Below, in pieces: positions 1 to 64,000 of a DNA stretch of 64,000 nucleotides. Made by a program: the position numbers and the translations under genes. The stretch's first letter is position 1, and the number at the start of each line of letters is the position of its first letter. This DNA comes from Patescibacteria group bacterium. GTDB lineage: Bacteria; Patescibacteriota; Microgenomatia; Levybacterales; UBA12049. The notes under the pieces were generated by a model, which saw nothing but the letters and a program-made list of their open reading frames with translations, ran no database searches and was not told the origin of the DNA. The DNA is taken from positions 15,543 to 79,542 of the forward strand of contig BPJB01000001.1 in the NCBI GenBank assembly GCA_026004395.1, read 5' to 3'.

Positions 1-1757
1 TTAATAATTGGATTTAGATCCACTCGATGACCGAGATTGGCAAGTGTGCCATTAACAGTTGCCATATCCAGCATAGTGACCTCAGCAGCTCCTAAAGTAA
101 TAGATAGTCCATAATCATCTTTATCCCACGTAGTTATACCCATATCGCGTCCTAAACGCACCATTGCTTGGACACCAATTTGTTGTAAGGTTTTTACTGC
201 AGGAAGGTTGAGTGAGCTTGCTAGAGCAGTTCTAAGAGTTACAGGTCCTCTGTATTTTCCATCATAGTTAACAGGTGTATAAGGTGTTCCTCCTGAGCTA
301 GGGAAGGATGCAGGCGTATCTTGGAGAATGCTTATTGCTGTATATCCTCTGGAAAGTGCTGCACTATAGGTGATAACTTTTACTGTTGATCCGGGCTGTC
401 GTAGTGAGGTGGTGATATTGACATTTCCTCCATTAGGATCTGAAAAATCTTTACTTCCTACCATAACAAGAATATCGCCATTTTTAGGATTGGTTACGAG
501 AGCTGCACCATTGGTGAGATTAAGATACTTAGACTTCTCAACCTCTTCAGCAACAATTTTTTCAACTTTCTCCTGAAGTTTGAGATCAAGAGTAGTGATC
601 ACCTGCAGTCCTCCTTTTTCGACCATTGCCAAGCCATATTTTTTCACCAGAAGATCTTTGATGTAGTTGACAAAGTGGGGAGCACGGAATGCTACCTGTT
701 GTGGTCTGAATGTTAATTTTTCTTTAAGAGCTTCATCTGCTTGTTTTTTGCTAATATACCCAAGCGAGACCATCCGTTTGAGTACCTCTTTTTGACGGTT
801 CTTCCATCTAGTTGGATCTGAACTATAGGGAGAATAGAGGGTGGGTGCTGCTGTAATTCCAGCCAAAAAAGCGCTTTCAGCAAGAGTTAGGTCTTTTACT
901 TTTTTATTGAAATAAACCTCAGATGCTGCTTCAACTCCCCATGCTGTTCCTCCGTACGGAACTTGATTAAAATACATCTCAAGGATCTGCTCTTTAGTGT
1001 AAATACGTTCAGCCCAGAAAGCAAGAATAATTTCTTTTATCTTTCTTTCCCAGCTTTTTTCAGGTGTAAGCATAGATGACTTGATTAACTGCTGAGTTAT
1101 TGTTGATCCTCCTTGAAATATACCTTTTTGTTCAGCATTTTCTTTTAGGGCGCGAATAATGGATGCTATATCAAATCCGGGATGGTTATAAAAATTCTTG
1201 TCTTCAATGGCAAGGGTTGCTTGTTGCAGATACTTGGGAATTTGTGAAAGTGGAACAAGTGTTCGATTCTGTGAAGCATAAATTTCATACAAAAGAATGC
1301 CATTTCTATCAAAAATTTTTGTTGTTTGTGGTATTTGTCGGGTTGTTAATTCGCGAGGATGAGGTAAATCTTGAAGAAATACATACAAAAGTAGAGGAAG
1401 AAAAAGAAAAAGAAAAGAAAAGATAACTCCTATTAGAAAATATTTTAATTTATGCACTATTGGAATGGGAAAGATTTGCACAGTACGTTTCTTGCGTGTT
1501 ATTTTTTTCTTGCTTAGAAATTTTCTGAGTAGTTTTTGCCTTTTGTCAAATAGAATGGCAAATAGATTTTGAAAAGACTGCGTAATGTACTGAATAAATT
1601 TAACTAATCTAACTCCAATGTAGATACTTAGTTTTCGTATTAGTACCAACAGCTTCAAGAAAATCTGAAGTAGCAGTGCAAAAACTGCGATAAGACTATC
1701 GCCAATGCTGATAAGTACAAGAGTAATCCACGCAAGCAAATACAAGATTATTTTCAT
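1..1757 (-). CDS. class A penicillin-binding protein (PBP1A-type glycosyltransferase + transpeptidase), 3'-partial (C-terminus runs off window start)
   Basis: Minus-strand ORF starts ATG (rc of 1755-1757) with GGAAG RBS. Translation carries the transglycosylase motif (EDKNFY..GG(S)T(I/L)TQQ..) and begins the transpeptidase domain. It is paralogous to ORF 2996..5194. Confidence 0.85.
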   Translation of the reverse strand, partial: MKIILYLLAWITLVLISIGDSLIAVFALLLQIFLKLLVLIRKLSIYIGVRLVKFIQYITQSFQNLFAILFDKRQKLLRKFLSKKKITRKKRTVQIFPIPIVHKLKYFLIGVIFSFLFLFLPLLLYVFLQDLPHPRELTTRQIPQTTKIFDRNGILLYEIYASQNRTLVPLSQIPKYLQQATLAIEDKNFYNHPGFDIASIIRALKENAEQKGIFQGGSTITQQLIKSSMLTPEKSWERKIKEIILAFWAERIYTKEQILEMYFNQVPYGGTAWGVEAASEVYFNKKVKDLTLAESAFLAGITAAPTLYSPYSSDPTRWKNRQKEVLKRMVSLGYISKKQADEALKEKLTFRPQQVAFRAPHFVNYIKDLLVKKYGLAMVEKGGLQVITTLDLKLQEKVEKIVAEEVEKSKYLNLTNGAALVTNPKNGDILVMVGSKDFSDPNGGNVNITTSLRQPGSTVKVITYSAALSRGYTAISILQDTPASFPSSGGTPYTPVNYDGKYRGPVTLRTALASSLNLPAVKTLQQIGVQAMVRLGRDMGITTWDKDDYGLSITLGAAEVTMLDMATVNGTLANLGHRVDLNPII

Positions 1758-1881
1758 TGACTACTTCCTTTTTATGCTGATTGTGTATTTTAGGTTGATT
1801 TAAAAGCCCAACTGTTAGAAGCAAATTTGGCAAGATTATACTAAAGGCCTTAACTATTGAAAAGAAGGAAAAAAAGATTTT

Positions 1882-2286
1882 TTACAAATTTTGCATTTCT
1901 GCATTTAGTTCTGCAGTATCAACTGTTGGATCCTCAATGATTAAGGATTGTGCTTCTTTCTCTTCATCAGAGGCAGGAGTTGGGGTGGGAGTAGATGTGG
2001 GAATAGTAGATACTCTGTTGGGTACGAGAGTAGATTGTCGTTGTACAGTTGATTGTTGTTCTGCTGATCTAAAAACAATAACTATTGTGAGGATGACAAG
2101 AATTGCAACGAGAATGATAATTCCGATTATTAAAAAAAGCGATTTTTTATTTGCGTTGTCATTCGGTATATTTGGAGGATGAATTGGCTCAGACATAGGA
2201 GGTACTCCTTGTTGAGGAGCAACTTGAGGATTTACCATCTGTTGTGGTAAATGTGATTGAAATTGTTGATTTTGATTTGGATCCAT
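1882..2286 (-). CDS. hypothetical single-pass membrane protein with a Q/P-rich N-terminus and PT-rich C-terminus
   Basis: ORF track; one strong TM helix (LFLIIGIIILVAILVILTIVIVF); low-complexity ends. Confidence 0.45.
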   Translation of the reverse strand: MDPNQNQQFQSHLPQQMVNPQVAPQQGVPPMSEPIHPPNIPNDNANKKSLFLIIGIIILVAILVILTIVIVFRSAEQQSTVQRQSTLVPNRVSTIPTSTPTPTPASDEEKEAQSLIIEDPTVDTAELNAEMQNL

Positions 2287-2302
2287 AATTATTTATTTTA
2301 GA

Positions 2303-2962
2303 TTATAATGCACCAGCATTGGTTGCTGGATTGATAATTGATTTATTTTTCAGTTTTGCCACTTCTCTTGCTGCTTCAATAACTGATTGTCTGGCTCTGA
2401 TAATCGTTTGATATGTCGCTCTCAAGTCTTCTGTTAGTGTTTTGATAGTCTGTCCTACATTATTTTTCAGATTTGTCTCGTCTTGAATCTGAATGACATA
2501 CTCTTTTTCGCTTTGAGCAGAAACACTTGCTTTGGCAGATTGGAGCTCTTCATAGGCAGTGGCAATTGCTTTATCAGCACTCGTAGTGTCGTATCCTTGC
2601 TGTTTACTCATAGCTGCTTTGGAGGCAATTTTATCTAGAAGAGTTGTTAATTTTGTTAGATGAGCATTCATGCTATTTGTCCTTCTGGTATTGATCATAC
2701 TTATCTTTTCATCTATTCGTATTAAAGTTGCTTGTTTTTTGGTATCTCTAATCAATGTTAGTTTTGTTTTAAATTCCTCGCGTTTTTGTTTAATCAGGGA
2801 TTGCATTTGTTCTTTTTCTTTTTGTATCTGCTGTTTTATATTTTGTATTGATACAGGTTTTCCCCTTTCCTGAGTGGGTGTAGTAGGGATTATCTGTGCT
2901 TTTGCTAAATTTGCAGAGATTAAGAAAAATGCGAGGATGATAGAGAATATAATTTTGTACAT
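2303..2962 (-). CDS. hypothetical secreted coiled-coil protein
   Basis: N-terminal signal peptide (MYKIIFSIILAFFLISANLAKA); K/E/Q-rich heptad-like sequence. Confidence 0.5.
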   Translation of the reverse strand: MYKIIFSIILAFFLISANLAKAQIIPTTPTQERGKPVSIQNIKQQIQKEKEQMQSLIKQKREEFKTKLTLIRDTKKQATLIRIDEKISMINTRRTNSMNAHLTKLTTLLDKIASKAAMSKQQGYDTTSADKAIATAYEELQSAKASVSAQSEKEYVIQIQDETNLKNNVGQTIKTLTEDLRATYQTIIRARQSVIEAAREVAKLKNKSIINPATNAGAL

Positions 2963-2995
2963 GTAGTTTTATACTAAAAGACACATTAAAACTTG

Positions 2996-5194
2996 TCAAG
3001 GAGTAGGAGAAGGTGAGGGATGCGGGCAAGTAACACAGTATCTGTTTTGTAAAAGATCAGTGACGATAATTTCTGTCCTCTCTTCAATATTTTCTATTTG
3101 TCCGGGTTTGGCTAGATCATTTGTTGTTTTGTCAATCCAGACTTTTTGTTTGCCGGGGTCAATTTTTTTTGGTTCTTGACCTTTAATGAAGTACTCAAAT
3201 CGTGTGGGGCAGCGATCAGGAGTTCCCTCAGGTGGTGGAAGAAGTCCTGAGTAGGTGCAGACGTAACGTCCAACGATATCAACAGGACGAGCTAGCGCTT
3301 TTACTGGTTTGTTAGAGATCAGATAGGACATTAACTCATGCCAAATTGGTGCTGCGCCTGTAACTCCTGATACAAGTCCACTCATGGGTTGATTGTTGCT
3401 GTTACCTACCCAGACAGCAACAAGATAGTCAGGTGTGTATCCAATTGTCCAGTTGTCTCTAAGGTCGTTGGTTGTTCCTGTTTTGACTGAGACTGGATAA
3501 TTGCCAATTCTAAGTTCTGAGTTTGTTCCAAATGCTTGTGAACGAGCGTTGTTGTCTTTTAAAATATCAGAGATAATAAATGCTACTCCGGATGGTAATA
3601 CTCTCTCTCCAAAAATTGGGCTGTTAGGAGGAGTGTACTCTTCTAGAGTTTTACCATTTTTATCAACTACTTTGAGGATGGGATGCAGATCGATTCTATA
3701 ACCTCCGTTGGCAAATACGCCAAATGCAGTTGCCATCTCCAGCATTGTTACCTCTCCTCCTCCGAGTGTGAGAGATAAACCGTAGCGCTTGGGATCTTGG
3801 AAGGATTTAATCCCCATTGCCGATGCAGTTGCGATCATTGCTTCAATGCCATTAAGCTTGAGCATCTGAACTGCTGGTATATTAAGTGAGTTGGCGAGTG
3901 CTTCACGCATAAGGACAGGACCTCTGAATTTGCCATCATAATTTCTAGGGCAGTAAGGTGCTTGTCCTGGATTAGGAAAACACACAGGCTGATCTATGAA
4001 AACCGTTGCTGTATGATATCCTTTGAGTAACCCCACAGCATAATTGATAGGCTTTATGGATGATCCTGGTTGTCTTGGAGAAAGAGTGATATTCACTTTT
4101 CCATCTATTGAGTCATCAAAATAATCTTTACTCCCAACCATCGCTAAAATTTCACCTGTTCCGGGACGTGTGATTAAAGCTGCGCCATTGGAGACATTAA
4201 GCCTTTTTATCTTCTCAATCTCAGCAGCAACAGTTGCCTGAGCTCTCTCTTGTAATGCCAAATCTAAGCTGGTTGTGACTTTTAACCCTCCTTGTTCAAC
4301 TGTTTTAATTCCGTATTTAGCAACAAGTAAATCTTTTACATAAAAAACAAAATGGGGAGCAAGAATTGGATCTTTTATCTTTTTGTATTGTATGTTTTCT
4401 TTTTCTGCTGCTTCGCGTTCTTTTCTAGTAATATAACCTTCTTTCTCCATTGCTAAAAGGATTTCTTTTTGTCTTTTTTTGGCAAGATAAGGATAAGCTC
4501 CAAATGGTGAATAAGTTGTTGGAGATTCTGGAAGTCCAGCAAGAAGAGCACTCTCGGCAAGTGTTAAATCGCGCGCGCTTTTGCCAAAGTAAGTTTGAGC
4601 AGCTGCTTCTACTCCATAGGCTGTACCACCATAAGGAACTTGATTAAGGTACATCTCAAGTATTTTGTCTTTGGAATAGATTATCTCCGTTGCAAATGCG
4701 AGGAGAATCTCTTTTAATTTTCTTTTAATTGTTCTCTCAGGAGTAAGAAGGCTTGTTTTGACAAGCTGTTGTGTAAGTGTTGATCCTCCTTGAAGCTCTT
4801 TTTTGAATACTGTTGCATAAGCCGCGCGTAACATTCCTTTAAGATCAATTGCGCCGTGTTTGTAGAAGTTTTTGTCTTCAATAGCGATAGTTGCGTACTG
4901 AAGGTGTTTGGGGATTTGTGATAGGGGAATAAAACTTTGGTTTTTATCAGAATAAATAGTATAAAGCAGTTTACCATTGCGATCGTAGATCTTAGTAGAT
5001 TGGGGTAGATTATCACTTGCAAGACGGGTTGGTGAGGGTAAGTCTTTAAATAAATAGATAAATGCTGCTGCAAATAATAGAAATACTGTACCAACAACTA
5101 GAAAAAACTTCCACAGTCTGTGGGATGCAAATTTTTTCCTTATTTGTTGTTTTTTCATGTGACTATAATAGCATTTGCTCCCAAATTCTGACAA
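2996..5194 (-). CDS. class A penicillin-binding protein (PBP1A; glycosyltransferase + transpeptidase)
   Basis: 732 aa; GT51 motifs (EDKNFYKHGAIDLKG, GGSTLTQQLVK); transpeptidase SxxK (SSIKP), SxN and KTGT motifs. The true start may be the internal MKKQQ. Confidence 0.9.
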   Translation of the reverse strand: MSEFGSKCYYSHMKKQQIRKKFASHRLWKFFLVVGTVFLLFAAAFIYLFKDLPSPTRLASDNLPQSTKIYDRNGKLLYTIYSDKNQSFIPLSQIPKHLQYATIAIEDKNFYKHGAIDLKGMLRAAYATVFKKELQGGSTLTQQLVKTSLLTPERTIKRKLKEILLAFATEIIYSKDKILEMYLNQVPYGGTAYGVEAAAQTYFGKSARDLTLAESALLAGLPESPTTYSPFGAYPYLAKKRQKEILLAMEKEGYITRKEREAAEKENIQYKKIKDPILAPHFVFYVKDLLVAKYGIKTVEQGGLKVTTSLDLALQERAQATVAAEIEKIKRLNVSNGAALITRPGTGEILAMVGSKDYFDDSIDGKVNITLSPRQPGSSIKPINYAVGLLKGYHTATVFIDQPVCFPNPGQAPYCPRNYDGKFRGPVLMREALANSLNIPAVQMLKLNGIEAMIATASAMGIKSFQDPKRYGLSLTLGGGEVTMLEMATAFGVFANGGYRIDLHPILKVVDKNGKTLEEYTPPNSPIFGERVLPSGVAFIISDILKDNNARSQAFGTNSELRIGNYPVSVKTGTTNDLRDNWTIGYTPDYLVAVWVGNSNNQPMSGLVSGVTGAAPIWHELMSYLISNKPVKALARPVDIVGRYVCTYSGLLPPPEGTPDRCPTRFEYFIKGQEPKKIDPGKQKVWIDKTTNDLAKPGQIENIEERTEIIVTDLLQNRYCVTCPHPSPSPTP

Positions 5195-5231
5195 TTAAGG
5201 TTAATAGAAAGAGAGTAGAAAGTAGCGTATA

Positions 5232-6293
5232 ATGGTTCACATGGAGGTTATTCTCTTGGCAATACAGCAATTACTACAATCAGTTTTTTTAGCATTTAAT
5301 CCGCAAAGATTTGGTATTACATTTTTAGATCTTTTAATACTTTTAATAATTATATTTTATGCCTATGAAGGATATATGGTAGGATTTACCATTGCCTTTT
5401 TGGATCTTACAAGTTTTGTTTTGTCTTTTCTTTTAGGACTTAGCCTCTATGATAACGTGGGAAAATTTTTAGTTGAGGTGTTGGCAATGCCTTTGGGTTT
5501 TGCCAATGCAACTGGATTTTTTATTGTAGCCATTGTAAGTGAGATTTTAATCAACATTTTTTTGCGACGTATTGCTATGTACCTACCACGTTTTTCCCAT
5601 GAATCATTAATAAATAGAGTTTATGAGAAAATCTATCATTTTCTTGGAATTTTGCCTGGTATTGCATCAGCTGTTCTTGTTTTATCTTTTCTTCTTGCGC
5701 TTGTAATTGCGCTTCCAACATCATCACATCTGAAAAAGATAGTTACAGAGTCTAAGCTGGGTGGAAGATTGGTTATGCATACATCTAGCCTCGAGAGCAC
5801 TCTGAATAATATTTTTGGAGAAGCTATCCATGATACATTAAATGTCATTACCATTAAGCCTCAGAGTGAGGAGACAGTTAATCTTCATTTTACAGTCTCA
5901 TCTTCAACTATTGATCAGCAGGCAGAGGAAGCAATGTTACAGTTAGTCAATAAGGAAAGGGTAAATAGAGGACTTTTGCCCCTGAAAATGGATTTTAGGC
6001 TGCGCAAATTAGCTCGAGATTATGCACAAGACATGTTGCAGAGAGGATATTTCTCCCATTATAGCCCTGAGGGGCTATCTCCTTTTGATCGTATGACTCA
6101 ATATGGCATAGAATTTACTACAGCTGGGGAGAATCTGGCACTTGCTCCTAGTGTTCAACTTGCGCATCAGGGGCTTATGAAGAGTCCAGGACATAGAGCC
6201 AATATCCTCTCTCCTCATTTTCAAAAAGTGGGTATAGGAGTTATGGATGGGGGAATTTATGGAAAAATGTTTGTTCAGGAATTTACAGACTAA
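5232..6293 (+). CDS. CvpA-family membrane domain fused to a C-terminal CAP/SCP (YkwD-like) domain
   Basis: N-terminal 4-TM region resembles CvpA. The C-terminus has CAP motifs (GENLA..., SPGHRANIL, YFSHYSPEG). Confidence 0.65.
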   Translation: MVHMEVILLAIQQLLQSVFLAFNPQRFGITFLDLLILLIIIFYAYEGYMVGFTIAFLDLTSFVLSFLLGLSLYDNVGKFLVEVLAMPLGFANATGFFIVAIVSEILINIFLRRIAMYLPRFSHESLINRVYEKIYHFLGILPGIASAVLVLSFLLALVIALPTSSHLKKIVTESKLGGRLVMHTSSLESTLNNIFGEAIHDTLNVITIKPQSEETVNLHFTVSSSTIDQQAEEAMLQLVNKERVNRGLLPLKMDFRLRKLARDYAQDMLQRGYFSHYSPEGLSPFDRMTQYGIEFTTAGENLALAPSVQLAHQGLMKSPGHRANILSPHFQKVGIGVMDGGIYGKMFVQEFTD

Positions 6294-6361
6294 TCATTTT
6301 CTTAAGAAAGTGTATTTTTTTAGTTAGTGTAAAAGAGATTGCTAATAAATTGCACATTTTA

Positions 6362-7129
6362 CTACAAAGCAAAGAAGATAAGTATTCCTATTATTGATAA
6401 GAAAATTCCTCCAATTACAGTGATGGGTGTAACTGCACTTCCGGGTTGAGCCATTGTGGGTGTTGGTGTTTCAATTTGAGTTCCAATAGTTGGTGTTGGT
6501 GTCAGTGTTGGCGTAGGTGTATTGGTAGGTGTTGGAGTAGCAGTTGGCGCTGGAGTAGATGTAGGAGTGGGTGTTGCTACCATTCGGGTAGGTGTTGGAG
6601 TTGCAGTAGGTGTTGGTGTCGCTGTTGGAATCGGAGTGGGTGTAGGTGTTGGGGTAGGAGTTGGCAGTGGGCCACCAAGAGGCGGTGTAGGAGTTGAAGT
6701 AGGTGTTGCAGTTGGTGTGGGAGTAGCAGTTGGAGTGGGAGTTACAGAGCAGGTAGCTACAGCATCTCCTACTGGTCCTTCTCCACAAGAATTGATAGCA
6801 TTAACAATACATTGATAAGTTTTATTTGGTTCGATAGTAAATGTGACGAAGGTGACTGGAGTATCAACATTACCTTCCTTAATAAGTGCTCCTGTATTAT
6901 TCTCGATAATTTTGTAATGATAACCAGTTGCTCCATCAACTGCGTCCCATTCACATATTGCCTGATTGGCAACACATGCTGGCGGCGTAGGTGTGGGAGT
7001 AGGAGTGATTTCCTCTGCTCGTTGTCGAATGTCTTGTTGTTGTTGTGATAAATAAACAAGCATACCTACTCCTACTAGAAGGAGGGTACTGATGGTTATT
7101 ACAATAAATAGTTTTTTATTTATCTTCAT
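6362..7129 (-). CDS. PT-repeat surface protein with a Cys-containing Ig/FN3-like module, N- and C-terminal TM anchors
   Basis: Long (TPTP)n linkers, a central ~90-aa domain with 4 Cys, and hydrophobic termini. It overlaps the next gene by 4 nt. Confidence 0.5.
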   Translation of the reverse strand: MKINKKLFIVITISTLLLVGVGMLVYLSQQQQDIRQRAEEITPTPTPTPPACVANQAICEWDAVDGATGYHYKIIENNTGALIKEGNVDTPVTFVTFTIEPNKTYQCIVNAINSCGEGPVGDAVATCSVTPTPTATPTPTATPTSTPTPPLGGPLPTPTPTPTPTPIPTATPTPTATPTPTRMVATPTPTSTPAPTATPTPTNTPTPTLTPTPTIGTQIETPTPTMAQPGSAVTPITVIGGIFLSIIGILIFFAL

Positions 7130-8379
7130 AATTCTTCATTGCTGCAATTTGGACATCTAATGCGAACATTAAGTACTTGTTGCGGTACCGGACAGCTACT
7201 AGGTGTTGGAGTTGCAGTTGGAGTCGGTGTAGGTGTATCTGTTGGGGGTGGTCCGCCAATAGGAGGTGTAGGAGTGGGAGTAGGAGTTAAAGTGGGTGTT
7301 AATGTCGGGGTAGGTGTTTGGGTTGGTGTGGGAGATGGGATGACAGGTTGACAGACAGGGATAATATGATAGTAACCATCAATATATTTTTTAAGACCTG
7401 AGTAGTAATTTCCGGGTCTAAAAGATGGTAGGATACTGCCTTCAAATACATCTGTCTGCCAGGCACAATCAGGAAGCGTTACCTCAAAATAAACTGTCTT
7501 TCCGGGAGGAAGTTCATAGGAGATGGCGCTAAAGATGGTTTGTGTCCAAATCCAGTTATACTCCTGAGGACATTCCTCAGGGGTACAGGAAGGATAGGGA
7601 TCAGGATAAGGATAGTATGCTTTGTATGATGCCATCCCAACTGTTCGGGTCGTGCTGCCGTTGTTGGTGATTTTTCCATAGGTTTTGCCATTGACTGGTT
7701 TGTCCATTACGCAGCCATCAAGACCGGGGACAAGTTTGGCATTTTGGTAGCAATAGCTGTCTTGAAAATCAGTAGGTTTGGTTGTTGATGCCTTGCCAAT
7801 ATTATAGGTAGGTGTATCTGATATGGTGTATTCTACAGTCAGCTGATTATTGTCATAGAGTGATTGTCCTTCTGTCGCAAATTTATTGTAATTGATAAAG
7901 GCGCGTGCAACGTATCTGCCTGGTGTTGTTTTGCGAAAAGAAAACGCTTTTGTAAAACGTGATTGTGTAGAGGAACCATAGATAGAAGAGTAGGTAAACT
8001 TTGCTGAGGCTGCAAATTCTCCATTTCTCATAATAATATCTGCGCCTTCATCAGATCCAAAAGAGGCAGGGGTCGCTTTATCGGAGTAAATAGCAGTATA
8101 AGTTATCCCATCTGTTGATTCAGCTTTGGCTCCGCCTTGATTTTTGAGGGTGATTCGCACATAAATATCTTCATCTTTATTAAAAACAGTTTTGACATTT
8201 CCTCCTGCATCGGTTAGTTGTAAGCTTTCAACAACAAGATCTGGTTCTGTTGCTGCTTGTTGAGTGATATTTTGTCTTTGTTGCACTAAAAATACAGCTA
8301 GTGGTATGCCAACTAGCAAGGTTAAAAAAATGGTGAATGAAATAATAATTTTTAATAAATTCACTTCTTTATCCATCAT
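7126..8379 (-). CDS. membrane-anchored hypothetical surface protein with a PT-rich linker and a C-terminal CPNC motif
   Basis: N-terminal TM helix, a ~300-aa S/T/Y-rich globular region and a PT-rich tail; translationally coupled to 6362..7129. Confidence 0.5.
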   Translation of the reverse strand: MMDKEVNLLKIIISFTIFLTLLVGIPLAVFLVQQRQNITQQAATEPDLVVESLQLTDAGGNVKTVFNKDEDIYVRITLKNQGGAKAESTDGITYTAIYSDKATPASFGSDEGADIIMRNGEFAASAKFTYSSIYGSSTQSRFTKAFSFRKTTPGRYVARAFINYNKFATEGQSLYDNNQLTVEYTISDTPTYNIGKASTTKPTDFQDSYCYQNAKLVPGLDGCVMDKPVNGKTYGKITNNGSTTRTVGMASYKAYYPYPDPYPSCTPEECPQEYNWIWTQTIFSAISYELPPGKTVYFEVTLPDCAWQTDVFEGSILPSFRPGNYYSGLKKYIDGYYHIIPVCQPVIPSPTPTQTPTPTLTPTLTPTPTPTPPIGGPPPTDTPTPTPTATPTPSSCPVPQQVLNVRIRCPNCSNEEL

Positions 8380-8637
8380 AGGTAAAAATGCTGTTCATCG
8401 TCAACTGAAGATTAATATTTTTCATATATCAGATAAACACATGATTTTTGATAGTCAAATAAAACCAGAGGAGTTGAGGAAGGAATTATGGCATAATGAT
8501 ACGCTGAGATGCATTGTACACTTGTGGGGTAGAATACTTATTTAAGAAAAAGGAGAGAACCATGTTCACTGAGATATTGATTTTATTTTGTGGTTGTGCT
8601 CTATCAATCCTAGATAACTATTCTATAGGTTAGGTTT

Positions 8638-9711
8638 ATGAGCGGTCATAATTTAGAAAGAAAGGGATATTCTAGTAGTTCACGAATAAACAGACGAAAT
8701 CTTTTCAAAGGACTTGCTGGTCTAGGAGCAGAGAAGGCTCTGATCTCTCCTTTTACTCGTTTTTCAGAATCAGTTAGAGCAGCTGAATCGGTAGGAAAAT
8801 TAGATCTAGCTCTACCTGTAGCCGAAAAAGAACGAGATCCTCGTATAAAAGATCTTCCAGAAACAAAAGTGTTTTTAGGGCGAGATCTAAAAGAAAATAG
8901 AGATAGAATCATACGATTGGATGAAGTTGTCTTAAATACAAAAGACTACACTGAGACTGTAGCACAGAATAGATTGGATATAGCAACAGCAAACCACTTG
9001 GCACGTATTGATGCTTTATGGAACTATATCAATGGTGATCTTGATAAGCTGGAACATATGCTCATAACAGGAGAAATACCACCAGAACCAAATGCAGAAG
9101 AATTTATAGCTAAACTGCAAACAGATGATGATTTTTACCTTCCGATTTTTGCTGTGCGGGAGGGAAAAGAAGTAACATTGGAGAACTTGGAGCTTACGCA
9201 GTTTCTCGTTAGAAGTAAGAGAGATAAGGAAGGAAAAATAAGAGGCGGAGTACGCATACGCTATACAAGTCAGCCACCTCTAATTGTGCAGACAGGTACC
9301 CAGGAGCAGCCAGTTACAGGCTGGACTATACGAGTTACAGAAGAGAATGAGCTACAGTACGATATCTATACTGCAAATGTTTTAGTAAAAGGTTATCCTC
9401 AATACTACTTTAGTATGGGTCTAACTGGACAGATAATATCAGCTTTTGAATCTGCAATATTAACTTTGGGAAATGCCAGCCGAGGGACAAAATTTGGTGA
9501 TCCAGAGCTGAGGACATGGTGGACTAGATACGCTCTACATAATTATGAAGGGAGACGTTCTGAAAATGGATTAGCACTATTTTCTGATGAAGCTGAATTA
9601 TTAGCAGGTGAAATAAAAATAGATAGTAAAGGACAAGCAAGACCTTTTGGTCCACCAGTATTGCTTTTTAAGTCTCCTGATTTAGCAGATACTCCATGGG
9701 GATTCAATTAG
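8638..9711 (+). CDS. hypothetical exported protein with a twin-arginine (Tat)-like signal peptide
   Basis: N-terminus SSSRINRRNLFKGLAGLGAEKA matches the RRxFLK pattern followed by a hydrophobic stretch. Confidence 0.5.
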   Translation: MSGHNLERKGYSSSSRINRRNLFKGLAGLGAEKALISPFTRFSESVRAAESVGKLDLALPVAEKERDPRIKDLPETKVFLGRDLKENRDRIIRLDEVVLNTKDYTETVAQNRLDIATANHLARIDALWNYINGDLDKLEHMLITGEIPPEPNAEEFIAKLQTDDDFYLPIFAVREGKEVTLENLELTQFLVRSKRDKEGKIRGGVRIRYTSQPPLIVQTGTQEQPVTGWTIRVTEENELQYDIYTANVLVKGYPQYYFSMGLTGQIISAFESAILTLGNASRGTKFGDPELRTWWTRYALHNYEGRRSENGLALFSDEAELLAGEIKIDSKGQARPFGPPVLLFKSPDLADTPWGFN

Positions 9712-9826
9712 ATTTTTAAAATTTAGATTTTGAAAATGAAAACTTCCATTTTACAAGCATAGCATCCCTAGTGATTTGATCCTCATCTTCCGTACAGGTA
9801 ATTAGATATGCGACACCTACTCTTCA

Positions 9827-10651
9827 GGTATAACAAAATTAAGTGAGAAATGCAATCTTTTGGTATTGTATTTCTCAATCCGCTGTTCTAATGGCAAGTT
9901 TAACTCATTTAGACTCATATATCTGGTATCTGTTAACTGGTAGAATTCTTCATGATCAGTTTTGTGGGATCTTTCCACAACTCCATTTTGATTAGGAGTA
10001 TGAATCCAGATACTGATGTCTGATACTGATTGAAGTCAAGTATTTAACCATCTCAGATTGGAATTCATGGCCATTATCTTTGAATCATCTGAATAGCTAA
10101 TCTTTTCTTTCTTGCTTTAACTGTTAGTCTCTCAATAAAATCAATGGCATTTATTGTGTCTGTAAAGAATATACCTTGGCATACTTCCCTTTAGATACAG
10201 CAACTATAGCATTGTATTGAAATCTTTTGTTGGGCAGGAATTTGATATCCATCTAAACCAGTTTTCCAGGCACAGAAACAGAGTTAAAGAGTTTGTTTTT
10301 TCATCTTTCTCCTGTGCTTTTGGAGTATTAAACCTCTTCTTTTCCACTGGCAGACTTCTACCACCATAGACCAGGGGATGGTATTTAACCTGTTGGGCTT
10401 TCTGGACATTAACTTAATGGTATTTAGGTATTTAGGTTAAATCTTCTGTATCTGGCTCTGATTCTGTAGAAAGTGGCATGATGAATACCAAACAGTCTGC
10501 ACAAATACCTTACATTCTTAGTTTCCATAGCCTCATATGCATCCATCATCTTGAGCCTAAATTTCTCTCTGTCATTTAGAATCACTTCATGATTTCTAAT
10601 CCTCATTTGATACCTCCTCTCACTCACCCATTTTAGAGAAATGTGTCGCAT
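9827..10651 (-). pseudogene. IS481-family (DDE/rve) transposase pseudogene with multiple frameshifts
   Basis: HTH N-terminus (ORF 10424..10651: ...LCRLFGIHHATFYRIRARY). An rve core (HTPNQNGVVERSHKTDHEEFYQL) and C-terminus (YNTKRLHFSLNFVIPEE*) sit in other frames around 9830-10015. No continuous ORF. Confidence 0.65.
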
Positions 10652-10663
10652 ATGTGTTTACAC

Positions 10664-10711
10664 AATTCGTATACTTGACAAACTAAAAATTCGTATACTT
10701 GACAAACTAAA
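10664..10711 (+). repeat. perfect 24-bp tandem direct repeat x2 (aattcgtatacttgacaaactaaa), each carrying TTGACA; putative promoter/operator of the 10737 gene
   Basis: Read directly. A -10-like TATGATAAT lies downstream at about 10715-10726. Confidence 0.55.
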
Positions 10712-10736
10712 TCTATTATGATAATATCCCGCTGAT

Positions 10737-11633
10737 ATGAATACAGAACGTATTCAAGTGAGCAAATTGTTTGACAATTTGCATAATAGAATTAATAGAA
10801 GAGAATTTTTTAAAAGTGTAGCAGCTGCAACATCATCTCTTGTTTTTCCTCGAGCTGATGCAGAAGAACAGCTATTGTCGCAAGAACGGGAGCTTTCTTT
10901 CCGAGATACAAACGCTGCAATTATTTTTGTAGCTCAGTGGATTAATGATGTGTCGAGTGCTGGGTATGTTATTGACGGTGATGAATCTACTTATGGGAGG
11001 GCATGGAATAATTCTTCAGATGAGATGCGTAATCTTCTTATTTATCCTCCAGCTGAAGCAAGAATTAGAGAAATTGGTAATGTCGTAGGTTTAGATGATG
11101 GAAGATTTAAGATTACTGCAAAAGTAAACGGTTTATTTGATAAACCAAGTGTTGAGTCTACTCTTAATTTTATTGTAAGTAAAGAAGATACTGACAGATT
11201 TCAGATGGATTGGTCTGAACCTATCGATCAAACATCATCTCTTGTTTTTCCTCGAGCTGATGCAGAAGAACAGCTATTGTCGCAAGAACGGGAGCTTTCT
11301 TTCCGAGATACAAACGCTGCAATTATTTTTGTAGCTCAGTGGATTAATGATGTGTCGAGTGCTGGGTATGTTATTGACGGTGATGAATCTACTTATGGGA
11401 GGGCATGGAATAATTCTTCAGATGAGATGCGTAATCTTCTTATTTATCCTCCAGCTGAAGCAAGAATTAGAGAAATTGGTAATGTCGTAGGTTTAGATGA
11501 TGGAAGATTTAAGATTACTGCAAAAGTAAACGGTTTATTTGATAAACCAAGTGTTGAGTCTACTCTTAATTTTATTGTAAGTAAAGAAGATACTGACAGA
11601 TTTCAGATGGATTGGTCTGAACCTCTATCCTAA
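10737..11633 (+). CDS. Tat-signal exported protein with an exact internal duplication of a ~130-aa module
   Basis: N-terminus NRINRREFFKSVAAATSSLVFPRADA (RRxFxK + hydrophobic region + AxA). Residues ~31-164 are repeated exactly as ~165-298. Confidence 0.65.
   Translation: MNTERIQVSKLFDNLHNRINRREFFKSVAAATSSLVFPRADAEEQLLSQERELSFRDTNAAIIFVAQWINDVSSAGYVIDGDESTYGRAWNNSSDEMRNLLIYPPAEARIREIGNVVGLDDGRFKITAKVNGLFDKPSVESTLNFIVSKEDTDRFQMDWSEPIDQTSSLVFPRADAEEQLLSQERELSFRDTNAAIIFVAQWINDVSSAGYVIDGDESTYGRAWNNSSDEMRNLLIYPPAEARIREIGNVVGLDDGRFKITAKVNGLFDKPSVESTLNFIVSKEDTDRFQMDWSEPLS
10829..11624 (+). repeat. 402-bp head-to-tail tandem duplication (2 copies, ~394 bp identical) inside the CDS
   Basis: Copy 1 is 10829..11230; copy 2 is 11231..11624(+8). 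Identical through ...gattggtctgaacct. Confidence 0.9.
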
Positions 11634-12243
11634 TTGTATATTTACCTGTGAATTACTTAAAAAATTTTTATCCAGAATCTCACCTGTTTTATTTAATTAA
11701 ATTATAATAATATTGAATATTATAAGAGCAATTATATTCTGTAGATTTTATTCCACAAATTAAATCCTCCTTAGTGGGAGGGAATACATCGATTACACTT
11801 TGATATTACTCTTAATCTTGATTTATATAAATGGTTAAAAAGAATCATTATTCTTCAGAGAAGAAAATCGAAGCAATAATCTTGATAACAATTCAAGTTT
11901 TGAAGAAGGTTTTGAGAAAGACTGCAGACAATAGGATATTCAAAATGTTGTTTAAAAACATATACGCTTAAAAATGATGTAACCTTGATGTTTTAACATA
12001 ACAATTAAAAGAAGTGATTGGGTTTTTCAAAAGTTGAGTTCAGTATATATTTATGAAGTAAACTAGGAGTTAATAACTGACTTATTAAATAAAATGCGTG
12101 AGATTAGTATACCAGTCACTAATTAAAAACCACCATTAGAATATACTCAAGAGCATTTCTTCAAAGTATTACAGATGTCCCTTCCAGCAAATATTATTGA
12201 CAAATAAGACATTAAAAAAATATGTTATAAATATAAGTGGTAA

Positions 12244-12804
12244 ATGAAATTATACAATTCACGTAAATTCATTGGAATTTTCATTTTTTTTCTCATTTTT
12301 ATTCCGTTAATAATATTCTTATTTTCATTGTATAAAAATGGAACAATTTATGTCCTAAACAAAAGTAAAAATTATTATCTTTCTTACCAAGAAACTCCAG
12401 AATTTCTGAATCTTATAACAAATTTAGAAATTTTCATTAAAGAAGTGCATTTTGAAGGGGTAAGGATTAAATTAAGTCACTTGACAATCGAACTAGTAGA
12501 TATGCCTCAAGTGGTAACTTATAGTGAAAATAATAGTAGGTATGTTATTAATTCAATAATTTTGTTGGATGATAAACGAAATAATCTCGTGATCAGAGTA
12601 TATATACCTTTAGTGAATAAAACTCTTGATGAACAAAGATTAAGTCAAATTTTCCTTCAGGAAGTTGTAACAAAACTTTATGTAATTTCACATGAAGATA
12701 CAACTACTAAGATTCTTAATAAGGAAATACCTCTTATCATGAGCATTTTTAGGAATAACCCAGAGCAAAATCCTTTTAAAATAGCTATAAAGGTACAAAA
12801 ATGA
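12244..12804 (+). CDS. hypothetical membrane protein
   Basis: N-terminal TM helix; stop overlaps the next start (ATGA). Confidence 0.4.
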   Translation: MKLYNSRKFIGIFIFFLIFIPLIIFLFSLYKNGTIYVLNKSKNYYLSYQETPEFLNLITNLEIFIKEVHFEGVRIKLSHLTIELVDMPQVVTYSENNSRYVINSIILLDDKRNNLVIRVYIPLVNKTLDEQRLSQIFLQEVVTKLYVISHEDTTTKILNKEIPLIMSIFRNNPEQNPFKIAIKVQK

Positions 12805-13985
12805 AAGTTTTTTATCATTTAATCTTGCCAATAATTGGTTCAATTCTTGTATTATTTTTATTTTTTGTTAATACTCAGGTCATTGACGCCTATCATATAC
12901 AAGATTGTAGTAGAACAGTTACCGGTCCAAACGGAAGTGTTCTTTGTTGCACTTATGATACTGATCTTGGAGATGGAACTGGCGGGCCGGCAGCATTATG
13001 TAATCCACCTTCTGGTGGTGATGGTAGTTATAATGGTCCGTATACTGGTGATGGTAGTTATGATGGTCCTTACAATGGTTCGTATTTACCTGATTTTCGG
13101 GTGACGTCAGTTGGTGCGAGGAATAGGAATGGTAATACTCAGTCGTATTTTGTAGCGGATTCTCCTACGTATAATATCGATGGAGATCCGATATATGTAA
13201 CTGTGGATATTTTAAATGATGGGAATGGGTATCCAGATAGTTCTTCAAGGCATGCTGTGTATAAGGATGTTGATGCATATAATAGTGGTTCAGCCTCCAT
13301 GTATATAGATTCATCTAATAACTGGCCTCCAGGGTTTACTGCTACTTATCAGTCGTGGCCTGGGGGGGTAAGGAGTGATCAGTTTACCAGTCCTTTTTTT
13401 ACGCAGCGTAATGCAGGTAGGTATAGGGTGTATGTTAAAGCCAATTATAATAATGCGGTATCAGAGTGGAATTATTCCAATAATACAGGGTCTAGCGCTA
13501 TTTATGAGGTCAGATCATCAATTTTTGGTTGGGTGTGTTGGAGTAAGAATGAGGATGCCCAGTGTGATGATGCTAGTGGGAGTACACCTGCTGATCCTCT
13601 GGTGAGTAATATTCGGATTACGTTGTATAAGGATAATAATAATAACTATGGTACGTTGGTGGCAACGGATACTACGGTGCAGACTTCTAATTGGAATAGG
13701 AGTTATGCGTTTGATAATCTGAGTGCGGGAGATTATTTGGTGAGGTGGGATGATCCTGACTGGCTGCCTATCTCCTCACAAGCTAGGACAGCGACACTTG
13801 GTCCGCATACGAGGATACGCTTTGCGGTGAAGCCAGCGTATAGGCTTTGGGGTTATGTGTTTGTGGATAATGATCGGGATGGGGTGCGGGATAGTGATGA
13901 GACGGTTGGATATTCTGGGGTGAGTGTTAGTTTGAGTGGTACAGAGAGTAGGACGACGACGACAGATGCTAGATGGGATGTATGA
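12801..13985 (+). CDS. SdrD-B-like/Cna-B-repeat surface adhesin, N-terminal part (frameshifted from 13936..15639)
   Basis: Signal/TM N-terminus. SdrD_B-like module: GYVFVDNDRDGVRDSDETVGYSGVSVSLSG...TTTTDA. It ends 50 nt inside the next ORF. Confidence 0.6.
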   Translation: MKVFYHLILPIIGSILVLFLFFVNTQVIDAYHIQDCSRTVTGPNGSVLCCTYDTDLGDGTGGPAALCNPPSGGDGSYNGPYTGDGSYDGPYNGSYLPDFRVTSVGARNRNGNTQSYFVADSPTYNIDGDPIYVTVDILNDGNGYPDSSSRHAVYKDVDAYNSGSASMYIDSSNNWPPGFTATYQSWPGGVRSDQFTSPFFTQRNAGRYRVYVKANYNNAVSEWNYSNNTGSSAIYEVRSSIFGWVCWSKNEDAQCDDASGSTPADPLVSNIRITLYKDNNNNYGTLVATDTTVQTSNWNRSYAFDNLSAGDYLVRWDDPDWLPISSQARTATLGPHTRIRFAVKPAYRLWGYVFVDNDRDGVRDSDETVGYSGVSVSLSGTESRTTTTDARWDV

Positions 13986-15639
13986 GTTTACGGGTCTTCC
14001 ACGTGGTACGTATACGATCACGATTACTGAGCCTAATGGGTATAAGGCGTATCCTTCAGTGAGTAAGCAGCAGGTAATAGATCTTAATGAGACTCAGAGG
14101 AACTGGAGGAATGATTTTGGGATCAATCGTGTGTATAGTATAACAGGTAGGGTTTATGCTGATGCTAATCAGGATGGGAGTTATTCAGCAGCTGATGATG
14201 TAGCGATAGTTAATCAGGGTGTTAGTTTGACAGGGAGTAGTTCAGCGAGTGTTGTTACTGCTTCAGATGGTGTGTATAGTTTTAGTAGGCTTGAGCCTGG
14301 TGAGTATTTTGTGAGTACTACACCCTCAAGTGATTATACAGTGTTGACATCCTTGCCTTTGCGGGTGGTAATCACTTCTTCTGATGTTGCTAATCAGGAT
14401 ATTCGTTTTTATGGTAAGTATACGATCTCAGGGGTGGTGTTTGTTGATGAGGATGATAGTAAGACGAAGAATAATCAGGAGCAGAATTATCCAGCTAATC
14501 CGCAGATAGCAGTTACCTCATCTCCAACTGGAGCTCCTCTTCCTCAGGTGGTGAATAATGCTGATGGTTCGTATCAGGTAACAGGACTTATCTCAGGGGA
14601 GTATACAGTGGCGTATAGTGCGCTGCCTCTTGGGTATTATGTGTTTCATCCCCGACCAGCGTTCTATGCTCCAAGAGTTGGTGTTGGCTGTAGTCCTGCG
14701 CCCCAGTCACCAGGAGGAAGCTGTGATGGAAATAACAATATAGTTGATCTGAACTTTGCGATCAAAGCTGGTGAGCCGTGGATGCAGATCTATGGTGCGG
14801 ATGTGAGGTTTGATGAGGGGTTGAATGACCCTGTGCCTCCAACACCTAATGCTGCCTGTGGTGGTGCTTATGTGATCCTGCCGGGTAGTGGTGGTACTCC
14901 TGGTGTTGGATTTAGTGGAGATCTGCCACCTAAGCTTAATCTGGGTAGTATCTCCTCTTTGGGTTGGCTGGTGGGTGGTGTCCAGTATCCCTCGTTGTTT
15001 AAGCCGGTGAGAGCTAAGGTGATCAGAACAGCTTATGGTTATCTGATGTTTGCTGTTGGTCGGGGTAATGTGCGTACTGTTAATCTCTCCTCTGTTTGTA
15101 ATCCTGCCAACTGTACTCTGCCTGCTTCTTTGGCATCAGGTATCTATACTGCAACAGGAAATGTTAATCTTAATGCTTTTACCTTTCCTGCTAATCGGGA
15201 CTATATCTTCCTCATAGATGGTACTCTGCGTATTAAAGGACAGATCCGAGTTCCCACTACCTCAACAGCTACATTCTCTGTCTCTGAGGATATACTCATT
15301 GATGGCAGTGTGGGTAGTCCTCCTTCCTGTCCTCCACCAGCTGTTGGAGCTGCTGATCTGGAGGGTTTTTACAGTGCTGATCGCAACTTTATCGTTGAGA
15401 GTTCTCCTCAGACTGACTGTTCAGCAGGTATCATCGATAAACAGCTTAATGTCCAAGGAGCAATTGTTGTGGATGCTGGACAGAGAACACCAGGTGGAAG
15501 ATTTACCAACAACAGAACCTTCTGCACCCAAAATATTGACTACCCCTCCTTCACCCTCAGAGCTAGACCTGATTTCATCCTTAATGCCCCTGAGTTCATC
15601 AAACGCGAAAACTTCATCTGGCAAGAAGTAGCACCATAA
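13936..15639 (+). CDS. SdrD-B-like/Cna-B-repeat surface adhesin, C-terminal part
   Basis: Repeated modules G(R/V)VYADANQDGSY...GEYFV and GVVFVDEDDSKT...GEYTV. The junction ...TTTTDA|DGMYEFTGLPRGTYTI is restored by removing one base near 13970. Confidence 0.6.
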   Translation: MVQRVGRRRQMLDGMYEFTGLPRGTYTITITEPNGYKAYPSVSKQQVIDLNETQRNWRNDFGINRVYSITGRVYADANQDGSYSAADDVAIVNQGVSLTGSSSASVVTASDGVYSFSRLEPGEYFVSTTPSSDYTVLTSLPLRVVITSSDVANQDIRFYGKYTISGVVFVDEDDSKTKNNQEQNYPANPQIAVTSSPTGAPLPQVVNNADGSYQVTGLISGEYTVAYSALPLGYYVFHPRPAFYAPRVGVGCSPAPQSPGGSCDGNNNIVDLNFAIKAGEPWMQIYGADVRFDEGLNDPVPPTPNAACGGAYVILPGSGGTPGVGFSGDLPPKLNLGSISSLGWLVGGVQYPSLFKPVRAKVIRTAYGYLMFAVGRGNVRTVNLSSVCNPANCTLPASLASGIYTATGNVNLNAFTFPANRDYIFLIDGTLRIKGQIRVPTTSTATFSVSEDILIDGSVGSPPSCPPPAVGAADLEGFYSADRNFIVESSPQTDCSAGIIDKQLNVQGAIVVDAGQRTPGGRFTNNRTFCTQNIDYPSFTLRARPDFILNAPEFIKRENFIWQEVAP

Positions 15640-15789
15640 ATTTTAAGAATTGCTAGTTTGCTTTTTCTCAATGTAAAAAAAATCTTGCAAAGTTATTTTT
15701 TTACAATACTTACTCTACAGTTTAAAGTACTAGTTGGCTGTTTTATATAAAGGCTTGTTTAGGATATTATTTTTGCTTATACTTACTAT

Positions 15790-16824
15790 ATGATACGTCT
15801 GGCGATTAATGGTTATGGGAGGATAGGGAGGATAGCACACCGGGTTATTCTGCAAAAACACACAGATACGATTCAGGTAGTTGCTATCAATGCTGGTTCA
15901 TCAACAGATCTTAAGGGATGGATGTATCTTCTGAAATATGACTCAGTATATGGGCCTTTGTCTTTGCCTCTATCTGTGAAAGTACTAGATCAGCCCAAAA
16001 AAGATCTGCTTGGATATCTAATAGTTAATAACCAAGAGATACCTGTCTATTCGCAAAAAGATCCAGCACTTCTTCCATGGGATGAGCATCAGGTGGATGT
16101 TGTAATTGAGTCAACAGGTGCATTTCGCAAAACAGAAGATCTCAGGAAACATCTGGACGCTGGTGCAAAAGCAGTCGTACTTTCTGCTCCACTTAAGGAG
16201 GATGGAGCACCGACTATTGTTATTAGTGTTAACGAAGATCTCTACAAAGGAGAAAAGATCATCAGCAATGCATCCTGCACAACTAACTGCATTGCTCCTG
16301 TTGCCAAGATAATTGATGAGACATTAGGTATTGAAAAAGCGATGATGACCACTGTCCATGGTTATACATCAGATCAAAGACTGCAAGATGGTGGTCATAA
16401 AGATTACAGACGGGCTCGAGCGGCAGGGCTGAATATTGTCCCCACATCAACAGGCGCTACAGAAGCAGCTGCGAAGACTCTCCCTACACTGGAGGGAAGA
16501 TTTAAAGGACTTGCGCTGCGTGTTCCGGTACCCGTTGGCTCGTTGTCGGATTTTACTTTTTTGGTAAGAAGGACAACAACAGTAGAAGAGGTTAATGCTA
16601 TTTTTCAGCGTGCAGCTTTATCCGCTGCATATAAAGGAATACTGGATGTCACAAATGATCCATTGGTATCAAGTGATATTATTGGCAATCCTCACTCAGC
16701 GATTGTAGATCTTAGCTTAACACAGGTTGTTGGAGGGAACATGGTAAAAGTTGTTGCCTGGTATGACAACGAATATGGATACGCAAATCGTTTGGTGGAA
16801 GAAGCTCTGATGGTGGTTAGTTGA
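15790..16824 (+). CDS. gap: glyceraldehyde-3-phosphate dehydrogenase (type I)
   Basis: NGYGRIGR NAD-binding motif; catalytic ASCTTNC; 344 aa. Confidence 0.92.
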   Translation: MIRLAINGYGRIGRIAHRVILQKHTDTIQVVAINAGSSTDLKGWMYLLKYDSVYGPLSLPLSVKVLDQPKKDLLGYLIVNNQEIPVYSQKDPALLPWDEHQVDVVIESTGAFRKTEDLRKHLDAGAKAVVLSAPLKEDGAPTIVISVNEDLYKGEKIISNASCTTNCIAPVAKIIDETLGIEKAMMTTVHGYTSDQRLQDGGHKDYRRARAAGLNIVPTSTGATEAAAKTLPTLEGRFKGLALRVPVPVGSLSDFTFLVRRTTTVEEVNAIFQRAALSAAYKGILDVTNDPLVSSDIIGNPHSAIVDLSLTQVVGGNMVKVVAWYDNEYGYANRLVEEALMVVS

Positions 16825-16855
16825 CATTTTAAAGATACTGTTTACTCTGAAAACT

Positions 16856-17500
16856 ATGGACCAACTTAATATCTTTCAGGAAATTAATGATCAGAACAAA
16901 AGAGGTGTTCTTCTTGTTCTTACTGGACCAAGTGGCGCTGGTAAAGATACCGTAATAGCTCGTCTTATGAAGAAACATCCAGAGATAATTAAGATTATCA
17001 CGACCACAAGCCGTCCCCCGCGTGAAAATGAACGTGAAGGAGCACCTTATCATTTTATATCAAGAGAGGAATTTGAAGAACGTATAGCAAGGGGTGATTT
17101 TTTCGAATGGGTAGAGTTCAGAGGAGAGTTGTATGGTACAGAGAAAAAGACACTTCTTGAAGCACTCGCTAAAGGAGTAACAGTGATTTGGAAGATTGAG
17201 ACCAAAGGAGTAAAAAACATTAAAGAGAAAATTAAACAAATGGTTCCTCGTGTTGTTTTTGTTTTTCTTACGGCTGAGAGTATTGATGAGATGAGAGATC
17301 GGGTTTACCATGATGAGGGTGAAGATGGTGCACATAAAAGATGGCACGAGTCATTAGTTATTTGGGAGATGCGTCAGTTTACAGACTGCGATTATCTTGT
17401 TGTCAACAAGAATAACAATCTTGATTCAGCGGTAGAGCAGATCGAATCGATTCTGGAAGCAAAACGGCTTGAAATTATTCAAAAACAGACCACATCATAA
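16856..17500 (+). CDS. gmk: guanylate kinase
   Basis: P-loop GPSGAGKDT and a TTSRPPRENEREGAPYHF GMP-binding region. Confidence 0.85.
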   Translation: MDQLNIFQEINDQNKRGVLLVLTGPSGAGKDTVIARLMKKHPEIIKIITTTSRPPRENEREGAPYHFISREEFEERIARGDFFEWVEFRGELYGTEKKTLLEALAKGVTVIWKIETKGVKNIKEKIKQMVPRVVFVFLTAESIDEMRDRVYHDEGEDGAHKRWHESLVIWEMRQFTDCDYLVVNKNNNLDSAVEQIESILEAKRLEIIQKQTTS

Positions 17501-17536
17501 ATTTTTTCTTGCAAAGCGTTTCTTCTTGCATTATTA

Positions 17537-18121
17537 TTGCAGATAGTTATGAAGCGCTTTTTGTTTGCTTTATTTGTTAGCTTGTATTTTTTGATTACTT
17601 ATGTGAGTTTTGCACAAAATAATTCTTCATCATCAGCAAATCCTAATGTTGCATTAGATACTCAAAAGCCATCGGTTGACTATACGCTTCCCTATCCTGG
17701 TCTTCTTCCTGACAATCCTCTTTATCCACTAAAAATGCTTCGGGATAGAATTGTCCTTTTTCTAATCAATGATTCAGTCAAACGCACAGAGTTTTATCTG
17801 TTGCAAGCTGATAAAAGACTGCAAGCAGGAGTTTTTCTGTATCGCAAAGATCCAAGCAAAATCTCGCTGTCTCTTGACACTTTGGGAAAATCAGAACAAT
17901 ACTTCACAAAAGCAGTTAAAGAGGTAGAAAAAGTAAAACAAGAAAAAAAAGATATAGGAGCTCTTCTTAATAATCTCCAGCGAGCATCTCTTAAGCACGA
18001 GGAAGTTTTGTTGCTTTTTGAAAAAAGTGTTCCTCAGGAATATAGAAAGAGAGTGCGTGTTATTATAGACAATATGAGAAACCACCAAAATACTGTGAAT
18101 GAACTTATATCGTCCTCATAA
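17537..18121 (+). CDS. hypothetical secreted protein
   Basis: Signal peptide MKRFLFALFVSLYFLITYVSFA. No recognisable domain. Confidence 0.4.
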   Translation: MQIVMKRFLFALFVSLYFLITYVSFAQNNSSSSANPNVALDTQKPSVDYTLPYPGLLPDNPLYPLKMLRDRIVLFLINDSVKRTEFYLLQADKRLQAGVFLYRKDPSKISLSLDTLGKSEQYFTKAVKEVEKVKQEKKDIGALLNNLQRASLKHEEVLLLFEKSVPQEYRKRVRVIIDNMRNHQNTVNELISSS

Positions 18122-18329
18122 GATAATTATTCCTTTCTGAACATTATTTTTGAGAAAGCTTTTGATCTTTGTAAGAAAACATTAAGTCTAAGGCTAAAAA
18201 TTTTTAGAAAAATGTAATGATCAAGATTGATATTTTTCGTTATATTGACAGAAGATATATAGTGCCATATGATTTTTGTGGACACTAAATATATATCTGA
18301 ATAGAGTCTTTTTGGATAGGTATAAATCT

Positions 18330-18779
18330 ATGCATTGTCCGTATTGCGGTAGTAAGGAATCAGAGGTTGTTGAGACGCGAGAAAGCGAGGATTTGGATGC
18401 AATTCGAAGACGCAGAACATGTGCTGTATGTCAGAAAAGATTTACTACCTATGAGAGAGTGGAAACGGTAAATCTTTTTGTCATCAAAAAAGATGGTAGA
18501 AGAGAACAATTTGATCGCGAGAAGCTAAAAAAAGGACTTTTAAAAGCATGCGAGAAAACAACTGTTTCTGTTGCTGAGATTGATAAGATTGTTACAGAGA
18601 TTATTCGTGAGCTGAGAAGTGGCGACTCAGTTGAAATACCCAGTGAAACATTAGGGCAACTGGTGGCAGATCATCTCAAGCGAACGAATAAAATTGCTTA
18701 TATCAGATTTGCAAGTGTATTTAAACGTTTTGTTGATGTGGAAGATTTTGAGAGGGAAGTAAAAAAGTTATTAAACTAA
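18330..18779 (+). CDS. nrdR: transcriptional repressor NrdR
   Basis: Begins MHCPYCGSKESEVVETRES (zinc ribbon) followed by an ATP-cone. The track ORF starts earlier at 18276; MHCPYCG is the canonical start. Confidence 0.85.
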   Translation: MHCPYCGSKESEVVETRESEDLDAIRRRRTCAVCQKRFTTYERVETVNLFVIKKDGRREQFDREKLKKGLLKACEKTTVSVAEIDKIVTEIIRELRSGDSVEIPSETLGQLVADHLKRTNKIAYIRFASVFKRFVDVEDFEREVKKLLN

Positions 18780-18801
18780 AAAAGAAAAATTTGCAAGGTA
18801 A

Positions 18802-21297
18802 TTGCTAAATAAATTAGATAAACATATGGCTACACAGCTTGATGGTATAAGAAAAAAAGTATTCTTGGATAGATACTCTCTAAAAGATGAGCATGGTAAT
18901 CCTTTGGAGAAAACCCCTGAGGAAATGTGGAGACGAGTAGCCAAAGGAATTGCCTCTGTTGAAAAGACGGCAGCTTTGCGTAATAAATGGGAGAAAAAAT
19001 TCTATGATCTGATGGAAGGATTTAAATTTCTTCCCGGTGGTCGAATATTAGCAGGCGCAGGTACTGGATTTGATGTTACTTATTTTAATTGTTTTGTTAT
19101 CCCCAATCCTCCTGACTCAAGAGGTGGAATAATGCAAAATCTTACTGAGATGATTGAGATTATGGCTCATGGTGGCGGAGTGGGCTTGAATCTTTCAGGA
19201 CTGCGCCCTCGTGGCTCCCGTGTTAAAAAGGTCAATGGATTTTCATCAGGACCTATTAACTGGGCAGAGTTATATTCCTTAGCTACAAAAGATATTGTTC
19301 AACAGGGAGGATCGCGACGAGGAGCACTTATGTTAATGCTTCATGACTGGCATCCTGATATTGAAGAATTTATTACTGTCAAACAAGATCTCACCAAGAT
19401 TAATGGAGCAAATCTCTCAGTCTGCGTGTCGGATAAATTTATGGAGGCTGTGAAAAATGATCAGGATTGGGATTTGGTTTATCCCGATTTAGATGATCCA
19501 GATTATGATAAAGAATGGAATGGTGATTTGGATGAATGGCAGGCTAAAGGACATAAAGTAAAAGTTTATAAAACAGTCAAAGCTTCCTATTTATGGAATC
19601 TTATTTGTGAAGCTGCATGGCGCTCAGCTGAGCCTGGACTGCACTTTCTTGAGAGATCAAATAAACGCTCAAATACTTGGTATTTTGAAAAATTAATTGC
19701 AACCAATCCCTGCGGTGAACAGCCTCTGGGTGCATGGGCTGTATGCAACTTGGGTGCGATGAATCTTGCAGCCTACGTCAAAGATGGAGAGTTTGATTAT
19801 GAAAGCTTTGGTCAAGATGTGCACATCGCTATGCGTTTTATGGATAATGTCATTGATGACACACATTATTTCTATGAAAAGAATGAAAAAGTTGCCAAAG
19901 ATATTCGTCGAACTGGTCTTGGTATATTAGGTCTTGCCGATGCTTTGATAAAAATGAAAGTTCGTTATGGCTCAGAAGAATCATTACCGATTTTGCATAA
20001 GATCTTTCAGACCTTAAGAGACAATGCATATATTGCATCCGCAAATCTTGCTAAAGAAAAAGGACCATTTCCTAAATTTGATAAGGAAAAATATCTTGAA
20101 GGTTATCATATTAAAAGACTTCCTGAAGAGATTAGATCTCTTATTCGCAAAAATGGAATTCGCAACGCTGTGCTTTTGACTATTGCTCCCACAGGCACCA
20201 CCAGTTTGTTATCGGGAGTTTCATCCGGTATCGAACCTGTGTATGAATTTGAGTTTATTAGACGTGATAGGTTGGGTGAACACAAAATGTATCATCCTCT
20301 TTATGATGAGTGGAGAAAGGCTCATCCAGGTGAGCCAAAGCCTGATTATTTTGTCTCTGCTAATGATCTGACTCCTGAGGAGCATGTCAGAGTTCAAGCA
20401 ATAGCCCAAGAGTATATTGATTCATCTATTTCCAAGACTGTGAATGCTCCTAATAAACACACTGTTGAAGATGTGAAGAAACTTTACATGATGGCATACG
20501 ATTACGGCTTAAAAGGAATTACCTATATGAGAGATGGATCAAGACAGGGTGTTCTAAGTCGTGCTGATTCTGAGCAAAAGAAGGAAGAATTGCCCAAACC
20601 AGCTGTTCCGGTTACTCCTCGTGTTCCACGTCCTGTTGTGTTGAATGGTACGACATATAAAGCAGATAGTCCTATTGGCAGGATGTATGTCACTATAAAC
20701 CATGATGCCAATAATCAACCATTTGAAGTATTTATCACCAGCGGCAAAAGTGGATCAGACGTGATGGCTATGGCAGATGCTCTTGGACGTATGATCTCAT
20801 TTGTGCTGCGTATCCATAGTCCTGTTCCTCCTCGCGAACGACTGCGAGAGATTGTTTCAGAACTCAGTGGTATTGGAGGTGCACGCAGTGTTGGATTTGG
20901 AGAGAATAAGGTTCGTTCACTACCCGATGCAATAGCTAAAGTTTTGGCAAAACATGCAAATTTTAGGGTCAATGGCAAAGTAGAGGATAAAAGTACCACA
21001 ACTTCACTAGATAATTCGATTGCACCAAACACACAGACTAATGGATCTTTTTCCCTCAATGGCAAGAGTAATGGTGAGGCTAATTTTAATCAAGCATCAT
21101 TTTTATCCAAAGTTGATCAAATAGAGACTGATTCTGCAGGACAACAACTTTCTTTAGAGGTTTCACAACTGCAGTTAAATACTCAGCAATTGCCATCAAC
21201 CAATCTTTTTGATATCTGTCCTAGCTGTGGTGCCGGAAGTTTTGCCTATGAAGAAGGTTGTAAAAAATGCTACGCTTGTGGATATAGTGAGTGTTAA
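18802..21297 (+). CDS. nrdJ: class II (adenosylcobalamin-dependent) ribonucleotide reductase with a C-terminal Cys4 zinc ribbon
   Basis: 831 aa; class II RNR core motifs (NPCGEQPL, CNLGAMNL); C-terminal CPSCGAG...CKKCYACG. Confidence 0.9.
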   Translation: MLNKLDKHMATQLDGIRKKVFLDRYSLKDEHGNPLEKTPEEMWRRVAKGIASVEKTAALRNKWEKKFYDLMEGFKFLPGGRILAGAGTGFDVTYFNCFVIPNPPDSRGGIMQNLTEMIEIMAHGGGVGLNLSGLRPRGSRVKKVNGFSSGPINWAELYSLATKDIVQQGGSRRGALMLMLHDWHPDIEEFITVKQDLTKINGANLSVCVSDKFMEAVKNDQDWDLVYPDLDDPDYDKEWNGDLDEWQAKGHKVKVYKTVKASYLWNLICEAAWRSAEPGLHFLERSNKRSNTWYFEKLIATNPCGEQPLGAWAVCNLGAMNLAAYVKDGEFDYESFGQDVHIAMRFMDNVIDDTHYFYEKNEKVAKDIRRTGLGILGLADALIKMKVRYGSEESLPILHKIFQTLRDNAYIASANLAKEKGPFPKFDKEKYLEGYHIKRLPEEIRSLIRKNGIRNAVLLTIAPTGTTSLLSGVSSGIEPVYEFEFIRRDRLGEHKMYHPLYDEWRKAHPGEPKPDYFVSANDLTPEEHVRVQAIAQEYIDSSISKTVNAPNKHTVEDVKKLYMMAYDYGLKGITYMRDGSRQGVLSRADSEQKKEELPKPAVPVTPRVPRPVVLNGTTYKADSPIGRMYVTINHDANNQPFEVFITSGKSGSDVMAMADALGRMISFVLRIHSPVPPRERLREIVSELSGIGGARSVGFGENKVRSLPDAIAKVLAKHANFRVNGKVEDKSTTTSLDNSIAPNTQTNGSFSLNGKSNGEANFNQASFLSKVDQIETDSAGQQLSLEVSQLQLNTQQLPSTNLFDICPSCGAGSFAYEEGCKKCYACGYSEC

Positions 21298-21394
21298 GAT
21301 TGATAAGATCAATTTTTAGAATACGAAGTAAATCAAGAGGTTGTTAGTTAGTGACAAGAAGTGAAATGTGAATTTTTTTGCATTTCACTAAAAT

Positions 21395-21500
21395 CATTTT
21401 AAAGAGATATCCGGTAAGCAGGGTGAAAATCCCTCTCAGTGCCGCTACTGTAAAGACAGAAAACGGATATCTCTTAGTTGATCCCGAGCAGGAATTTAGT
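21395..21500 (+). promoter_or_regulatory. putative cobalamin riboswitch aptamer (compact)
   Basis: GGGTGAAAATCCC...CAGTGCCGCTACTGTAAAG matches the cobalamin core (GGUGnnAAnUCC...CCGCnACUGUAA). It is closed by a perfect 10-bp P1 (gagatatccg 21403-21412 / cggatatctc 21463-21472). Context: between nrdJ and pduO. Confidence 0.45.
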
Positions 21501-21533
21501 AAATCCTTCTTGGGAATTAAGAAGGATTTTTTA
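21501..21533 (+). terminator. intrinsic terminator (putative riboswitch expression platform)
   Basis: aatccttctt-gggaatt-aagaaggatt, then TTTTTTA. Confidence 0.6.
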
Positions 21534-21585
21534 TTTCTCAACGAATTTGATTTGAATTTAATAATCTAAGACGATTTGAACTAAG

Positions 21586-21702
21586 ATGAAAAAGACATTG
21601 TATTTTGAACGCCCATCTACAACAAGAAGGATAATACTTACATTTTTAAGCGGTATTCTTTTTGCAGTAATTATTGTATTAATGATTATTTTTAGTAACT
21701 AA
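21586..21702 (+). CDS. small hydrophobic ORF (38 aa) between the riboswitch and pduO
   Basis: MKKTLYFERPSTTRRIILTFLSGILFAVIIVLMIIFSN; one TM helix. Below the 60-aa cutoff of the ORF track. Confidence 0.3.
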   Translation: MKKTLYFERPSTTRRIILTFLSGILFAVIIVLMIIFSN

Positions 21703-21817
21703 AGTATATTTGAGTTGGCAATACAATGCCTATTAAAAGCAGTGTGAGATACTATTTTTATTTAAATTTAAGTTTCACAAATTTTTGAGTTAATAAAAGA
21801 AAAGGAGAATAGCAATA

Positions 21818-22360
21818 ATGCCTTTATATACAAGAACAGGTGATAAAGGAGAGACATCGCTTTTTGGCGGAAAACGCGTTCTAAAATCAGATGATCGCGT
21901 TCAAACCTATGGAACAATAGATGAGTTAAATAGCGTATTGGGAATTGTTCTTTCTCAACTTGCATCTCGTCACTCTGAAGAAAAAAAGATGTTAGAAAAA
22001 ATTCAAAAAGATTTATTTGTTATAGGAGCATATCTTGCTAATCCTTTAGCAGAGCCTCTAACTCAGTTAGAGAAGCGGGTTAAAGAATTTGAGAAGATAA
22101 TCGATCAGCAAACAGAACAAATACCTCTACTTCGCAACTTTATTCTTCCTGGCGGTGGGAAAGCAGGAGCAACTCTTCATTATGCTCGTACAGTCTGTCG
22201 CAGAGCTGAGAGAAAGCTAGTTGCTCTTATGCAGAAAGAAGATTTGGATAGTTCTTTACTGAAGTATCTTAATCGGCTTTCAGATTTGTTGTATAGTACA
22301 GCACGTCTTATCAATCATAAAGAAAAAAAGAAAGAGACTATTTGGACAAATATCGGGTGA
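21818..22360 (+). CDS. ATP:cob(I)alamin adenosyltransferase, PduO-type
   Basis: MPLYTRTGDKGETSLFGGKRV... and conserved PduO/MMAB motifs; 180 aa; good RBS. Confidence 0.85.
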   Translation: MPLYTRTGDKGETSLFGGKRVLKSDDRVQTYGTIDELNSVLGIVLSQLASRHSEEKKMLEKIQKDLFVIGAYLANPLAEPLTQLEKRVKEFEKIIDQQTEQIPLLRNFILPGGGKAGATLHYARTVCRRAERKLVALMQKEDLDSSLLKYLNRLSDLLYSTARLINHKEKKKETIWTNIG

Positions 22361-22514
22361 AGCATGTGTGATTCATGCGCTGTGCCGCAACTGTGATTTG
22401 GCTAAGAAAGGTTAGTTTATTGCCAACTACTCTTAGTCCAAAAAGCCAGATCCCCGTCATAAATCTTCCGAGCAGAAGTACATATGTGCTCCTGACGGAA
22501 AAGGAGTTTTTTTT

Positions 22515-23927
22515 ATGGAAAGGGAAGCTACTAGATCAATTGTTGAGGGCAATAAAAATTTATATCAACCTCTTTTTTCCACAGAGATTAGTGGTTCCTT
22601 TAATAAAGGTAAAGATGTGATTAACGATCGAGATAGTATACTAACTCAATCTTGCGGTGAGACAGTAATTATCTATGATCAAGCAACTAACAACACTCTC
22701 AAACAATATGATGCTGATTTTGATACATGGGCATATCAAGAGATCCTGAAAATGCGTTTCTCTGATCCTCAGGAATACACTAGAAGAAAAGAACAACTTA
22801 ATGCCTACATAGATAAAAATCTTATAACAAGCATTGGTGAACGTTTGCAGGTGCTCTTAAGTAAAAGAACAGATAGAATTATTGATGGCAAAATATATCC
22901 TGCAGACTCTGATGAATCCATGAGAGAGATTATCTTAAGGGGAATCGAATGGTGTAAAAAAAATGGTTCTACACCACATGATCAGTTAAGAGAAGAAGCA
23001 GAGCTTAGAGGATTTGAGAAGATAGAAAGAGGATTAACTAATCCTAACACACAAATAGGAACAACTTATTTATTTTTTTCTCTTCCCGGAGGAGAAGGAT
23101 CTCAGTATCAAAAAAACTTTTATGATATCTTCACCCTAGAAGAGGAGAATGGGCAGCGGGTTGTTAAATATAGAAGATATAGCTCTAATCTTACTCAAAA
23201 GGACGCTTTGGAAAGGCTTAGACAAATGGGAGGAAGAGGCGAAATTCCAGAAAATCCTACAGATATTGATTTATTAGCCAATCCGATTAGATTTGATCCA
23301 GAACATCAATTTAGTAATCCTGACGCAATTCATCAATTTTTACATGTTGATCATCATGCCTTATCAGAAAAAGAGTTTGAGGAAATTGTAGAGATGTTTT
23401 CTCCCTACAGACAAAAATATATTGAACTTTTATCCAATGATCCCCTTAATATTAGAATGCGCAATCTTTTGCTTAATGCGATGATCAATGTTGCTGATGA
23501 TGCAGAACAACGAATTAGAAAGAGAAAACAGCGTAAGGAAAACAATATTTATCCGCCGCTTTATTATACTGCATCGGAGCGTGAGATTATGTTCTTTGGT
23601 ACAAGACCGGTAATTAATAGAGATACAGGTTGCAGATTATCTTCTGGATTTTTAATAGGGTCCTATGACATTATCAGTGGACCAATGGGTGTATACAGTG
23701 TTTATGATATTGGTTTTGCTCTTCAAAGTTTACGTCCAGAAGATGATCCTAATTTGTGCCGTTGCGGTGGATCGTCGCCGCATTTTCATTGCCCTGGTCG
23801 TAAAACAATCATAGAAGAGGATAAAAATGGTAAAAAGAGAACAAAACAAATTGATTGTAAAAATAAAATTATTGTAGGATTGGGAATTGTTCGCTGCCCT
23901 GAGTGTGGGGAAGGAAAGAAATGCTAA
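22515..23927 (+). CDS. hypothetical protein with a C-terminal Cys-rich zinc ribbon
   Basis: 470 aa. C-terminus CRCGGSSPHFHCPG...CPECGEGKKC. Confidence 0.45.
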   Translation: MEREATRSIVEGNKNLYQPLFSTEISGSFNKGKDVINDRDSILTQSCGETVIIYDQATNNTLKQYDADFDTWAYQEILKMRFSDPQEYTRRKEQLNAYIDKNLITSIGERLQVLLSKRTDRIIDGKIYPADSDESMREIILRGIEWCKKNGSTPHDQLREEAELRGFEKIERGLTNPNTQIGTTYLFFSLPGGEGSQYQKNFYDIFTLEEENGQRVVKYRRYSSNLTQKDALERLRQMGGRGEIPENPTDIDLLANPIRFDPEHQFSNPDAIHQFLHVDHHALSEKEFEEIVEMFSPYRQKYIELLSNDPLNIRMRNLLLNAMINVADDAEQRIRKRKQRKENNIYPPLYYTASEREIMFFGTRPVINRDTGCRLSSGFLIGSYDIISGPMGVYSVYDIGFALQSLRPEDDPNLCRCGGSSPHFHCPGRKTIIEEDKNGKKRTKQIDCKNKIIVGLGIVRCPECGEGKKC

Positions 23928-24100
23928 ATTTAATTATGAAAAATGTTTTAAGTAGTATAAAGGAAAGAACTGGCATTTTAATTAAATACTAAAATTAACT
24001 GAAAATATTGCCTCAAGTATGTAAATTTTTGCCATAGGAAAAATAAATTAAATGTATAATTTTGTTGTTTAACAAGTCCTTGCGTGGTAAGATATAAGAT

Positions 24101-24607
24101 ATGTCAGATGATCAAACACTACACAAAAATCAACCAAATAGCCAAGCTGATTCAGATCAAATCAACTACTCAAAGAATCAGGAAGGTAATCCTTCTTCGT
24201 CTTTAGCGCAGAATTCATCAGTGCAGAATTTAATAAGCGGTCCCCAAAAAGAACATGCGCCCTTAGAAGCGCCTGTTGTAGATTATATCAAGCCTACAGA
24301 GGTAGAACCTGTTCTTCATCCGGAAGTAAAAGAAGTAGGAGTCGAGATTTCACATGATCAAGAAAAACCAAAGCTTACAGAAGAACATCAACGCTTAGGT
24401 ATAGAATACGCAAAGGAATCAGTTCCTGTTTCTTTATCCAAAACCTCTGGTACTAATCTTCCTTATAATCCAGAACAAATAGCAATGCTTAAAAAAACTA
24501 CCCATAAAGACGATTCTAAACACTGGCTGGTAATTTTAACAGAGTATTTACTGAAAAAATTATCTTTTAATTCCAATCAAATGCGCAATCAGGAAAGGAG
24601 GGAGTGA
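24101..24607 (+). CDS. hypothetical protein
   Basis: ORF track only; the stop is 7 nt before the next gene. Confidence 0.35.
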   Translation: MSDDQTLHKNQPNSQADSDQINYSKNQEGNPSSSLAQNSSVQNLISGPQKEHAPLEAPVVDYIKPTEVEPVLHPEVKEVGVEISHDQEKPKLTEEHQRLGIEYAKESVPVSLSKTSGTNLPYNPEQIAMLKKTTHKDDSKHWLVILTEYLLKKLSFNSNQMRNQERRE

Positions 24608-24613
24608 TCATCA

Positions 24614-26971
24614 ATGTCAGCTGAGGGCTTAATATATCTTTTTTTTGGTATAGCTATTGGCTTTGCGTTATTAGGATTTTTGATTTTAGGATTAGGTTAT
24701 ATTTTTATCTTGTGGATGCGTAATAAAGGCCGTGAGAGTGAGTCTTTGAACTCGGTTTTACTTCAAGTATCTGTTCCGCGTGATAACGAGATTAAAATAG
24801 ATGCAGCAGAACAACTTTTTTCAAGTCTTGCATCACTGAGAAAAGGAGGCAGATTATCTTTCCTTAAACCTCAACCCCATCTTTCATTCGAGATCGTGGG
24901 AATGCCGGGTGATATTCGTTTTTATGTGCACGTTCCCAAGAAATACCAAGATTTTGTGGAAAAACAGATTAATGGAGCATATCCTGATGCTGAAATTGTT
25001 GAAGTGAGTGATCCTGCGGCTCGATCAAAAGAAGGAACTGTTATTGGAGGAGAATACAATATCTTTTCCGAAACAGGCAAAGTAGCTTTTGCATCTCTCA
25101 CATTAAAAGGAGATGATTATAAGCCTATCAAAGTCTTTAAAGATATGCCAGTTGACCCTCTTGCATCTCTGACTTCAATTCTTGCCAAAATGGGAGAAGG
25201 TGAAGGAGCAGCCATTCAATTTCTTATTCAACCAGCTGATTCCAAATGGAAAGAAAGCGGCAAAGAGTATCTTGCCAAAACGAAAAAAAACGAAGCCAAT
25301 CCTGAAACAGCCAAGTATAATGCAGATGCAAAAGAGTTGGAGGCAATAGAAAATAAACTTGGCAAGCCTGGATTTCATACAGTAGTTCGAGTAGTTGTTT
25401 CATCATCAACAAAAGAAGCTGCAGAGGCACATCTATCAAATATAATTAATGCCTTTAGTCAATATGCGGGGGTTAATTCATTTACTAAGAATAAACATTA
25501 CTTTAAAGGATTATTTGTTACAGATTTTATATATCGTTACTTTCCTATGCGGGGACAAACAGCTATTCTCAATAGTGAAGAATTGGCAACTCTTTTTCAT
25601 TTTCCCAATAAGAGTGTAACAACTCCTGGTATACATTGGGTTATCTCCAAGCGTGCTCCAGCTCCTGCAAATATTCCCACTGAGGGACTACATCTTGGTA
25701 AAAGCGTTTTTAGGGGGATTGTACGACCTGTTTTTATTGGTAGAGAGGATAGAAGACGCCATATGTATATTATTGGAAAAACAGGTACAGGTAAAACAGA
25801 GTTTCTCAAGCACATGATTATGCAGGATATTCGAGGTGGTGAAGGAGTTGCGGTTATAGATCCTCATGGAGACCTGATTGAGGATATTCTACAGCTTATG
25901 CCTCCAGAGAGAGCAGAGGATGTAATTCTTTTTGATCCATCGGATGTAGAACAACCTCTTGGATTCAATATGTTAGAGGCACAGACTGAGCAGCAGAAAC
26001 ATTTGGTGACGACTTCAGTCATTGGTCTGATGTATAAATTGTTTGATCCTAATAAGACAGGAATTATTGGTCCTCGCTTTGAGCATGCTGTTCGTAATGC
26101 TATGTTAACTGTGATGTATCAGCCGGGAGCAACTTTTATAGAGGTAGTGCGTGCGCTTACAGACCCATCATTTGTTCAGGAGCTTTTACCCCGAGTGGAG
26201 GATCCTGTCATCAGACGTTACTGGACAGATCAAATTGCCCAAACAAGCGATTTTCATAAATCAGAAGTACTTGACTATATTGTCTCCAAATTTGGTCGCT
26301 TCGTGACAAATAAGATGATTCGCAATATTATCGGTCAATCAGAGAGTGCGTTTAATTTTAGGGAAGCGATGGATACGCAAAAAATTCTTCTTATCAATCT
26401 TTCCAAAGGAAAGATAGGAGAGGAGAACTCAAGTTTCCTGGGTCTTGTGTTAGTGCCAAAAATCTTAGTTGCTGCTATGTCTAGACAAGATATGCCAATG
26501 GAAGATAGGCGAGATTTTTTCCTTTATGTTGATGAGTTTCAGAATTTCGCAACACCTGATTTTGCCCAAATTCTATCAGAGGCTAGAAAGTATCGCTTAA
26601 ATCTTATCGTTGCCAATCAATTTGTTGGACAAATGGAAGAGGAGGTAAAGAATGCTATTTTTGGTAATGTTGGTACATTATGTGCTTTTCGTGTAGGCGT
26701 CACTGATGCCAATTATCTTCAGCATGAGTTCCAGCCAACCTTCACAGAGGCTGATCTGATTAATATTGATAGGTTTAACTGTTATGTAAGAACAATTGTT
26801 GATGGTGAGCCTGTACCACCATTCTCTCTTGACACAACTAAAGATATTGCTGCTGAGAAGGCACTGCGTGATCCACGTGTTGCTGAGCTAGTGAAAGAAC
26901 TCTCTCGTCTCAAATATGGTAGGAACGTCAAGGTTGTAGAAGCAGAAATTACTCAGCGTGCCAAACTATAG
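24614..26971 (+). CDS. conjugative coupling-protein (TraD/VirD4/TraG-family)-like ATPase with an N-terminal TM hairpin
   Basis: N-terminal TM region; Walker A IIGKTGTGKT; Walker B FLYVDEFQNF; ARKYRLNLIVANQ motif. The stop TAG abuts the tRNA. Confidence 0.65.
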   Translation: MSAEGLIYLFFGIAIGFALLGFLILGLGYIFILWMRNKGRESESLNSVLLQVSVPRDNEIKIDAAEQLFSSLASLRKGGRLSFLKPQPHLSFEIVGMPGDIRFYVHVPKKYQDFVEKQINGAYPDAEIVEVSDPAARSKEGTVIGGEYNIFSETGKVAFASLTLKGDDYKPIKVFKDMPVDPLASLTSILAKMGEGEGAAIQFLIQPADSKWKESGKEYLAKTKKNEANPETAKYNADAKELEAIENKLGKPGFHTVVRVVVSSSTKEAAEAHLSNIINAFSQYAGVNSFTKNKHYFKGLFVTDFIYRYFPMRGQTAILNSEELATLFHFPNKSVTTPGIHWVISKRAPAPANIPTEGLHLGKSVFRGIVRPVFIGREDRRRHMYIIGKTGTGKTEFLKHMIMQDIRGGEGVAVIDPHGDLIEDILQLMPPERAEDVILFDPSDVEQPLGFNMLEAQTEQQKHLVTTSVIGLMYKLFDPNKTGIIGPRFEHAVRNAMLTVMYQPGATFIEVVRALTDPSFVQELLPRVEDPVIRRYWTDQIAQTSDFHKSEVLDYIVSKFGRFVTNKMIRNIIGQSESAFNFREAMDTQKILLINLSKGKIGEENSSFLGLVLVPKILVAAMSRQDMPMEDRRDFFLYVDEFQNFATPDFAQILSEARKYRLNLIVANQFVGQMEEEVKNAIFGNVGTLCAFRVGVTDANYLQHEFQPTFTEADLINIDRFNCYVRTIVDGEPVPPFSLDTTKDIAAEKALRDPRVAELVKELSRLKYGRNVKVVEAEITQRAKL

Positions 26972-27043
26972 TGGGCCTGGATGGGATCGAACCATCGACT
27001 TCCATTTTATAAGAATGGCACTCTACCGCTGAGTTACAGGCCC
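26972..27043 (-). tRNA. tRNA-Ile (anticodon UAU)
   Basis: Manual cloverleaf: GGGCCUG/CAGGCCC acceptor, D ACUC/GAGU, anticodon stem CCAUU/AAUGG with loop CUUAUAA, T arm GAUGG-UUCGAUC-CCAUC. No encoded CCA. Confidence 0.75.
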
Positions 27044-27475
27044 TACCTAATTCTGTGACAATAAGTATAATTTATCTTAAACTGCGATACAAGTCTGTCG
27101 TAATATGAATTGACATTTTAATTTTTCTTAGTTGTATTTCACCTAAGTCACATCTTGCGTTTTTTTCTTTTACAATTTTTATCTTTTTTTTAAGAAGCTA
27201 AAGTATTCTGCTTTTGAGAATAATTTCTCAGCTAATAAAGAGTATCTTAGCTAAGTTGAGTTACAGCCAAATCTTACTCTATACATTTGATTTTTTTTGT
27301 TTAAGTATAACAGCCCTAATACCTGATTTAATTTAGGTGGACAAACTAAAAAGGATTAATATTTTTCAGACTATTTTTAAAGTAAGAAATGGAAGATTTT
27401 CAGCAGGTATTAAAAGACATGATTTGTTCACTTCCAAAGTTGCTCAAAAGATGTGGGAAGTACATTTTGAGAGGT

Positions 27476-28336
27476 TTAGAGCTCACTCAATTGTGCTGTT
27501 TCTTTTCCGCGTTCTTTTACATACTCAAGGTAGCGTTCAGTGGTTGAGATTCTTTTATGTCCTAAAATTTTGGCTAGGAGGACGAGTGAGACTCCATGTT
27601 TGATATGATGTGCAACAAATGTGTGACGCAGATCATTGACTTTGGCATTCTCAATCTCAGCAATTCTAAAGTAACGTTCAATAGCTGTGCGAATATTGCG
27701 GACTAAGAAAGGTTTGCCGGATTTTGTAATAAATATGTGGTCATCCTTAACTTGAGGTCTGACTTTAAGATAGTTGTTAAGTGCTTCTTTGGCTGGACGA
27801 TTAAGAGGGACTAGTCTTTCCTCATGTTTTTCATAGGGACGAATCCTTAGATTATCTCCTTGGATGTCAGATAGTCTAAGTTCTGCGAGCTCTCCAATAC
27901 GAATACCTGTTTGCAGCAAAAGCTCAATAATAGCAAACATACGCGCATCGTTGCGCGCTGCATCTCGAAGAGCGCGGTATTCAGTAGGTTTGAGAATACG
28001 AGGTGGAGCAAGTTCATATCGTGGATGTTCAACCAGAAGCGATGGATCATCAGTAATATACTCATTTACTTTAAGAAACCTATAAAACGTGCGGGTAGAG
28101 TTGAGTTTTCGAGATAAGGATTTGGGAGTATATCCTTTTTCTGACATTTTGGCTAAAAAGGCTTGAATATCTTCGCTGGTTACTTCATGTACATGATGTT
28201 TTTGGAGTTCTTCTAGAAATGAAGCTAACTGCTCAATATCTTTTCCATATGCTAAAATAGTAGCATTGGAGTGTTTTTTGCTTTTAAGAAATTCGATAAA
28301 TTGTTTATGAGCATCACGAATTTTAGTACTCTGCAT
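27476..28336 (-). CDS. tyrosine site-specific recombinase, XerC/XerD-like
   Basis: 286 aa; N-terminal SAM-like domain; catalytic R..HxxR..Y region (HDLRHTF...HKRISTTERY). Confidence 0.85.
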   Translation of the reverse strand: MQSTKIRDAHKQFIEFLKSKKHSNATILAYGKDIEQLASFLEELQKHHVHEVTSEDIQAFLAKMSEKGYTPKSLSRKLNSTRTFYRFLKVNEYITDDPSLLVEHPRYELAPPRILKPTEYRALRDAARNDARMFAIIELLLQTGIRIGELAELRLSDIQGDNLRIRPYEKHEERLVPLNRPAKEALNNYLKVRPQVKDDHIFITKSGKPFLVRNIRTAIERYFRIAEIENAKVNDLRHTFVAHHIKHGVSLVLLAKILGHKRISTTERYLEYVKERGKETAQLSEL

Positions 28337-28401
28337 AGAAAAAGATTATCCCATAATATCAACTAATTTGCAACTAGTCAAGTAAAAAAAACTGCTCAAA
28401 G

Positions 28402-28749
28402 ATGAAAAAAATTTTTTATATTCTGATCATTATTATCTCAATTTATATCATCAATAATTTGATTAGATCTATTTATAATCTTTGGCAAAAACAAGATCTT
28501 GTTACACAGGCAAGAGAAGAACTTCAGAAAGAAAAAAATAAAAATGCCAAGTTGAATGATCAACTTCTACAGGTAAAACGTCCTGAGTTTATTGAAGAGG
28601 AAGCTCGTAATAAACTTTTTATGGTCAAAAAAGGAGAAAGCATTGTCCTTATTCCCGAGAATGTCTTTAATCACAAAACAATTTCAGAAAAGATGAAAGA
28701 GAAAAAATCTCATTGGCAGGAATGGCTTGAATTTTTCTTGATTCAATAA
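28402..28749 (+). CDS. cell-division protein FtsB/DivIC-like (septum formation initiator)
   Basis: N-terminal TM, coiled coil, then PEFIEEEARNKLFMVKKGESIV, which matches the FtsB/DivIC C-terminal motif. Confidence 0.7.
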   Translation: MKKIFYILIIIISIYIINNLIRSIYNLWQKQDLVTQAREELQKEKNKNAKLNDQLLQVKRPEFIEEEARNKLFMVKKGESIVLIPENVFNHKTISEKMKEKKSHWQEWLEFFLIQ

Positions 28750-28752
28750 AAA

Positions 28753-28780
28753 CAGCTCAAAAATCTTGAGCTGTTTTTTA
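28753..28780 (+). terminator. intrinsic terminator
   Basis: cagctcaa-aaatc-ttgagctg followed by TTTTTT. Confidence 0.6.
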
Positions 28781-28784
28781 TGTG

Positions 28785-28853
28785 TTGCGGGGCTGGTATC
28801 GAAACCAGACTATGAGATTATGAGCCTCATGTGCGCCTTACACTACCCCGCGC
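28785..28853 (-). tRNA. tRNA-Met-like (anticodon CAU), non-canonical, possibly damaged by 2 single-nt deletions
   Basis: Acceptor CGCGGGG/CCCCGCA (C1.A72 mismatch as in initiator tRNA), U8, anticodon arm UGAGG-CUCAUAA-UCUCA. But the D stem is 3 bp, nt 26 is absent, the T loop is 6 nt and total length is about 68 nt. Confidence 0.45.
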
Positions 28854-28995
28854 GTCGTATTGAATGATTAATAGAAGTTGTTATAATTTCATCAAAACTA
28901 TTTTGTCTAATGCTTCTAGTAAGTTTGAGGTAGTTAGCGTTCCAATTATAACATTTGATTCCTATCGGGTCAAATTGATATACTTGCATATACTT

Positions 28996-29069
28996 GCCAG
29001 GGTAGCTCAGTCGGTTAGAGCACAGCATTCATAACGCTGCGGTCGTGGGTTCAAATCCCACCCCTGGTA
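28996..29069 (+). tRNA. tRNA-Met (anticodon CAU; elongator-like, Ile2/lysidine type not excluded)
   Basis: GCCAGGG..CCCUGGU acceptor (G1.U72), D arm GCUCAGUCGGUUAGAGC, anticodon loop UUCAUAA, T arm GUGGG-UUCAAAU-CCCAC. Confidence 0.8.
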
Positions 29070-29409
29070 CTTCAGTTATATGATTTATCAAGTAGGAGAT
29101 TATTGCTTTGCAATGTTATTTAGCAAGTAGTTAGACCACTAAACCTCAGAGATTTTTATATCTATTTACAGACTTCCTTGAATTCAGAGAATATTTTTTA
29201 TCTTCAAACAGAGTAGAGTATCTACTAACACAAGTGATTAAGTCATCAATGTAGTGGGGGTGAGAAAAAGATTGTTTTAGCTTCTAGTAGTGTATTTCTT
29301 ATTGGGTGAAAAATATGCAGGTATACAGGTATACTTGGAGATTTAAATTTGAATTTTAATATCTTTAGGTTGCACCGTCTCTTTCTGAGATTTCTTTGGA
29401 GATATTTGA

Positions 29410-29967
29410 TCAATTCTTGGTAATATAAAAGTTCCCATAGTATGTTTTGTAACCTCCTTCCCAGAGCATGCGGATAATCTCAACAGCTTCTATCAGCATA
29501 TCTTGGCGGTCATTGATTGGCGGCCATCCCATTCCTACCACATGTTCGTTAAGGTTCTCACCTGTGCCTAATCCTAAAAAGAACCTTCCTTCCAAAAGTG
29601 AGGCAGATGTTGCTGCCGCCTGCGCAATGATAACAGGATGAATTCTCAAAATGGGACAAGTGACTCCTGTTCCCAGTCGGAGATTACTTGTTTTTTGTGA
29701 AATACCCCCTAAAACACTCCAGACAAAAGGTGATTGCCCTTGTTGTTCTATCCAAGGATGGAAATGGTCAGAAATGAGCGCAAAAGTAAAGCCGCTTTTT
29801 TCAGCTTGGGTTGCGTAGTCAATAAGTTGTTTGGGGTTATGTTCCTCTGATGAAAGTGCGTATCCAAGATTAATCATACATAAACTGTAGTGGTTGATTT
29901 CAAAGAAAGGATGAGATATTTGGTAGGAATCTGTAAGAAGAAAGAGGAGTTTTTTGGTACAATACAT
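29410..29967 (-). pseudogene. LLM-class (luciferase-like) flavin-dependent oxidoreductase, N-terminal ~185-aa fragment only
   Basis: LLM N-terminal signature (…ISDHFHPW…LGLGTGENLNEHV…) but only about half of a normal ~330-aa protein. Followed by ~330 bp of non-coding DNA. Confidence 0.5.
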
Positions 29968-29981
29968 TTACTTTACAATCT

Positions 29982-31376
29982 ATGAACTCTTTGCAGGAAA
30001 AATTGCAATTTTTTGCAGGTAAAAAAATCGCTATACTTGGTCTGGGAGTTGAAGGAATCTCAACTGCTAGATTTCTTGCCAAACAAAAAGCCAACCTTGT
30101 GATTTTTGATCAGAAGTCAGAGTCTGGCGTAGATCCTATTTTTATTAAAGAGGCAAAAGATCTAAAAAGTGTTTGTGTTTTAGGAAAGGATGCATTCAAA
30201 TATTTCGCAAAAGAGAGATTTGATATAGTAATACGCAGTCCCGGTATTAACAAAAACGAAGATTTTCTCATTCATTCTGCACGTTCTGGTGCAATAATCA
30301 CTTCACACACACAACTGTTCTTTGACTTTTGTCCCTGTCCGATCATTGGAGTTACTGGTACAAAAGGCAAGGGAACAACATCAACTCTTATCTATGAAAT
30401 GCTCAAAAAAGATGGAAAGGATGCGTATTTGGGAGGGAATATTGGTATTCCTCCATTAGAGTTTATTGATAAACTCTCCAAAAAATCATTGGTCGTTCTT
30501 GAACTTTCATCATTTCAGTTGCATGATCTGCATGCAAGTCCCCATATTGCTGTTATGCTGATGGTTGTTCCGGAACACTTAGATTATCACGATAGTGCAG
30601 AAGATTATGTTGATGCTAAACGGAATATTCTGCGTTTCCAAAGACACACAGATTTTGCTGTCCTTAATAGAGACTATATTGCAACTAATGAATCTGATAT
30701 TTATACAGATGGTAAAGTATATTTTGTTAGTCGTGAAAGAAAAGTAAATGAAGGATGCTATGTACAAAATGGTGCTTTTTGGATACGGCAAAACGGTCAC
30801 GAGAAAAAAATAATTGACACAAAAAATATTTTATTGCCCGGTAGGCACAACTGGGAAAATATCAGTGCTGCTATTATGGCTGCAAAACTTGCTGGAGTAA
30901 AGGAAGAATCAATAGTTTCTGTTCTTAAGACATTTAAAGGATTAGAGCACCGTCTTGAACTTGTAAGAGAAGTCAATGGTGTGCGCTATTTTGATGATTC
31001 ATTTTCAACAACGCCAGAGACAGCAATTGCTGCCATTGAAGCATTTACTGAACCTGAGATTTTGATTTTAGGAGGATCAAGTAAGAACAGTGATTTTACT
31101 CAGCTAGGTAATACGATCAGTAAGGCTTCAAATATAAAAGCAATTATTGGTATAGGAGAGGAATGGAAGAGGATTAAAGAATCACTTCATGATTTACCTC
31201 ACCATGTGTTAATAGTTGAAGGAGCAGATTCAATGCATAAAGCAGTGAGGGCAGCAGCTGCAATTGCCAGACGGGGAGATGTCGTCATTCTATCTCCAGC
31301 CTGTGCTAGTTTTGATATGTTCAAAAATTATAAAGAGCGGGGAAATATCTTTAAGGAGGAAGTATTCAAACTTTAA
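29982..31376 (+). CDS. murD: UDP-N-acetylmuramoyl-L-alanine--D-glutamate ligase
   Basis: 464 aa; N-terminal Rossmann (ILGLGVEG), Mur ligase P-loop GVTGTKGKGTTS. Confidence 0.9.
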   Translation: MNSLQEKLQFFAGKKIAILGLGVEGISTARFLAKQKANLVIFDQKSESGVDPIFIKEAKDLKSVCVLGKDAFKYFAKERFDIVIRSPGINKNEDFLIHSARSGAIITSHTQLFFDFCPCPIIGVTGTKGKGTTSTLIYEMLKKDGKDAYLGGNIGIPPLEFIDKLSKKSLVVLELSSFQLHDLHASPHIAVMLMVVPEHLDYHDSAEDYVDAKRNILRFQRHTDFAVLNRDYIATNESDIYTDGKVYFVSRERKVNEGCYVQNGAFWIRQNGHEKKIIDTKNILLPGRHNWENISAAIMAAKLAGVKEESIVSVLKTFKGLEHRLELVREVNGVRYFDDSFSTTPETAIAAIEAFTEPEILILGGSSKNSDFTQLGNTISKASNIKAIIGIGEEWKRIKESLHDLPHHVLIVEGADSMHKAVRAAAAIARRGDVVILSPACASFDMFKNYKERGNIFKEEVFKL

Positions 31377-31393
31377 CTAAAATTAAAATTTAG

Positions 31394-32692
<1,299 letters not shown>

Positions 32693-32702
32693 TATAAAAA
32701 GA

Positions 32703-33369
32703 TTATTTTACAGATTTTTTTGGATGTCTCCAGTAATCTCGCCGAGCTTTCAATATATCAACTCTATGGTAGGGATGTTTTATTGCTCTTTGTATTACTT
32801 CCTCAACAAGACCAACGTTTGCCTCAAGATCTTCTCGACGAAACGCTTTTAAAAGTTCACTGCTTTGAATAATTGCTACGTTTTCACTCGTATAGATATC
32901 AATATAATCATAATCACCAGCAACAATTTTTTCCGGCAAACCATAGGGAAGATTGGTAAAAGGATTATACTGCAATAAAGGAAGAGAAATACGCTCTGAA
33001 AATTTTGCAATTAGTTCTTGCTCTTCTTCGGTAAGTCGAATTTTATCTCCCCAGCGTAAACGATACAGGGTATAATAATGAGGACTCTCCTTGTACATCT
33101 TTTTCTATAATTTGTTTTTTATCTAGAGTGGAGTTTTTAGCCTGGGTAATGCTATCTACGGTATGCATGAGTTTGAAGAGAATTAACTCAAGTATGTGAT
33201 TTATATTTTCAGCTTTTTCTTCTCTTCTTCGGGATGGTAAAAGGAAGGGATAAAGGTGCACATTATTTTGCAAAAGCGCACTTTTTTGATGGGGAATAAT
33301 AAATTCCTGCCACTCAACTGCCTCTGGTATCTCACCAAAATTCATTTGGCGATACCATTCTTTGTTCAT
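32703..33369 (-). CDS. hypothetical protein split by a frameshift in an A6 run (track ORFs 33043..33369 and 32703..33098)
   Basis: Two overlapping same-strand ORFs whose products look like one ~235-aa protein. The junction is at the aaaaaa run near 33100. Confidence 0.4.
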
Positions 33370-33541
33370 TCTAAGATTATTATGGATTGTCGTTGTAGCA
33401 AGATGCCTTGGTATCCTAAAAGATTAGTATTTAGTATTATCTAATTCTTTTGTGAACATGCTACAATAGCGGTATGCAAAGAATAACTTTTTTACAGCTA
33501 CAATCTCATTGTTGTATACAGTTTAATAAGAAGGAAATAAG

Positions 33542-34524
33542 ATGAATAGGAAAAGAGTGTATTCTGGTATACGCGCGACGGGAAGATTGCATCTTGGGAA
33601 TTACCTTGGTGCAGTCAAGGGAATGCTTGAGCTACAGGAGAAGTACGATTGTATTTTTTCTGTAGTTGATTTACATGCAATTACGACTCCGTATGACCCT
33701 AAAACACTTAAGCAATCTGTGAGAGAGGTGATACTGGATTATCTTGGTGCAGGAGTGGATCCGAATAAGTGTTTACTTGAGATACAGTCTCGCGTTCCAG
33801 AGCATACAGAACTTGCGTATTATTTATCTACGATTTATCCTGTTGCCCGTCTTGGAGGATCTCCCAACGTATAAAGACAAAAAGGCTCAGCACCCAAAAT
33901 ATGTGAATATGGGTCTTCTATATTATCCCATACTTAATGGCAGCGGATATTTTGCTTTATAAAGCTGAGCTTGTTCCGGTTGGGATTGATCAGGAGCCCC
34001 ATATTGAGGTTACCCGCGAGATTGCTCGCAAATTTAACAGTATGTTTGGAGACACATTTCCCGAGCCCAAAAGATTTGCAACAGCGGGTGAGTATATACC
34101 ATCGCTTTTAGGAGAAGGGAAGATGAGCAAGTCAGTGGAGGGAAGTTATATTTCTCTAACTGATGATTTGGAAACAATCAAGCGCCGTCTAGCTGCTGCT
34201 CCTACTGATAGCGGAAAGACCGGTGGGGAAGTGCCAAAAACTGGAGGAGTTGCTCATCTTTTTACTCTTTTGAAACTTTTTTCTCTAGAGCTCTATGAAA
34301 AGTACGCCAAGGATTATCAAGAAGGAAAGATTCGCTATAGCGATATGAAATCGGATCTTGCACAGTTAATTTTTAATGAACTTCAACCTTTCCAAAAGAA
34401 GCGCAAAGAGTTTGAAAACAATCCTCAACTTGTTGATGCAATTTTGGATGAACATACTCATCAACTTCGCAGAATGGCGCAGTCTACAATACAAGAAGTA
34501 AAACAAAAGATGGGTTTTCTTTGA
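33542..34524 (+). CDS. trpS: tryptophan--tRNA ligase, interrupted by two 1-nt frameshifts (about 33850 and 33940)
   Basis: HIGH-like GRLHLGNYLG; the middle ...LEDLPTYKDKKAQ...LLYYPIL is only in a third frame; the KMSKS region (KMSKSVEG) in 33937..34524. Confidence 0.85.
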
Positions 34525-34881
34525 TGTGAGTAAAAGAGAAGAGTAGAATATTGCTTAAAAACTGTTTAATTGGTAATGTTTATAATCAATCTACGCGTGT
34601 GCAAGACTAGACAAAATTTAATTGATGAGAGTCATTAATTCATCTTACATTAGAGTTTCATGTATATTCACTCCTTAAGTTATAATTTCTTTAGCGGGAA
34701 AAATTATTTTTTTAATAGAGGGTAGAGGATGATAAAGTATTGAAAAAAATACGAATGATACTGTTTGATATAGTTTTTTCACAAGATTTTAATTACTTTT
34801 CACAAAATAAAAGTCATAAATAAAATGTGGATAACTTTCTCAAATGATTGACTGATTAATTAAAGAATTGTATGCTAAATT

Positions 34882-36026
34882 ATGGACTATCCCAAAACTT
34901 TTCCTCTAGGTCTGACCTTTGATGACGTTCTTCTTCTCCCTGGATTTAGTGATTTTTCCCGCTCTGAAATTTCTCTTGAAGACACAGATCACTAAAAAAC
35001 TGCGTTTGCAGATTCCTTTTATATCCTCACCCATGGACACGGTCACAGAACACAAGCTGGCGATTGCGCTTGGTAAAATGGGAGGACTGGGCATAATCCA
35101 TAGAAATCTGCTTATAGCTGATCAGGTGGCAGAGGTAAAAGCTGTCAAAGCAAAAGGACTTTTGGTGGGAGCTGCTGTGGGTGTTGGTAAGGGTTTTGAA
35201 GCATCGTGTTGAAGCGCTCATTGAGGCAGGGGTTGATATTATTGTCATAGATTCTGCTCATGGTTATTCTGCTCCTGTCCTCTCTACTCTACGTTGGATT
35301 AAGCAAAAATATTCTGCGACGCAAGTAATGGCAGGCAGTGTGGCAACATATGATGGTGCCCGAGCTCTTATTGATGCAGGTGCAGACTGTCTTCGTGTTG
35401 GTATGGGACCTGGTGCAATTTGCACCACGCGAATCATATCAGGAATGGGTGTACCGCAGATCACTGCTCTTCTTGAGACAGTAAAGGCTGCAAGAGCGGC
35501 TGGAATTCCAATAATTGCTGATGGAGGGATTAAATACTCAGGAGATATGGTCAAAGCCTTGGCAGCAGGCGCCTCAGCTTGTATGATGGGTTCTTTTTTT
35601 GCTTCTGCTGAGGAGTCTCCCGGTGAAGTTCATGTTCTAGACCGTGCTCATGTCCCCCACCGTTTTCAAAGCATTCTGACGCAGAGAGAGACATATAAGT
35701 TCAAATCTTATCGTGGAATGGGATCTGTCGGAGCTATGCAACAAGGAGCGAAAATAAAATCTGAAGATGAGTTTCATGGCAAAAATTACTACAAAGATCG
35801 AGTGCTTGTTGCTGAGGGTGTAGAAGGTTTGGTACCTATTAAGGGGACAGTTAGAGAGTTAGTTGAACAATCAATTGGTGGTATCAAATCAGGAATGTAT
35901 TATGTAGGTGCGAGAACAATAGAAGAATTGTGGAAGAAAGCGCAGTTTATCCAAATCACACAAGCATCACTTACAGAATCTCATCCTCATGATATTCTTA
36001 TTACCAATCCTGGCGATAACTATTAG
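34882..36026 (+). CDS. guaB: IMP dehydrogenase (CBS-domain-less form), interrupted by two frameshifts (about 34960 and 35195)
   Basis: N-terminus [23 protein letters not shown]…; [13 protein letters not shown]; catalytic Cys loop [11 protein letters not shown]; [11 protein letters not shown]. There is no CBS insert between ...[18 protein letters not shown]. Confidence 0.85.
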
Positions 36027-36080
36027 AGATAAGCCTCAAGACCTTTAGCGGGAATAAAACTAGACTCAAAGGCAGTAGCA

Positions 36081-37052
36081 TTACATACCTTCCAGCTGCT
36101 CTTGGGTGAGGATATTCTCCTTTTTAAGAAATAGAAATTGCTCTTTTAGCTGTGCGCCTTCAATCATCTCCGGCCAATCAGTATTGATTGTAAACTTGAC
36201 ACCGTATTTTATAAATGTATGCAGAATGCGACGAAGTTCAGCAATGTTCTTCACTGCACGTGTTGCTAGGTTTGAAAGTGGACAGACCTCAAGTACAATA
36301 TTTCTCTTGACAATCTCTTTCATAAGTGAACTATCAGAGGCAGCATGAATACCATGTCCTATTCGATCAGGAGAGATATATTCAAGAGCTTCCCAGAGAT
36401 CATTGTTATTTCTAACTTCTCCAGTATGGACAGTAATTTTTAATCCTGCCTTGCGGGCTTTTTGAAAAAGATTTCTATAATCTTTGAAATTAAATCTAGG
36501 ATCTATAGGTCCAGCAACATCTATTCCCACTACTCCCCTCTTGTGATACTTTATGGCTTTCTCAACAATAATTGCATTTTGTTCATAAGAAAACTCGCGA
36601 GCAAGACTAAATATTAATCCAGCTGACAATTTGGGATATTCAAGTAGAGCTCTCTCCATTCCACGTAGCATAGCCATAATGACATGATCCAGATCAATAG
36701 TTCCACCATGATTATGTTTCATTGGGTTATTGCGAAGCTCAAGAAGAATAATATTGTTTGCTCTATAAGCTCCTCCCATAATCTGATGTGTTGCATGTTC
36801 AACAGCGTGTGTTCCGGATGAGAGCCGATCCAATAAAGGATGGTATATTTTCTCGAAGTACGTATTAAGTGGCATGGTGCGTTTAGATGAAAGGCGTATA
36901 AACTCTTTAAATTCATGATAATCACGTTTTGGAAGTTTAAATCCTTGATCATGAGCTATCTGCCAGTAGATAGATGGATGAATAGATGCTCCCAAATGAG
37001 CATGAAGTTCAGCCAGTGGAAAATTGGGAAATGATGAGCTATTTGAATCCAT
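36081..37052 (-). CDS. adenosine/AMP deaminase-family metallo-hydrolase
   Basis: HAHLGAS (HxH), ITVHTGE, EVCPLSN and TINTDWP motifs. The last differs from the canonical NTDDP. Confidence 0.78.
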   Translation of the reverse strand: MDSNSSSFPNFPLAELHAHLGASIHPSIYWQIAHDQGFKLPKRDYHEFKEFIRLSSKRTMPLNTYFEKIYHPLLDRLSSGTHAVEHATHQIMGGAYRANNIILLELRNNPMKHNHGGTIDLDHVIMAMLRGMERALLEYPKLSAGLIFSLAREFSYEQNAIIVEKAIKYHKRGVVGIDVAGPIDPRFNFKDYRNLFQKARKAGLKITVHTGEVRNNNDLWEALEYISPDRIGHGIHAASDSSLMKEIVKRNIVLEVCPLSNLATRAVKNIAELRRILHTFIKYGVKFTINTDWPEMIEGAQLKEQFLFLKKENILTQEQLEGM

Positions 37053-37114
37053 AATCCATTTTAAATACTATTGTCTCTTTTCGCAAGAAAACACCTTAAG
37101 TTATAATAAGTTGC

Positions 37115-38641
37115 ATGATTTATGTAGTTGATTTTGGATCTCAGACTGCGCATCTTATAAAGCGACGAATAAGAGATTTAGGAGCTATAACGAAATTTAT
37201 TACTCCAGATGAAATAATGGCTGCAATACAAAAAGAAAAACCCCATGGGATTATCCTCTCTGGTGGACCAGCCTCAGTCTATGACTCAAACTCCCCTACT
37301 CTTGGGAAGGAGATTTTCTCAATGAACATTCCTCTTCTTGCGATTTGTTATGGTATGCAGTTGATGATGCAGCTGTTGGGTGGGACTGTTGTCTCGGGGA
37401 AAAAAGAATATGGTCCTTCTGTTCTTGTACGCATCTCAAATAAAGGAAAGTTATTAAAAGGTGTTCCGCCTCGATCTACGGTTTGGATGAGTCATGGAGA
37501 TGAGGTAGTAGTACTTCCTCAAGGGTTTGAAACAATTGCATCAACAGATAATGTCCAATATGCTTGTGTAGCTGACCTAAAGAAAAAACTTTTTGGGATG
37601 CTTTTTCATCCTGAAGTTGAACATACAGAGTACGGAGAAGTTATACTAAAAAATTTTGTTGAGCTTTGTAATACTCCTCTTATTCAAAAGGAAATAGATA
37701 TTCAAGAATTAGAAAAAAGTATTCGTCGGGAAGTTGGAGAGGCATATGTGATTGGCGCGGTATCAGGCGGAGTGGATTCTACTGTAGCCGCAGCTCTTAC
37801 CGCGCGGGCAATAGGAAAAAAATTTGTGCCTTTTTATGTTGATAATGGTCTAATGCGCGAGGGAACAACTCAGCAAGTTAAAGCAATTTTTAAACACCTT
37901 GGTGTTTCAGTAGATATCATCGAGGTTGAGGAAGAGATGCTTGAGAGACTGAAAGGAATTGATGAACCTGAAGAAAAACGGAAGATAATTGGCAACTTTT
38001 ATATCGAACTTTTCGAAAGAGAAATGAAAAAGCTTAAAACAGCTGGAAAAGATGTTGAGTTTCTTCTTCAAGGGACAATCTACTCGGATGTGATTGAGAG
38101 CAAAGGAACTAAATATGCAAGTAAAATTAAGTCGCATCATAATGTTTTGGGACTTCCCAAAAAAATGAAATTAAAGTTGTTGGAGCCTTTAAGAAATTTT
38201 TATAAAGATGAGGTAAGAGAACTTGGTATCAAACTTGGGCTTCCTGATTCTTTTGTATACCAACAGCCCTTTCCCGGTCCTGGATACGCTATAAGGATTC
38301 GGGGTGAGGTGACAAAAGATAGACTCGAAAAAGAGCGAATTGCAGATAGAATTGTCCTTGAAGAATTAAAAAAAGCTGGTTTTTTGCAAAAAGTATTTAT
38401 TTCTTTTCCTGTTTTAACAGGTGCTTTTTCCACAGCAGTTAAAGGTGATGGAAGATTTTTTGGAGAAGTGATTGCACTTCGTGTTGTTGAGTCAAAAGAT
38501 GTAATGACTTCAAAATGGTCGCACCTACCCTACTCACTTTTACAAGTGATATCCAGTCGTATTGTCAATGAGGTCCCTGGTATTTCGCGGGTAGTGTATG
38601 ATATCACAACTAAACCTCCTGCCACGATGGAATGGGAGTAA
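37115..38641 (+). CDS. guaA: GMP synthase (glutamine-hydrolysing)
   Basis: GATase domain (ICYGMQ, HPE) and ATP-PPase domain (SGGVDSTV); 508 aa. Confidence 0.95.
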   Translation: MIYVVDFGSQTAHLIKRRIRDLGAITKFITPDEIMAAIQKEKPHGIILSGGPASVYDSNSPTLGKEIFSMNIPLLAICYGMQLMMQLLGGTVVSGKKEYGPSVLVRISNKGKLLKGVPPRSTVWMSHGDEVVVLPQGFETIASTDNVQYACVADLKKKLFGMLFHPEVEHTEYGEVILKNFVELCNTPLIQKEIDIQELEKSIRREVGEAYVIGAVSGGVDSTVAAALTARAIGKKFVPFYVDNGLMREGTTQQVKAIFKHLGVSVDIIEVEEEMLERLKGIDEPEEKRKIIGNFYIELFEREMKKLKTAGKDVEFLLQGTIYSDVIESKGTKYASKIKSHHNVLGLPKKMKLKLLEPLRNFYKDEVRELGIKLGLPDSFVYQQPFPGPGYAIRIRGEVTKDRLEKERIADRIVLEELKKAGFLQKVFISFPVLTGAFSTAVKGDGRFFGEVIALRVVESKDVMTSKWSHLPYSLLQVISSRIVNEVPGISRVVYDITTKPPATMEWE

Positions 38642-39430
38642 TTATTTTTGGGAAGGCGCAGAGAGAATAAATTTTTCAATAACAGTTGCTGCGCCATCTT
38701 CCGTGACTGAGGGAGCTATATAATCAGCGATTGCTTTGAGATCAGCAATCGCATTACCCATCGCTACTTTTAGTCCGCATGCCATCAAGAGAGAAAAATC
38801 GTTATAGCTGTCCCCTACTCCGATCATCTCTTGAGGACTAACATTAATTCGTTTTCCGACCTCATATATACCGTGTAGTTTTGTTGCTTTTGCATGAGTG
38901 ATATTAATTCCATATTTATTAGGATGTTTATGCCGAGATTTATAGAGTGTAATATTGGATAAATGAGAGAGTGTATTGATAACACTATTAGCCTTATCTT
39001 CAGAAAGTATTTCATCCGTAAAGAACATATAGGCATTTTCAAATGTTTGTCCGTTTTGGAATGTTTGCAATGCGCAGGAATATTCATGGTGATTTTGTTT
39101 TAGATAAAATGGTATATTTTCCTGCTGGAGAAAAGAGATGATCTCTTCTGCATCCTGCTTTTCTATAGGTTGATCATAAACAATAGTACCCTTTGAGAGT
39201 TCAATAACTTGAGCACCATTATTAATAACAGCATAACCTGTATTTAGATCTAGTTTTTTTAGAATTTCTTTAAGGAATCCATATGATCGTCCTGTAACAA
39301 GAGAAACTGTGACGTATTTTTGAGCTTTTTTGATCGCCTCAGCAACAGTATCAGATGGCAGTGCGGAATAGTTATAAGGGATGAGTGTCCCATCAACATC
39401 GAACATTATTGCTTTGTAACGCATAGGCAC
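38642..39430 (-). CDS. Cof-type HAD-IIB family phosphatase
   Basis: FDVDGTL motif I, GVGDSYND motif, 262 aa. Confidence 0.85.
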   Translation of the reverse strand: MPMRYKAIMFDVDGTLIPYNYSALPSDTVAEAIKKAQKYVTVSLVTGRSYGFLKEILKKLDLNTGYAVINNGAQVIELSKGTIVYDQPIEKQDAEEIISFLQQENIPFYLKQNHHEYSCALQTFQNGQTFENAYMFFTDEILSEDKANSVINTLSHLSNITLYKSRHKHPNKYGINITHAKATKLHGIYEVGKRINVSPQEMIGVGDSYNDFSLLMACGLKVAMGNAIADLKAIADYIAPSVTEDGAATVIEKFILSAPSQK

Positions 39431-39497
39431 ATATTGTAATGAGTTATTTATTGCTATTCAAGCCTCATGTATCATTATCTTTGAATCATGCTACAAT

Positions 39498-41272
39498 ATG
39501 GCTGCAATGGACCAGGTCAATCAGATTAGAGACAAGATAGATCTTGTATCCTTTATTCAAGAAACAGTCCCTCTTAAAAAAGCAGGCAAGAATTTCAAAG
39601 GTCTTTGTCCATTTCATAATGAAAAGACTCCATCATTTATGGTTTCTCCTGAAAAACAAGTGTGGCATTGTTTTGGTTGTAACGCAGGAGGAGATATATA
39701 TACCTTTCTTATGCAGTATGAGCGTATTGATTTCCCGGAGGCACTGCGTATTCTAGCAAAACGAGCTGGTATTGAATTAATTCAGACAAATTATGATTCT
39801 GGACTTTCATCAAAAAAGGAAAGACTCTACTCTCTTAACTCTCTGGCGGCAGAATATTATCATTATCTTCTGACAAAACATGCTGTTGGAGAAAAAGCAA
39901 GGCTTTATCTTAAAGAAAGAGGTTTAAATGAGAAGATAATTGAGACATTTCAATTAGGGTTTGCTCCATCTATTGGCAATGGTCTCTCTCGCTATCTTCT
40001 TGAGAAGAAAAAATACGAGAAAGAAGAATTGATTGATGCAGGACTTGCGTTTAATCGTGGTAGAGATGTGGTAGATTTTTTCCGAGGAAGGATTATGTTT
40101 CCGCTTATTGATCATCGAGATAATGTAGTAGGTTTTTCCGGAAGAATTCTTGATAATACGAAGTCAACTTCAAAATATATTAATACGCGCGAGACTCTTG
40201 TTTATCATAAAGGAGAACATTTTTACGGACTAAATGTCACCAAAGAATTTATTCGCAAAACAGGTCAGGCAATTTTAGTTGAGGGAGAATTTGATGTCAT
40301 TTCATCATTTCAGGAAGGTATTACCAATGTTGTTGCTGTCAAGGGAACTGCTCTTACACAGCAGCAGATTAATCTCATTGGAAGATACGCTCAAAAGATC
40401 TCAATCTGTTTTGACAAAGATGCAGCTGGTCAGGAGGCAATTAGGCGTAGTCTTCCTCTTATTGAGAGTAAGGGTCTTCGTGTAACAGTTGTTGTTATTC
40501 AAGATGGAAAAGATCCTGATGAGGCAGTTAGGAAAAATCCCGCTAGGATTTAAAATGGCTATCCGTAAAGATATGGGAGTTTACGACTATCTTTTTGAAC
40601 AAGCAAGAGCTCGTTTTGATGCCACAACGATTGAGGGGAAAAAGGAGATTGCGGATGAGTTATTACCGGTAATTTCAGGCATTACAAATGCGATTGTTAA
40701 GGAACATTATCTTCGCAAGTTAAGCTCTTTACTTAATACAAGCTATGAAAGTATTGCCAAAGAACTGGAAAAAACACAAAAAAGAACACCTATTTTACCT
40801 CAGATGCTCAAAGTACAACCAAAAAGATCCCGAGAGGAAATTTTAGAGGAATATTTAATCTCTCTTATTATTCAGTTTGATGATCCTCATTTAGCTTTAG
40901 AAAAAGCAAACACTATTCTTGCAGACGTTTTTTCCAAAGAAAAAGCGTATCAGAAGCTTTTAGATATTTTAACTAATTATTTTCAATATAATGAGAGATT
41001 TGATAGTCGGAAGTTTGAACAATTACTTACCAGAGGAGTTGCATTTTATTTACAATAAAAGTATTTTATTCCCTCTTCCAACTTTTTCTTCACCTCAAAA
41101 ATATCTCCATGAGATTGAAAAAGTTGCATGGGAGTTGAGAGATTTATCACTACGTGAAAAGATCAGAATGCTTAGTGAACAAATATCAAAGTATGAAAAA
41201 GAGGGAAAATCAGAAGAAATTGAGTCTTTGCGATCAGAATATGCCCATCTTCTCTCTCTCTTACATAAATAA
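39498..41272 (+). CDS. dnaG: DNA primase, interrupted by two frameshifts (about 40540 and 41035)
   Basis: Zinc-binding domain CPFHNEKTPSF…HCFGC; TOPRIM EGEFD…DKDAAG. The C-terminal helper region continues in ORFs 40489..41058 and 40991..41272. Confidence 0.85.
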
Positions 41273-41337
41273 TTAAATATTATTAGCATTTTTATACAAA
41301 GTATGCTACTATAATACCAAAGAAGCCCGAATTTGAG

Positions 41338-42456
41338 GTGGGCTTTATTCTGTTGGAGGTGGAGAATATGAGCAGCAAAACAAAATCCCCATCAATTTTA
41401 GACGACATTGTGGCTTCAGCTAAAAAAAGAGGTTATATAACTCAGGATGAGATTCTTGGTATTTATTCAAAGCCTGAGGAACATATTCAAGAGCTTGATG
41501 AGCTTTATGACAGGCTCATGAAGCTTGATGTTGATGTATTTGAGAGTGTATCTCAAGATCAAGATGAACAAAAGCCTATTGAAGATTTGGAGAAAGAGCT
41601 TGAGGCTCTTACTGTTCTTACAGAAGGAACGGTATCTGATCCTGTGAGAATGTATCTTAAGGAAATAGGCCGTATTCCCCTTTTGACATTTGATCAGGAA
41701 ATTGAACTGGCTAAGCGTGTTGAAAAAGGAGATGAACAGGCAAAACAAATGCTTATCAACTCCAATCTTCGTCTTGTTGTCTCCATTGCCAAAAAATACA
41801 TTGGAAGAGGACTCTCACTTCTTGATCTTATTCAGGAGGGTAATCAAGGACTTATAAGAGCTGTTGAGAAATATGATTGGAGGCGAGGTTTTAAATTCTC
41901 AACCTATGCTACCTGGTGGATTAGACAGTCTGTCACTCGTGCTATTGCTGATCAGGCTAGAACTATTCGTATTCCAGTGCATATGGTTGAGAATATCAAC
42001 AGATTTTTACGAGCTTCTCGCAAGCTTATGCAGGAGCTTGGTCGTGAACCAACACCTGAGGAGGTAGCAGCTGCTTTAGGAATAGAGCCGGAGAAGGCTT
42101 TGGAGATTATCAAGATTTCTCAGAATCCTGCATCGCTTGAGGCACCAGTTGGAGATGAGGAAGATAGTCGTCTAGGAGATTTCATACATGATGCAACAGC
42201 GCCTACCCTTTTTGATTCAGCTTCTAGAGAATTATTAAAAGAACAGGTTGATGAAGTACTTTCTACTCTATCAGATAGAGAAAGAAGGGTTTTAGAAGAG
42301 AGGTTTGGTCTTAAAGATGGCCGTCCAAAGACATTAGAAGAAGTTGGTCGGATGTTTGCTGTTACGCGTGAGCGCATCAGGCAGATTGAGGCAAAAGCCT
42401 TAAGAAAACTTCGCCATCCAAGTAGAGGTAATAAACTTAAAGATTATTTAGGATAA
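41338..42456 (+). CDS. rpoD: RNA polymerase primary sigma factor (RpoD/SigA)
   Basis: Regions 1.2, 2 (…[27 protein letters not shown]), 3 and 4.2. Confidence 0.93.
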
Positions 42457-43134
42457 TATTGTTTCCTCAATGCTTTTTTTCCATTTTTTAACATACAGAA
42501 GATACGGAATAATACCTAAAAAATTAGCAACTGCCGCAATGATAAAAAGTGTAGTAAAACCATAAACCCGTGCAATAAATCCACCTATTACTGCAGCAAG
42601 AGCCATACTCAGAAAAACTGAGGCATCAAGTATTCCCCACTGTGCAGCATCTGTTGATTTATCAAGATGTGATGAAAAAAGGGAATTTTTCGCAGGTGTA
42701 GCAATACCAATACCAAGTCCTAAAAGAGCATAAAAGATATATGTTTGTGTTAAGAGTTCTGAAAAGGCTAATCCTACATATGAAATACTAATAATTATTA
42801 TTCCTAATACAGTCATAAGAAATTTATAAGCAATACTTTTGCGTGTTAAGTATTTGCCAGTATAGAGTTCAAACAATACCCGACTCACCAAATAGATGCT
42901 ATATGCTGTTGCAGCATTATCAATGGTTCCTTTTTGTATATCTGTGATAAATATTGCAACAATAGGCGCGATGAAATTCCATGCAGACCAAATGAGAGTT
43001 TCCGATATAATATATGCTCTAACGATTGAGGAAGCATGGTATTGTTTCGTAGGAATACCCTTATCAATCAGATTATCTTTTATCATTGATTTTTTATCAT
43101 ACCCAGTTTTTAAGATGATTGTAAAGAAATTCAA
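42448..43134 (-). CDS. half-size MFS-like membrane protein (6 TM)
   Basis: Six predicted TM helices; resembles the C-terminal half of an MFS transporter. Confidence 0.4.
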
Positions 43135-43315
43135 TAAAAAGTGCTTTTTCTTTATCTTAACAGATAAAAGGTGATAAAATATACATATGCAAACTGTCTC
43201 TAAGAATATTCTATCTCACAAGCACTGTATCCCATGTGAAGGAGGTACAGATCCTCTCAAAGGAGAGAAGACTTGCTGACCTATACATCAATTCTTCCGG
43301 AGTGGATAGTAATTG

Positions 43316-43553
43316 ATGAGAGAGAAAATAGAAAAGGATTTTGTCTTCAAAGATTTCCAACAAGCTGTTGTTTTTGTCAATAAGAGTTGCCGATCTTGCA
43401 GAGACAGAAGGACATCATCCTGATATTTTCTTGCATAACTGGCGCAAGGTGAAGATTATGCTTACCACGCATGCGATTAAAGGATTATCTGAAAACGATT
43501 TTATACTCGCAGTAAAAGTGAATAACATCTATCAAAAGATGATGAATCATTAA
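43316..43553 (+). CDS. pterin-4a-carbinolamine dehydratase (PCD/DCoH), with a +1 frameshift near 43383
   Basis: ATG 43316: MREKIEKDFVFKDFQQAVVFVNK; shift; VADLAETEGHHPDIFLHNWRKVKIMLTTHAIKGLSENDFILAV. Matches the PCD signature E-G-HHP…THxxxGLSxxD. Confidence 0.7.
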
Positions 43554-43629
43554 CCTCTAGATTTCTTATTTTTAAGATGCTAAAATAACCAAACATTTAG
43601 TGAGATAAATAGATGTAGTTTTAAAGTAA

Positions 43630-43704
43630 TCCGCGGTAGCTCAATGGTAGAGCAGGAAGCTGTTAACTTCAAGGTTCTAGGTTCGAGTCCTAGCCGCGGA
43701 GCCA
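43630..43704 (+). tRNA. tRNA-Asn (anticodon GUU), CCA encoded
   Basis: UCCGCGG/CCGCGGA acceptor, D arm GCUCAAUGGUAGAGC, anticodon loop CUGUUAA, T arm CUAGG-UUCGAGU-CCUAG, then GCCA. Confidence 0.85.
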
Positions 43705-44205
43705 AATTGTATGTTCAAAGGAAGCCGCCGACCCCCGCAAGGCGAAGTGGATTTTGATTGTTTCGAGTGAGTAAAGAATTTTAGAAAGAAACCTTTTGGC
43801 AAAAAAGTTTCTTTCAATTCCTTTTGATTTTTTGAGTCTGACAAGAAAAAATTTTAGAGTGTTTGAAATGTTTTCAAAGGAAAATTTAGAGCATACCTCT
43901 GGTAGTTCGTATCCAGCCCGGCACCCCGATTGAAAATCGTTATTTAAACGAAAAACAAGATTTTCGATATAGTTTTTATCAATCGAAATGCGCTCTAAAT
44001 TTTCCAGACAAAAATTTTCCAATCTTTCAGCGGAAATTTGTTTTACCGGGCAAGTTTGCCAATCCTGTCTTAGGGTTGAAGTACAGCGATAGTAATAATA
44101 TCTTTTTAATTTTTTGCCAGTTCTTTTATTGGTAAAACAAGATGTCATTTTAGAACTGCAATTTTCGCATTGGACCAATCCACCGAACAGAAAATTTCTG
44201 TACAT
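43690..44205 (-). pseudogene. large serine recombinase, C-terminal half only (zinc beta-ribbon + coiled coil + tail); catalytic domain absent
   Basis: FLFGGLVQCENCSSKMTSCFTNKRTGKKLKRYYYYRC…CPV matches the recombinase zinc-ribbon domain. No resolvase N-terminus. Its 3' end overlaps the tRNA-Asn 3' end. Confidence 0.65.
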
Positions 44206-44270
44206 AACCTAAGCGAAGAAGATTTAGTAAAGCTCACACACAGAACTGCTTTGCGCATACCACCATTTGT

Positions 44271-44630
44271 TTAGCTTGCATCGTCTATAGTTCTGGCGCG
44301 AAAGTTGATTATTTTTTTGAGTAGGCTAGGGGGGATCGGTTTGTCAGCAGTAAACTGCAGGGTACCTTTTGAACTCCGATACTTAACCAACTTTGGTCCG
44401 ACCGCATTGATCATTTCGTCGGAGGCTGGATATATGCTCATATGTTTGCTATGGGCAGCATAGTATATCAAAATCTTTTTGTGGTATTTGAAAGCGGGTA
44501 TACCATAGCTTATAATTTCCTCTACTTCTGGAAGCTGAGATTTTACTAAATTCCGAATCTTGATTAGCTCATCGCGATGTGACTCTGGCAAATCCTGTAA
44601 GTAGCCATCAACTGTTTGATGTTTTTTCAT
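44271..44630 (-). CDS. DUF1801 (YdhG-like) domain protein
   Basis: 119 aa; …ISYGIPAFKYHKKILIYYAAHSKHMSIYP… is typical of DUF1801. Confidence 0.7.
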   Translation of the reverse strand: MKKHQTVDGYLQDLPESHRDELIKIRNLVKSQLPEVEEIISYGIPAFKYHKKILIYYAAHSKHMSIYPASDEMINAVGPKLVKYRSSKGTLQFTADKPIPPSLLKKIINFRARTIDDAS

Positions 44631-44668
44631 AACCCAATTATATCAAATAGTAGCGATGCTGTATAGAT

Positions 44669-44812
44669 ATGACTAAAGAGGAGGTACTAGGTGGTACAGT
44701 GCACGAGCTGCCCACCGACCTGCGCAAAGCCTTGGCTGCCAATAAGGCGGTCTTAGCTAAATGGCAGAGCCTTACACCCCTGGCCCGCAACGAGTGGATT
44801 TGAGCTTTTAGT
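44669..44812 (+). pseudogene. YdeI/OmpD-associated-family N-terminal fragment inside a GC-rich (~58% GC) foreign segment
   Basis: 47-aa ORF MTKEEVLGGTVHELPTDLRKALAANKAVLAKWQSLTPLARNEWI* carrying the YdeI motif; it stops where YdeI proteins continue. Local GC is far above the window mean. Confidence 0.45.
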
Positions 44813-44990
44813 CAAACGAAATTAAGGAGTTCCTTGTTGTTGCGCGCGAATGGGCAGGGTGGGTCAAACGCAACTGTATTGGCGGCGCATTTCGCAAAGC
44901 GAAATACGAAATTCGGCGGCGGAAAAGCGAGGGTGGGCAAAAATTCCTTCCCCCAACCCCCTTCCTTTTTGCCCGCCCGAGCGTAATTTA

Positions 44991-45311
44991 TCAAAAATCC
45001 GGTTGCTGATTTTCCTTGGAAAAAGTTCGGATTTCGTTCAGAGTTCGGAGCCAGAGTTGACGAGAGGCTAAATTGGCTATCTTGTCAAAGGGGTTTAGAA
45101 AGTGGTATCGGACTTTTTTACCTTCTAACTCTAAGTTCTGAAGTGTTATTTTCAAAAGTAGTCGTTTTTCGTGAACTTCAGAACTCAAAAACAAATCATA
45201 AGCCTGATTAGCAAGTGTTAAAAGGTAGTTTGCTGTTAAATAATAGTTGTCTTCAGCTTTCTTAAGATTCGCTAGTTTAGTAAAATTTTTCATTAAAAAA
45301 TGCTTTGTCAA
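44991..45311 (-). pseudogene. serine-recombinase C-terminal-tail-like remnant ORF (repeat copy 1)
   Basis: …KRLLLKITLQNLELEGKKVRYHFLNPFDKIANLASRQLW… This sequence recurs in ORF 52865..53092 and in two further loci. Confidence 0.45.
45050..45186. repeat. ~135-bp repeat family, copy 1 (3' end of a recombinase-like gene)
   Basis: Read directly. Related copies at 52986..53108, 57682..57812 and a degenerate copy at 59931..59973. Confidence 0.8.
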
Positions 45312-45377
45312 ATCAATTTGTATTGTATTATACTATAAAGAAAAATAATTAAATATCTTTAATCAAAGTATTTAATT

Positions 45378-45755
45378 ATGAAATTTACTGAAATTGATCT
45401 TAATACAATTTATTTAGCTTTAAGTATTTTCTTGGCTATTTTAAATATTTACCAATTTTTTAAAAATAGAAGCGATGTAAAAATTCTCGATGGAATCTTA
45501 ACAATGTTACATAACACTTCAGAAAGCTTAAGAAATGCGCTTTTACAAATATCACAAAATCCCGATTCATTTACTGATAAAAAGGATGTTATAAACACAG
45601 TCGGGGCTGTTTCTCAGTTAGCTTCCGGAATGGTACAAGCAATCGAAGAACAAAGGTTTTATTCTTCAAAGAAAGAAGCTAAACAGATGAGGACTAAAAA
45701 ACAAGAAGAGTTTCAGAAAAAGATGAGTAGAATTTTAAAAAGATATAAACAATGA
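45378..45755 (+). CDS. hypothetical small membrane protein
   Basis: N-terminal TM helix; K/E-rich C-terminus. Confidence 0.35.
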   Translation: MKFTEIDLNTIYLALSIFLAILNIYQFFKNRSDVKILDGILTMLHNTSESLRNALLQISQNPDSFTDKKDVINTVGAVSQLASGMVQAIEEQRFYSSKKEAKQMRTKKQEEFQKKMSRILKRYKQ

Positions 45756-45773
45756 TCTCCCTCCAATAATTGA

Positions 45774-47564
45774 TTATACCTCTTTTGTAACCAAAACTTC
45801 TTCTCCTAACATATCAATTATTTTGACTGCCACTTTGGTTGGCTTTTCACTTATTTCAAGCTCATATTCGCCTTTTACTAAATCGCTCTGTCTTTCGGGA
45901 ACATCCGAGAAACCAATCTTGAATACTTCACCGTCGTAATCCGTATCAACCAGCACTACATCGATCATCGACCTGAAATCTGGAATTTTCTTCTGCAAGA
46001 GTCCTGGTTCAAGCTCCAAGCGCTTAATGATCGTAGGGGAAATAAAGGCTAAAATTTTAATCTTTACTTTGTCTTTGCCTATCCGTTTAATTTCCACTTC
46101 TGCTTTTGATGGTTCGTAACTCACAAAGTTTTTGTCTTTCAGGTCAAAGACAATAAACTGACGCATGCGTTTCTTGCTTCTGGTATCTTTATAGGGTTGC
46201 TTTTTATTCCATTCCTCAACCCAACCGTCTACCTTTGTCTCCCTGCCCAGTGAGATGACCACTACATCTCTATCCTCGTCTGGGCGCTTATTAAGCTCAT
46301 CAACGATTAGCTGCAGGTCAAGTAGCGTTAAGGGGTGATTGAAATCTATAATTTTGACCAGCTCGCCACTATCCCGCAGACCGTCAAAGAAAGTGTCTGT
46401 TTTAGTTTTAGTAATTCCGTATTGCTGGATAGCCAATTCTTTAGCTTCAGTCTTCAAGATTCTTAAATCGTAGTTATTAACCTTGTAAATTGCGAAAGTG
46501 GGGTATTTTGTTTCTTTTTGATCTTTGATGATTTTTTGTAATCTTTTACTTGTTACTTGAATTGCTCCCTTATTAACATCAACCCCAATCCACCGCCTAC
46601 CCAATTTATGTGCTACCGCACAGGTCGTTCCCGAACCAACAAAACAGTCTAAAACTAAGTCGTTTTCGTCAGATGACCCTTTAATAACTTTCTCTAATAA
46701 AGCCTCTGGTTTTTGTGTAGCATAATTAGTTCTTTCTATGGCTTGAGAATTAATGATTGCAATTTCCCAAACATCTTCTGGAAGCCTTCCTAATGGATTA
46801 ACCTTCACAATTCTACCAAAAGAGGTTGTGCCAGATTCTGCTTGTTTTATTGTGCCTTCTTTGTAAGGAGTCCTTACTAAATCGATGTTAAATTTATAAC
46901 TGCTTTTATTCTTACAATAGAGGAGAATTGTATCATGCTTATGTAAATATTCCTTTTTAACCGAGCCTGATGGGTCTTTATAATGCCATACAATCTCATT
47001 TATAAGATTTTCTTCTCCAAATATTTCATCCATTAAAACTTTAATGTAATGAACCATCCTGTAATCCAAGTGGATATAAATACTGCCTGTTTCTGCCAGT
47101 AATTCCTTCAGCAAAATTAACCGCTCATACATAAACTGGAAGTATTCATCCCGTTTCCAAATATCTTCATACATCGTTTGTTGAATTATCGATTCACTGT
47201 CTTCTTCGATCCTGCCCAAATCTTTTAAGCCCCGCAGTTCAACTTTTCTCATGTAGTCTTTGTTGCTGGCAAACGGAGGATCGATATAAATCAGGTCAAC
47301 CTTGCCTCTGAAGCCAAGTTCCAAAAGTGTTGCTAAGACTTCTTTATTATCTCCATGAAACAGAAGATTGTGCCAATTTTTTTCAAGCTCGCTGAATTTA
47401 GGGGTTTCTGGGAATTTATCTTCCTTCTGGGGGTCAAAGACTTCAATTAGTTGTGTAGGGAAGCCTGTGACATATTCTAACGGGTGTTTATTAACCCAAT
47501 GGAGTAGAGGTCTGCCTTTTGGTGTTTCAACTTTTATTTTTTTGTTTGATTTATCATCTGTCAT
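45774..47564 (-). CDS. mod: Type III restriction-modification N6-adenine DNA methyltransferase (Mod)
   Basis: Motif IV IYIDPPF, motif [12 protein letters not shown]; 596 aa; start overlaps the res stop by 4 nt. Confidence 0.85.
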
Positions 47565-47566
47565 AT

Positions 47567-50152
47567 TTATTTTTTGTGTTGGTAAATCCAGTTAAAAACT
47601 GGCATAACTTTACCAAATACCGACTCTCCTTCCTCTAAAAGCAGGAGTTCATACTTTATTTTATCAGGATTTATCGCTTCCAGCTCTTGCATCTCTTTTT
47701 CAGCTTCCTTAATCCTGTATTTTGGCGCTTTTACCTCCACGATTAAAGATCTACCATCTTTCTTGCGAATTAAAAAGTCGGGGGTATAACTGTGCCAGTC
47801 TCCCTTGTCGTCTTTGTATTCAAAGATTAAATCGGTTTTAGCGGGATCGTTAATTGCGCCTGTGTAATAAATGTCCTCAACATTATCGGGGTCTTCACCA
47901 AGTTTAATAAGCATACTCTCAAAAAACTCTCGTTCATACTCTGAGTCAAAATTGTAAGGGTCGTAATGAAAGCCAAAGAGCGGTAGTTGTCCAGCCTTTG
48001 CTTTGTAGTCCTTCAGCTCCAGCACATATTTCTTCAGAGAGGTTTTGTTAACCCTAATGTGGGTCACATAGGAGGTTTTGCCGTCAACAGTTTCTTCTTC
48101 AAACCCTTTCTGCTTGATAAGAGCCAGTGCTTCTTCGACTGTTTCATTGACCACTTTGTAGCGCATGGTTTGTTTTTCTATTTGGGTGCGGATAAGTTCC
48201 AGTTCAAACGCCCCAATTTCTCCGTCTGGGTATAAGTTTTGGAGCAGTTTATAAGTTTTTAGCGAGTCTAAGCGGTAAGCATGAGCCAAAACTACGGCAG
48301 CTTGGAACAGGTCGATTTTCCTGTCTGTTACCGCTCCCTTTTTAGTTCCCACTTCAACCAGCACCCCTTTTCTCTGGGCTTTGGACATGGAATAAATGGT
48401 CTTTTCAAAGGATTTGACCGTTTCTTTGCCTGGTTTATCGATTTTTAGACACTCTTGCGCTTTCAAGTCTTCTGGGACTATCTTTTGGATGAGCTTTTTG
48501 ATAAGCAAAGGCGGCAGTTCAATCTTTCTAAGAGTTACTTTAACTGTTACCGTGTCCGTAGAAACCCTGTTGAGATCATCCAACCCCTCACCAAAGGTTT
48601 CTTGCAACTGCCGATCAAGAATGGAGACATTGTCTTTTGAGAGGTAAATCTTGGCTTTTTTGGTGTTGCCATTGACTTGTCTTAAACATCGACTGGCAGC
48701 TTGCAAAACAAAGTTATTGCTTGAATTAAGTTTCCTTGCCAGAGCGGTAGCGAATAAAGATAAGCAGTTCCACCCTTCTGTGCCTTTGTTGACGAGCAGG
48801 AAGACTCGGTAGGGCAGTTTGGGATCGTTAATGCGGTTGTCAAAAAGGTCTTTAATCTCATCAGTTGACTTGTTATGCACTGGCAGTACAACTGATGGGT
48901 CAATTTTTAATGAGATGAGAGTTTGCTCAACAATAGGCTTAGCTTTTTCTAGATCATCGACCTGAGGGAAGTAGATAGCCAGCTTGGCATATTCGCCGCT
49001 CTCAATTTGAACATCTTTGTATTCTTGAAAAAAGTCTTTAACTACATCAACAATGAAATCATGATCAGATACATCGGAATAGGCAATGATGTTGCCTCTT
49101 ACTTCTTTTAAGATTCCATCCTCAATACCTTGTGATAGTCCATACCAATAAATAACATCTCGCAGAAGCTGTCTTTGGTAATAGGGTGTGCCTGTGGTGT
49201 TAACTACCGCTAAAAGATTGGTTTTCTCGGCAATGTAGTTGATTGTCTGTCTGACCCTCTTCAGGTCGCTTGCCAGCTCCTGTCCGTAGGTGTGATGGGC
49301 TTCATCTGAGAAGACTGCCAAGTGAGGGAGCGAGGTAATGGTTTGCAACCTTAAATTAGCCACCAGCTCTTTTGCTTCTTCAATTCCCAGCCTCAACTGC
49401 CCTGACAGGAAAGATTTGGGGATACTGTTCTTTTGAAGTCTTATTTTTTCAGTGTTGGTGACAATAACATTAAAGGAGCTGCCTCGGATAACGGGAATGT
49501 CTTTCTCGCCATCCCTGGTGTAGGTGAATTTAACATTGGTGATAAAAGATTTATAGAAACGAGGGGGAAGTATTTTGTCGTATGGTGTGTCAGAGATTTC
49601 TCTCAAAGCACCCAGTATGGTCTTGCCAGGTGCAAATACCAGGGCATTTTTGATAAATATGCCATCTTCTTCCTGATATTCCAAAGCCATCGCAAACTCG
49701 GTAGCGATGATGGAAGCTATAAGGATTGTCTTACCTGCTCCCATTGCCAATGCCAGGATATAACTGGGGTATGAGAGAGTGAGTGTTTCTCTTAATGCTT
49801 CAAGCCTGTATTTCTTAACAAATACATCGTTGGTTCTGACTTTATCAATAATGAGATCTAATCCACCTCCTGCTAATAAGAGATCTGTCAAATCTTCCTC
49901 TGACAAGCAGATGCCGAGTGCCTTTAATAGTTCTTTTCCTTGAAAGTATTCCTTGTAAAGATTGAAGATGTTTGGTGTGTTTTTGACTAAGCGTAAATAC
50001 CAGTAAGTTTCTAACGCCTCAAATTGTGCCTTTCTTAGAAAGTCATTCTGGTTATGCTGGAAAATGGTGGCAATAGCAGGATAAGAGGAAGGATAATCTT
50101 GCTGTCTCCAATTAGCAACATCTAATTTCAATTTTTGATAAAGATTGATCAT
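47567..50152 (-). CDS. res: Type III restriction enzyme Res subunit (SF2 helicase + PD-(D/E)xK nuclease)
   Basis: Walker [13 protein letters not shown] box FSDEAHH, C-terminal PDFLI…VEVK nuclease motif; 861 aa. Confidence 0.85.
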
Positions 50153-50340
50153 ACCTTTTGTTTTTGTATAAACTTATCAAGTTCTGCTTTATTGATACGA
50201 TATTGTTTCCCAATTTTGAAAGCCTGGAGCTTTCTTGCTTGTACCCAACGATACACAGTAAGATATGCAACCTTTAGTATGTCTGCTACTTCTCTAATTG
50301 TATAAAATTCCTCTACTTCTCTTTTATCCATATTTAACAT
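50149..50340 (-). CDS. small HTH DNA-binding protein (excisionase/AlpA-like fold); putative controller of the R-M operon
   Basis: 63 aa; YTIREVADILKVAYLTVYRWV HTH; stop overlaps the res start by 4 nt. Confidence 0.55.
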   Translation of the reverse strand: MLNMDKREVEEFYTIREVADILKVAYLTVYRWVQARKLQAFKIGKQYRINKAELDKFIQKQKV

Positions 50341-50356
50341 TATTTAACATCTTGCC

Positions 50357-50944
50357 TTAAATTGCAAGTAATCTTAATGGTTCAAATTTGTTTATCTGTT
50401 CTCTAAGTAGTGAGAATACGCTTGGCTCGTCAGCTTGGGTAAGGCTTTTCATTTCCTTGTTAAGACTATACCAAGCAGAGCTGCCGTATCGTTTGGTCAT
50501 TTCTCTAAATTCTCTTATGCCAATTTCCTCAAGCAGAACCCTCAAGCCCAGAATTTTCAGAATAGGTATCAGCTTGATTTTAGGATTTGCAATTAAAAAA
50601 CCAGTAAAAAACTTTTTAGGGCTTTCGTATTGATAGGTTAGTAAAGGCGGGTAGGCTTCTTCAATTTCTCTGATGTAGTGAAGTAAGACCTTTTTGGCTG
50701 TGTCTTGGTTAAAGATGTTTGTAAAAGTTGGCTCAAAGTCCTTATCTATAAGTTTAAGAATTTGGCTGATTTTTTGCCGTTTATTTAGCCTTATTTCAAC
50801 TCGCAAAATCTCAAAAGGTCTTTTTTGGGTGAGAATATCAAATAAGCCTAGTTGCAGGGCGTTGTCATTTTCTTCAGGCGTCAAAACTAACCCCTTTGAT
50901 TGGAATTTGGTTTTCTTAAGCTGAATAACTTTGTCGTTTTTCAT
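50357..50944 (-). CDS. hypothetical protein
   Basis: ORF track; same strand and operon as the R-M genes. No recognisable motif. Confidence 0.4.
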   Translation of the reverse strand: MKNDKVIQLKKTKFQSKGLVLTPEENDNALQLGLFDILTQKRPFEILRVEIRLNKRQKISQILKLIDKDFEPTFTNIFNQDTAKKVLLHYIREIEEAYPPLLTYQYESPKKFFTGFLIANPKIKLIPILKILGLRVLLEEIGIREFREMTKRYGSSAWYSLNKEMKSLTQADEPSVFSLLREQINKFEPLRLLAI

Positions 50945-51018
50945 TAAGCAAAGTCTATGAAATGGGGTGTAAGCTGAAATTGTATTGCAGTTAGCTAACA
51001 GTTAGCTTATGCGAGAAG

Positions 51019-51735
51019 TTAAAGATATTTGGGGTTTATCTGAACGGTTGATTTGGTATAAATCAAAAGGTCGTTAACGCCAGTTTTCTGGGCTATAAAT
51101 TTGGATAATCCGTCGCAAGCAGGATAAAATTTCTTTTGGTTTTCTTTTAATAAATCTAGGTCGGTAATGCCTTCAATCGTTTCTATAACCTCGTCCCAAG
51201 ACCACTCTTTTTTACGGCTTTTATCATCTTTTAGTAGTAATTCAAGGAGTTTAGCCCTAAAACTTTCTTTCTTGAATTTAACTTTTTTGCCTTCAATATC
51301 CAGCTCGCCTTTTTGGGCGCTATAGGTTACTTTAGGTTTTACTTTCGTTGAGTCTGGCGTAAGCGTCGCCTTTGGTTTTTCAGGCTCTTTATTAGATTTG
51401 TCTCTTCGTTCTAATTCGCTTCTAACTTTTTCCATAAAATCATAGAAGGGTTTTATATTAACAACAACTTTGATGCTGTCATCCCATCTGTGCATCATTG
51501 AGTCAATGTGCTTAAATTCTGAAAGAACACCCTCTTTATGAAGATACTTTACTGCTTCCCATCTACCCTCAATATACTCATCCCTAACGCCTGGTGTGTC
51601 ATAAGGAAAAAGTTCTTGGAAGTAAATTCTTGGCGGCAGAAGTGGGATAATCACGGTATTCTCTCTGTTCAATTGGACTTTCTCTTTTATTGCCAACATC
51701 GTATCAAATAATCTTAAGAGATTAAGATAGGTCAT
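51019..51735 (-). CDS. hypothetical protein; the reading frame continues upstream to an ATG at 52085 through one in-frame TAA (52033-52035)
   Basis: About 110 stop-free codons lie upstream of the annotated Met with no alternative start. Possible pseudogene. Confidence 0.4.
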   Translation of the reverse strand: MTYLNLLRLFDTMLAIKEKVQLNRENTVIIPLLPPRIYFQELFPYDTPGVRDEYIEGRWEAVKYLHKEGVLSEFKHIDSMMHRWDDSIKVVVNIKPFYDFMEKVRSELERRDKSNKEPEKPKATLTPDSTKVKPKVTYSAQKGELDIEGKKVKFKKESFRAKLLELLLKDDKSRKKEWSWDEVIETIEGITDLDLLKENQKKFYPACDGLSKFIAQKTGVNDLLIYTKSTVQINPKYL

Positions 51736-52124
51736 CTCACTGATGCCACTTTTCTGTTTGAGTAAGTAATTTTCATACCAGTCATCAAATCCTTCTGAGA
51801 CAGTAAGGAGAAAATAATCTATTGATGTGATTTCTAAATGTTGAAGCGGTTTTAATTCAGAAGGTATATCCTGTATTTGAATAATTTTTTCGTCATCTTG
51901 GAGTTTTAATAAGAAGTCGTGTATTTCCTGAAGTATTATTTGTTTAAGTTTATTGTCGGTTTTTGCATAAAGTTTAATGGGATGTCTTTTACGAGCAATT
52001 TTGCGGGCTTCATTTATTGTTTCAGGATTATATTAAGTTTTTCTTCGTATGTCATAGGTCATTACTTTTTCAATCTTATTTATCATATTTTATCAATTTT
52101 TGGTAAAATAGTCTTGATATAACT

Positions 52125-52862
52125 ATGTTTCAAAAATTAAAATCTTCAACATTACTTTCAAAAATAAATGTTATTAGCTCTTACTTTTGGTTTATAAGCA
52201 CGGTCTTTTTTATTACGATTATTTTCCTGTCTACAAAGGGCTTTACTATTGACCCCTGTTATGGTAAGGGTTGCTCCGAACACCATTATTTGTTACCTAT
52301 GCTTTCTTCATTTTTTGCGGGGTTGTTCTTCTTTGGGTTAACTGTATTTATGGGATTTTTGAGAGTTTTATTAAAAGCTGAAAAATGGAAACCCCCTATA
52401 AATCTTGGTTCTTGGAAGATTGGATTTGCAACATTTTTAGTGGTGTTTATTTCTAGTGTTTATGTCGTCGCTTTATTTAGAGGGAGTGCTGTTAGATGGG
52501 GTGGAAGTTATACAGGACAAGATTTATTTAATGCCGTCAATCAACATAGAAAATCACTAGGCTTAAAGGAAGTAAAGTTAAGTGAGGGTTTATGTGATAA
52601 TCTTGTGTCTCGTTGGCAAGCGGTAAAAGAAGGTCGACAACACGAAGGTTTTGATGATTGGATAAAACAAGAGGGTATTCAAACAAATTATGGTTATAAA
52701 GAACTTGTAGAGTTGTACATACAAGCTTTAACGCCCGCAGAAGCAATAACTTTTTGGTCTGGTAGTCCAGGTCACAGAATACAATTAGAAAACCCAAAGT
52801 GGATTGATGGTTGTGCTTATGCTAATGAGGGCTATGGTGTAGTGGTAATGGGCATAAAATAA
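52125..52862 (+). CDS. membrane protein with a C-terminal CAP/SCP (YkwD-like) domain
   Basis: Four TM helices, then a CAP-like C-terminus (SPGHRIQL…DGCAY). Confidence 0.55.
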   Translation: MFQKLKSSTLLSKINVISSYFWFISTVFFITIIFLSTKGFTIDPCYGKGCSEHHYLLPMLSSFFAGLFFFGLTVFMGFLRVLLKAEKWKPPINLGSWKIGFATFLVVFISSVYVVALFRGSAVRWGGSYTGQDLFNAVNQHRKSLGLKEVKLSEGLCDNLVSRWQAVKEGRQHEGFDDWIKQEGIQTNYGYKELVELYIQALTPAEAITFWSGSPGHRIQLENPKWIDGCAYANEGYGVVVMGIK

Positions 52863-52864
52863 TC

Positions 52865-53092
52865 TTACAATACAGCAAAGGCAGGCTTGGGTTGGCTAAT
52901 TCCTAAGTTTTCAAACGCAATTTTAAGGTCGTTTAGGCTTATATTAAACTCTAATCTATCGTTGCAGAATAAGTCTTTTAGGGGGAGCCAGAGTTGACGA
53001 GAGGCTAAATTGAATATATTGTCAAAGGGATTTATCCAGTTAAATCGGACTTTTTTACCTTTTAGTTCCAAGTTCTGAAGTGTTAAATTCAA
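52865..53092 (-). pseudogene. serine-recombinase C-terminal-tail-like remnant (repeat copy 2)
   Basis: MNLTLQNLELKGKKVRFNWINPFDNIFNLASRQLW… DNA repeat spans 52986..53108. Confidence 0.45.
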
Positions 53093-53128
53093 AAGTAGCC
53101 GTTTTTCATACTTGTTCTTAGTAATCCT

Positions 53129-53596
53129 TCAATTTATTAATTTACCTAGAGTTTTTAGCACTTTTGTTTCTCTATTTTCTTCCTTTGGCAAGTAACCAAT
53201 TAAACCGCTTTCTATGGCTTGATTACAAGCTATTGGAGCTTTTCTGCTTATTTTTAGAATTTCCGAACCAGGATTTCCTTGGAGGATTCTCATTTGATCA
53301 TGCTCGCTCATTCTTTTTGAGGAAGGAAGTATATTTTGGTATGATTTACAAAACAAATAGCAGTAAAGCCAATTTCTCTCCAGATTGCTTCTAATTCGTC
53401 TACCCTCAAAATACTTGGTAAGCATACTTGGTAAGCACAAACCTTTTTTTATGTCTTTCAAGAGAGATTTTTCATTCTCATCCATTGGTTCTCTTTCTAG
53501 GAACATGTCGTTTAGTACCACTCTTCCTGATGATTTAAGAACCCGATAAATTTCTTCCATAACTGAGTTTGTCATAAGAGTGAACATAACTCTCAC
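53129..53596 (-). pseudogene. class I SAM-dependent methyltransferase, C-terminal fragment
   Basis: Begins …MEEIYRVLKSSGRVVLNDMF, resembling methyltransferase motif III/post-II. No SAM-binding GxGxG N-terminus. Confidence 0.4.
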
Positions 53597-53854
53597 AAAA
53601 AATAACTAATCAAAAATTCCAGGAGGAAAAGCAGAATTATGATAATTGTTCAGTTACACCATATTATGGTGTAACTGAACATCTAACATTTTACGATCTA
53701 ACCTTACGGTGCCACTTCTTGCCACTTCGCAATTCTACTCTTTGATAGTTTTTTAGGGGAAATTAACTAAAAAGTCTGGGCGAAACTCAAAATATTCAGC
53801 AGGATAGATAGCATTGTTTTCTTAAGATTATCAAAGAGACCATTAAACCAAGAT

Positions 53855-55678
53855 TTATATAATCTCTATCATAAAATCTTTTGCCTCGGGAAAGGGAGCA
53901 TATCGTGGTGACTGCAATGAGGACATTAACTCAATTGTTGGCAATAATGGGAATTTGTTTCTAATTCTTCGTCCTCTGCTTTCTTGTTGTCTACGTTTTG
54001 TTACATGTTCCCATGTGTTTCTTCCATCAATCATTCTTTCTTCAAATACATGCACCAATGGTTTAATAAGAACAGGATTATCAAAACCACCAGAAATCAT
54101 TGATATACCCGTAGCATAACTTGGCATAAAGGCAGAAACTACTGCCTGTATTTCTGGATAATTGTTTTTTATGTGATTGAATGTAAGTGAAAACATGCTA
54201 CTACTTGTATTTCCAGGAGCGCCAGGGCGACTATAAAGTCTAGTTAGGTCATAGCAATAACAAGGGTTATAGCCTTGTATCAATAAAACATTTTGTTTGT
54301 ACGGACGATCAATCTTCTCCAATGCAAGAACTGAAAATGGTAAATCCTCCCCTACTATGTACAATCCGAAAGCAATATCAGCTCGGGGAGTATGAATATA
54401 ATGTAAATCTTGATGGAATTGCTTTGCAAATTCTGGATTAATTTCTCGGAATGCAAGTGGCACTAGTCCGGCTGTCGCTGTTACACCTTCTTCCTGTACT
54501 GCAAAGATTGCGTTTCCTCTTTTTTGTATCACCCATCCAGGTTCAGCAAACATTCCTGTACGGGTCAATATTCTTTCAACTGGAAGTGAGCTATTTTGCA
54601 ATCTTTGTTTGATGATTAGGTATTGTTCTTCAATCGTTGCAGCAAGTATCTTAGGATTTATCCTGAACTGTTGGATAAATTGTGCATCAAGATTCAAGAT
54701 ATTTCGCCAGTCAACATAAGCGCTATGATCCCGTAAGTAATTATTAAGTTGTGAGCCGTTAACAAAAACATCGGAAACTTCATAGGTTGTAAGGCGGAAA
54801 AGCGTTTGATATTTTAAATCTTGTGGATCACATAAAATATTATTTTTTTGGATATATTCGTCTACTGCAGCTGCAACCTGTTCTCGGGCATGTGACATTA
54901 GTGCATCTTTTGGCCAATTTACTAATCGGAACTTTGGAACCATAATGATTTCTCCCTTTGCTAAGGCGGTAGCTAATTCTCTACGCCTTCTTTCAATCTG
55001 TCCTTGTCTTACTACCTCTCTCAACACTCCAAAACGTATAGCTCCATGTTTCATTGTGGTAATTGCATGATCTGCCTTTTTCTTCATATTTACATTGTTA
55101 ACAACGTTAATTCCTTGAAATAGTATTCTTGGCCCGTTAACAGGGATTTGAGTGGGATTGTTTTCTTCTATAGCCAATTGAGTTTCTTGCTTAGCAAAGT
55201 CTTTTATCCACTGAAGCACTTTTCCTAATACCATAGAATCTCCTTCTAATTGTTGAATATCAGTGGTGAGTTGATCCTCGTATCTAACAGAATCAGCAAT
55301 AATATCTTGGTCAGTGCCATCTTGTAATCTTACATGTATTCGTAGTTCATTACCGTCACCTTTCTTAAATCTCATTCGTCCAAGTATTTCTTCTACCGTT
55401 TTCCCTCTTGCCTGTTTATTTTTTCTTCCAGCAGGCATTGGGATATGTTCTCTGCGCATAAGCCATGCCACCGCCCGAAGCACTTCATAAAATCGTACTG
55501 GAGTAAAACCTAAATCTCGGATCTGCTCAAATACATCTCGTAATTCTGGTTCTGTTAATCCATATGTGGTGAGTGATATATTAAATCTTCTCAATTGATC
55601 GAGCTTGGCTGATTTATCAAGTCTTCCAAAACTTTCACGAATTGGTTGATGAATAATTGGTGCTTCTTGTTTGCTCAT
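53855..55678 (-). CDS. large hypothetical protein (607 aa), no confidently recognisable domain
   Basis: ORF track; divergent from the adk/Ham1 pair. The C-terminal half has a Cys-containing segment (GYNPCYCYDLTRLYSRPGAPGNTSS). Confidence 0.5.
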   Translation of the reverse strand: MSKQEAPIIHQPIRESFGRLDKSAKLDQLRRFNISLTTYGLTEPELRDVFEQIRDLGFTPVRFYEVLRAVAWLMRREHIPMPAGRKNKQARGKTVEEILGRMRFKKGDGNELRIHVRLQDGTDQDIIADSVRYEDQLTTDIQQLEGDSMVLGKVLQWIKDFAKQETQLAIEENNPTQIPVNGPRILFQGINVVNNVNMKKKADHAITTMKHGAIRFGVLREVVRQGQIERRRRELATALAKGEIIMVPKFRLVNWPKDALMSHAREQVAAAVDEYIQKNNILCDPQDLKYQTLFRLTTYEVSDVFVNGSQLNNYLRDHSAYVDWRNILNLDAQFIQQFRINPKILAATIEEQYLIIKQRLQNSSLPVERILTRTGMFAEPGWVIQKRGNAIFAVQEEGVTATAGLVPLAFREINPEFAKQFHQDLHYIHTPRADIAFGLYIVGEDLPFSVLALEKIDRPYKQNVLLIQGYNPCYCYDLTRLYSRPGAPGNTSSSMFSLTFNHIKNNYPEIQAVVSAFMPSYATGISMISGGFDNPVLIKPLVHVFEERMIDGRNTWEHVTKRRQQESRGRRIRNKFPLLPTIELMSSLQSPRYAPFPEAKDFMIEII

Positions 55679-55770
55679 AAAAACACTTCAAACCTAAGCT
55701 GAAGTGTGGTATAATTATAGGATAACAAGGTGTAAAAATCAATTTTAACTAGACTCATGTTTCGTAAACT

Positions 55771-56388
55771 ATGAGGTATATAGAAAGATATAGACCAAAA
55801 GAAGGAGAAGGACATAATAAGATACTTGTTATAACTGGCGTTCCCGGATCAGGAAAAGATTTTCTTTTGTCGGAAGCAGTAAAACAAGGTATAATCCCTT
55901 CTTCAGTTAGGATGTTCAGCTTCGGAGAAGAATTATTTGCTTATTTAAAAACAATCCATCCACAGATACAGATAAGAGACGACGTTCGAACATTATTAAC
56001 TCAAGATGATGTTTGGCAAGGGGTAATTGGAGTAATAGACAAATTAATACAAGCACAACCAGCAATACTTAATACCCATGTTGTTTATCGGCAAAGAGAA
56101 AGCCTTATTACAAATCCCAATGTTGATAAGAGAATGCACCCCGCAGGTTATTTATTCGTATGGAGTGAACCTAATCAAATAGCAGAATGGCGAGCACGCG
56201 ACATATCGAGGGGGAGACCGCCTGAATCAATAGATGACATCGCATTGCATCAAGATATTGCATTGGAAGTTGTATCTGTGGTGGCAAGACATACAGGTGC
56301 ATGTCTCAAAACTGTTTGGAATCGAACTGATAATGTTGCAGATAATTTAGCTCTAATACAGGAACGAGCAAGAGAACTCACCCCTTAA
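55771..56388 (+). CDS. archaeal-type adenylate kinase (AdkA-like P-loop nucleotide kinase)
   Basis: ILVITGVPGSGKDF P-loop. Alignable along its length to archaeal AdkA (…FSFGEELF…, …NTH…, …IALHQD…). Confidence 0.65.
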   Translation: MRYIERYRPKEGEGHNKILVITGVPGSGKDFLLSEAVKQGIIPSSVRMFSFGEELFAYLKTIHPQIQIRDDVRTLLTQDDVWQGVIGVIDKLIQAQPAILNTHVVYRQRESLITNPNVDKRMHPAGYLFVWSEPNQIAEWRARDISRGRPPESIDDIALHQDIALEVVSVVARHTGACLKTVWNRTDNVADNLALIQERARELTP

Positions 56389-56418
56389 TTTCCCACCATT
56401 TTTCAGTATAATATTACA

Positions 56419-56976
56419 ATGAAGAAAATTTATTTTGTTACTACAAATCAGTATAAGTTCGAAAAATTCACTCAAGCGATTAGCATTCCAGGTATTGAAA
56501 TTGAACAATTATCAGAAGAAACACCGGAAATACAAGCACCTAATAACCGTCAAATTGCAGAATTCTCGGCCTGGTTTACTGCTCAGAAAATTAATCTTCC
56601 TGTTATAACAGAAGATGTTGGCTTGTACATACAAACTTTAAGAGGTTTCCCCGGTCCATACCTTAATCAGATTGAAAAATGGATAGAGACAGATGGTTTC
56701 TTGCAGCTTCTACTTAACAAAAAAGATCGATCAGCATATTGGGAATACGCAATTTCCTACTGTGAACCTAGACAAACTCCTAAAACATTTTATACACATC
56801 AAAAGGGAAGCATAGCAAAAGAGGCAAAAGGAAACAGCGGTTGGTATATGGATAAAATTTTTATTCCAGAAGGACAAGTAAAAACTATTTCAGAATTATT
56901 AGATAACAGAGAGTATGTTAGAAATGATGACCATTATCTGCAATTAAAAGAATATTTATTAAAACTGGGAAAATAA
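56419..56976 (+). CDS. Ham1/ITPA-family non-canonical purine NTP pyrophosphatase (eukaryote/archaea-like)
   Basis: YFVTTNQYKFEKF, ITEDVGLYIQTLRGFPGPY, DKSAYW, GWYMDKIFIPEGQVKTISEL. These track human ITPA/Ham1 more closely than bacterial RdgB. Confidence 0.78.
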   Translation: MKKIYFVTTNQYKFEKFTQAISIPGIEIEQLSEETPEIQAPNNRQIAEFSAWFTAQKINLPVITEDVGLYIQTLRGFPGPYLNQIEKWIETDGFLQLLLNKKDRSAYWEYAISYCEPRQTPKTFYTHQKGSIAKEAKGNSGWYMDKIFIPEGQVKTISELLDNREYVRNDDHYLQLKEYLLKLGK

Positions 56977-57113
56977 TCTTTCCTACTTCCCTACGTGTCA
57001 TATTACGATACATTGTATAGAGAGGTTATGTTTTTGTTTTAGATATTCGGCTGGTGTCTGATAACCCGACTGTCTTAATCTTACCTTGAGGTTATAGTTT
57101 ATCAATTAATCAG

Positions 57114-57272
57114 TTAGTTTCTCTTTAAGGTTCTTGACATCACCAAAGAGGTAGCATCTCTGAAGACCTTGGCTTTTATCTTACCGTTGAATCTCTCAAC
57201 CATACCATTTGTCCCCGCCTGCGTCCTTCCGAATCGGAGGACTTCGAGGTGGGCAGGCAGGGGTGTCTGAAT
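57114..57272 (-). pseudogene. DDE (rve) transposase C-terminal remnant
   Basis: Minus-strand translation …LRFGRTQAGTNGMVERFNGKIKAKVFRDATSLVMSRTLKRN*. No upstream body. Confidence 0.5.
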
Positions 57273-57681
57273 TTAATAGTTTCGTGTTTTATCTTTTCTT
57301 TCTGGCAGAGTTTATCAAAGGGATGAGTCTTCTTTGTTTTTTATTCTTGGGTAAGAAATTGTGTCAACCAAGAAACTCCAAACTTACGAGCTAAAACACT
57401 TATGGGTAGCAAGCCTTGACTGAATCTCCTTCCTTATGAGATAGTTAGCTCTGGCATTCTGGTGTAATCTCTGCAACATAGTTGTTAAGACATTATATCC
57501 TTAACAACGTATCGTAATCATACAGTTATTTATATTTTAAAATAATTTTTTATACAGTATCTTAATAAATAAAATATAGTGGAATCAGAGGTGGGATAAT
57601 TTATGCGGTAGCATACATTCTCAAATCAGGGAGATGTAAATATGCTCATTTTGCTGTTGTATAATAGTTCTAACGCTGTTT

Positions 57682-57812
57682 ACGATGTGGAGCCAGGCTT
57701 AACAAGAGGCTAAATTGGCTATCTTGTCAAAAGGATTTATCCAGTCATATCGGGCTATTTTGCCCTTTATCTATAAGTTCTGAAGTGTCATCTTCAAAAG
57801 TAGCCGTTTTTC
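57682..57812. repeat. ~135-bp repeat family, copy 3 (no associated ORF)
   Basis: gccaggcttaacaagaggctaaattggctatcttgtcaaaagg…aagttctgaagtgtcatcttcaaaagtagccgtttttcgtgg. Confidence 0.75.
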
Positions 57813-58030
57813 GTGGACTTTAAGAAATCTCCAAGAGTTTCACTGTGTTTAAAATCAGGTTTTCAGTTATTTTTTTTAGTTTGAGAGTACTTTGGATAAA
57901 TTTAATTAATTTTCAATTCAATATTCTCTTTCTAAAATCAGACAAAAGTTTTTAAGATTGAATGATGAGATCTAGGTAAAGTAATAGCGCTATAATAACT
58001 ACCTTTTGTTATATAATATTATTTAATAGT

Positions 58031-58726
58031 ATGTATGAAAGAAAAAGGATGGATAATAAATTATTTTCATCCCCTTTTGCAAATAAAGAAGACTTATGGA
58101 AAGAAGGATTAGATAATGTTCTTAAGAGATATTTATCTTTTCCTGAGAATAAGATAATAGAGACGGATTTTGCTTATAATGTAGTTTTTAATAATCCCCG
58201 AGCTCTGGATATTGTAAATGTAGAGAATGATGAGAGATATTTAATCTACCTATCAACAGAGTCAGATAAAACTTCATATGACATGCTTAGAACATCCAAG
58301 ATACCTCTTTTAGGAGATAGACAAGAGACATATGGATTAACTGTTATCCGTATTCCTCTGCATACAAAAGGGCTTGGAAGTATAGTTTATCCTGAACAAT
58401 ATTTTACAGGGCAAAGATATTTAGGAGCTTTAGAAATTATGCGTGAATTAGGAAAATATATAGGTCAGATATATAACAGAACAAAACATGTCCCTAAAAC
58501 TCTTGACTTAAAAAAATTTGCGATTGTAGGTGGTGAGACAGGATTAATTCGTATGGTTCCCCCATATGAATTATCAAGTGATTTTAATGAATTAAATTTT
58601 GTTAGTAGTCTTGCTCAAAGTTTAAAAGAATGCGATCCAGTAAATAGCGATAAGCACGATATTCATGTTCAGGTTTTTTACAGGAGTTTGAAAGATGTTA
58701 TAAACAAAGATGTAAAATCTGAATAG
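58031..58726 (+). CDS. hypothetical protein (first gene of a two-gene operon)
   Basis: ORF track; 10-nt gap to the next ORF. Confidence 0.4.
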   Translation: MYERKRMDNKLFSSPFANKEDLWKEGLDNVLKRYLSFPENKIIETDFAYNVVFNNPRALDIVNVENDERYLIYLSTESDKTSYDMLRTSKIPLLGDRQETYGLTVIRIPLHTKGLGSIVYPEQYFTGQRYLGALEIMRELGKYIGQIYNRTKHVPKTLDLKKFAIVGGETGLIRMVPPYELSSDFNELNFVSSLAQSLKECDPVNSDKHDIHVQVFYRSLKDVINKDVKSE

Positions 58727-58735
58727 AATATTTAT

Positions 58736-59866
58736 TTGCATTACTGTTATATGTTAGAACTTTCGCGAAGTATTAATAATGAAAAAATTAAAACATATTA
58801 TGACAATGAGAGCAATCAGCATCCGGTCAATACACTTAATCATTGGATTAAAGCTTTTAACAATTCTAGAAGGTCTGCGGTAAGTGTTGATGCATTAAGC
58901 TTCAGTAATAATTACGATCCTAATCACGCAATTGAAGAATTTTATTATCATCTGAGCAGCAGGCAAGGATTAGAGCTAATTATACCCCGATATCCAAATA
59001 GAAGAGAATTATTAAGTTTTTCTATGCTTGATGATTCTGATTTGTTAATAAGAGGCGGAAGTGCTCATGGCGTATTCTTTGTACAGGGCAATACTCAGGA
59101 GGTTAGAAGTGGCAAAATAAAGAAGTCTAAAATTGATTTAGCAGTTAAGCAATTTTCTGATCCTCAGAAGGCAATGCGTGAGTTTCTAATTACTTTAGTG
59201 GTTAGACAGCGCATGATAGATTTTGTGAAATACCTAAAGAATTATGGAGAAGTATCAATCAATGGTTGTCTTTTTACACCTATACAACCAATAGCTCTTT
59301 TTGTTGATAAAAAACAGGGATATCTCTTGACGCGAGCAAACAGAATGATTACATCCTTAGACCAAGAGCCATGGTCGCAATATTGGTCAGCAACAGATGA
59401 AGATAAAAAGCGAATACAGAATAGATTTGCTAAAATTTCTATGCTCCTTGCCAATTTACATAGTAATGGTATTTTTCATGGAGATGCACAGATTAAAAAT
59501 TTTGTAGTTTCACCGCATGGATTTGTAGGAGCTATTGACTGGGAAGCTGCTTATTTGGCACCTGTGGATTTTGTGGAGATTCCTTCAGATATATTAATAG
59601 GGAAGGCAACATCAGACCTACAAATATTTTATAAATCTATTTCCGAAGATGATAAAAATTTGTCAAGATTAGAGTTAATAACGGGTAGTCAAGAACAAAA
59701 GTGGGAGTTGTTTAGTAATCTAGTTATCGATCCATACATGACTCAATGGCTGGAAATCAGTGAAAAACACAACTCTCATGGCAGCAAGAGTGAAGCGTTA
59801 TTTAATTGGGAGAATTTTTATGAACAACTACAAAAAGAACTCAAGCGATATATTACAGCTAAGTAA
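58736..59866 (+). CDS. protein-kinase-like fold protein (Kdo/WaaP/APH-like)
   Basis: G-rich loop IRGGSAHGVFFV, Lys in DLAVKQF, catalytic-loop-like LHSNGIFHGDAQIKNFVV, and AIDWE. Confidence 0.5.
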   Translation: MHYCYMLELSRSINNEKIKTYYDNESNQHPVNTLNHWIKAFNNSRRSAVSVDALSFSNNYDPNHAIEEFYYHLSSRQGLELIIPRYPNRRELLSFSMLDDSDLLIRGGSAHGVFFVQGNTQEVRSGKIKKSKIDLAVKQFSDPQKAMREFLITLVVRQRMIDFVKYLKNYGEVSINGCLFTPIQPIALFVDKKQGYLLTRANRMITSLDQEPWSQYWSATDEDKKRIQNRFAKISMLLANLHSNGIFHGDAQIKNFVVSPHGFVGAIDWEAAYLAPVDFVEIPSDILIGKATSDLQIFYKSISEDDKNLSRLELITGSQEQKWELFSNLVIDPYMTQWLEISEKHNSHGSKSEALFNWENFYEQLQKELKRYITAK

Positions 59867-59930
59867 TCACCAAATAGGTTTAGTAATTTTAACAGGATTT
59901 ATTAGAAATCACATCGAATTTTTGTCTTTT

Positions 59931-59973
59931 AGCTTCAAATTCAGAAGTGAGTTTTCAAAAAGAGTTGTTTTTC
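59931..59973. repeat. degenerate 4th copy of the recombinase-tail repeat
   Basis: cttcaaattcagaagtgagttttcaaaaagagttgtttttc; minus-strand translation …TLFENSLLNLKLKDKN…. Confidence 0.5.
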
Positions 59974-60200
59974 TTAGATTGTAGTGTAATTGATTATACG
60001 ATAAACATCTCACTCTTTATTTGGGTGTTATAAAGTTAAATCAATATACTACTATACAATGAAGATTTTGCATTCTGAATCAATGAGATATATATTTAGA
60101 AAAAGGTAGCATTAGGACGAATTTCAATTTAAAACATATATTAGCATCTAAAATCCCTCTCACTAAGAGGGATTTTAGATAGTTAATTAGTAGACAACGT

Positions 60201-60818
60201 CTACTGTGCATTGCCTGGTTTGCCAATGAGAGTTCCGTTGATATCGATATTATCAAGGAAGGCATATCCTACTCCTTGATCAGTTCCCTCATCAAAGACA
60301 ATGTCAATACTCTTTATGGTTGATCCTGGAAGAATAGGAGGGAATGCTGTCGCTGGATCATAGCGTCTTCGTTCCCAAGTATTTCCCTGTGGGTCAACCA
60401 ATGCACTTATTGAGATAGGAGCAGGTGAATTACACCCAATAAAATGAAGAACATTATCATCTGTTACTACATTAAATCGAGGTGCGCCAGCTCCACAATG
60501 ACCATCAGTTCTTACATCCCAACCTATTTCAGTTAATGTTATGCCTTCAACACCTTCCACCTTTGCACCCGATGCTGCATTTGTTACAGTTGTACCATTT
60601 TTGGTTAAATAAAGCGCATGATTTGATTTGCCTGCATCAGTCAGTCCCTGATGTGTTACCCACGCAGCAGAGACAATTCCTGTAGATCCAGGGTCAAACT
60701 CAAATGGTTTTGCTTTATAAAATTTTGTAGCAAATGTGGTGGATGTAAGAAGAGAGACAATAAGAAGTGAGGAAAGAATTATACTTATTAGTTTGATTTT
60801 ATGCATTTTGTTTATCAC
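60201..60818 (-). CDS. secreted hypothetical protein
   Basis: Signal peptide plus TM-like N-terminus; 205 aa; two Cys. Confidence 0.45.
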   Translation of the reverse strand: MINKMHKIKLISIILSSLLIVSLLTSTTFATKFYKAKPFEFDPGSTGIVSAAWVTHQGLTDAGKSNHALYLTKNGTTVTNAASGAKVEGVEGITLTEIGWDVRTDGHCGAGAPRFNVVTDDNVLHFIGCNSPAPISISALVDPQGNTWERRRYDPATAFPPILPGSTIKSIDIVFDEGTDQGVGYAFLDNIDINGTLIGKPGNAQ

Positions 60819-61062
60819 CTCCTTTCATATTAAAGTTAGAAGATAGAGAGTTTATATACAATGAATATGAGAAGTATAAGGAAATTGCGTAACTACTTTG
60901 TAAGAGATTACGATAAATAATTTTATTAAGTGTGCTCATACACTAAAAATTTCATCTTCATCATTTGTTTCTCACATGCTTCTTTCTAATTTTTCATGAT
61001 TTTATTCCTATTTCTTGATATGTTTTATTTTATTCTAATTCAATTAAAGGAGGTGAGTAAAA

Positions 61063-61281
61063 GTGAAAGATATTAAAAATGCGATTGATCATTTACGACT
61101 GCATCAAGCATTTCCTGCGACTCGTGAAGAATTGATAAAAGAATGCAAAAATCTATCTGATTTTTCTGAAGAAGATAAGTTGTGGTTTGAAGAGCATCTT
61201 CCCGCAGGAACATATAATTCTGTAGATGATGTAATCAAGGCATTAGGATGGAGTGAAGAGGCAGTGTTGCGAGCAATGTAA
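61063..61281 (+). CDS. DUF2795-like small protein
   Basis: …LHQAFPATREELIKECKNLSDFSEEDKLWFEEHLPAGTYNSVDDVIKALGW. Confidence 0.45.
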   Translation: MKDIKNAIDHLRLHQAFPATREELIKECKNLSDFSEEDKLWFEEHLPAGTYNSVDDVIKALGWSEEAVLRAM

Positions 61282-61609
61282 ATTCTCTTCCTAAGGATTG
61301 GCAGATAGCATATATTTAAAGAATTTAGAGAGTTAAATCAATGGATTCTCTAGATGAATATGAGAAGTTAGCAAATGTTTGCTTAATGTAATTCTAAAGT
61401 TTAAAAAAATATTTTTGTTGGTAAGTGTAGCCAAGTTTTTCCGCGGATTTAAATATTAAGTTTTAGGCATCAAAAAATGATCGGAGTAAGAATAATTTTT
61501 TGATTTTAAGGTCATCTGTTTATCTTCCAGTAACTTCCAATTGAGGAGTACAAAAATACTTTTATTCATTGACATCATCTGTAGATTTTATCTAAACTAC
61601 TAAGGTAGG

Positions 61610-62722
61610 ATGAAATCGTCAAATAAAAAGCAGAAAAAGCGTTCCTCTCAACGTAAGCATAAACACTTAGTAACTTCTCAAAGTAGATCACGGATGATCT
61701 TTTTTTTGTTTGGTTTAAGTGTCGTTTTGGTGTTCACTTTTACAAAAATAATTCAAGACCAGCAAAGAATTCAGATTGCATCTGTTAAGAAAGCTGTTTT
61801 AGGCGAAGATGAAGATAAAAGAGGAGAAGAAAAAATTAGTGATGAGCAACAAAAGAATGAAGAAGAGAAGAAAAAAGAAGAGGAGGAAAAGAAAAAAGAA
61901 AACTCTCAGTTACCATCTCAAGGTTCATCTGGTTCGCAAAGTACATCCTCAAAACAATCATCATCTCGAAGTAATTTTCTATCTAATCCCAGTAAAAGAA
62001 TTGTTCCGACTCCTAATGCAGTTGAAGATGAGGAAGACGATGTAGAATCCAATAATAATCTTAGTGAACGTGAGATTGAGGTAGAAGATCACACTGGACA
62101 AAAAACGAAAATTAAAATTAAAGATGATGGAACTACAAAGGTTGAGTTAGAAAAAGGAGAGCTTAAAATAAAATATCGTTTTGAGAATGGGTTATTTTTA
62201 GCAAAAGTTGAAAATGAAGATGGAGAGGAAGTTGAGATGGGAGAAGAAGAGGTGAAGAATATCGAGGATGAGATTGAGACCAAGCTAGAAAAAGAAGGAA
62301 TAAAAGTTACCTCAGCCGGTGCTGATCTACTCTTCTCTAAAAATAATATAACAGCGCTTTCACGTTTTCCTTTAGCTATATCAACCGAAACCAACAAGCT
62401 TATCGTGACAACTCCCAAGGGTGAGAGGGTTGTTGCCGTACTTCCCGATGATGCAGTCAATCAAATTTTAAAATTGAAAGTTATAGATTCTTTGGAAAAA
62501 ACAGAATCTAATGGACCTTCTGAAAGATCAGCACAAGGTATTGAATTAACTACTAGAAATGGTGAAATTGTGTATAAAATATTAGGAAAAAGGACCTATC
62601 GTTTGTTTTCCCTTATTCCAATTCAGTCATCTCTAGAAGCACAAGTGTCAGCTGAAACTGGTCAGGTAATTTCTGTTGATAAGCCAATAATTACTCGGAT
62701 TATTGATTTCTTCTCAATTTAA
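61610..62722 (+). CDS. membrane-anchored K/E-rich and S-rich low-complexity protein
   Basis: Basic N-terminus plus TM helix; (E/K)-rich acidic-basic tract; S-rich tract; globular C-terminus. Confidence 0.45.
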   Translation: MKSSNKKQKKRSSQRKHKHLVTSQSRSRMIFFLFGLSVVLVFTFTKIIQDQQRIQIASVKKAVLGEDEDKRGEEKISDEQQKNEEEKKKEEEEKKKENSQLPSQGSSGSQSTSSKQSSSRSNFLSNPSKRIVPTPNAVEDEEDDVESNNNLSEREIEVEDHTGQKTKIKIKDDGTTKVELEKGELKIKYRFENGLFLAKVENEDGEEVEMGEEEVKNIEDEIETKLEKEGIKVTSAGADLLFSKNNITALSRFPLAISTETNKLIVTTPKGERVVAVLPDDAVNQILKLKVIDSLEKTESNGPSERSAQGIELTTRNGEIVYKILGKRTYRLFSLIPIQSSLEAQVSAETGQVISVDKPIITRIIDFFSI

Positions 62723-62987
62723 TTTCTTCTTGCGTTTTCTTTACGCTGTTTTAATTTCTCTCTTACTACTTCTCTATAGTATGGCAGTGTATGATAAAGA
62801 TAATACTTGCTTTTATTATAGGGATTGGTTTTTACGGATTTTTATGTTATTACCAGCCTATTGCTGAATCGTATTCTGAACAAAAAATTCTACAGGAGGT
62901 AGCGTTTGATTCCCATTTGCCTACTCATTAACTGGTAGAGAGTATTCTTCAGGATTAACTTATAATAATTGACAATTTGTTGAGTTT

Positions 62988-63239
62988 GTGATACTATGGG
63001 ACTATATGATGCGTGAGGATATTTCACCCAAAGTGGGTCTAATTTTTATCGCCCTGCTTCTTTTATTTGTTGCATTTTATCTTGGAATTATGCGTGTTGA
63101 TGTCTATCTTCGCAACAGAGCAGTTGATGAGTGTGGAAAAATATCAAAGTTTGAGAAAAGAGACAATAGTCAGAACGCTGTTATAGTATATCCAGTTGCT
63201 GATGTTTATCAGGATTGTTTAAAACGTAAAGGATACTAA
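62988..63239 (+). CDS. small membrane protein
   Basis: ORF track; one TM helix. Confidence 0.3.
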   Translation: MILWDYMMREDISPKVGLIFIALLLLFVAFYLGIMRVDVYLRNRAVDECGKISKFEKRDNSQNAVIVYPVADVYQDCLKRKGY

Positions 63240-63254
63240 CAATATTTTTTGAAA

Positions 63255-63605
63255 CTACAAGCCAAGTTGTGAGCGGATTATAAGCCAAATTTTTCTCCAA
63301 AATCTCGCTTTTTGATACTCTCTATATTGCTTGTTTTTGAAATAATCAATTGTTCCAGGAAGCGGGGGATCTATCCAGTTTGAGAGAACCACCCATTCAT
63401 TACTTTCATTTTTTTTAGCAATAAGAGTAATAGTTGAATCTCCAATTTTTTTTTGAAATTCTGTAGTTTCAGGCTGTTTGCCAGATCGAATGGTGTCAGG
63501 ATATCTAAAAGCTTGCCAGGCGATATCCTGAGACAATCCACGTTGTCCTAATCTTTTAAGCGCATGGTTAGTCCAAATGATTCCACCATATTTTCGATCG
63601 GACAT
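63255..63605 (-). CDS. DUF4258-like small protein (toxin-like fold)
   Basis: IIWTNHALKRLGQRGLSQDIAWQAF matches the DUF4258 N-terminal motif. Confidence 0.4.
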   Translation of the reverse strand: MSDRKYGGIIWTNHALKRLGQRGLSQDIAWQAFRYPDTIRSGKQPETTEFQKKIGDSTITLIAKKNESNEWVVLSNWIDPPLPGTIDYFKNKQYREYQKARFWRKIWLIIRSQLGL

Positions 63606-63899
63606 ATAAATATTATCTCATACGAAAAAAAGAAGAACAATCTCTTGCATTCTTTTTACACGACTTTTGTTGGAATCTTACGCAGGCAATATAAGATAGT
63701 TCCAAAAGAAGAAATGCAAGCAAGAAAACAACTATGAAGGATGGGCTCTGAAGAAGAGCGCTTCCTCTCGGTTGTTTTATTGCTTTTCTTGAGTTTTATT
63801 GATAATAGAAATATTTTTCTACTTCTAAAATATTATTCTTGGTATTTTCTTACTCCTTCTTTTTTTATTTCTCACACAATCCTTCTAGTGTAAAATACA

Positions 63900-64000
63900 A
63901 TGAATCTTTTCGCTTGGCTTATTTTTGGAATTTTTGTAGGTTTTGTTGCTCATATTCTCGATAGTAGAAGTGCATGGGGTGGGTTGTCTGGTGCTCTTCT
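63900..64000 (+). CDS. GlsB/YeaQ/YmgE-family small membrane protein, 5' fragment (continues beyond window)
   Basis: MNLFAWLIFGIFVGFVAHILDSRSAWGGLSGAL…. Confidence 0.55.
   Translation, partial: MNLFAWLIFGIFVGFVAHILDSRSAWGGLSGAL

What the first reader, a model, noticed from the sequence alone, without database searches (positions are those of the whole stretch)
50149..52085. Two orphan genes co-transcribed upstream of the Type III R-M operon, one continuing through an in-frame TAA
- On the minus strand the order is orphan(51019..52085) -> orphan(50357..50944) -> HTH(50149..50340) -> res -> mod.
- HTH, res and mod overlap by 4 nt each, so they are translationally coupled.
- The larger orphan has about 110 stop-free, coding-like codons upstream of its annotated Met, back to an ATG at 52085. 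A single TAA at 52033-52035 interrupts them.
- This is either a nonsense-inactivated gene or a substitution error.
- Unknown genes embedded in an R-M operon on an island are candidates for an accessory defence or regulatory function.
Basis: seen in the sequence. Interest (0 to 1): 0.55.

Follow-up and report, generated by a model that had tools for sequence, protein, structure and literature searches.

The report
Broken backbone genes of mobile island
The two "orphan" genes are damaged leftovers of a small mobile DNA element, common in ultra-small Patescibacteria, that inserts at the tRNA-Asn gene and carries a restriction-modification system as its cargo.

Summary
The gene order, the 4-nt overlaps and the stop-free upstream stretch are real, but the lesion was misread. 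Homologues of the larger orphan (about 346 aa) start MTYEEKLNIIL. In the window that start lies in another frame (ATG 52055). A 1-nt deletion near 52021-52028 joins it to the long frame. The TAA at 52033-52035 is only out-of-frame sequence.

The 195-aa orphan is a chimera. A 962-bp deletion at a 10-nt microhomology fused the first 25 codons of a small ORF to the C-terminal half of a ~390-aa protein, removing a SpoVG-like gene. A CAA>TAA nonsense then cut off the end.

Intact copies in about 20 other Patescibacteria contigs share one layout: ORF-A, small ORF, SpoVG, ~390-aa protein, HTH_17, variable restriction-modification cargo, large serine recombinase, tRNA-Asn. By fold and motifs the ~390-aa protein resembles Rep_trans/G2P rolling-circle initiators. 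ORF-A ends in an OmpR-type winged helix, and conserved 11-bp tandem repeats lie just downstream of its gene.

The window copy (45047-52983) has also lost its recombinase. It is a decayed, immobile island that kept its R-M cargo. I found no published description of this element family.

The parts
43630..43704 (+). tRNA-Asn(GTT), the integration target. Its 3' end GGAGCCA is the att core.
   Evidence: ARAGORN and Rfam tRNA at 67.5 bits. The same tRNA abuts the recombinase 3' end in L003/4, L006/7, L015, L018, L019 and L024.
43690..44205 (-). Fragment (171 aa) of another serine recombinase whose ORF ends ..IWLRG* inside the tRNA. It is a remnant of the tRNA-proximal element E1 (43705-45046).
   Evidence: Pfam Zn_ribbon_recom, E = 1.1e-10; sequence.
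44991..45311 (-). C-terminal remnant (homology 45278..45048, Rec residues 412-488) of this element's own large serine recombinase. The first ~410 residues are missing.
   Evidence: tblastn with L006 Rec: 61% identity, E = 8e-23; alignment A5.
45047..45068 (+). Junction J1: att core GGAGCCA plus recombinase 3' sequence. This is the tRNA-proximal boundary of the element.
   Evidence: Exact 22-nt repeat GGAGCCAGAGTTGACGAGAGGC, also present at 52984-53005; 0 expected by chance. It lies within a 124-nt direct repeat of 86% identity.
45378..45755 (+). 125-aa ORF of unknown function, on the opposite strand, lying where the recombinase body should be.
   Evidence: no family hits.
45774..47564 (-). mod, a Type III-like N6/N4 DNA methyltransferase (596 aa). 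Cargo; appears intact.
   Evidence: Pfam N6_N4_Mtase, E = 4e-57. PADLOC MTase_III, E = 3.6e-71, covering profile positions 72-609 of 616.
47567..50152 (-). res-like gene (861 aa): ResIII helicase with a C-terminal TnsA/NOV_C-like nuclease. Cargo; overlaps mod and HTH by 4 nt each.
   Evidence: Pfam ResIII, E = 3e-6, and Tn7_TnsA-like_N, E = 4e-5. PADLOC REase_III, E = 2e-4.
50149..50340 (-). HTH_17 (excisionase-family) DNA-binding protein. It is the last constant backbone gene and sits directly before the cargo slot.
   Evidence: Pfam HTH_17, E = 4e-17. TIGR01764, 59 bits against a cut-off of 28.8. Present after the ~390-aa gene in nearly all loci that extend that far, whatever the cargo (no match in L017).
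50357..50944 (-). ORF-B (195 aa), a deletion chimera. Codons 1-25 come from the small ORF. The rest corresponds to residues ~208-380 of the ~390-aa Rep-like protein. It ends in a derived TAA (50359-50357, CAA in relatives); the ancestral stop is at 50326-50324.
   Evidence: tblastn: small ORF residues 1-25 match 50944..50870, and B390 residues 192-389 match 50935..50330. Sequences. The exact chimera occurs only in this MAG.
50868..50877 (-). Deletion junction: the 10-nt microhomology CTGAAGAAAA. It is present once here but twice in intact relatives (L006 3002-3011 and 3964-3973). The 962 bp lost held the 3' half of the small ORF, the SpoVG-like gene and the first ~207 codons of the Rep-like gene.
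   Evidence: blastn of the window against L006, L002 and L009.
50945..51018 (-). Conserved 74-nt spacer. It holds the tandem repeat AGCTAACTG-TT-AGCTAACTG (51007-50988, 11-bp period) and a TACAAT -10-like box (50984-50979). Putative operator and promoter of the small-ORF...cargo operon.
   Evidence: 84-91% DNA identity to L006, L002 and L009. The repeat is present in every ORF-A locus, and is replaced by different repeats in L027, whose C-terminal domain is only 25% identical.
51019..52055 (-). ORF-A pseudogene. The true start is ATG 52055-52053, giving 11 homologous residues (MTYEEKLNIIL) in frame 1. A 1-nt deletion within 52021-52028 shifts the frame, and the remaining 335 codons run to the stop at 51021-51019.
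   Evidence: Alignments A1 and A4; translations. 177 homologues, mostly 344-350 aa, cover 99% of the joined product.
52125..52862 (+). 245-aa membrane protein with a weak CAP-domain match, in the variable accessory region between the recombinase tail and ORF-A.
   Evidence: Pfam CAP, E = 0.007, below the cut-off. The same position holds AbiEii, SocA_Panacea or DUF5655 genes in other copies.
52865..53164 (-). Recombinase 3' piece (Rec residues 432-526). Upstream of the core it belongs to the next, older element E3. Downstream of the core (52983..52865) it is this element's own recombinase tail (PLKDLFCNDRLEF...). Junction J2 core is at 52984-53005.
   Evidence: tblastn: 60% identity, E = 4e-25; alignment A5; repeat.
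57690..57821 (-). A further recombinase fragment (Rec residues 445-488), marking the far end of element E3 in the tandem array.
   Evidence: tblastn: 73% identity, E = 1e-13.

Best explanation
The finding lies inside a decayed, immobilised copy (window 45047-52983, 7.9 kb) of a family of small integrative elements of Patescibacteria.

Intact members read as follows. First comes attL, which holds the last ~40 codons of the recombinase gene. Next is a short accessory region. Then come ORF-A (~346 aa), a small ORF (~54 aa), a SpoVG-like gene, a ~390-aa Rep-like protein ('B390') and an HTH_17 protein. After that is a cargo slot that almost always holds a restriction-modification module. Last is a large serine recombinase whose 3' end crosses the att core (TG)GCTCC(CCC) into the 3' end of tRNA-Asn.

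Inferred workings of an intact element:
- The recombinase integrates and excises it.
- B390, a Rep_trans/G2P-type nicking enzyme, initiates rolling-circle replication and/or transfer of the excised circle.
- ORF-A, a multi-winged-helix protein with an OmpR/PhoB-type C-terminal domain, binds the 11-bp-spaced AGCTAAC repeats just downstream of its own gene. In that way it controls the promoter of the overlapping small-ORF-SpoVG-B390-HTH-cargo operon.

In this genome the mobility and replication functions are destroyed:
- The recombinase is reduced to a ~100-aa tail.
- ORF-A carries a 1-nt deletion after codon 11.
- A 962-bp microhomology deletion fused the small ORF to the C-terminal half of B390. 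This removed SpoVG and the predicted catalytic residues.
- B390 also acquired a CAA>TAA stop.

The HTH-res-mod cargo and the operator/promoter spacer are intact. The R-M system has therefore been fixed in the chromosome, and the two 'orphans' are its dead vehicle.

Shown: the lesions, the conserved architecture, the tRNA-Asn target and the cargo variability. Inferred: the biochemical roles of ORF-A, B390 and the HTH protein.
For: Lesions:
- Frameshift.
- Chimera and 10-nt junction.
- Nonsense at the ORF-B end.
- Recombinase fragments.
- Identical sequence in a second assembly.

Architecture:
- tblastn plus ARAGORN over 24 loci gives the same order wherever the contig extends far enough, with tRNA-Asn at the recombinase end in 8 loci (6 distinct elements) plus the window.
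- attL and attR share 5-10 nt of core.

Cargo:
- Types seen are Type III, EcoRI-methylase + GmrSD/HNH, Type IIG/I MTase + S, Dcm + EcoRII, Dcm + unknown, and MTase + small REase. In all, 11 of 12 distinct cargos hold a methyltransferase.
- res of the closest backbone relative is unrelated.

B390:
- 7 of 46 diverse members hit Pfam Phage_CRI (G2P). One scores 29.9 bits against a cut-off of 21.7. There are also weak Rep_trans hits.
- Invariant residues D3, E98, Y191-D-K193 and E234 fall in the same order and similar spacing as the D72, D177, Y252-x-K254 and E280 shown to be essential in the MOBT relaxase RelSt3 (PMC6499999).

ORF-A:
- AF2 model with pLDDT 81.8.
- The repeats are conserved, and they co-vary with the domain in L027.
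Against: - No excised circle or empty site was observed; no contig had terminal overlaps. Mobility is therefore inferred from architecture and from many independent insertions at one tRNA.
- B390 has no significant Pfam hit in most members, and a profile search against PDB sequences found nothing relevant. The AF2 model is poor for residues 145-225, which include Y191.
- The catalytic-residue mapping rests on order and spacing, not on superposition.
- ORF-A binding to the repeats rests on conservation and a single co-variation case.
- Apart from the 1-nt deletion, ORF-A shows no further decay; by eye it is ~96% identical to P0001 over the N-terminal ~100 residues. The lesion is therefore either very recent or not real.
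- The second assembly probably uses the same PacBio HiFi reads (PMC9671151), so it is not a fully independent confirmation.
Confidence: 0.8

Rival explanations
1. The missing base in ORF-A is a sequencing or assembly artefact. On this view the organism has an intact 346-aa ORF-A.
For: It is the only lesion in ORF-A, and the downstream frame shows no decay. The genome comes from PacBio HiFi reads assembled with metaFlye, and indels are the main HiFi error type (own knowledge). The Logan contig probably derives from the same library.
Against: Two different assemblers give the identical sequence over 7,895 bp. The site is at most a 2-nt homopolymer. The same element carries three other independent inactivating lesions: the 962-bp deletion, the nonsense codon and the loss of the recombinase. 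Decay of ORF-A is therefore expected.
Confidence: 0.07
2. The gene starts at the ATG near 52085 and is interrupted by a TAA nonsense (or read-through) codon. The two orphans are accessory defence or regulatory genes belonging to the Type III R-M operon.
For: The TAA is in frame with the long ORF, and an ATG lies 17 codons upstream. The genes are tightly packed with HTH-res-mod.
Against: The 17 upstream codons (MINKIEKVMTYDIRRKT) match no homologue. All homologues start MTYEEKL..., which the window encodes in another frame from ATG 52055. The backbone genes recur with unrelated cargos. PADLOC gives no hit for either protein.
Confidence: 0.02
3. The remnants are still functional. ORF-A is expressed through a -1 ribosomal frameshift, through re-initiation, or as a 238-aa product from ATG 51735. 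The in-frame small-ORF::B390 C-terminal chimera has been co-opted, for example as an origin-binding inhibitor of incoming sibling elements or as a regulator of the R-M operon.
For: The deletion fusion is in frame and keeps the native start, operator and promoter spacer. The chimera retains the helical C-terminal domain, which gives a weak winged-helix hit in one member. Neither ORF has accumulated further stops.
Against: There is no slippery heptamer in the 16-nt window where the shift would have to occur. More than 100 homologues are single ORFs. The chimera is private to this MAG and has itself lost its last 10 residues to a nonsense codon. An in-frame outcome has a 1-in-3 chance.
Confidence: 0.08
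4. The element family is a filamentous-phage (inovirus-like) prophage or satellite remnant, comparable to RS1 of CTXphi, rather than a plasmid-like or mobilisable island. On this view B390 is a phage gpII-type replication protein.
For: The only Pfam family reached above cut-off is Phage_CRI, the G2P N-terminal domain. The four best BFVD matches are full-length unnamed viral proteins, E = 2e-8 to 7e-5. The elements are small, integrated and replicate by a rolling-circle type of protein.
Against: No copy holds a morphogenesis ATPase, a coat-like small hydrophobic protein or any other virion gene (gene tables). There are no relatives in 50,697 phage records or in IMG/VR. The solved structures that match best are plasmid Rep_trans proteins.
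Confidence: 0.12

Closest known systems
Integrative and mobilisable elements (IMEs) of Firmicutes that encode a recombinase plus a Rep_trans/MOBT protein, such as the IME_oriT family (PMC7563843; review PMC5704250)
   Same: Both are small (<10 kb) integrated elements with a site-specific recombinase, a Rep_trans-superfamily protein, no mating-pore genes and adaptive cargo. In IME_oriTs the Rep_trans protein was shown to be the relaxase, and the authors suggest that, as in Tn916 and ICEBs1, it may also drive rolling-circle maintenance.
   Different: - Here the host phylum is Patescibacteria.
- The Rep-like protein is so divergent that most members miss PF02486 and PF05144.
- The companion genes (ORF-A, small ORF, SpoVG-like) have no counterpart in IMEs.
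- The cargo is nearly always an R-M module in a fixed slot after an HTH_17 gene.
- The recombinase ORF crosses attP.
- No oriT or helper element is known.
Rep_trans rolling-circle initiators (RepD/RepC of the pT181 family, RepSTK1; PDB 4cij, 4cwc) and MOBT relaxases (RelSt3, NicK, Tn916 Orf20)
   Different: About 10% sequence identity. B390 has an extra ~150-residue helical C-terminal domain and lacks the N-terminal HTH of MOBT relaxases. The window copy lacks the whole catalytic part.
OmpR/PhoB-family winged-helix effector domains (Trans_reg_C)
   Different: ORF-A has no receiver domain and no Pfam Trans_reg_C hit. Its N-terminal two-thirds are other winged-helix-like domains. It is not a two-component response regulator.
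Integrases whose gene is split by integration (SSV1-type tyrosine integrases of archaeal viruses; own knowledge)
   Same: attP lies inside the recombinase ORF, so integration separates the 3' end of the gene from its body.
   Different: Here the enzyme is a large serine recombinase. Only the last ~36-40 codons are detached, so the integrated gene probably still encodes an active enzyme.
Mobile R-M units and defence islands at tRNA genes (general concept; for example pipolins, PMC11551731)
   Same: A conserved mobility backbone carries exchangeable defence cargo and builds tandem arrays at one tRNA hotspot.
   Different: The backbone proteins are different. The element is much smaller, and its cargo is restricted almost entirely to methyltransferase-containing modules.

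Membership tests
Rep_trans / G2P (PF02486, PF05144) rolling-circle initiators: parent family B390 | Characteristic fold: a two-lobed central beta-sheet decorated with helices | tested here: met
Rep_trans / G2P: parent family B390 | Match to the Pfam family models above the curated cut-off | tested here: inconclusive
   7 of 46 diverse members hit PF05144 (best E = 5e-7). P0408 scores 29.9 bits against a cut-off of 21.7. PF02486 is reached only weakly (E = 0.026). Most members, including L006 and L003, have no hit.
Rep_trans / G2P: parent family B390 | Three separated acidic metal ligands plus a catalytic Tyr in a Y-x-K motif (PMC6499999, PMC7563843) | tested here: inconclusive
   D3, E98, Y191-D192-K193 and E234 are invariant in 46 members that share down to 32% identity. 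Their order and spacing (0/95/188/231) resemble RelSt3 D72/D177/Y252-K254/E280 (0/105/180/208). This was not checked by structural superposition or by activity.
Rep_trans / G2P: window ORF-B itself | Presence of the catalytic residues | tested here: not met
   The chimera keeps only residues ~208-380. D3, E98 and Y191-D-K193 lie in the deleted 962 bp.
OmpR/PhoB response regulators | Trans_reg_C winged-helix DNA-binding domain | tested here: met
OmpR/PhoB response regulators | N-terminal receiver (REC) domain with a phospho-acceptor Asp | tested here: not met
   No Response_reg hit. In the model the N-terminal parts are helix/strand winged-helix-like units. ORF-A is therefore not filed as a response regulator.
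Large-serine-recombinase integrative element | Recombinase with Resolvase + Recombinase + Zn_ribbon_recom domains | tested here: met
   Met in relatives (L006, L009, L026). In the window only fragments remain.
Large-serine-recombinase integrative element | Defined att sites: a short shared core at both ends and a specific target | tested here: met
   A core (TG)GCTCC(CCC) of 5-10 nt lies at attL and attR in L007, L009, L019, L021 and L027. The target is the tRNA-Asn 3' end in 8 loci (6 distinct elements) plus the window. The window has an exact 22-nt repeat at both ends.
Large-serine-recombinase integrative element | Demonstrated excision or a circular form | tested here: inconclusive
   No contig with terminal overlap among 28 loci. 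L006/L008 show a full-length Rec followed by ORF-A, which fits either a tandem junction or a circle.
Integrative mobilisable element (IME) | Own relaxase and oriT, and a helper conjugative pore | not testable with these tools
   B390 is a candidate relaxase by analogy with MOBT. A TrwB/DUF87-type ATPase is encoded at window 24614-26971. No oriT or transfer data exist.
Type III restriction-modification (the cargo) | Mod methyltransferase plus a Res helicase-nuclease | tested here: met
   Mod: PADLOC MTase_III, E = 3.6e-71, near full length. Res: ResIII helicase (E = 3e-6), a PD-(D/E)xK-type C-terminus (TnsA-like, E = 4e-5) and a weak REase_III hit (E = 2e-4). The Res assignment is weaker than the Mod assignment.
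Programmed -1 ribosomal frameshift | Slippery X XXY YYZ site in the overlap, and conservation of the two-frame arrangement in homologues | tested here: not met
   The overlap window 52032-52017 (TATAATCCTGAAACAA) has no slippery heptamer. The homologues are single ORFs.
Stop-codon read-through or recoding of TAA | Homologous residues on both sides of the stop in one frame | tested here: not met
   The residues upstream of the TAA in that frame (..VMTYDIRRKT) do not align with any homologue beyond the chance MTY.
Inovirus / filamentous prophage | Morphogenesis ATPase (pI/Zot) and coat proteins | tested here: not met
   These are absent from all element gene tables. There are no relatives in phage or IMG/VR collections.
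MADS (methylation-associated defence system), MAD1 HTH | NCBIfam NF047737 above its cut-off, with the other MAD genes present | tested here: not met
   The HTH scores 52.6 bits against a cut-off of 80. No other MAD components are present in the window operon.

The most novel reading that the evidence does not exclude
The ~390-aa family has at least 1,250 clusters at 50% identity and lies outside Pfam and NCBIfam. It may be the 'very different relaxase' that a 2025 survey noted could remain to be found, after detecting no relaxase for most of the widespread monoderm-type (MPF_FATA) T4SS of Patescibacteria (PMC12102498). Under this reading these 6-10 kb tRNA-Asn elements would be true mobilisable elements. 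They would excise with a recombinase whose gene is re-completed on excision. They would be nicked by a divergent MOBT-like enzyme. They would then ride the chromosomal T4SS, moving restriction-modification systems between ultra-small bacteria. The window also encodes a TrwB/DUF87-type ATPase about 17 kb away.
Probability: 0.15. Interest if true: 0.8.

Novelty: new variant of a known kind. Interest (0 to 1): 0.5.

Why it matters
For this genome the result is mostly tidying:
- Two 'hypothetical proteins' are pseudogene remnants.
- The Type III R-M system is stranded cargo.
- The region next to tRNA-Asn is a graveyard of at least three such elements.

The wider value is the family that the remnants point to:
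- It is an apparently undescribed, abundant, compact integrative element of Patescibacteria with a fixed six-gene backbone.
- It has a dedicated slot that almost always carries an R-M module. This gives a concrete route for R-M exchange in a phylum said to rely on R-M rather than CRISPR.
- Two large protein families gain testable functions. One is a divergent Rep_trans/G2P-like nicking enzyme. The other is an OmpR-fold DNA-binding regulator with a recognisable operator.
- It offers a candidate answer to why most Patescibacteria T4SS clusters appear to lack a relaxase.

Tried and rejected
- Pfam, PHROGs, NCBIfam and PADLOC scans of the two window proteins, and of full-length ORF-A and B390, gave nothing significant.
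- Profile searches of B390 alignments against PDB sequences gave no relevant hit.
- tblastn of B390 against 50,697 phage records and 72,556 plasmids gave no match. Two IMG/VR scans found no relatives.
- A search for circular contigs by terminal overlaps found none in 28 loci. L026 and L027 turned out to be integrated copies with short flanks.
- Foldseek against AFDB50 was unavailable.
- Promoter and terminator scans were not above chance and were used only to note the absence of a minus-strand terminator.
- Rfam found only the tRNA.
- Shorter hits to ORF-B (226-306 aa) might have shared the chimera. They are simply fragments of full-length B390.
- TAA recoding or an alternative genetic code was considered and rejected, because the true N-terminus is in another frame.
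- A first translation was in the wrong frame, but it revealed the real N-terminus.
- Literature searches found no description of this element family.

Full report
**1. Observation**

- On the minus strand the ORFs run as follows: a long frame ending at 51019, then 50357..50944 (195 aa), then 50149..50340 (63 aa, HTH_17), then 47567..50152 (861 aa, ResIII-type), then 45774..47564 (596 aa, N6_N4 methyltransferase). HTH/res and res/mod each overlap by 4 nt.
- In the long frame the first canonical start is ATG 51735. The frame is open for 99 further codons upstream, to a TAA at 52035-52033. That TAA is preceded by 17 codons from an ATG at 52086-52084.
- A 99-codon stop-free run in this A+T-rich sequence is not expected by chance. 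P is about 4.5e-4 from composition, and 12 of 20,000 shuffles were stop-free.
- So the sequence facts hold, with an off-by-one on the ATG.

**2. The real lesion in the larger gene (ORF-A)**

- The joined 337-aa product has 177 homologues. Most are 344-350 aa and cover 99% of it, so the extension is genuine coding sequence.
- All homologues begin MTYEEKL(N/D)(I/L).... In the window this N-terminus is encoded from ATG 52055-52053 in a different frame: MTYEEKLNIILKQ*, with the stop at 52016-52014.
- The long frame picks up the homologous sequence at ...ETINEARKIARK. DNA alignment with the closest relative places a single-base gap in ATAA-TCCTGA against ATAATTCTTGA, at window ~52021-52028.
The ATG at 52086 is irrelevant.
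- There is no slippery heptamer in the 16-nt overlap, and the homologues are single ORFs. I therefore reject a programmed frameshift.
- An independent k-mer assembly (Logan, run DRR290133) is 100% identical to window 45119..53013.
- The genome is a Patescibacteria MAG, named 'KatS3mg101' in the NCBI record of the identical 195-aa protein. The Katase hot-spring study used PacBio HiFi reads and metaFlye (PMC9671151). The second assembly probably uses the same reads, so the deletion is likely real but not independently re-sequenced.

**3. The smaller gene (ORF-B) is a chimera**

- In other contigs ORF-A is followed after a 74-nt spacer by three genes: a 54-75-aa ORF, a SpoVG-like gene and a 380-390-aa protein, here called B390.
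- Window ORF-B starts after the same 74-nt spacer. Its first 25 residues (MKNDKVIQLKKTKFQSKGLVLTPEE) match the small ORF. The rest (NDNALQLGLFD...) matches B390 from about residue 208.
- At DNA level both parents contain CTGAAGAAAA. The window has one copy, at 50877-50868. In L006 the two copies are 962 bp apart. A microhomology deletion therefore removed the 3' half of the small ORF, the SpoVG-like gene and the first ~207 codons of B390.
- Relatives end ...LLAIQDKMLNNDKYN*. The window reads ...LLAI*GKMLNNVKYG*. This is a CAA>TAA nonsense at 50359-50357, with the ancestral stop at 50326-50324 overlapping the HTH start. An in-frame TAA does exist in this locus, but in the other gene.
- The chimera is private to this MAG. 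The other short database hits are fragments of full-length proteins.

**4. The element**

- I ran tblastn with six backbone proteins, plus ARAGORN, over 24 loci from metagenomes and GTDB genomes. Wherever the contig is long enough, the order is the same. It runs: a short piece matching the last ~40 residues of a large serine recombinase (Rec); 0.5-3 kb of variable genes; ORF-A; small ORF; SpoVG; B390; HTH_17; 0.9-4.5 kb of cargo; Rec residues 1 to ~490; and a tRNA-Asn(GTT) gene on the opposite strand that overlaps the Rec 3' end.
- attL and attR share 5-10 nt, (TG)GCTCC(CCC), which is the complement of the tRNA 3' end GGGGGAGCCA.
- The Rec ORF therefore runs across attP. Integration detaches its last ~36-40 codons. 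At a tandem junction (L006/L008) a full 528-aa Rec is seen directly upstream of ORF-A.
- The window carries tRNA-Asn at 43630-43704. It also has an exact 22-nt repeat, GGAGCCAGAGTTGACGAGAGGC, at 45047-45068 and 52984-53005. Rec fragments lie at 45048-45278, 52871-53164 and 57690-57821.
- I read this as a tandem array of three elements: E1 (43705-45046), E2 (45047-52983, which contains the finding) and E3 (52984 to ~57690). All three are degraded.
- E2's own recombinase is reduced to its last ~100 residues, so E2 cannot move by itself.

**5. Cargo**

The slot after HTH_17 holds the following:
- Type III-like res+mod in the window.
- An unrelated Type III mod+res in L002.
- EcoRI-type methylase + GmrSD/HNH in L003.
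- Type IIG/I-like MTase + S subunit in L006, L019 and L026.
- A fused MTase-S in L009.
- Dcm + EcoRII in L018.
- Dcm + an unknown protein in L017.
- N6_N4 MTase + an 842-aa protein in L024.
- A small REase-like protein + MTase in L027.
- An RrnaAD-type methyltransferase in L013/L015.
- In one case, L025, a Zn-ribbon/trypsin-like protein.

The HTH is therefore a backbone gene, not a part of any particular R-M system. The R-M genes are interchangeable cargo.

**6. What the backbone proteins probably do**

B390:
- Homologues number 1,877 in the word-indexed search and 1,250 cluster representatives at 50% identity. No Pfam or NCBIfam family is assigned.
- Seven of 46 diverse members hit Pfam Phage_CRI (G2P N-terminal). 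One is above the curated cut-off, and there are weak Rep_trans hits.
- Invariant residues D3, E98, Y191-D-K193 and E234 mirror, in order and spacing, the three acidic metal ligands and the catalytic Y-x-K of the MOBT relaxase RelSt3 (PMC6499999).
- I conclude, at about 75% confidence, that B390 is a Rep_trans/G2P-superfamily nicking enzyme. Window ORF-B lacks all of these residues except E234.

ORF-A:
- That domain is the most conserved part of the protein.
- The 74-nt spacer just downstream is 84-91% identical among elements. It carries AGCTAACTG-TT-AGCTAACTG (11-bp period), followed by TACAAT.
- In L027 the equivalent protein shares only 25% identity in this domain, and the repeats are replaced by a different pair.
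- I infer that ORF-A binds these repeats and controls the downstream operon. Whether it activates or represses is unknown.

HTH_17:
- It belongs to the excisionase-type family (TIGR01764).
- It could be a directionality factor or a cargo regulator. This was not resolved.

**7. Comparison and novelty**

- The nearest described things are the small IMEs of Firmicutes that combine a recombinase with a Rep_trans/MOBT protein (PMC7563843, PMC5704250).
- The present family differs in host phylum, in all companion genes, in the recombinase ORF crossing attP, and in its near-exclusive R-M cargo.
- It is not an inovirus. It has no morphogenesis or coat genes, and no relatives in the phage or IMG/VR collections. 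The rolling-circle protein does, however, have unnamed viral structural relatives.
- Literature searches found general reports of R-M-bearing genomic islands in Patescibacteria (PMC12455944) but no description of this element.
[quoted passage not shown] B390 is a candidate, and that is my most novel admissible reading (probability about 0.15).

**8. Verdict**

- Its interest comes from the apparently undescribed element family and the two unannotated protein families that it exposes.
- Interest 0.5. Novelty: new variant of a known kind.

Noticed in passing
window 43630-57821; loci L006, L008, L019: The large serine recombinase ORF runs across attP. Integrated copies stop at about residue 490, inside tRNA-Asn. 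The last ~36-40 codons (PLKDLFCN..LEF...) lie at the other end of the element. A full 528-aa ORF appears only at a tandem junction, or perhaps a circle junction. Whether the tail affects directionality is unknown.
   Followed up: partly
window 52984-57821: The neighbouring degraded element E3 carries a 607-aa protein with a Mom-family domain (53855-55678, E = 7e-7), an AAA_17 kinase-like gene (55771-56388), a 185-aa ORF (56419-56976) and a 155-aa ORF with no family hit (53129-53596). This may be a DNA-modification cargo.
   Followed up: partly
window 52040-52075; same position in L002, L003, L006, L012-L018, L022, L023: The DNA around the ORF-A start, GAAAA(A/T)GTAATGACCTATGAC(N)TACGAAGAAAAA, is almost invariant. 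This holds even between elements whose ORF-A proteins are 39-65% identical, and includes ~15 nt upstream of the ATG and a near-duplicate ATGACCTATGAC. Its function is unexplained; it could be a promoter for a leaderless mRNA, an operator or an origin.
   Followed up: partly
L009 17029-17100 and L021 16645-16720: A tRNA 3' half abuts the recombinase, but ARAGORN finds no tRNA. A 2026 paper reports tRNA-Asn genes of Patescibacteria that were missed because of group I introns (PMC13011429). That could be the case here.
   Followed up: no
window 24614-26971: A 785-aa protein with TrwB_AAD_bind / DUF87 (HerA/VirB4-type) ATPase signatures. It is probably part of the Patescibacteria T4SS and lies about 17 kb from the tRNA-Asn island.
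   Followed up: no
window 52125-52862; L003 9446-9898; L027 273-1630; L009 9006-9929: A second variable slot lies between the recombinase tail and ORF-A, mostly on the opposite strand. It holds a CAP-like membrane protein in the window, SocA_Panacea in L003, AbiEii plus a partner in L027, and DUF5655 in L009.
   Followed up: partly
loci L013, L016, L018, L022, L024, L025 (genome contigs): Several MAG records that carry this Patescibacteria-type element are titled as uncultured Gammaproteobacteria, Pseudomonadales or Chromatiales. This may reflect taxonomic mislabelling or bin contamination. Genuine presence outside Patescibacteria was not checked.
   Followed up: no
L013 12854-13741, L015: One cargo is a lone RrnaAD-type (Erm/KsgA-like) methyltransferase, E = 1e-47, which also matches PADLOC mad2. 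It is unclear whether it methylates DNA or rRNA.
   Followed up: no
L009, L019, L021 and proteins P0004, P0008, P0103: About a quarter of ORF-A homologues are 462-482 aa long, with an extra ~125-residue N-terminal domain fused in front of the conserved MTYE(E/Q)KL start.
   Followed up: no
window 44271-44803: The E1 remnant holds a DUF1801 gene (44271-44630) and a 44-aa OmdA/YdeI fragment (44669-44803). These are probably cargo debris of the tRNA-proximal element.
   Followed up: no

Follow-up and report, generated by a model that had tools for sequence, protein, structure and literature searches.

The three genes at 53855..56976 form a conserved module of CPR bacteria and DPANN archaea. They encode a 607-aa protein, an AdkA-like nucleoside-monophosphate kinase and a Ham1-like pyrophosphatase. 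The first of these is distantly related to phage Mu Mom and is fused to a dead nucleotide-kinase domain. The genes were analysed within a 64,000-nucleotide stretch of contig BPJB01000001.1 from a Patescibacteria group bacterium (the window). We found no description of this gene combination in the literature.

Organization of the locus

The features of the locus are listed below.

53855..55678, minus strand: Mom-like protein, 607 aa, the core gene of the module (pseudokinase with cytidylate-kinase fold, helical domain and Mom-type GNAT)
54929..55678, minus strand: N-terminal P-loop NMP-kinase (cytidylate kinase) fold of the Mom-like protein, aa 1-250 (approximate boundaries; pI 9.8, poorly conserved)
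54539..54928, minus strand: helical domain, aa 251-380 (alignments A1/A2 and secondary structure of the model; approximate boundaries)
53858..54538, minus strand: Mom-type GNAT domain, aa 381-607 (Pfam match, hhalign against Mu Mom, invariant columns)
55679..55770: divergent intergenic region of 92 nt between the 607-aa gene and the AdkA-like gene
55771..56388, plus strand: AdkA-like P-loop nucleoside-monophosphate kinase, 205 aa (NCBIfam NF003122, archaeal AdkA PDB matches)
56419..56976, plus strand: Ham1/ITPase-like non-canonical purine NTP pyrophosphatase of archaeal/eukaryotic type, 185 aa
45047-45178: 132-nt direct repeat, copy 1
52984..53115: 132-nt direct repeat, copy 2, a 3' fragment of a recombinase gene and the left border of the cassette holding the trio
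57689..57820: 132-nt direct repeat, copy 3, the right border of this cassette

The kinase and Ham1 genes are co-directional with a gap of 30 nt and the 607-aa gene is divergent from both, which confirmed the arrangement and coordinates given in the initial annotation. The 92-nt spacer has one sigma-70-like match per strand (10/12 each); these are consensus matches only, and their number does not exceed that in shuffled sequences. The initial annotation had also placed the genes inside an island, in agreement with a tRNA-Asn gene and recombinase fragments at 43.6-44.2 kb of the window and with the three direct repeats, which bracket cassettes and hold the trio between copies 2 and 3. The module's neighbour in the island of this genome is a type III-like R-M cassette. 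Two flanking stretches had been called a MTase fragment and a transposase remnant, and Pfam bore out neither: ORF 53129..53596 gave only a non-significant Methyltransf_31 match (E 0.16), and the ORFs at 56998..57479 had no Pfam match. The ResIII/Mod R-M genes, a CAP-like protein, a 231-aa ORF and a Bud32/APH-like kinase of the window were checked as further module members, and none was kept at other loci.

The Mom-like protein

The 607-aa protein had been regarded as an orphan with no recognisable domain, which proved wrong. Pfam PF25680 (Mom) matched aa 408-515 at 29.5 bits (cut-off 27.1), with only the first half of the model covered; a second match was phrog_1384, 'Mom-like DNA modification protein'. 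Homologues were found in at least 83 protein clusters, and homologues too carry a precomputed PF25680 match. The family profile had no match among PDB sequences and a fold comparison was used instead, in which the top Foldseek match was Mu Mom (8bv8, E 6e-6).

Using hhalign, residues H58, Y59, R111 and S124 of Mu Mom were aligned with H426, Y427, R480 and S493, all of which are invariant in 67 sequences; N490 is a further conserved residue of the GNAT domain. The four residues of Mu Mom are all needed for its activity (PMC13219725). The Pfam match ends ahead of the region where the family has invariant P519 and Y521 in place of the essential D149 and R151 of Mu Mom, a correspondence taken at sequence level from an alignment extended by hand past the end of the hhalign result. 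The AF3 model of Mu Mom has D149 and R151 around the dA that is flipped out, and their replacement suggests a different acceptor. A basic EHxTKRR patch is conserved at 557-563 (T560, R562, R563). The segment 'DG..WEHxTKRR' resembles 'DGEWYHE...KRGG' of the HTH-like insertion in Mu Mom (residues 175-209), which is required for DNA binding; the model has mostly strands there. The whole protein is basic (pI 9.2). We regard acyl- or aminoacyl-transfer as its candidate role, with aminoacyl-tRNA or acyl-CoA as candidate donors and adenine or cytosine, ribo or deoxy, as candidate acceptors.

The helical domain has invariant D284, D287, Q291, F294, R295, Q352 and P366, and it is kept in short DPANN forms of the protein. 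These forms begin at about profile position 205-250 and are without the N-terminal kinase-fold domain. A Cmk-like fold is present at aa 1-250 (PF02224 comparison). Sister proteins (P0322, P0353 and P0336) have the Walker A P-loop of this fold and its DxGxxYR motif for CMP binding, and the window family has neither; with Walker A lost, the domain is a pseudokinase. Because it is poorly conserved, without conserved NMP-binding residues and missing in DPANN, a precise nucleotide pocket is unlikely. An origin as a duplicate of the adjoining AdkA-like gene was considered and rejected (hhalign probability 6%).

Like Mu Mom, which modifies N6 of adenine in dsDNA and depends on Gly-tRNA(Gly), the 607-aa protein matches the Pfam Mom model and has the H/Y, R and S counterparts; its basic segment may take the place of the insertion. 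In contrast to Mu Mom, it is about 2.6 times larger owing to the pseudokinase and helical domains, at an identity of about 14-17%. It is also chromosomal in CPR and DPANN, has no com-like regulator, lacks D149/R151 and is almost always found with nucleotide enzymes. TmcA/NAT10 and Cmk offer another likeness, in that a GNAT directed at the exocyclic amine of a nucleobase is attached to a domain of P-loop fold; in the window family, however, the P-loop is lost, the fold is of NMP-kinase rather than helicase type, and the GNAT is of Mom type.

The AdkA-like kinase and the Ham1-like pyrophosphatase

The archaeal flavour noticed in both enzymes by the initial annotation is real. Over its full length, the 205-aa protein can be aligned with the archaeal AdkA structures 1ki9, 3h86, 6pjw, 1kht and 1nks (E 1.7e-6 with the single sequence, 6e-27 with the family profile), and no bacterial Adk was among its PDB matches. 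The motifs VITGVPGSGK, FSFGE, NTH and IALHQD, from which its archaeal type had been read, are visible in the structure alignment. G23, G28, K29 and R141 are invariant in the family and H103 and R149 nearly so, and the kinase retains the P-loop lysine and the lid arginines; the P-loop, the NTH/DTH motif and the lid arginines are common to it and archaeal AdkA (NF003122; 1ki9, 1nks, 3h86). Its NF003122 score is 61.7 bits, under the equivalog cut-off of 155. Unlike archaeal AdkA, the family is a small separate clade of 22 clusters, essentially confined to module loci, and its adenylate kinase activity is putative. With so few clusters, the family is not the general adenylate kinase of CPR.

The 185-aa protein belongs to Pfam Ham1p_like (88.1 bits, cut-off 22.5). 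By bits, it is closest to archaeal PH1917 (95) and MJ0226 (92), as its proposed archaeal type would have it, followed by KomB (8zsg, 69), human ITPA (51) and E. coli RdgB (23-27). N10, K13, E37 and D66 are invariant in alignment A3, and the catalytic Lys, Glu and Asp motifs are kept. The N-terminal TxNxxK, PEIQ, EDxGL and GFPGPY are shared with PH1917, MJ0226 and human ITPA, whereas the window protein has 'GWYMDK' for 'GFGYDP' and a C-terminal 'HY' for the 'SHR' of ITPA. Its best NCBIfam match, 136.6 bits, is under the XTP/dITP diphosphatase equivalog cut-off of 203. Two Ham1 clades occupy the same module position, the second being a divergent clade of ATDGG type at other loci. Another CPR genome has a solitary Ham1 gene, 67% identical in product, among repair/hydrolase genes; this Ham1 type is therefore not module-specific.

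Linkage and distribution of the module

Non-redundant loci from CPR bacteria and DPANN archaea were compared, 30 of them informative. At 29 of these, an AdkA-like and/or a Ham1-like gene was located within 1.5 kb of the Mom-like gene, and both were located there at 18. A link of the kinase and Ham1 in nucleotide metabolism had been proposed for the window and is supported. Because the 607-aa core gene takes part in it as well, the linkage is far stronger than could be seen from the window. The carriers are CPR bacteria and members of Micrarchaeota, Nanoarchaeota and Nanohaloarchaea, and occurrence of the whole module in both groups makes its spread between domains plausible.

Gene order and orientation vary: some loci have the genes divergent and others have them co-directional, in the orders Mom-Adk-Ham, Adk-Mom-Ham or Mom-Ham-Adk. 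The kinase is missing in three Saccharibacteria lineages, Ham1 in one lineage and both at one locus (L028), and the most divergent clade has a nucleotidase-like HAD protein instead of Adk and Ham1. Three independent Ham1::Mom fusion proteins were found (L033, 563 aa; P0241; P0247). In the sister family, a cytidylate kinase with an intact P-loop is fused to the GNAT, so that kinase activity looks ancestrally required, and the separate AdkA-like gene would supply it here. Radical SAM genes are located beside the Mom-like gene at several loci; the best match of the accessory radical SAM protein, the viperin family, was too low for an assignment (24.8 bits against a cut-off of 180, no PDB sequence match).

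No further conserved neighbour family, such as a nuclease, restriction partner or effector, was found around the Mom-like gene. In other genomes the gene lies in ordinary chromosomal surroundings with housekeeping genes, translation genes among them. The module is rare and patchy (15/185,579 species genomes). No relatives were found in IMG/VR viral contigs, INPHARED phages or PLSDB plasmids, which speaks against an origin of the subfamily in phages or plasmids, and PADLOC gave no match for any of the three proteins.

Housekeeping roles are plausible for both enzymes, and the stand-alone Ham1 in another CPR genome would fit a housekeeping ITPase and kinase placed beside an unrelated gene by chance. 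Such chance is effectively refuted by the co-occurrence across two domains in rearranged order and by the three fusion proteins, and the confinement of the AdkA-like family to module loci also stands against it.

Possible function of the module

Our preferred reading, a tentative one by analogy, is that the module may carry out chemistry on a purine nucleotide, most likely of adenine, around the Mom-type GNAT acyl- or aminoacyl-transferase. Ham1 would convert a purine (d)NTP to the (d)NMP, the Mom-like enzyme would (amino)acylate the exocyclic amine of the base, and the dedicated AdkA-like kinase would re-phosphorylate the modified NMP, which the housekeeping kinase possibly refuses. The modified nucleotide would then enter the cell's own DNA or RNA, or become a small-molecule product. 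Where versions of the module include radical-SAM, Cys/His/Asp-motif or HAD genes, these may elaborate or trim the product. Support for this reading comes from the Mom-type fold with its invariant residues, the recurrent linkage and fusions, the intact kinase of the sister family and the catalytic residues retained by both nucleotide enzymes.

The order of these steps is drawn entirely from analogy. Mu Mom modifies N6 of adenine with Gly-tRNA(Gly). In T4, the dCTPase gp56 is followed by the dCMP hydroxymethylase gp42 and the dNMP kinase gp1; the 2-aminoadenine cluster PurZ/MazZ/DatZ is the second analogy. In both phage pathways the same three roles, NTP pyrophosphatase, base modifier and NMP kinase, are encoded together. 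All three enzyme families here are unrelated to those, the context is cellular and the target is probably a purine exocyclic amine; the likeness would be one of logic only.

Several observations run against this reading. The N-terminal domain is unlikely to be a precise nucleotide pocket. Its basic character and that of the whole protein, like the TKRR patch, are in keeping with a substrate or donor that is a nucleic acid. Since AMP is plentiful, only deoxy or rare nucleotides would have to be supplied by a pyrophosphatase. Some loci are without the kinase, without Ham1 or without both, and Ham1 can stand alone.

A somewhat less probable explanation is post-replicative 'momylation' with pool hygiene, in which adenines in the cell's own DNA (or RNA) would be modified as by Mu Mom, turnover would free N6-modified (d)AMP, Ham1 would destroy the modified (d)NTP, and the kinase would feed or balance salvage. 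N6-modified purine NTPs are classical Ham1 substrates, and CPR and DPANN rely on nucleotide salvage. Mu Mom, which acts on dsDNA, is the closest structure, and its catalytic H/Y, R and S are kept; the protein is basic with T560, R562 and R563 at the apparent position of the essential DNA-binding insertion of Mu, and the module is beside a type III-like R-M cassette in the island. However, a dedicated kinase would be superfluous for sanitising, whereas the sister family has one fused and most loci have one adjacent; D149 and R151 of Mu Mom are not kept, and no nuclease or restriction partner is conserved beside the module. We also know of no DNA methyltransferases or phage Mom genes that travel with pool sanitisers.

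Modification of a specific tRNA or rRNA nucleotide, with the nucleotide enzymes only loosely coupled, appears quite unlikely. TmcA/NAT10 combines a P-loop ATPase with a GNAT to make ac4C, and Elp3 a radical SAM domain with a GNAT to make cm5U/ncm5U. A similar role would fit the radical SAM genes at several Mom-like loci, the translation genes in chromosomal neighbourhoods and the basic N-terminal domain. The patchy occurrence in 15 species genomes is unlike core RNA modification, though, loss of the P-loop leaves no ATPase motor, and there would be no explanation for the fusions or for a linkage to Ham1 and an NMP kinase that is tight and repeatedly reshuffled. More improbable still is the anti-phage defence or counter-defence proposed in the initial annotation, by nucleotide signalling or pool manipulation. 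Its nearest example is Kongming, composed of the deaminase KomA, the HAM1-like KomB and the SIR2 protein KomC, in which a phage dNMP kinase takes part in making the dITP that KomB senses (bioRxiv 10.1101/2024.12.20.629578; PMC13454610). The kinase, base modifier and HAM1-like protein of the module echo Kongming, where a HAM1-like protein also goes together with base-modified purine nucleotides and a nucleotide kinase, Ham1 does match KomB, and the window copy is in an island next to an R-M system. But Ham1 is nearer to housekeeping archaeal ITPases than to KomB, and no KomA or other deaminase, no KomC and no conserved effector (SIR2, TIR, nuclease, membrane protein) is found near the module. 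The negative PADLOC, effector, virus, phage and plasmid searches and the housekeeping neighbourhoods elsewhere also speak against defence.

Significance

Mom was established as a tRNA-dependent DNA-modifying GNAT only in 2026 and has hitherto been known as a stand-alone phage enzyme. The Mom-like gene is a cellular branch of the Mom family, joined to a kinase fold and tied to a pyrophosphatase and an NMP kinase. Its natural fusions and variants are material on donor and acceptor choice of Mom-type enzymes. With purine nucleotide chemistry as the preferred reading, the module points to an undescribed modified nucleotide or modified genome in carriers with otherwise minimal, salvage-dependent nucleotide metabolism. 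In an extended form, which we consider unlikely, it would be the first cellular, non-viral pre-replicative purine hypermodification, a free (deoxy)adenine nucleotide being aminoacylated from aminoacyl-tRNA and then channelled by the pyrophosphatase and kinase into CPR/DPANN DNA (or RNA). If this were true, CPR/DPANN episymbionts would have a chemically distinct genome, made by a three-gene cassette exchanged across two domains.

Gene layout and the Mom-like protein

The initial annotation had placed three ORFs in this part of the window, the second and third 30 nt apart and both divergent from the first, and this layout was found to be accurate:

53855..55678, minus strand: Mom-like protein, 607 aa
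55771..56388, plus strand: AdkA-like kinase, 205 aa
56419..56976, plus strand: Ham1-like protein, 185 aa

The 92-nt spacer between the 607-aa gene and the divergent kinase/Ham1 pair has one sigma-70-like match per strand. A 1.08-Mb contig of a Candidatus Dojkabacteria MAG (KatS3mg083) encodes a hypothetical protein with the same sequence as the 607-aa protein (100% identity); Dojkabacteria, formerly WS6, are candidate-phyla bacteria.

The 607-aa protein had been regarded as an orphan with no recognisable domain. Instead, it passed the Pfam model of the Mom family (PF25680; 29.5 bits against a threshold of 27.1, aa 408-515) and matched the PHROG "Mom-like DNA modification protein". Its homologues make up 83 clusters of the word-indexed collection, and 1.84 billion representatives, searched exhaustively by profile, yielded 297 proteins at E<=1e-3, 97 of them at E<=1e-30; this is a small family. 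An AlphaFold2 model built from a 67-sequence alignment was highly confident (pLDDT 93, pTM 0.90). The distant relatives of about 850 aa (proteins P0322, P0336 and P0353) have a true Pfam Cytidylate_kin domain with intact Walker A, and their GGTATGKSE/GPAGSGKTT aligns opposite TTYGL--TEPE of the window protein, which therefore has the following architecture:

about aa 1-250: cytidylate-kinase-fold pseudokinase domain
about aa 251-380: conserved helical domain
about aa 381-607: Mom-type GNAT domain

The N-terminal domain shows little conservation, has a basic pI of 9.8 and does not occur in the DPANN forms. It resembles a scaffold or a domain that binds nucleic acid or tRNA more than a pocket for nucleotides. 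The sister family of about 850 aa combines a GNAT with a kinase of intact Walker A, predicted to be active, in one polypeptide.

Comparison with Mu Mom

Mu Mom moves glycine from Gly-tRNA(Gly) onto the N6 position of dsDNA adenine, and the product then rearranges on the base (2026, PMC13219725). R111, S124 and R151 are essential; mutants of H58, Y59, W48, Y159 or W181 have drastically reduced activity, D149A is greatly reduced, and an HTH-like insertion is required (PMC13219725). In a weak profile alignment, H58/Y59, R111 and S124 of Mu Mom correspond to H426/Y427, R480 and S493, all invariant across the Mom-like family. The Pfam match ends before the D149/R151 region, and extension of the alignment by hand placed invariant P519/Y521 at these positions. 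Therefore the family shares with Mu Mom the fold and half of the active-site signature, but differs in residues around the flipped-out adenine (AF3 model of PMC13219725). A conserved EHxTKRR segment lies roughly at the position of the Mu insertion.

AdkA-like and Ham1-like proteins

Both smaller ORFs had been correctly described, as an adenylate kinase of archaeal rather than bacterial type and as a Ham1/ITPase in its archaeal/eukaryotic form. For the 205-aa protein, Pfam gave no match other than the generic AAA_17 model, and NCBIfam none other than archaeal adenylate kinase (NF003122; 61.7 bits, with an equivalog cut-off of 155). Against PDB sequences it aligned end to end with archaeal AdkA (1ki9, 6pjw, 3h86 and 1kht), and bacterial Adk was absent from the matches. 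A profile of 23 family members reached E 6e-27 against PDB and gained Sulfolobus 1nks. In the family alignment, G23/G28/K29 of the P-loop, H103 of the NTH motif and the lid arginines R141/R149 are invariant or near-invariant, so the protein probably has NMP kinase activity. Just 22 clusters in a collection of 5.8 billion proteins resemble it, and the family is thus a small dedicated clade, distinct from the adenylate kinase general to CPR.

The 185-aa protein matched Pfam Ham1p_like clearly (88 bits) and fell under every NCBIfam equivalog cut-off. Its nearest matches were archaeal, Pyrococcus PH1917 (95 bits) and Methanocaldococcus MJ0226 (92 bits), followed by KomB of Kongming defence (69 bits), human ITPA (51 bits) and E. 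coli RdgB (23-27 bits). Its catalytic motifs are intact, and the nucleobase-side motifs are altered (GWYMDK for GFGYDP, HY for SHR). A Ham1 of 67% identity stands alone in another CPR genome; therefore this Ham1 type is generic to CPR, and the module-specific parts are the Mom-like and AdkA-like families. Two distinct Ham1 clades fill the Ham1 position across the loci.

Conservation of the module

Family-alignment scans detected 15 loci among 185,579 species genomes and a further 24 in metagenomes. The CPR carriers are Saccharibacteria, Levybacteria-like organisms and several MAGs labelled "Gammaproteobacteria" or "Vitreimonas"; the DPANN carriers are Micrarchaeota, Nanoarchaeota and Nanohaloarchaea. 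Loci L001, L004, L005 and L008 come from MAGs named "uncultured Gammaproteobacteria" or "Vitreimonas sp."; these names are probably mislabels, since the Mom-like proteins encoded there share 42-64% identity with the CPR protein and group with CPR, and the loci have its gene arrangement.

Neighbours were surveyed by iterative profile search of all ORFs of the loci, collapsed to 39 groups at 90% identity. Co-occurrence of the trio in other genomes was borne out: in 29 of 30 informative groups the Mom-like gene had an AdkA-like and/or Ham1-like gene no more than 1.5 kb away, and in 18 it had both. As exceptions, the kinase is missing from three Saccharibacteria lineages, Ham1 from one lineage and both from locus L028. 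Kinase and Ham1 diverge from the Mom-like gene in the window clade; DPANN and some CPR loci are co-directional (Mom-Adk-Ham, Adk-Mom-Ham or Mom-Ham-Adk), and Levybacteria-like loci have an inverted Ham1 between the other two genes. Three natural Ham1::Mom fusions were found (L033, 563 aa; P0241; P0247). These loci show that a Mom-type acyl/aminoacyl-transferase, an NTP pyrophosphatase and an NMP kinase are genetically locked and sometimes fused.

Chance adjacency of the three genes was excluded. No further gene family recurred generally near the module in the loci surveyed, and none of the trio's other window neighbours was conserved beside it elsewhere.

Some sub-clades have additional partners. 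An unclassified radical SAM enzyme of 335 aa has its gene directly before the AdkA-like gene and in the same orientation (L024:4046-5053; L004:3528-4535; L005:5691-6698; L023:2272-3279); at L023 this gene separates the Mom-like gene from the kinase gene. The best NCBIfam match of the enzyme, the viperin family, is weak. In one sub-clade a protein of about 375 aa with a conserved Cys/His/Asp-like motif (GEPLGQC...GPHV...DLTxDQ) and no Pfam match adjoins the Mom-like gene (L045:8857-9984; L019:3683-4798; L020:4078-5211; L028:6576-7730), and its domain is fused N-terminally to the 850-aa kinase-GNAT sister family (e.g. P0322). Among the Mom-like clades, the most divergent (419 aa; L035:3990-8176, L036, L037) has, in place of kinase and Ham1, a pair of flanking radical SAM/SPASM genes together with a flanking gene for a HAD hydrolase. 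This hydrolase is weakly similar to YjjG-type nucleotidases.

Genomic context of the window copy

The trio had been assigned to an island, and the window indeed contains its anchor and repeats:

43630-45311, 52865-53115, 57689-57820: tRNA-Asn, recombinase remnants, repeats

The island begins at tRNA-Asn (43630-43704), directly adjoining a fragment of a serine-recombinase Zn-ribbon. It is partitioned into cassettes by direct repeats of 132 nt (three copies, at 45047, 52984 and 57689; 83% identical), remnants of the 3' end of a recombinase gene. This pattern suggests successive integrations at a single site. One cassette contains a type III-like R-M system (45774-50340) with an N6_N4 DNA methylase (596 aa) and an 861-aa ResIII helicase, the latter with a C-terminal TnsA-like endonuclease domain and with an HTH_17 protein overlapping the start of its gene; the trio occupies the next cassette. 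Elsewhere, the module lies amid ordinary chromosomal genes.

Just past the third repeat (58031-59866, plus strand) are genes for a 231-aa protein without family match and a 376-aa APH/Kdo/Bud32-like kinase, a pair that was not seen to accompany the module elsewhere. Two genes of purine salvage/interconversion, for adenosine deaminase and GMP synthase, lie 17 kb upstream of the module at 36081-38641; the deaminase would yield inosine compounds, the kind a Ham1 enzyme polices. The window also has a tRNA-Ile gene with anticodon UAU (26971-27043, minus strand), which is uncommon in bacteria, where AUA is usually read by a lysidine-modified CAU tRNA.

Proposed function

Phages modify bases before replication with T4 gp56/gp42/gp1 and the PurZ/MazZ/DatZ cluster, and the trio may act in an order that follows this logic. 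Ham1 would provide the monophosphate and lower the canonical triphosphate, the GNAT would modify the exocyclic amine of the base, and the dedicated kinase would return the product to the di-/triphosphate pool for use. A free nucleotide is the favoured acceptor, because the Mu residues contacting DNA-embedded adenine are lost and nucleotide enzymes recur. The poorly conserved, basic, DPANN-absent N-terminal domain counts against this scheme, as does the conserved TKRR patch, which would suit DNA too.

The nucleic-acid-like character of that domain and the patch therefore make post-replicative modification of DNA or RNA the main rival to a free-nucleotide acceptor; Ham1 and the kinase would then handle modified nucleotides freed on turnover, and N6-modified purine NTPs are indeed classical Ham1 substrates. 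RNA modification of TmcA or Elp3 type is less likely. So is a Kongming-like role in defence, of the kind suggested by the initial annotation: PADLOC had no match for the module, and searches of IMG/VR viral contigs, INPHARED phages and PLSDB plasmids yielded no relatives.

Searches of the literature on Mom, momylation and this gene combination turned up only work on Mu Mom, comparisons of phage Mom-REase fusions and the Kongming papers, which do not mention the module. The Mom family and a module logic resembling phage pathways are already known. The architecture of the 607-aa protein, its partner genes and the cellular setting in CPR and DPANN are new, and the function of the module is putative.

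Follow-up and report, generated by a model that had tools for sequence, protein, structure and literature searches.

A candidate two-gene module of Patescibacteria encoding a predicted atypical protein-kinase-like phosphotransferase and a linked partner protein

[quoted passage not shown] Bud32 works mainly as an ATPase, and it works with dedicated partner subunits. A partnership of another kind is found in the pseudokinase-kinase pairs STRAD-LKB1 and Fam20A-Fam20C, in which an inactive paralogue activates or scaffolds the active kinase, and in LanKC the kinase domain is part of a lyase-kinase-cyclase fusion of ~850 aa. Literature searches for a described kinase-partner pair in CPR/Patescibacteria, bacteria with tiny genomes and a large share of conserved genes without known function, returned nothing relevant, and a preprint of 2026 that describes new PKL families from the oral microbiome mentions neither Saccharibacteria nor the family described below. 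Here we analyze two adjacent genes, A and B, located in a 64,000-nucleotide stretch of DNA (the window) from a genome of the Dojkabacteria.

Both genes are located on the plus strand, with the boundaries given in an earlier note on this DNA. Gene A (KatS3mg083_586; 58031..58726) encodes 231 aa when read from the ATG at 58031, as in the list of open reading frames, or 225 aa from the ATG at 58049 that the NCBI annotation uses, and it ends with a TAG codon at 58724-58726. Gene B (KatS3mg083_587; 58736..59866) would code for an atypical protein-kinase-like phosphotransferase of 376 aa from a TTG at 58736; its true start is likely the ATG at 58751 (371 aa), which is backed by the NCBI annotation and by homology, the residues M1 and E3 aligning with the 'MTE..' of relatives. 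The gap between the two genes, previously given as 10 nt, measures 9 nt to the TTG and 24 nt to the homology-supported ATG. The product of gene A is soluble (pI 5.9, without a transmembrane segment), and so is that of gene B, which consists of a single domain of 371 aa. The GC content of gene A (31%) and that of gene B (34.5%) are lower than the 39-40% of the core genes, and when the surroundings of the pair in the window were scanned for promoters and terminators, the outcome was no better than with shuffled sequence.

The motifs of gene B, numbered here on the 371-aa protein and counted in a family alignment of 94 homologues, suggest a PKL enzyme with an intact active site. The putative ATP-anchoring lysine of strand beta3, K133 in A-V-K133-Q-F (59141..59155, plus strand), is present in 94/94 sequences, and its acidic partner in alphaC would be E144, a position occupied by E in 75/94 and by D in 19/94, so that every member has the Lys-acid pair that is expected of the fold. 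The catalytic loop H243-G-D245-A-Q-I-K249-N250 (59477..59500, plus strand) shows D245, N250 and a K/R at position 249 in 94/94 members, H243 in 81/94 and Q247 in 78/94. Eighteen residues after D245 comes D263 of the predicted metal-binding D-x-E motif I-D263-W-E265 (59534..59545, plus strand), the equivalent of DFG, whose D263 and E265 are also found in 94/94; PKL proteins are expected to carry an H-x-D-x(4)-N loop followed by a metal-binding Asp about 13-20 residues on. These results agree with the VAIK-like Lys, the HGD…N loop and the IDWE motif described in the earlier note, and the catalytic set proved to be invariant among the homologues. The glycine-rich loop of that description is present as R-G-G-S-A-H (residues 101-106; 59051..59068, plus strand), but its glycines are not conserved (G102 42/94, G103 13/94), and the conserved nucleotide-loop motif of the family is S-A-H-x-V-x-F, with S104 and H106 each in 92/94. 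Because the next long helix of the structural model (279-297) follows IDWE after only about 14 residues, B appears to have no activation segment. Judged from sequence, the agreement of the B motifs with those of the superfamily is far beyond chance.

The AF2 model of B is poor (pLDDT 54, query-normalised TM only 0.23-0.31). Nevertheless, Foldseek against the PDB gave 275 matches at E <= 1e-3, and the 50 of these 275 that were listed are all kinase-fold proteins (prob 0.97-1.0) and include PRPK/Bud32 and WaaP (6dfl), which points to a bilobal kinase fold on this low-confidence model, in keeping with the kinase-like assignment of the earlier note. In agreement with a kinase fold, the B profile retrieved only kinases among the PDB sequences; the best match was a LanKC-like kinase domain (E 5e-6; 8w7a and related entries), and MAPK, ULK1 and TP53RK could be aligned from the N-lobe through the DFG equivalent. 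Taken together, the motifs and the model indicate that B is a member of the PKL superfamily.

Regarding the family within this superfamily, profile models were used for the classification as APH, Kdo or HipA-like kinase that the earlier note suggested. APH (PF01636) is the sole Pfam family that exceeds its gathering score with the window protein (25.0 versus 23.2 bits), and it does so only over profile positions 132-202 of 239; Kdo (PF06293) reaches 20.1 bits over the catalytic segment, below its gathering score of 21.3, and no HipA family was found among the Pfam matches at E <= 1. Pkinase is at 13.5 bits, against 31.7, and the GxGxxG motif and activation segment of Hanks-type kinases are lacking. 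Of the Pfam models (E <= 0.01), Kdo matches 55 of the 94 members (best 3.3e-10), Pkinase 17 and APH 15, and the NCBIfam models Bud32, LanKC and KdkA match 66 (best 2.3e-9), 57 and 56, respectively. The window protein scores 21.8 bits with Bud32 (TIGR03724), whose cut-off is 125, and 21.8 bits with LanKC, through the catalytic loop alone, whose cut-off is 575, which places it outside both families. The APH, Kdo, Bud32 and LanKC models all match the catalytic-loop segment of B, and the Kdo matches in relatives would indicate relatedness rather than membership. Hence, B convincingly reaches the threshold of no known family, its weak best matches being Bud32, Kdo kinase and the LanKC domain, and the family for which it stands by sequence is uncharacterised; this family comprises about 347 clusters at 50% identity, and its 347 representatives (E <= 1e-3) are without exception single-domain proteins of about 300-430 aa.

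The APH match raises the question of whether B resembles APH and choline kinases in acting on a small molecule, be it an antibiotic, a sugar, a lipid head group or a metabolite, with A unrelated or accessory. Small-molecule kinases of the superfamily (MTR, choline and aminoglycoside kinases) typically have a D-x-E motif and no activation loop, the Kdo/WaaP type prevails among the Pfam matches, and glycosyltransferases, a Mur ligase, and MreBCD or Wzy flank the genes in some loci. These envelope-gene neighbours are nevertheless inconsistent across loci, the APH alignment covers 71 of the 239 profile positions in a family of which 15/94 members match, Choline_kinase of Pfam gave no match, and the PDB profile matches are protein kinases, LanKC and Bud32. 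A small-molecule kinase is thus an unlikely reading of B, and the strict pairing with A and the conservation in minimal genomes argue in addition against antibiotic resistance.

The Bud32 matches suggest a different activity, in which B, like Bud32 or RIO, would act as an ATPase switch within a complex for RNA modification or ribosome biogenesis, and A would be an analogue of a binding subunit such as Cgi121. Bud32 is the NCBIfam model that matches most members, TP53RK/PRPK is present in both the PDB-profile and the Foldseek matches, the C-lobe of B is small and devoid of an activation loop, and some loci contain translation-related neighbours (CysS, LepA, S20, ArgRS). However, the window protein is far under the Bud32 cut-off, none of the neighbourhoods examined has a called Kae1/TsaD-family gene adjoining the pair, no A member matches Pfam CGI-121, and the family departs from Bud32/RIO in its D-x-E motif and in the K/R that precedes the Asn of the catalytic loop. 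We therefore consider this role quite improbable, although the fact that Bud32, one of the closest relatives, is mainly an ATPase means that a strict kinase label for B is not guaranteed.

Gene A had been described as an orphan, which turned out to be incorrect. No known domain was recognized in its product, since Pfam, NCBIfam, PADLOC, PHROG and PDB-sequence searches were all without match, and the members of its family likewise lack a Pfam or PDB-sequence match. A word-indexed search with gene A returned gene A alone, and a profile search added only one further homologue; the homologues were identified by reading the loci of gene B relatives, and the closest of them show 30-36% identity to A with pairwise E values of 1e-25 to 9e-30. 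A search with a 17-sequence alignment for related loci yielded 7 from genomes and 6 from metagenomes. The context of gene B was examined at ~19 distinct loci, which come from Daviesbacteria, Levybacteria, Saccharibacteria and other MAGs and represent ~19 of the ~347 representative clusters of B; in every one of them an ORF of 172-246 aa on the same strand abuts or overlaps gene B at its upstream side. The upstream ORFs are homologous to A by HMM (E 1e-36 to 7e-4, held-out tests included), and that of locus L015 is joined to the A family via L018 (E 1e-43). Thus, A and B are strictly linked in the loci examined, in agreement with the earlier view that they form a unit. The A stop and the B start often overlap by a few bases in the relatives, and the window copy has no such overlap. 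Although linkage is no proof of binding, the two products may well interact physically.

The neighbourhoods of the relatives also place the pair among core genes. The flanking genes are CysS/RecR, LepA-S20/RNase H-holA, MreBCD, glycosyltransferases, a Mur ligase or groES-groEL, and since they vary among loci, the pair is the sole constant. Neither lyase, cyclase and precursor-peptide genes nor LPS-core genes were found in the neighbourhoods examined. The relatives carry a convergent gene of 137-152 aa downstream of B, a counterpart of which is absent from the window. In six loci the pair is situated just upstream of groES-groEL; co-transcription with these genes was considered and rejected, because every spacer between B and groES contains a promoter-like TTGACA of its own together with one or two CIRCE operators.

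The structural model of A raised the question of whether this protein is a catalytically dead kinase-fold paralogue of B, the two forming a split pseudokinase-kinase heterodimer in which A activates B allosterically or acts as a scaffold. The secondary-structure elements of the model (beta-beta-alpha-beta-alpha-beta-beta-alpha-alpha) occur in the same order as those of a minimal kinase core, and the top 50 Foldseek PDB matches are all kinase-fold proteins (p38, WNG1, the Pan3 pseudokinase, RIO1, APH(2''), Bud32 and LYR4 among them). The sole hhalign alignment between the two profiles places the long helix and the 'P..L.L..LA' stretch of A over alphaE and the catalytic loop of B, and the invariant 'PP' of A falls on the 'DW' of IDWE. 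On the other hand, the model was built from a 2-sequence alignment and has low confidence (pLDDT 50), the best Foldseek match has an E value of 0.025 (prob <= 0.23) in a database where kinases are abundant, no A member matches Pfam or a PDB sequence, and three versions of the hhalign comparison gave P values of 0.0075-0.015 and probabilities of 3-5%, none of them significant. Homology between A and B was accordingly set aside, a P of about 0.01 being no evidence of homology. A pseudokinase role for A is therefore possible but doubtful; it would refine, and is compatible with, the two-gene module that we favour, and it is a lead only. If A were a dead kinase, its catalytic Asp would be replaced by Thr or a variable residue and its DFG Asp by an invariant Pro. 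A bolder version, which we regard as unlikely, would see in the pair a split pseudokinase-kinase heterodimer present across the CPR, A having lost all catalytic residues to become the obligate allosteric subunit of B in a lineage-specific signalling or quality-control device of ultra-small bacteria, which Saccharibacteria-like lineages would keep beside the HrcA-controlled groES-groEL operon.

The surroundings of the pair in the window are of a different nature. With an nhmmer model built from copies 1-3, the recombinase-tail repeat was located at 45031-45198 and 52971-53137 (copies 1 and 2) and at 57673..57841 (copy 3), all with E < 1e-47, and copy 3 reads on the minus strand as a decayed recombinase C-terminal tail with in-frame stops. 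Copy 4 (59891..59975; model positions 58-143, E 5.7e-6), which follows closely after gene B, is shorter and degraded; the bracketing of the pair by copies 3 and 4 that the earlier note reported is therefore real, and the pair sits in a variable region of the window genome. The minus-strand ORF over copy 1 (44994-45332) shows 36% identity (E 4e-3) to a 'recombinase family protein' encoded on a Legionella plasmid, which is the single weak match of the repeat peptide; phage and Pfam searches with this peptide gave no match, and it does not resemble the truncated recombinase nearby.

Such surroundings are what would be expected if the pair were mobile-element cargo with a conflict function, i.e. 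a toxin-antitoxin system, an anti-phage defence kinase or an effector. An IS-transposase remnant precedes the pair, the region begins at a tRNA-Asn, where a truncated serine recombinase is located, and also contains a Mom-like gene and a type III restriction-modification system, the GC content is below that of the core genes, and the nearest homologue is only 36% identical. Nevertheless, core genes surround the pair in ~18 other loci, the association with recombinase, transposase or phage genes is confined to the window genome among the loci examined, and no relative was present in the 2.9 million viral contigs of IMG/VR. PADLOC recognized nothing in A and only STK_OB in B (12.9 bits, E 0.009, catalytic loop), neither HipA_C nor a defence model identifies B as a HipA-like toxin or defence kinase, and the 225-aa A product has no HTH or antitoxin-like domain of the kind that a small DNA-binding antitoxin would provide. 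A conflict function is thus highly improbable, and the description of the pair as cargo of a mobile module is not supported as a general property. The antibiotic or small-molecule, toxin and effector kinases that had been proposed are likewise not supported, given an APH match restricted to a segment and to fewer members than those of Kdo and Bud32, the lack of HipA and the lack of a meaningful PADLOC match. The missing stop/start overlap, the low GC content and the recombinase-tail flanks suggest, however, that a horizontally acquired accessory role in the window genome is possible.

All of these data are best accommodated, with fair confidence, by a two-gene housekeeping module conserved in CPR/Patescibacteria that consists of an active atypical kinase and a dedicated non-catalytic partner. 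According to this explanation, B would be an active soluble PKL enzyme of Bud32/Kdo/RIO-like type whose C-lobe is small and which lacks an activation loop. In this enzyme, K133, held by E144, would place the ATP phosphates, N250, D263 and E265 would bind Mg2+, and D245 would serve as catalytic base; the family-specific K/R at D+4 may bring a positive charge to the gamma-phosphate/acceptor site. This chemistry is taken from the standard mechanism of the fold, and B is accordingly predicted to be catalytically active. Gene A would be expressed in step with B, and its product is most likely a regulatory or adaptor subunit that binds B, or the substrate of B. The copy in the window genome is divergent, and the variable region around it contains many remnants of recombinase genes and IS elements. 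Because the pair recurs together across many CPR bacteria, it looks like a housekeeping function of reduced genomes and not like a resistance, toxin or defence gene, and we infer its cellular role on this basis. On its own, B is another uncharacterised family in a very large superfamily. The pair, which Dojkabacteria, Microgenomates (Daviesbacteria, Levybacteria) and Saccharibacteria have all kept, is a concrete candidate, accessible to testing, for a function in regulation or biosynthesis that is specific to the lineage, and the false lead of a mobile-element gene for antibiotic resistance or a toxin has been removed.

Comparison with known systems reveals partial likeness in each case. With APH and choline kinases B shares the HGDxxxxN catalytic loop and the D-x-E metal motif, but its family lacks an antibiotic-resistance context, and minimal genomes conserve it along with the gene of a partner. 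With the class III/IV lanthionine synthetases LanKC/LanL it has in common the stretch '...H.D....N......IDWE.A', although B is a stand-alone protein of ~340 aa. The Kdo/WaaP kinases are close in that PF06293 is the top Pfam family of the members, WaaP (6dfl) is among the Foldseek matches and some neighbours are glycosyltransferases; nevertheless, the matches cover mainly the catalytic segment, the B family is found in CPR bacteria, and the Kdo/WaaP kinases are not known to have an obligate A-like partner. STRAD-LKB1 and Fam20A-Fam20C would follow the same logic as A-B if A were a dead kinase fold, and they are eukaryotic pairs rather than a two-gene bacterial operon. Bud32/PRPK and RIO resemble B in their small atypical PKL domain with the features listed at the outset, and Bud32 also in its reliance on dedicated partner subunits. 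In contrast, B scores about 100 bits under the Bud32 cut-off, it has no Kae1/TsaD neighbour, and A bears no detectable similarity to Cgi121. What distinguishes the B family from Bud32/RIO is a set of elements of its own, namely S-A-H-x-V-x-F, D-x-Q-x-[KR]-N, I-D-W-E, 'LDxxxW' and an invariant C-terminal Tyr.

The forward strand of the window carries, as the earlier note had stated, two adjacent open reading frames: gene A (58031..58726, 231 aa; KatS3mg083_586, annotated by NCBI as 225 aa from 58049) and gene B (58736..59866, 376 aa from a TTG codon), whose product is identical to KatS3mg083_587 of a Candidatus Dojkabacteria MAG (CPR/Patescibacteria), annotated by NCBI as 371 aa from ATG 58751. 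The latter start is supported because the 'MTE..' of the relatives is in register with the 'MLE..' of B, and the A-B spacer is therefore 24 nt (9 nt with the TTG start). By its fold and its active site, the gene B protein is a kinase. In an alignment of 94 homologues (numbering of the 371-aa form), K133, D245, N250, D263, and E265 are each invariant (94/94), as are K/R249 and Y329 (94/94 each); position 144 is E or D in 94/94, and S104 and H106 are each found in 92/94. The glycine-rich loop proposed previously is present as 'RGGSAH', but its two glycines are not conserved across the family, in which the nucleotide-loop motif kept is S-A-H-x-V-x-F. An AF2 model built from a 4-sequence alignment was poor (pLDDT 54.3, pTM 0.54); when it was compared with the PDB by Foldseek, 275 hits were obtained at E <= 1e-3, and the best 50 of them were all kinase-fold, including PRPK/Bud32 (7sza) and WaaP (6dfl). 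Because the catalytic residues are invariant and the listed matches of this model are all kinase-fold, the fold prediction and residue conservation on which the earlier note had made its kinase interpretation depend were both found, and the kinase-like fold class with a complete catalytic set is established. Compared with its three closest homologues, B has a longer N terminus and an insertion of ~19 residues following the alphaC helix, 'IDFVKYLKNYGEVSINGCL' (window 59211-59270, residues ~155-175).

None of the known families fits gene B convincingly. Searched alone, B gave weak Pfam and NCBIfam matches limited to the catalytic segment, namely Pfam APH at 25.0 bits (gathering score 23.2) over positions 132-202 only of a 239-position profile, Pfam Kdo at 20.1 bits (gathering score 21.3), and NCBIfam LanKC, Bud32, and KdkA at E values of 5e-5 to 1e-3. 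A word-indexed search returned three homologues only (30-36% identical), whereas, when 1.84 billion cluster representatives were searched exhaustively with a profile, 347 had E <= 1e-3 and 170 had E <= 1e-10. The full-length hits are ~300-430 aa, and a few hits are fragments. Across the 94 members, the Pfam matches were divided among Kdo (55), Pkinase (17), APH (15), AceK (5), and RIO1 (2), and the NCBIfam matches (Bud32 66, LanKC 57, KdkA 56) were all far under the cut-offs. The reading of B as an antibiotic or toxin kinase is not supported. The PHROG and PADLOC matches are catalytic-loop noise. Within the protein-kinase-like superfamily, we assign gene B to an uncharacterised family of its own, nearest to the Bud32/Kdo/RIO-like atypical kinases.

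Gene A can no longer be regarded as an orphan. Every locus with a gene B relative (about 19 distinct loci) has a same-strand gene directly upstream of the kinase gene, abutting or overlapping it, and this gene is homologous to A in about 19/19. In the three closest loci it encodes 216-226 aa and shares 30-36% identity with A, at pairwise E values of 1e-25 to 9e-30. A-family HMMs built with growing depth recognised the upstream ORFs of loci L007, L008, L009, L010, L011, L013, L016, L017, L019, L020, L022, and L024 from other genomes or metagenomes; a held-out test gave E values of 7e-4 for L018 and 0.016 for L012, and the L015 ORF is 37% identical to its L018 counterpart (E 1e-43). The genetic linkage of A and B is strict, with stop/start overlap in relatives. 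The kinase frame of L011 (5860-7110) is broken just past IDFEK and the ORF of L010 (5836-6910) stops early; neither is mended by translation table 25, so frameshifts, pseudogenes, or assembly errors are possible explanations.

The A family had no match in Pfam, NCBIfam, PADLOC, PHROG, or PDB sequences, its invariant positions are two prolines and one leucine only, and its alignment contains no conserved charged residue hinting at catalysis; both A and B are predicted to be soluble. The simplest reading of A is a partner without catalysis of its own that regulates B, serves as its adaptor, or is its substrate. That A is itself a dead kinase fold is an attractive but unproven lead: the secondary-structure order of its model is collinear with a minimal kinase, the best 50 Foldseek hits of this model are all kinase folds, though at E >= 0.025, and the sole hhalign alignment of A with B places the long helix of A, and the 'P..L.L..LA...IR.VPP' after it, onto alphaE, the catalytic loop, and IDWE of B, though at P about 0.01.

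The named hosts of the pair are Daviesbacteria, Levybacteria, and Saccharibacteria, besides which there are 'bacterium' MAGs. Its neighbours differ among loci, the pair being the sole constant: CysS and RecR/YbaB in Daviesbacteria, GT4 and GT2 glycosyltransferases in L008 and L009, LepA-S20 and RNase H-holA in L010, MreBCD/MreB and Wzy in L017, and, in L012, L013, L015, L016, L018, and L019, a DDAH-like gene or Mur ligase upstream and groES-groEL downstream. The earlier view of the pair as mobile cargo is not supported: in the ~18 loci other than that of the window its neighbours are core genes, and no relative was found among IMG/VR viral contigs. The groES-groEL adjacency in six loci is conserved synteny; a single operon with A-B was rejected because every B-groES spacer has its own CIRCE (HrcA operator) inverted repeats, single or tandem (L012 7155; L013 6099, 6129; L015 5160; L016 3559, 3589; L018 2184; L019 3161, 3190), which in these CPR loci show 1-3 mismatches to TTAGCACTC-N9-GAGTGCTAA. 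A TTGACA-type promoter was present wherever a spacer was read. The homologue nearest to B, at 36% identity, lies on contig CAZXEW010000080.1 (L001/L006), which also carries RecR, YbaB, and a 23S-IVP protein and comes from a MAG with the label 'uncultured Gammaproteobacteria'; since the pair is otherwise CPR-restricted, this contig may be mis-binned.

Core genome (RNR, Mur ligase, TGT, GuaA, DnaG, RpoD) makes up the left side of the window. It is followed by a variable region with, in order, tRNA-Asn, a truncated serine recombinase, type III R-M, a Mom-like gene and its P-loop kinase and Ham1 ITPase neighbours, an IS-transposase remnant, and A-B. A TrwB/VirD4-type coupling protein gene (24614-27043, 785 aa; TrwB_AAD_bind, TraG-D_C) ends at the exact start of an opposite-strand tRNA-Ile(TAT); in bacteria, it is unusual for a tRNA-Ile to have the anticodon UAU. 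The 3' end of tRNA-Asn (43630-43704) is overlapped by the recombinase fragment, which is on the minus strand (43690-44205) and has Zn_ribbon_recom as its only domain. A DUF1801 gene and then copy 1 of the repeat come next, and this segment (43630-45200) resembles the border of an integration hotspot in which several integrases have decayed. The type III pair (45774-50152, minus strand) consists of Mod (N6_N4_Mtase, 4e-57) and Res (861 aa; ResIII helicase, with a TnsA-like endonuclease domain at the C terminus). The interval between the second and third repeat copies encodes a protein of 607 aa that ends in a Mom-like domain (Pfam Mom 7e-7; PHROG 'Mom-like DNA modification protein'). Its gene is divergent to adjoining genes for a P-loop protein of AAA_17/adenylate-kinase-like type and a Ham1/RdgB XTP/dITP pyrophosphatase (53855-56976 for all three); together they may form a DNA-modification plus nucleotide-handling module. 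Between Ham1 and copy 3 lies a C-terminal remnant, 'GMVERFNGKIKAKVFRDATSLVMSRTLKRN*' (~57100-57215, minus strand, with stops in all frames around), of what we take to be an rve-type IS transposase.

The repeat copies (132-170 nt) are at 45031-45198, 52971-53137, and 57673-57841, with a degraded one at 59891-59975; the last two flank A-B, which is thus correctly described as bracketed by recombinase-tail repeats. Read on the minus strand, the repeat gives the decayed peptide 'EKRLLLKITLQNLELEGKKVRYHFLNPFDKIANLAS', and the ORF spanning copy 1 has a weak match to a 'recombinase family protein' from a plasmid. The draft assembly of this organism at NCBI has a 13-kb contig (L026, BPIX01000012.1) that breaks at ~52080 of the window, inside this repeat-rich island, which is consistent with repeats troubling assembly. 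Given the flanking repeats, the low GC (A 31%, B 34.5% vs 39-40% in core genes), and a nearest homologue that is 36% identical, this A-B copy may have been horizontally acquired, a property of this genome and not of the module.

By the established mechanism of the fold, the K133-E144 pair would position ATP, N250, D263, and E265 would bind Mg2+, and D245 would act as catalytic base; the invariant K/R at D+4, where tyrosine kinases have the Arg of their 'AAR' catalytic-loop motif, would point towards the gamma-phosphate and acceptor. The best match of the family profile among PDB sequences was a LanKC-like kinase domain (5e-6), which shares '...IDWE.A' with the gene B family, followed by ordinary protein kinases and TP53RK. 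In the B model, the next long helix comes only ~14 residues after IDWE and there is no activation segment, a feature common to the Bud32, RIO, Kdo, and APH-type atypical kinases. A-B is a single, divergent copy of a kinase-plus-partner module that is spread across the CPR and lies within this well-known superfamily.
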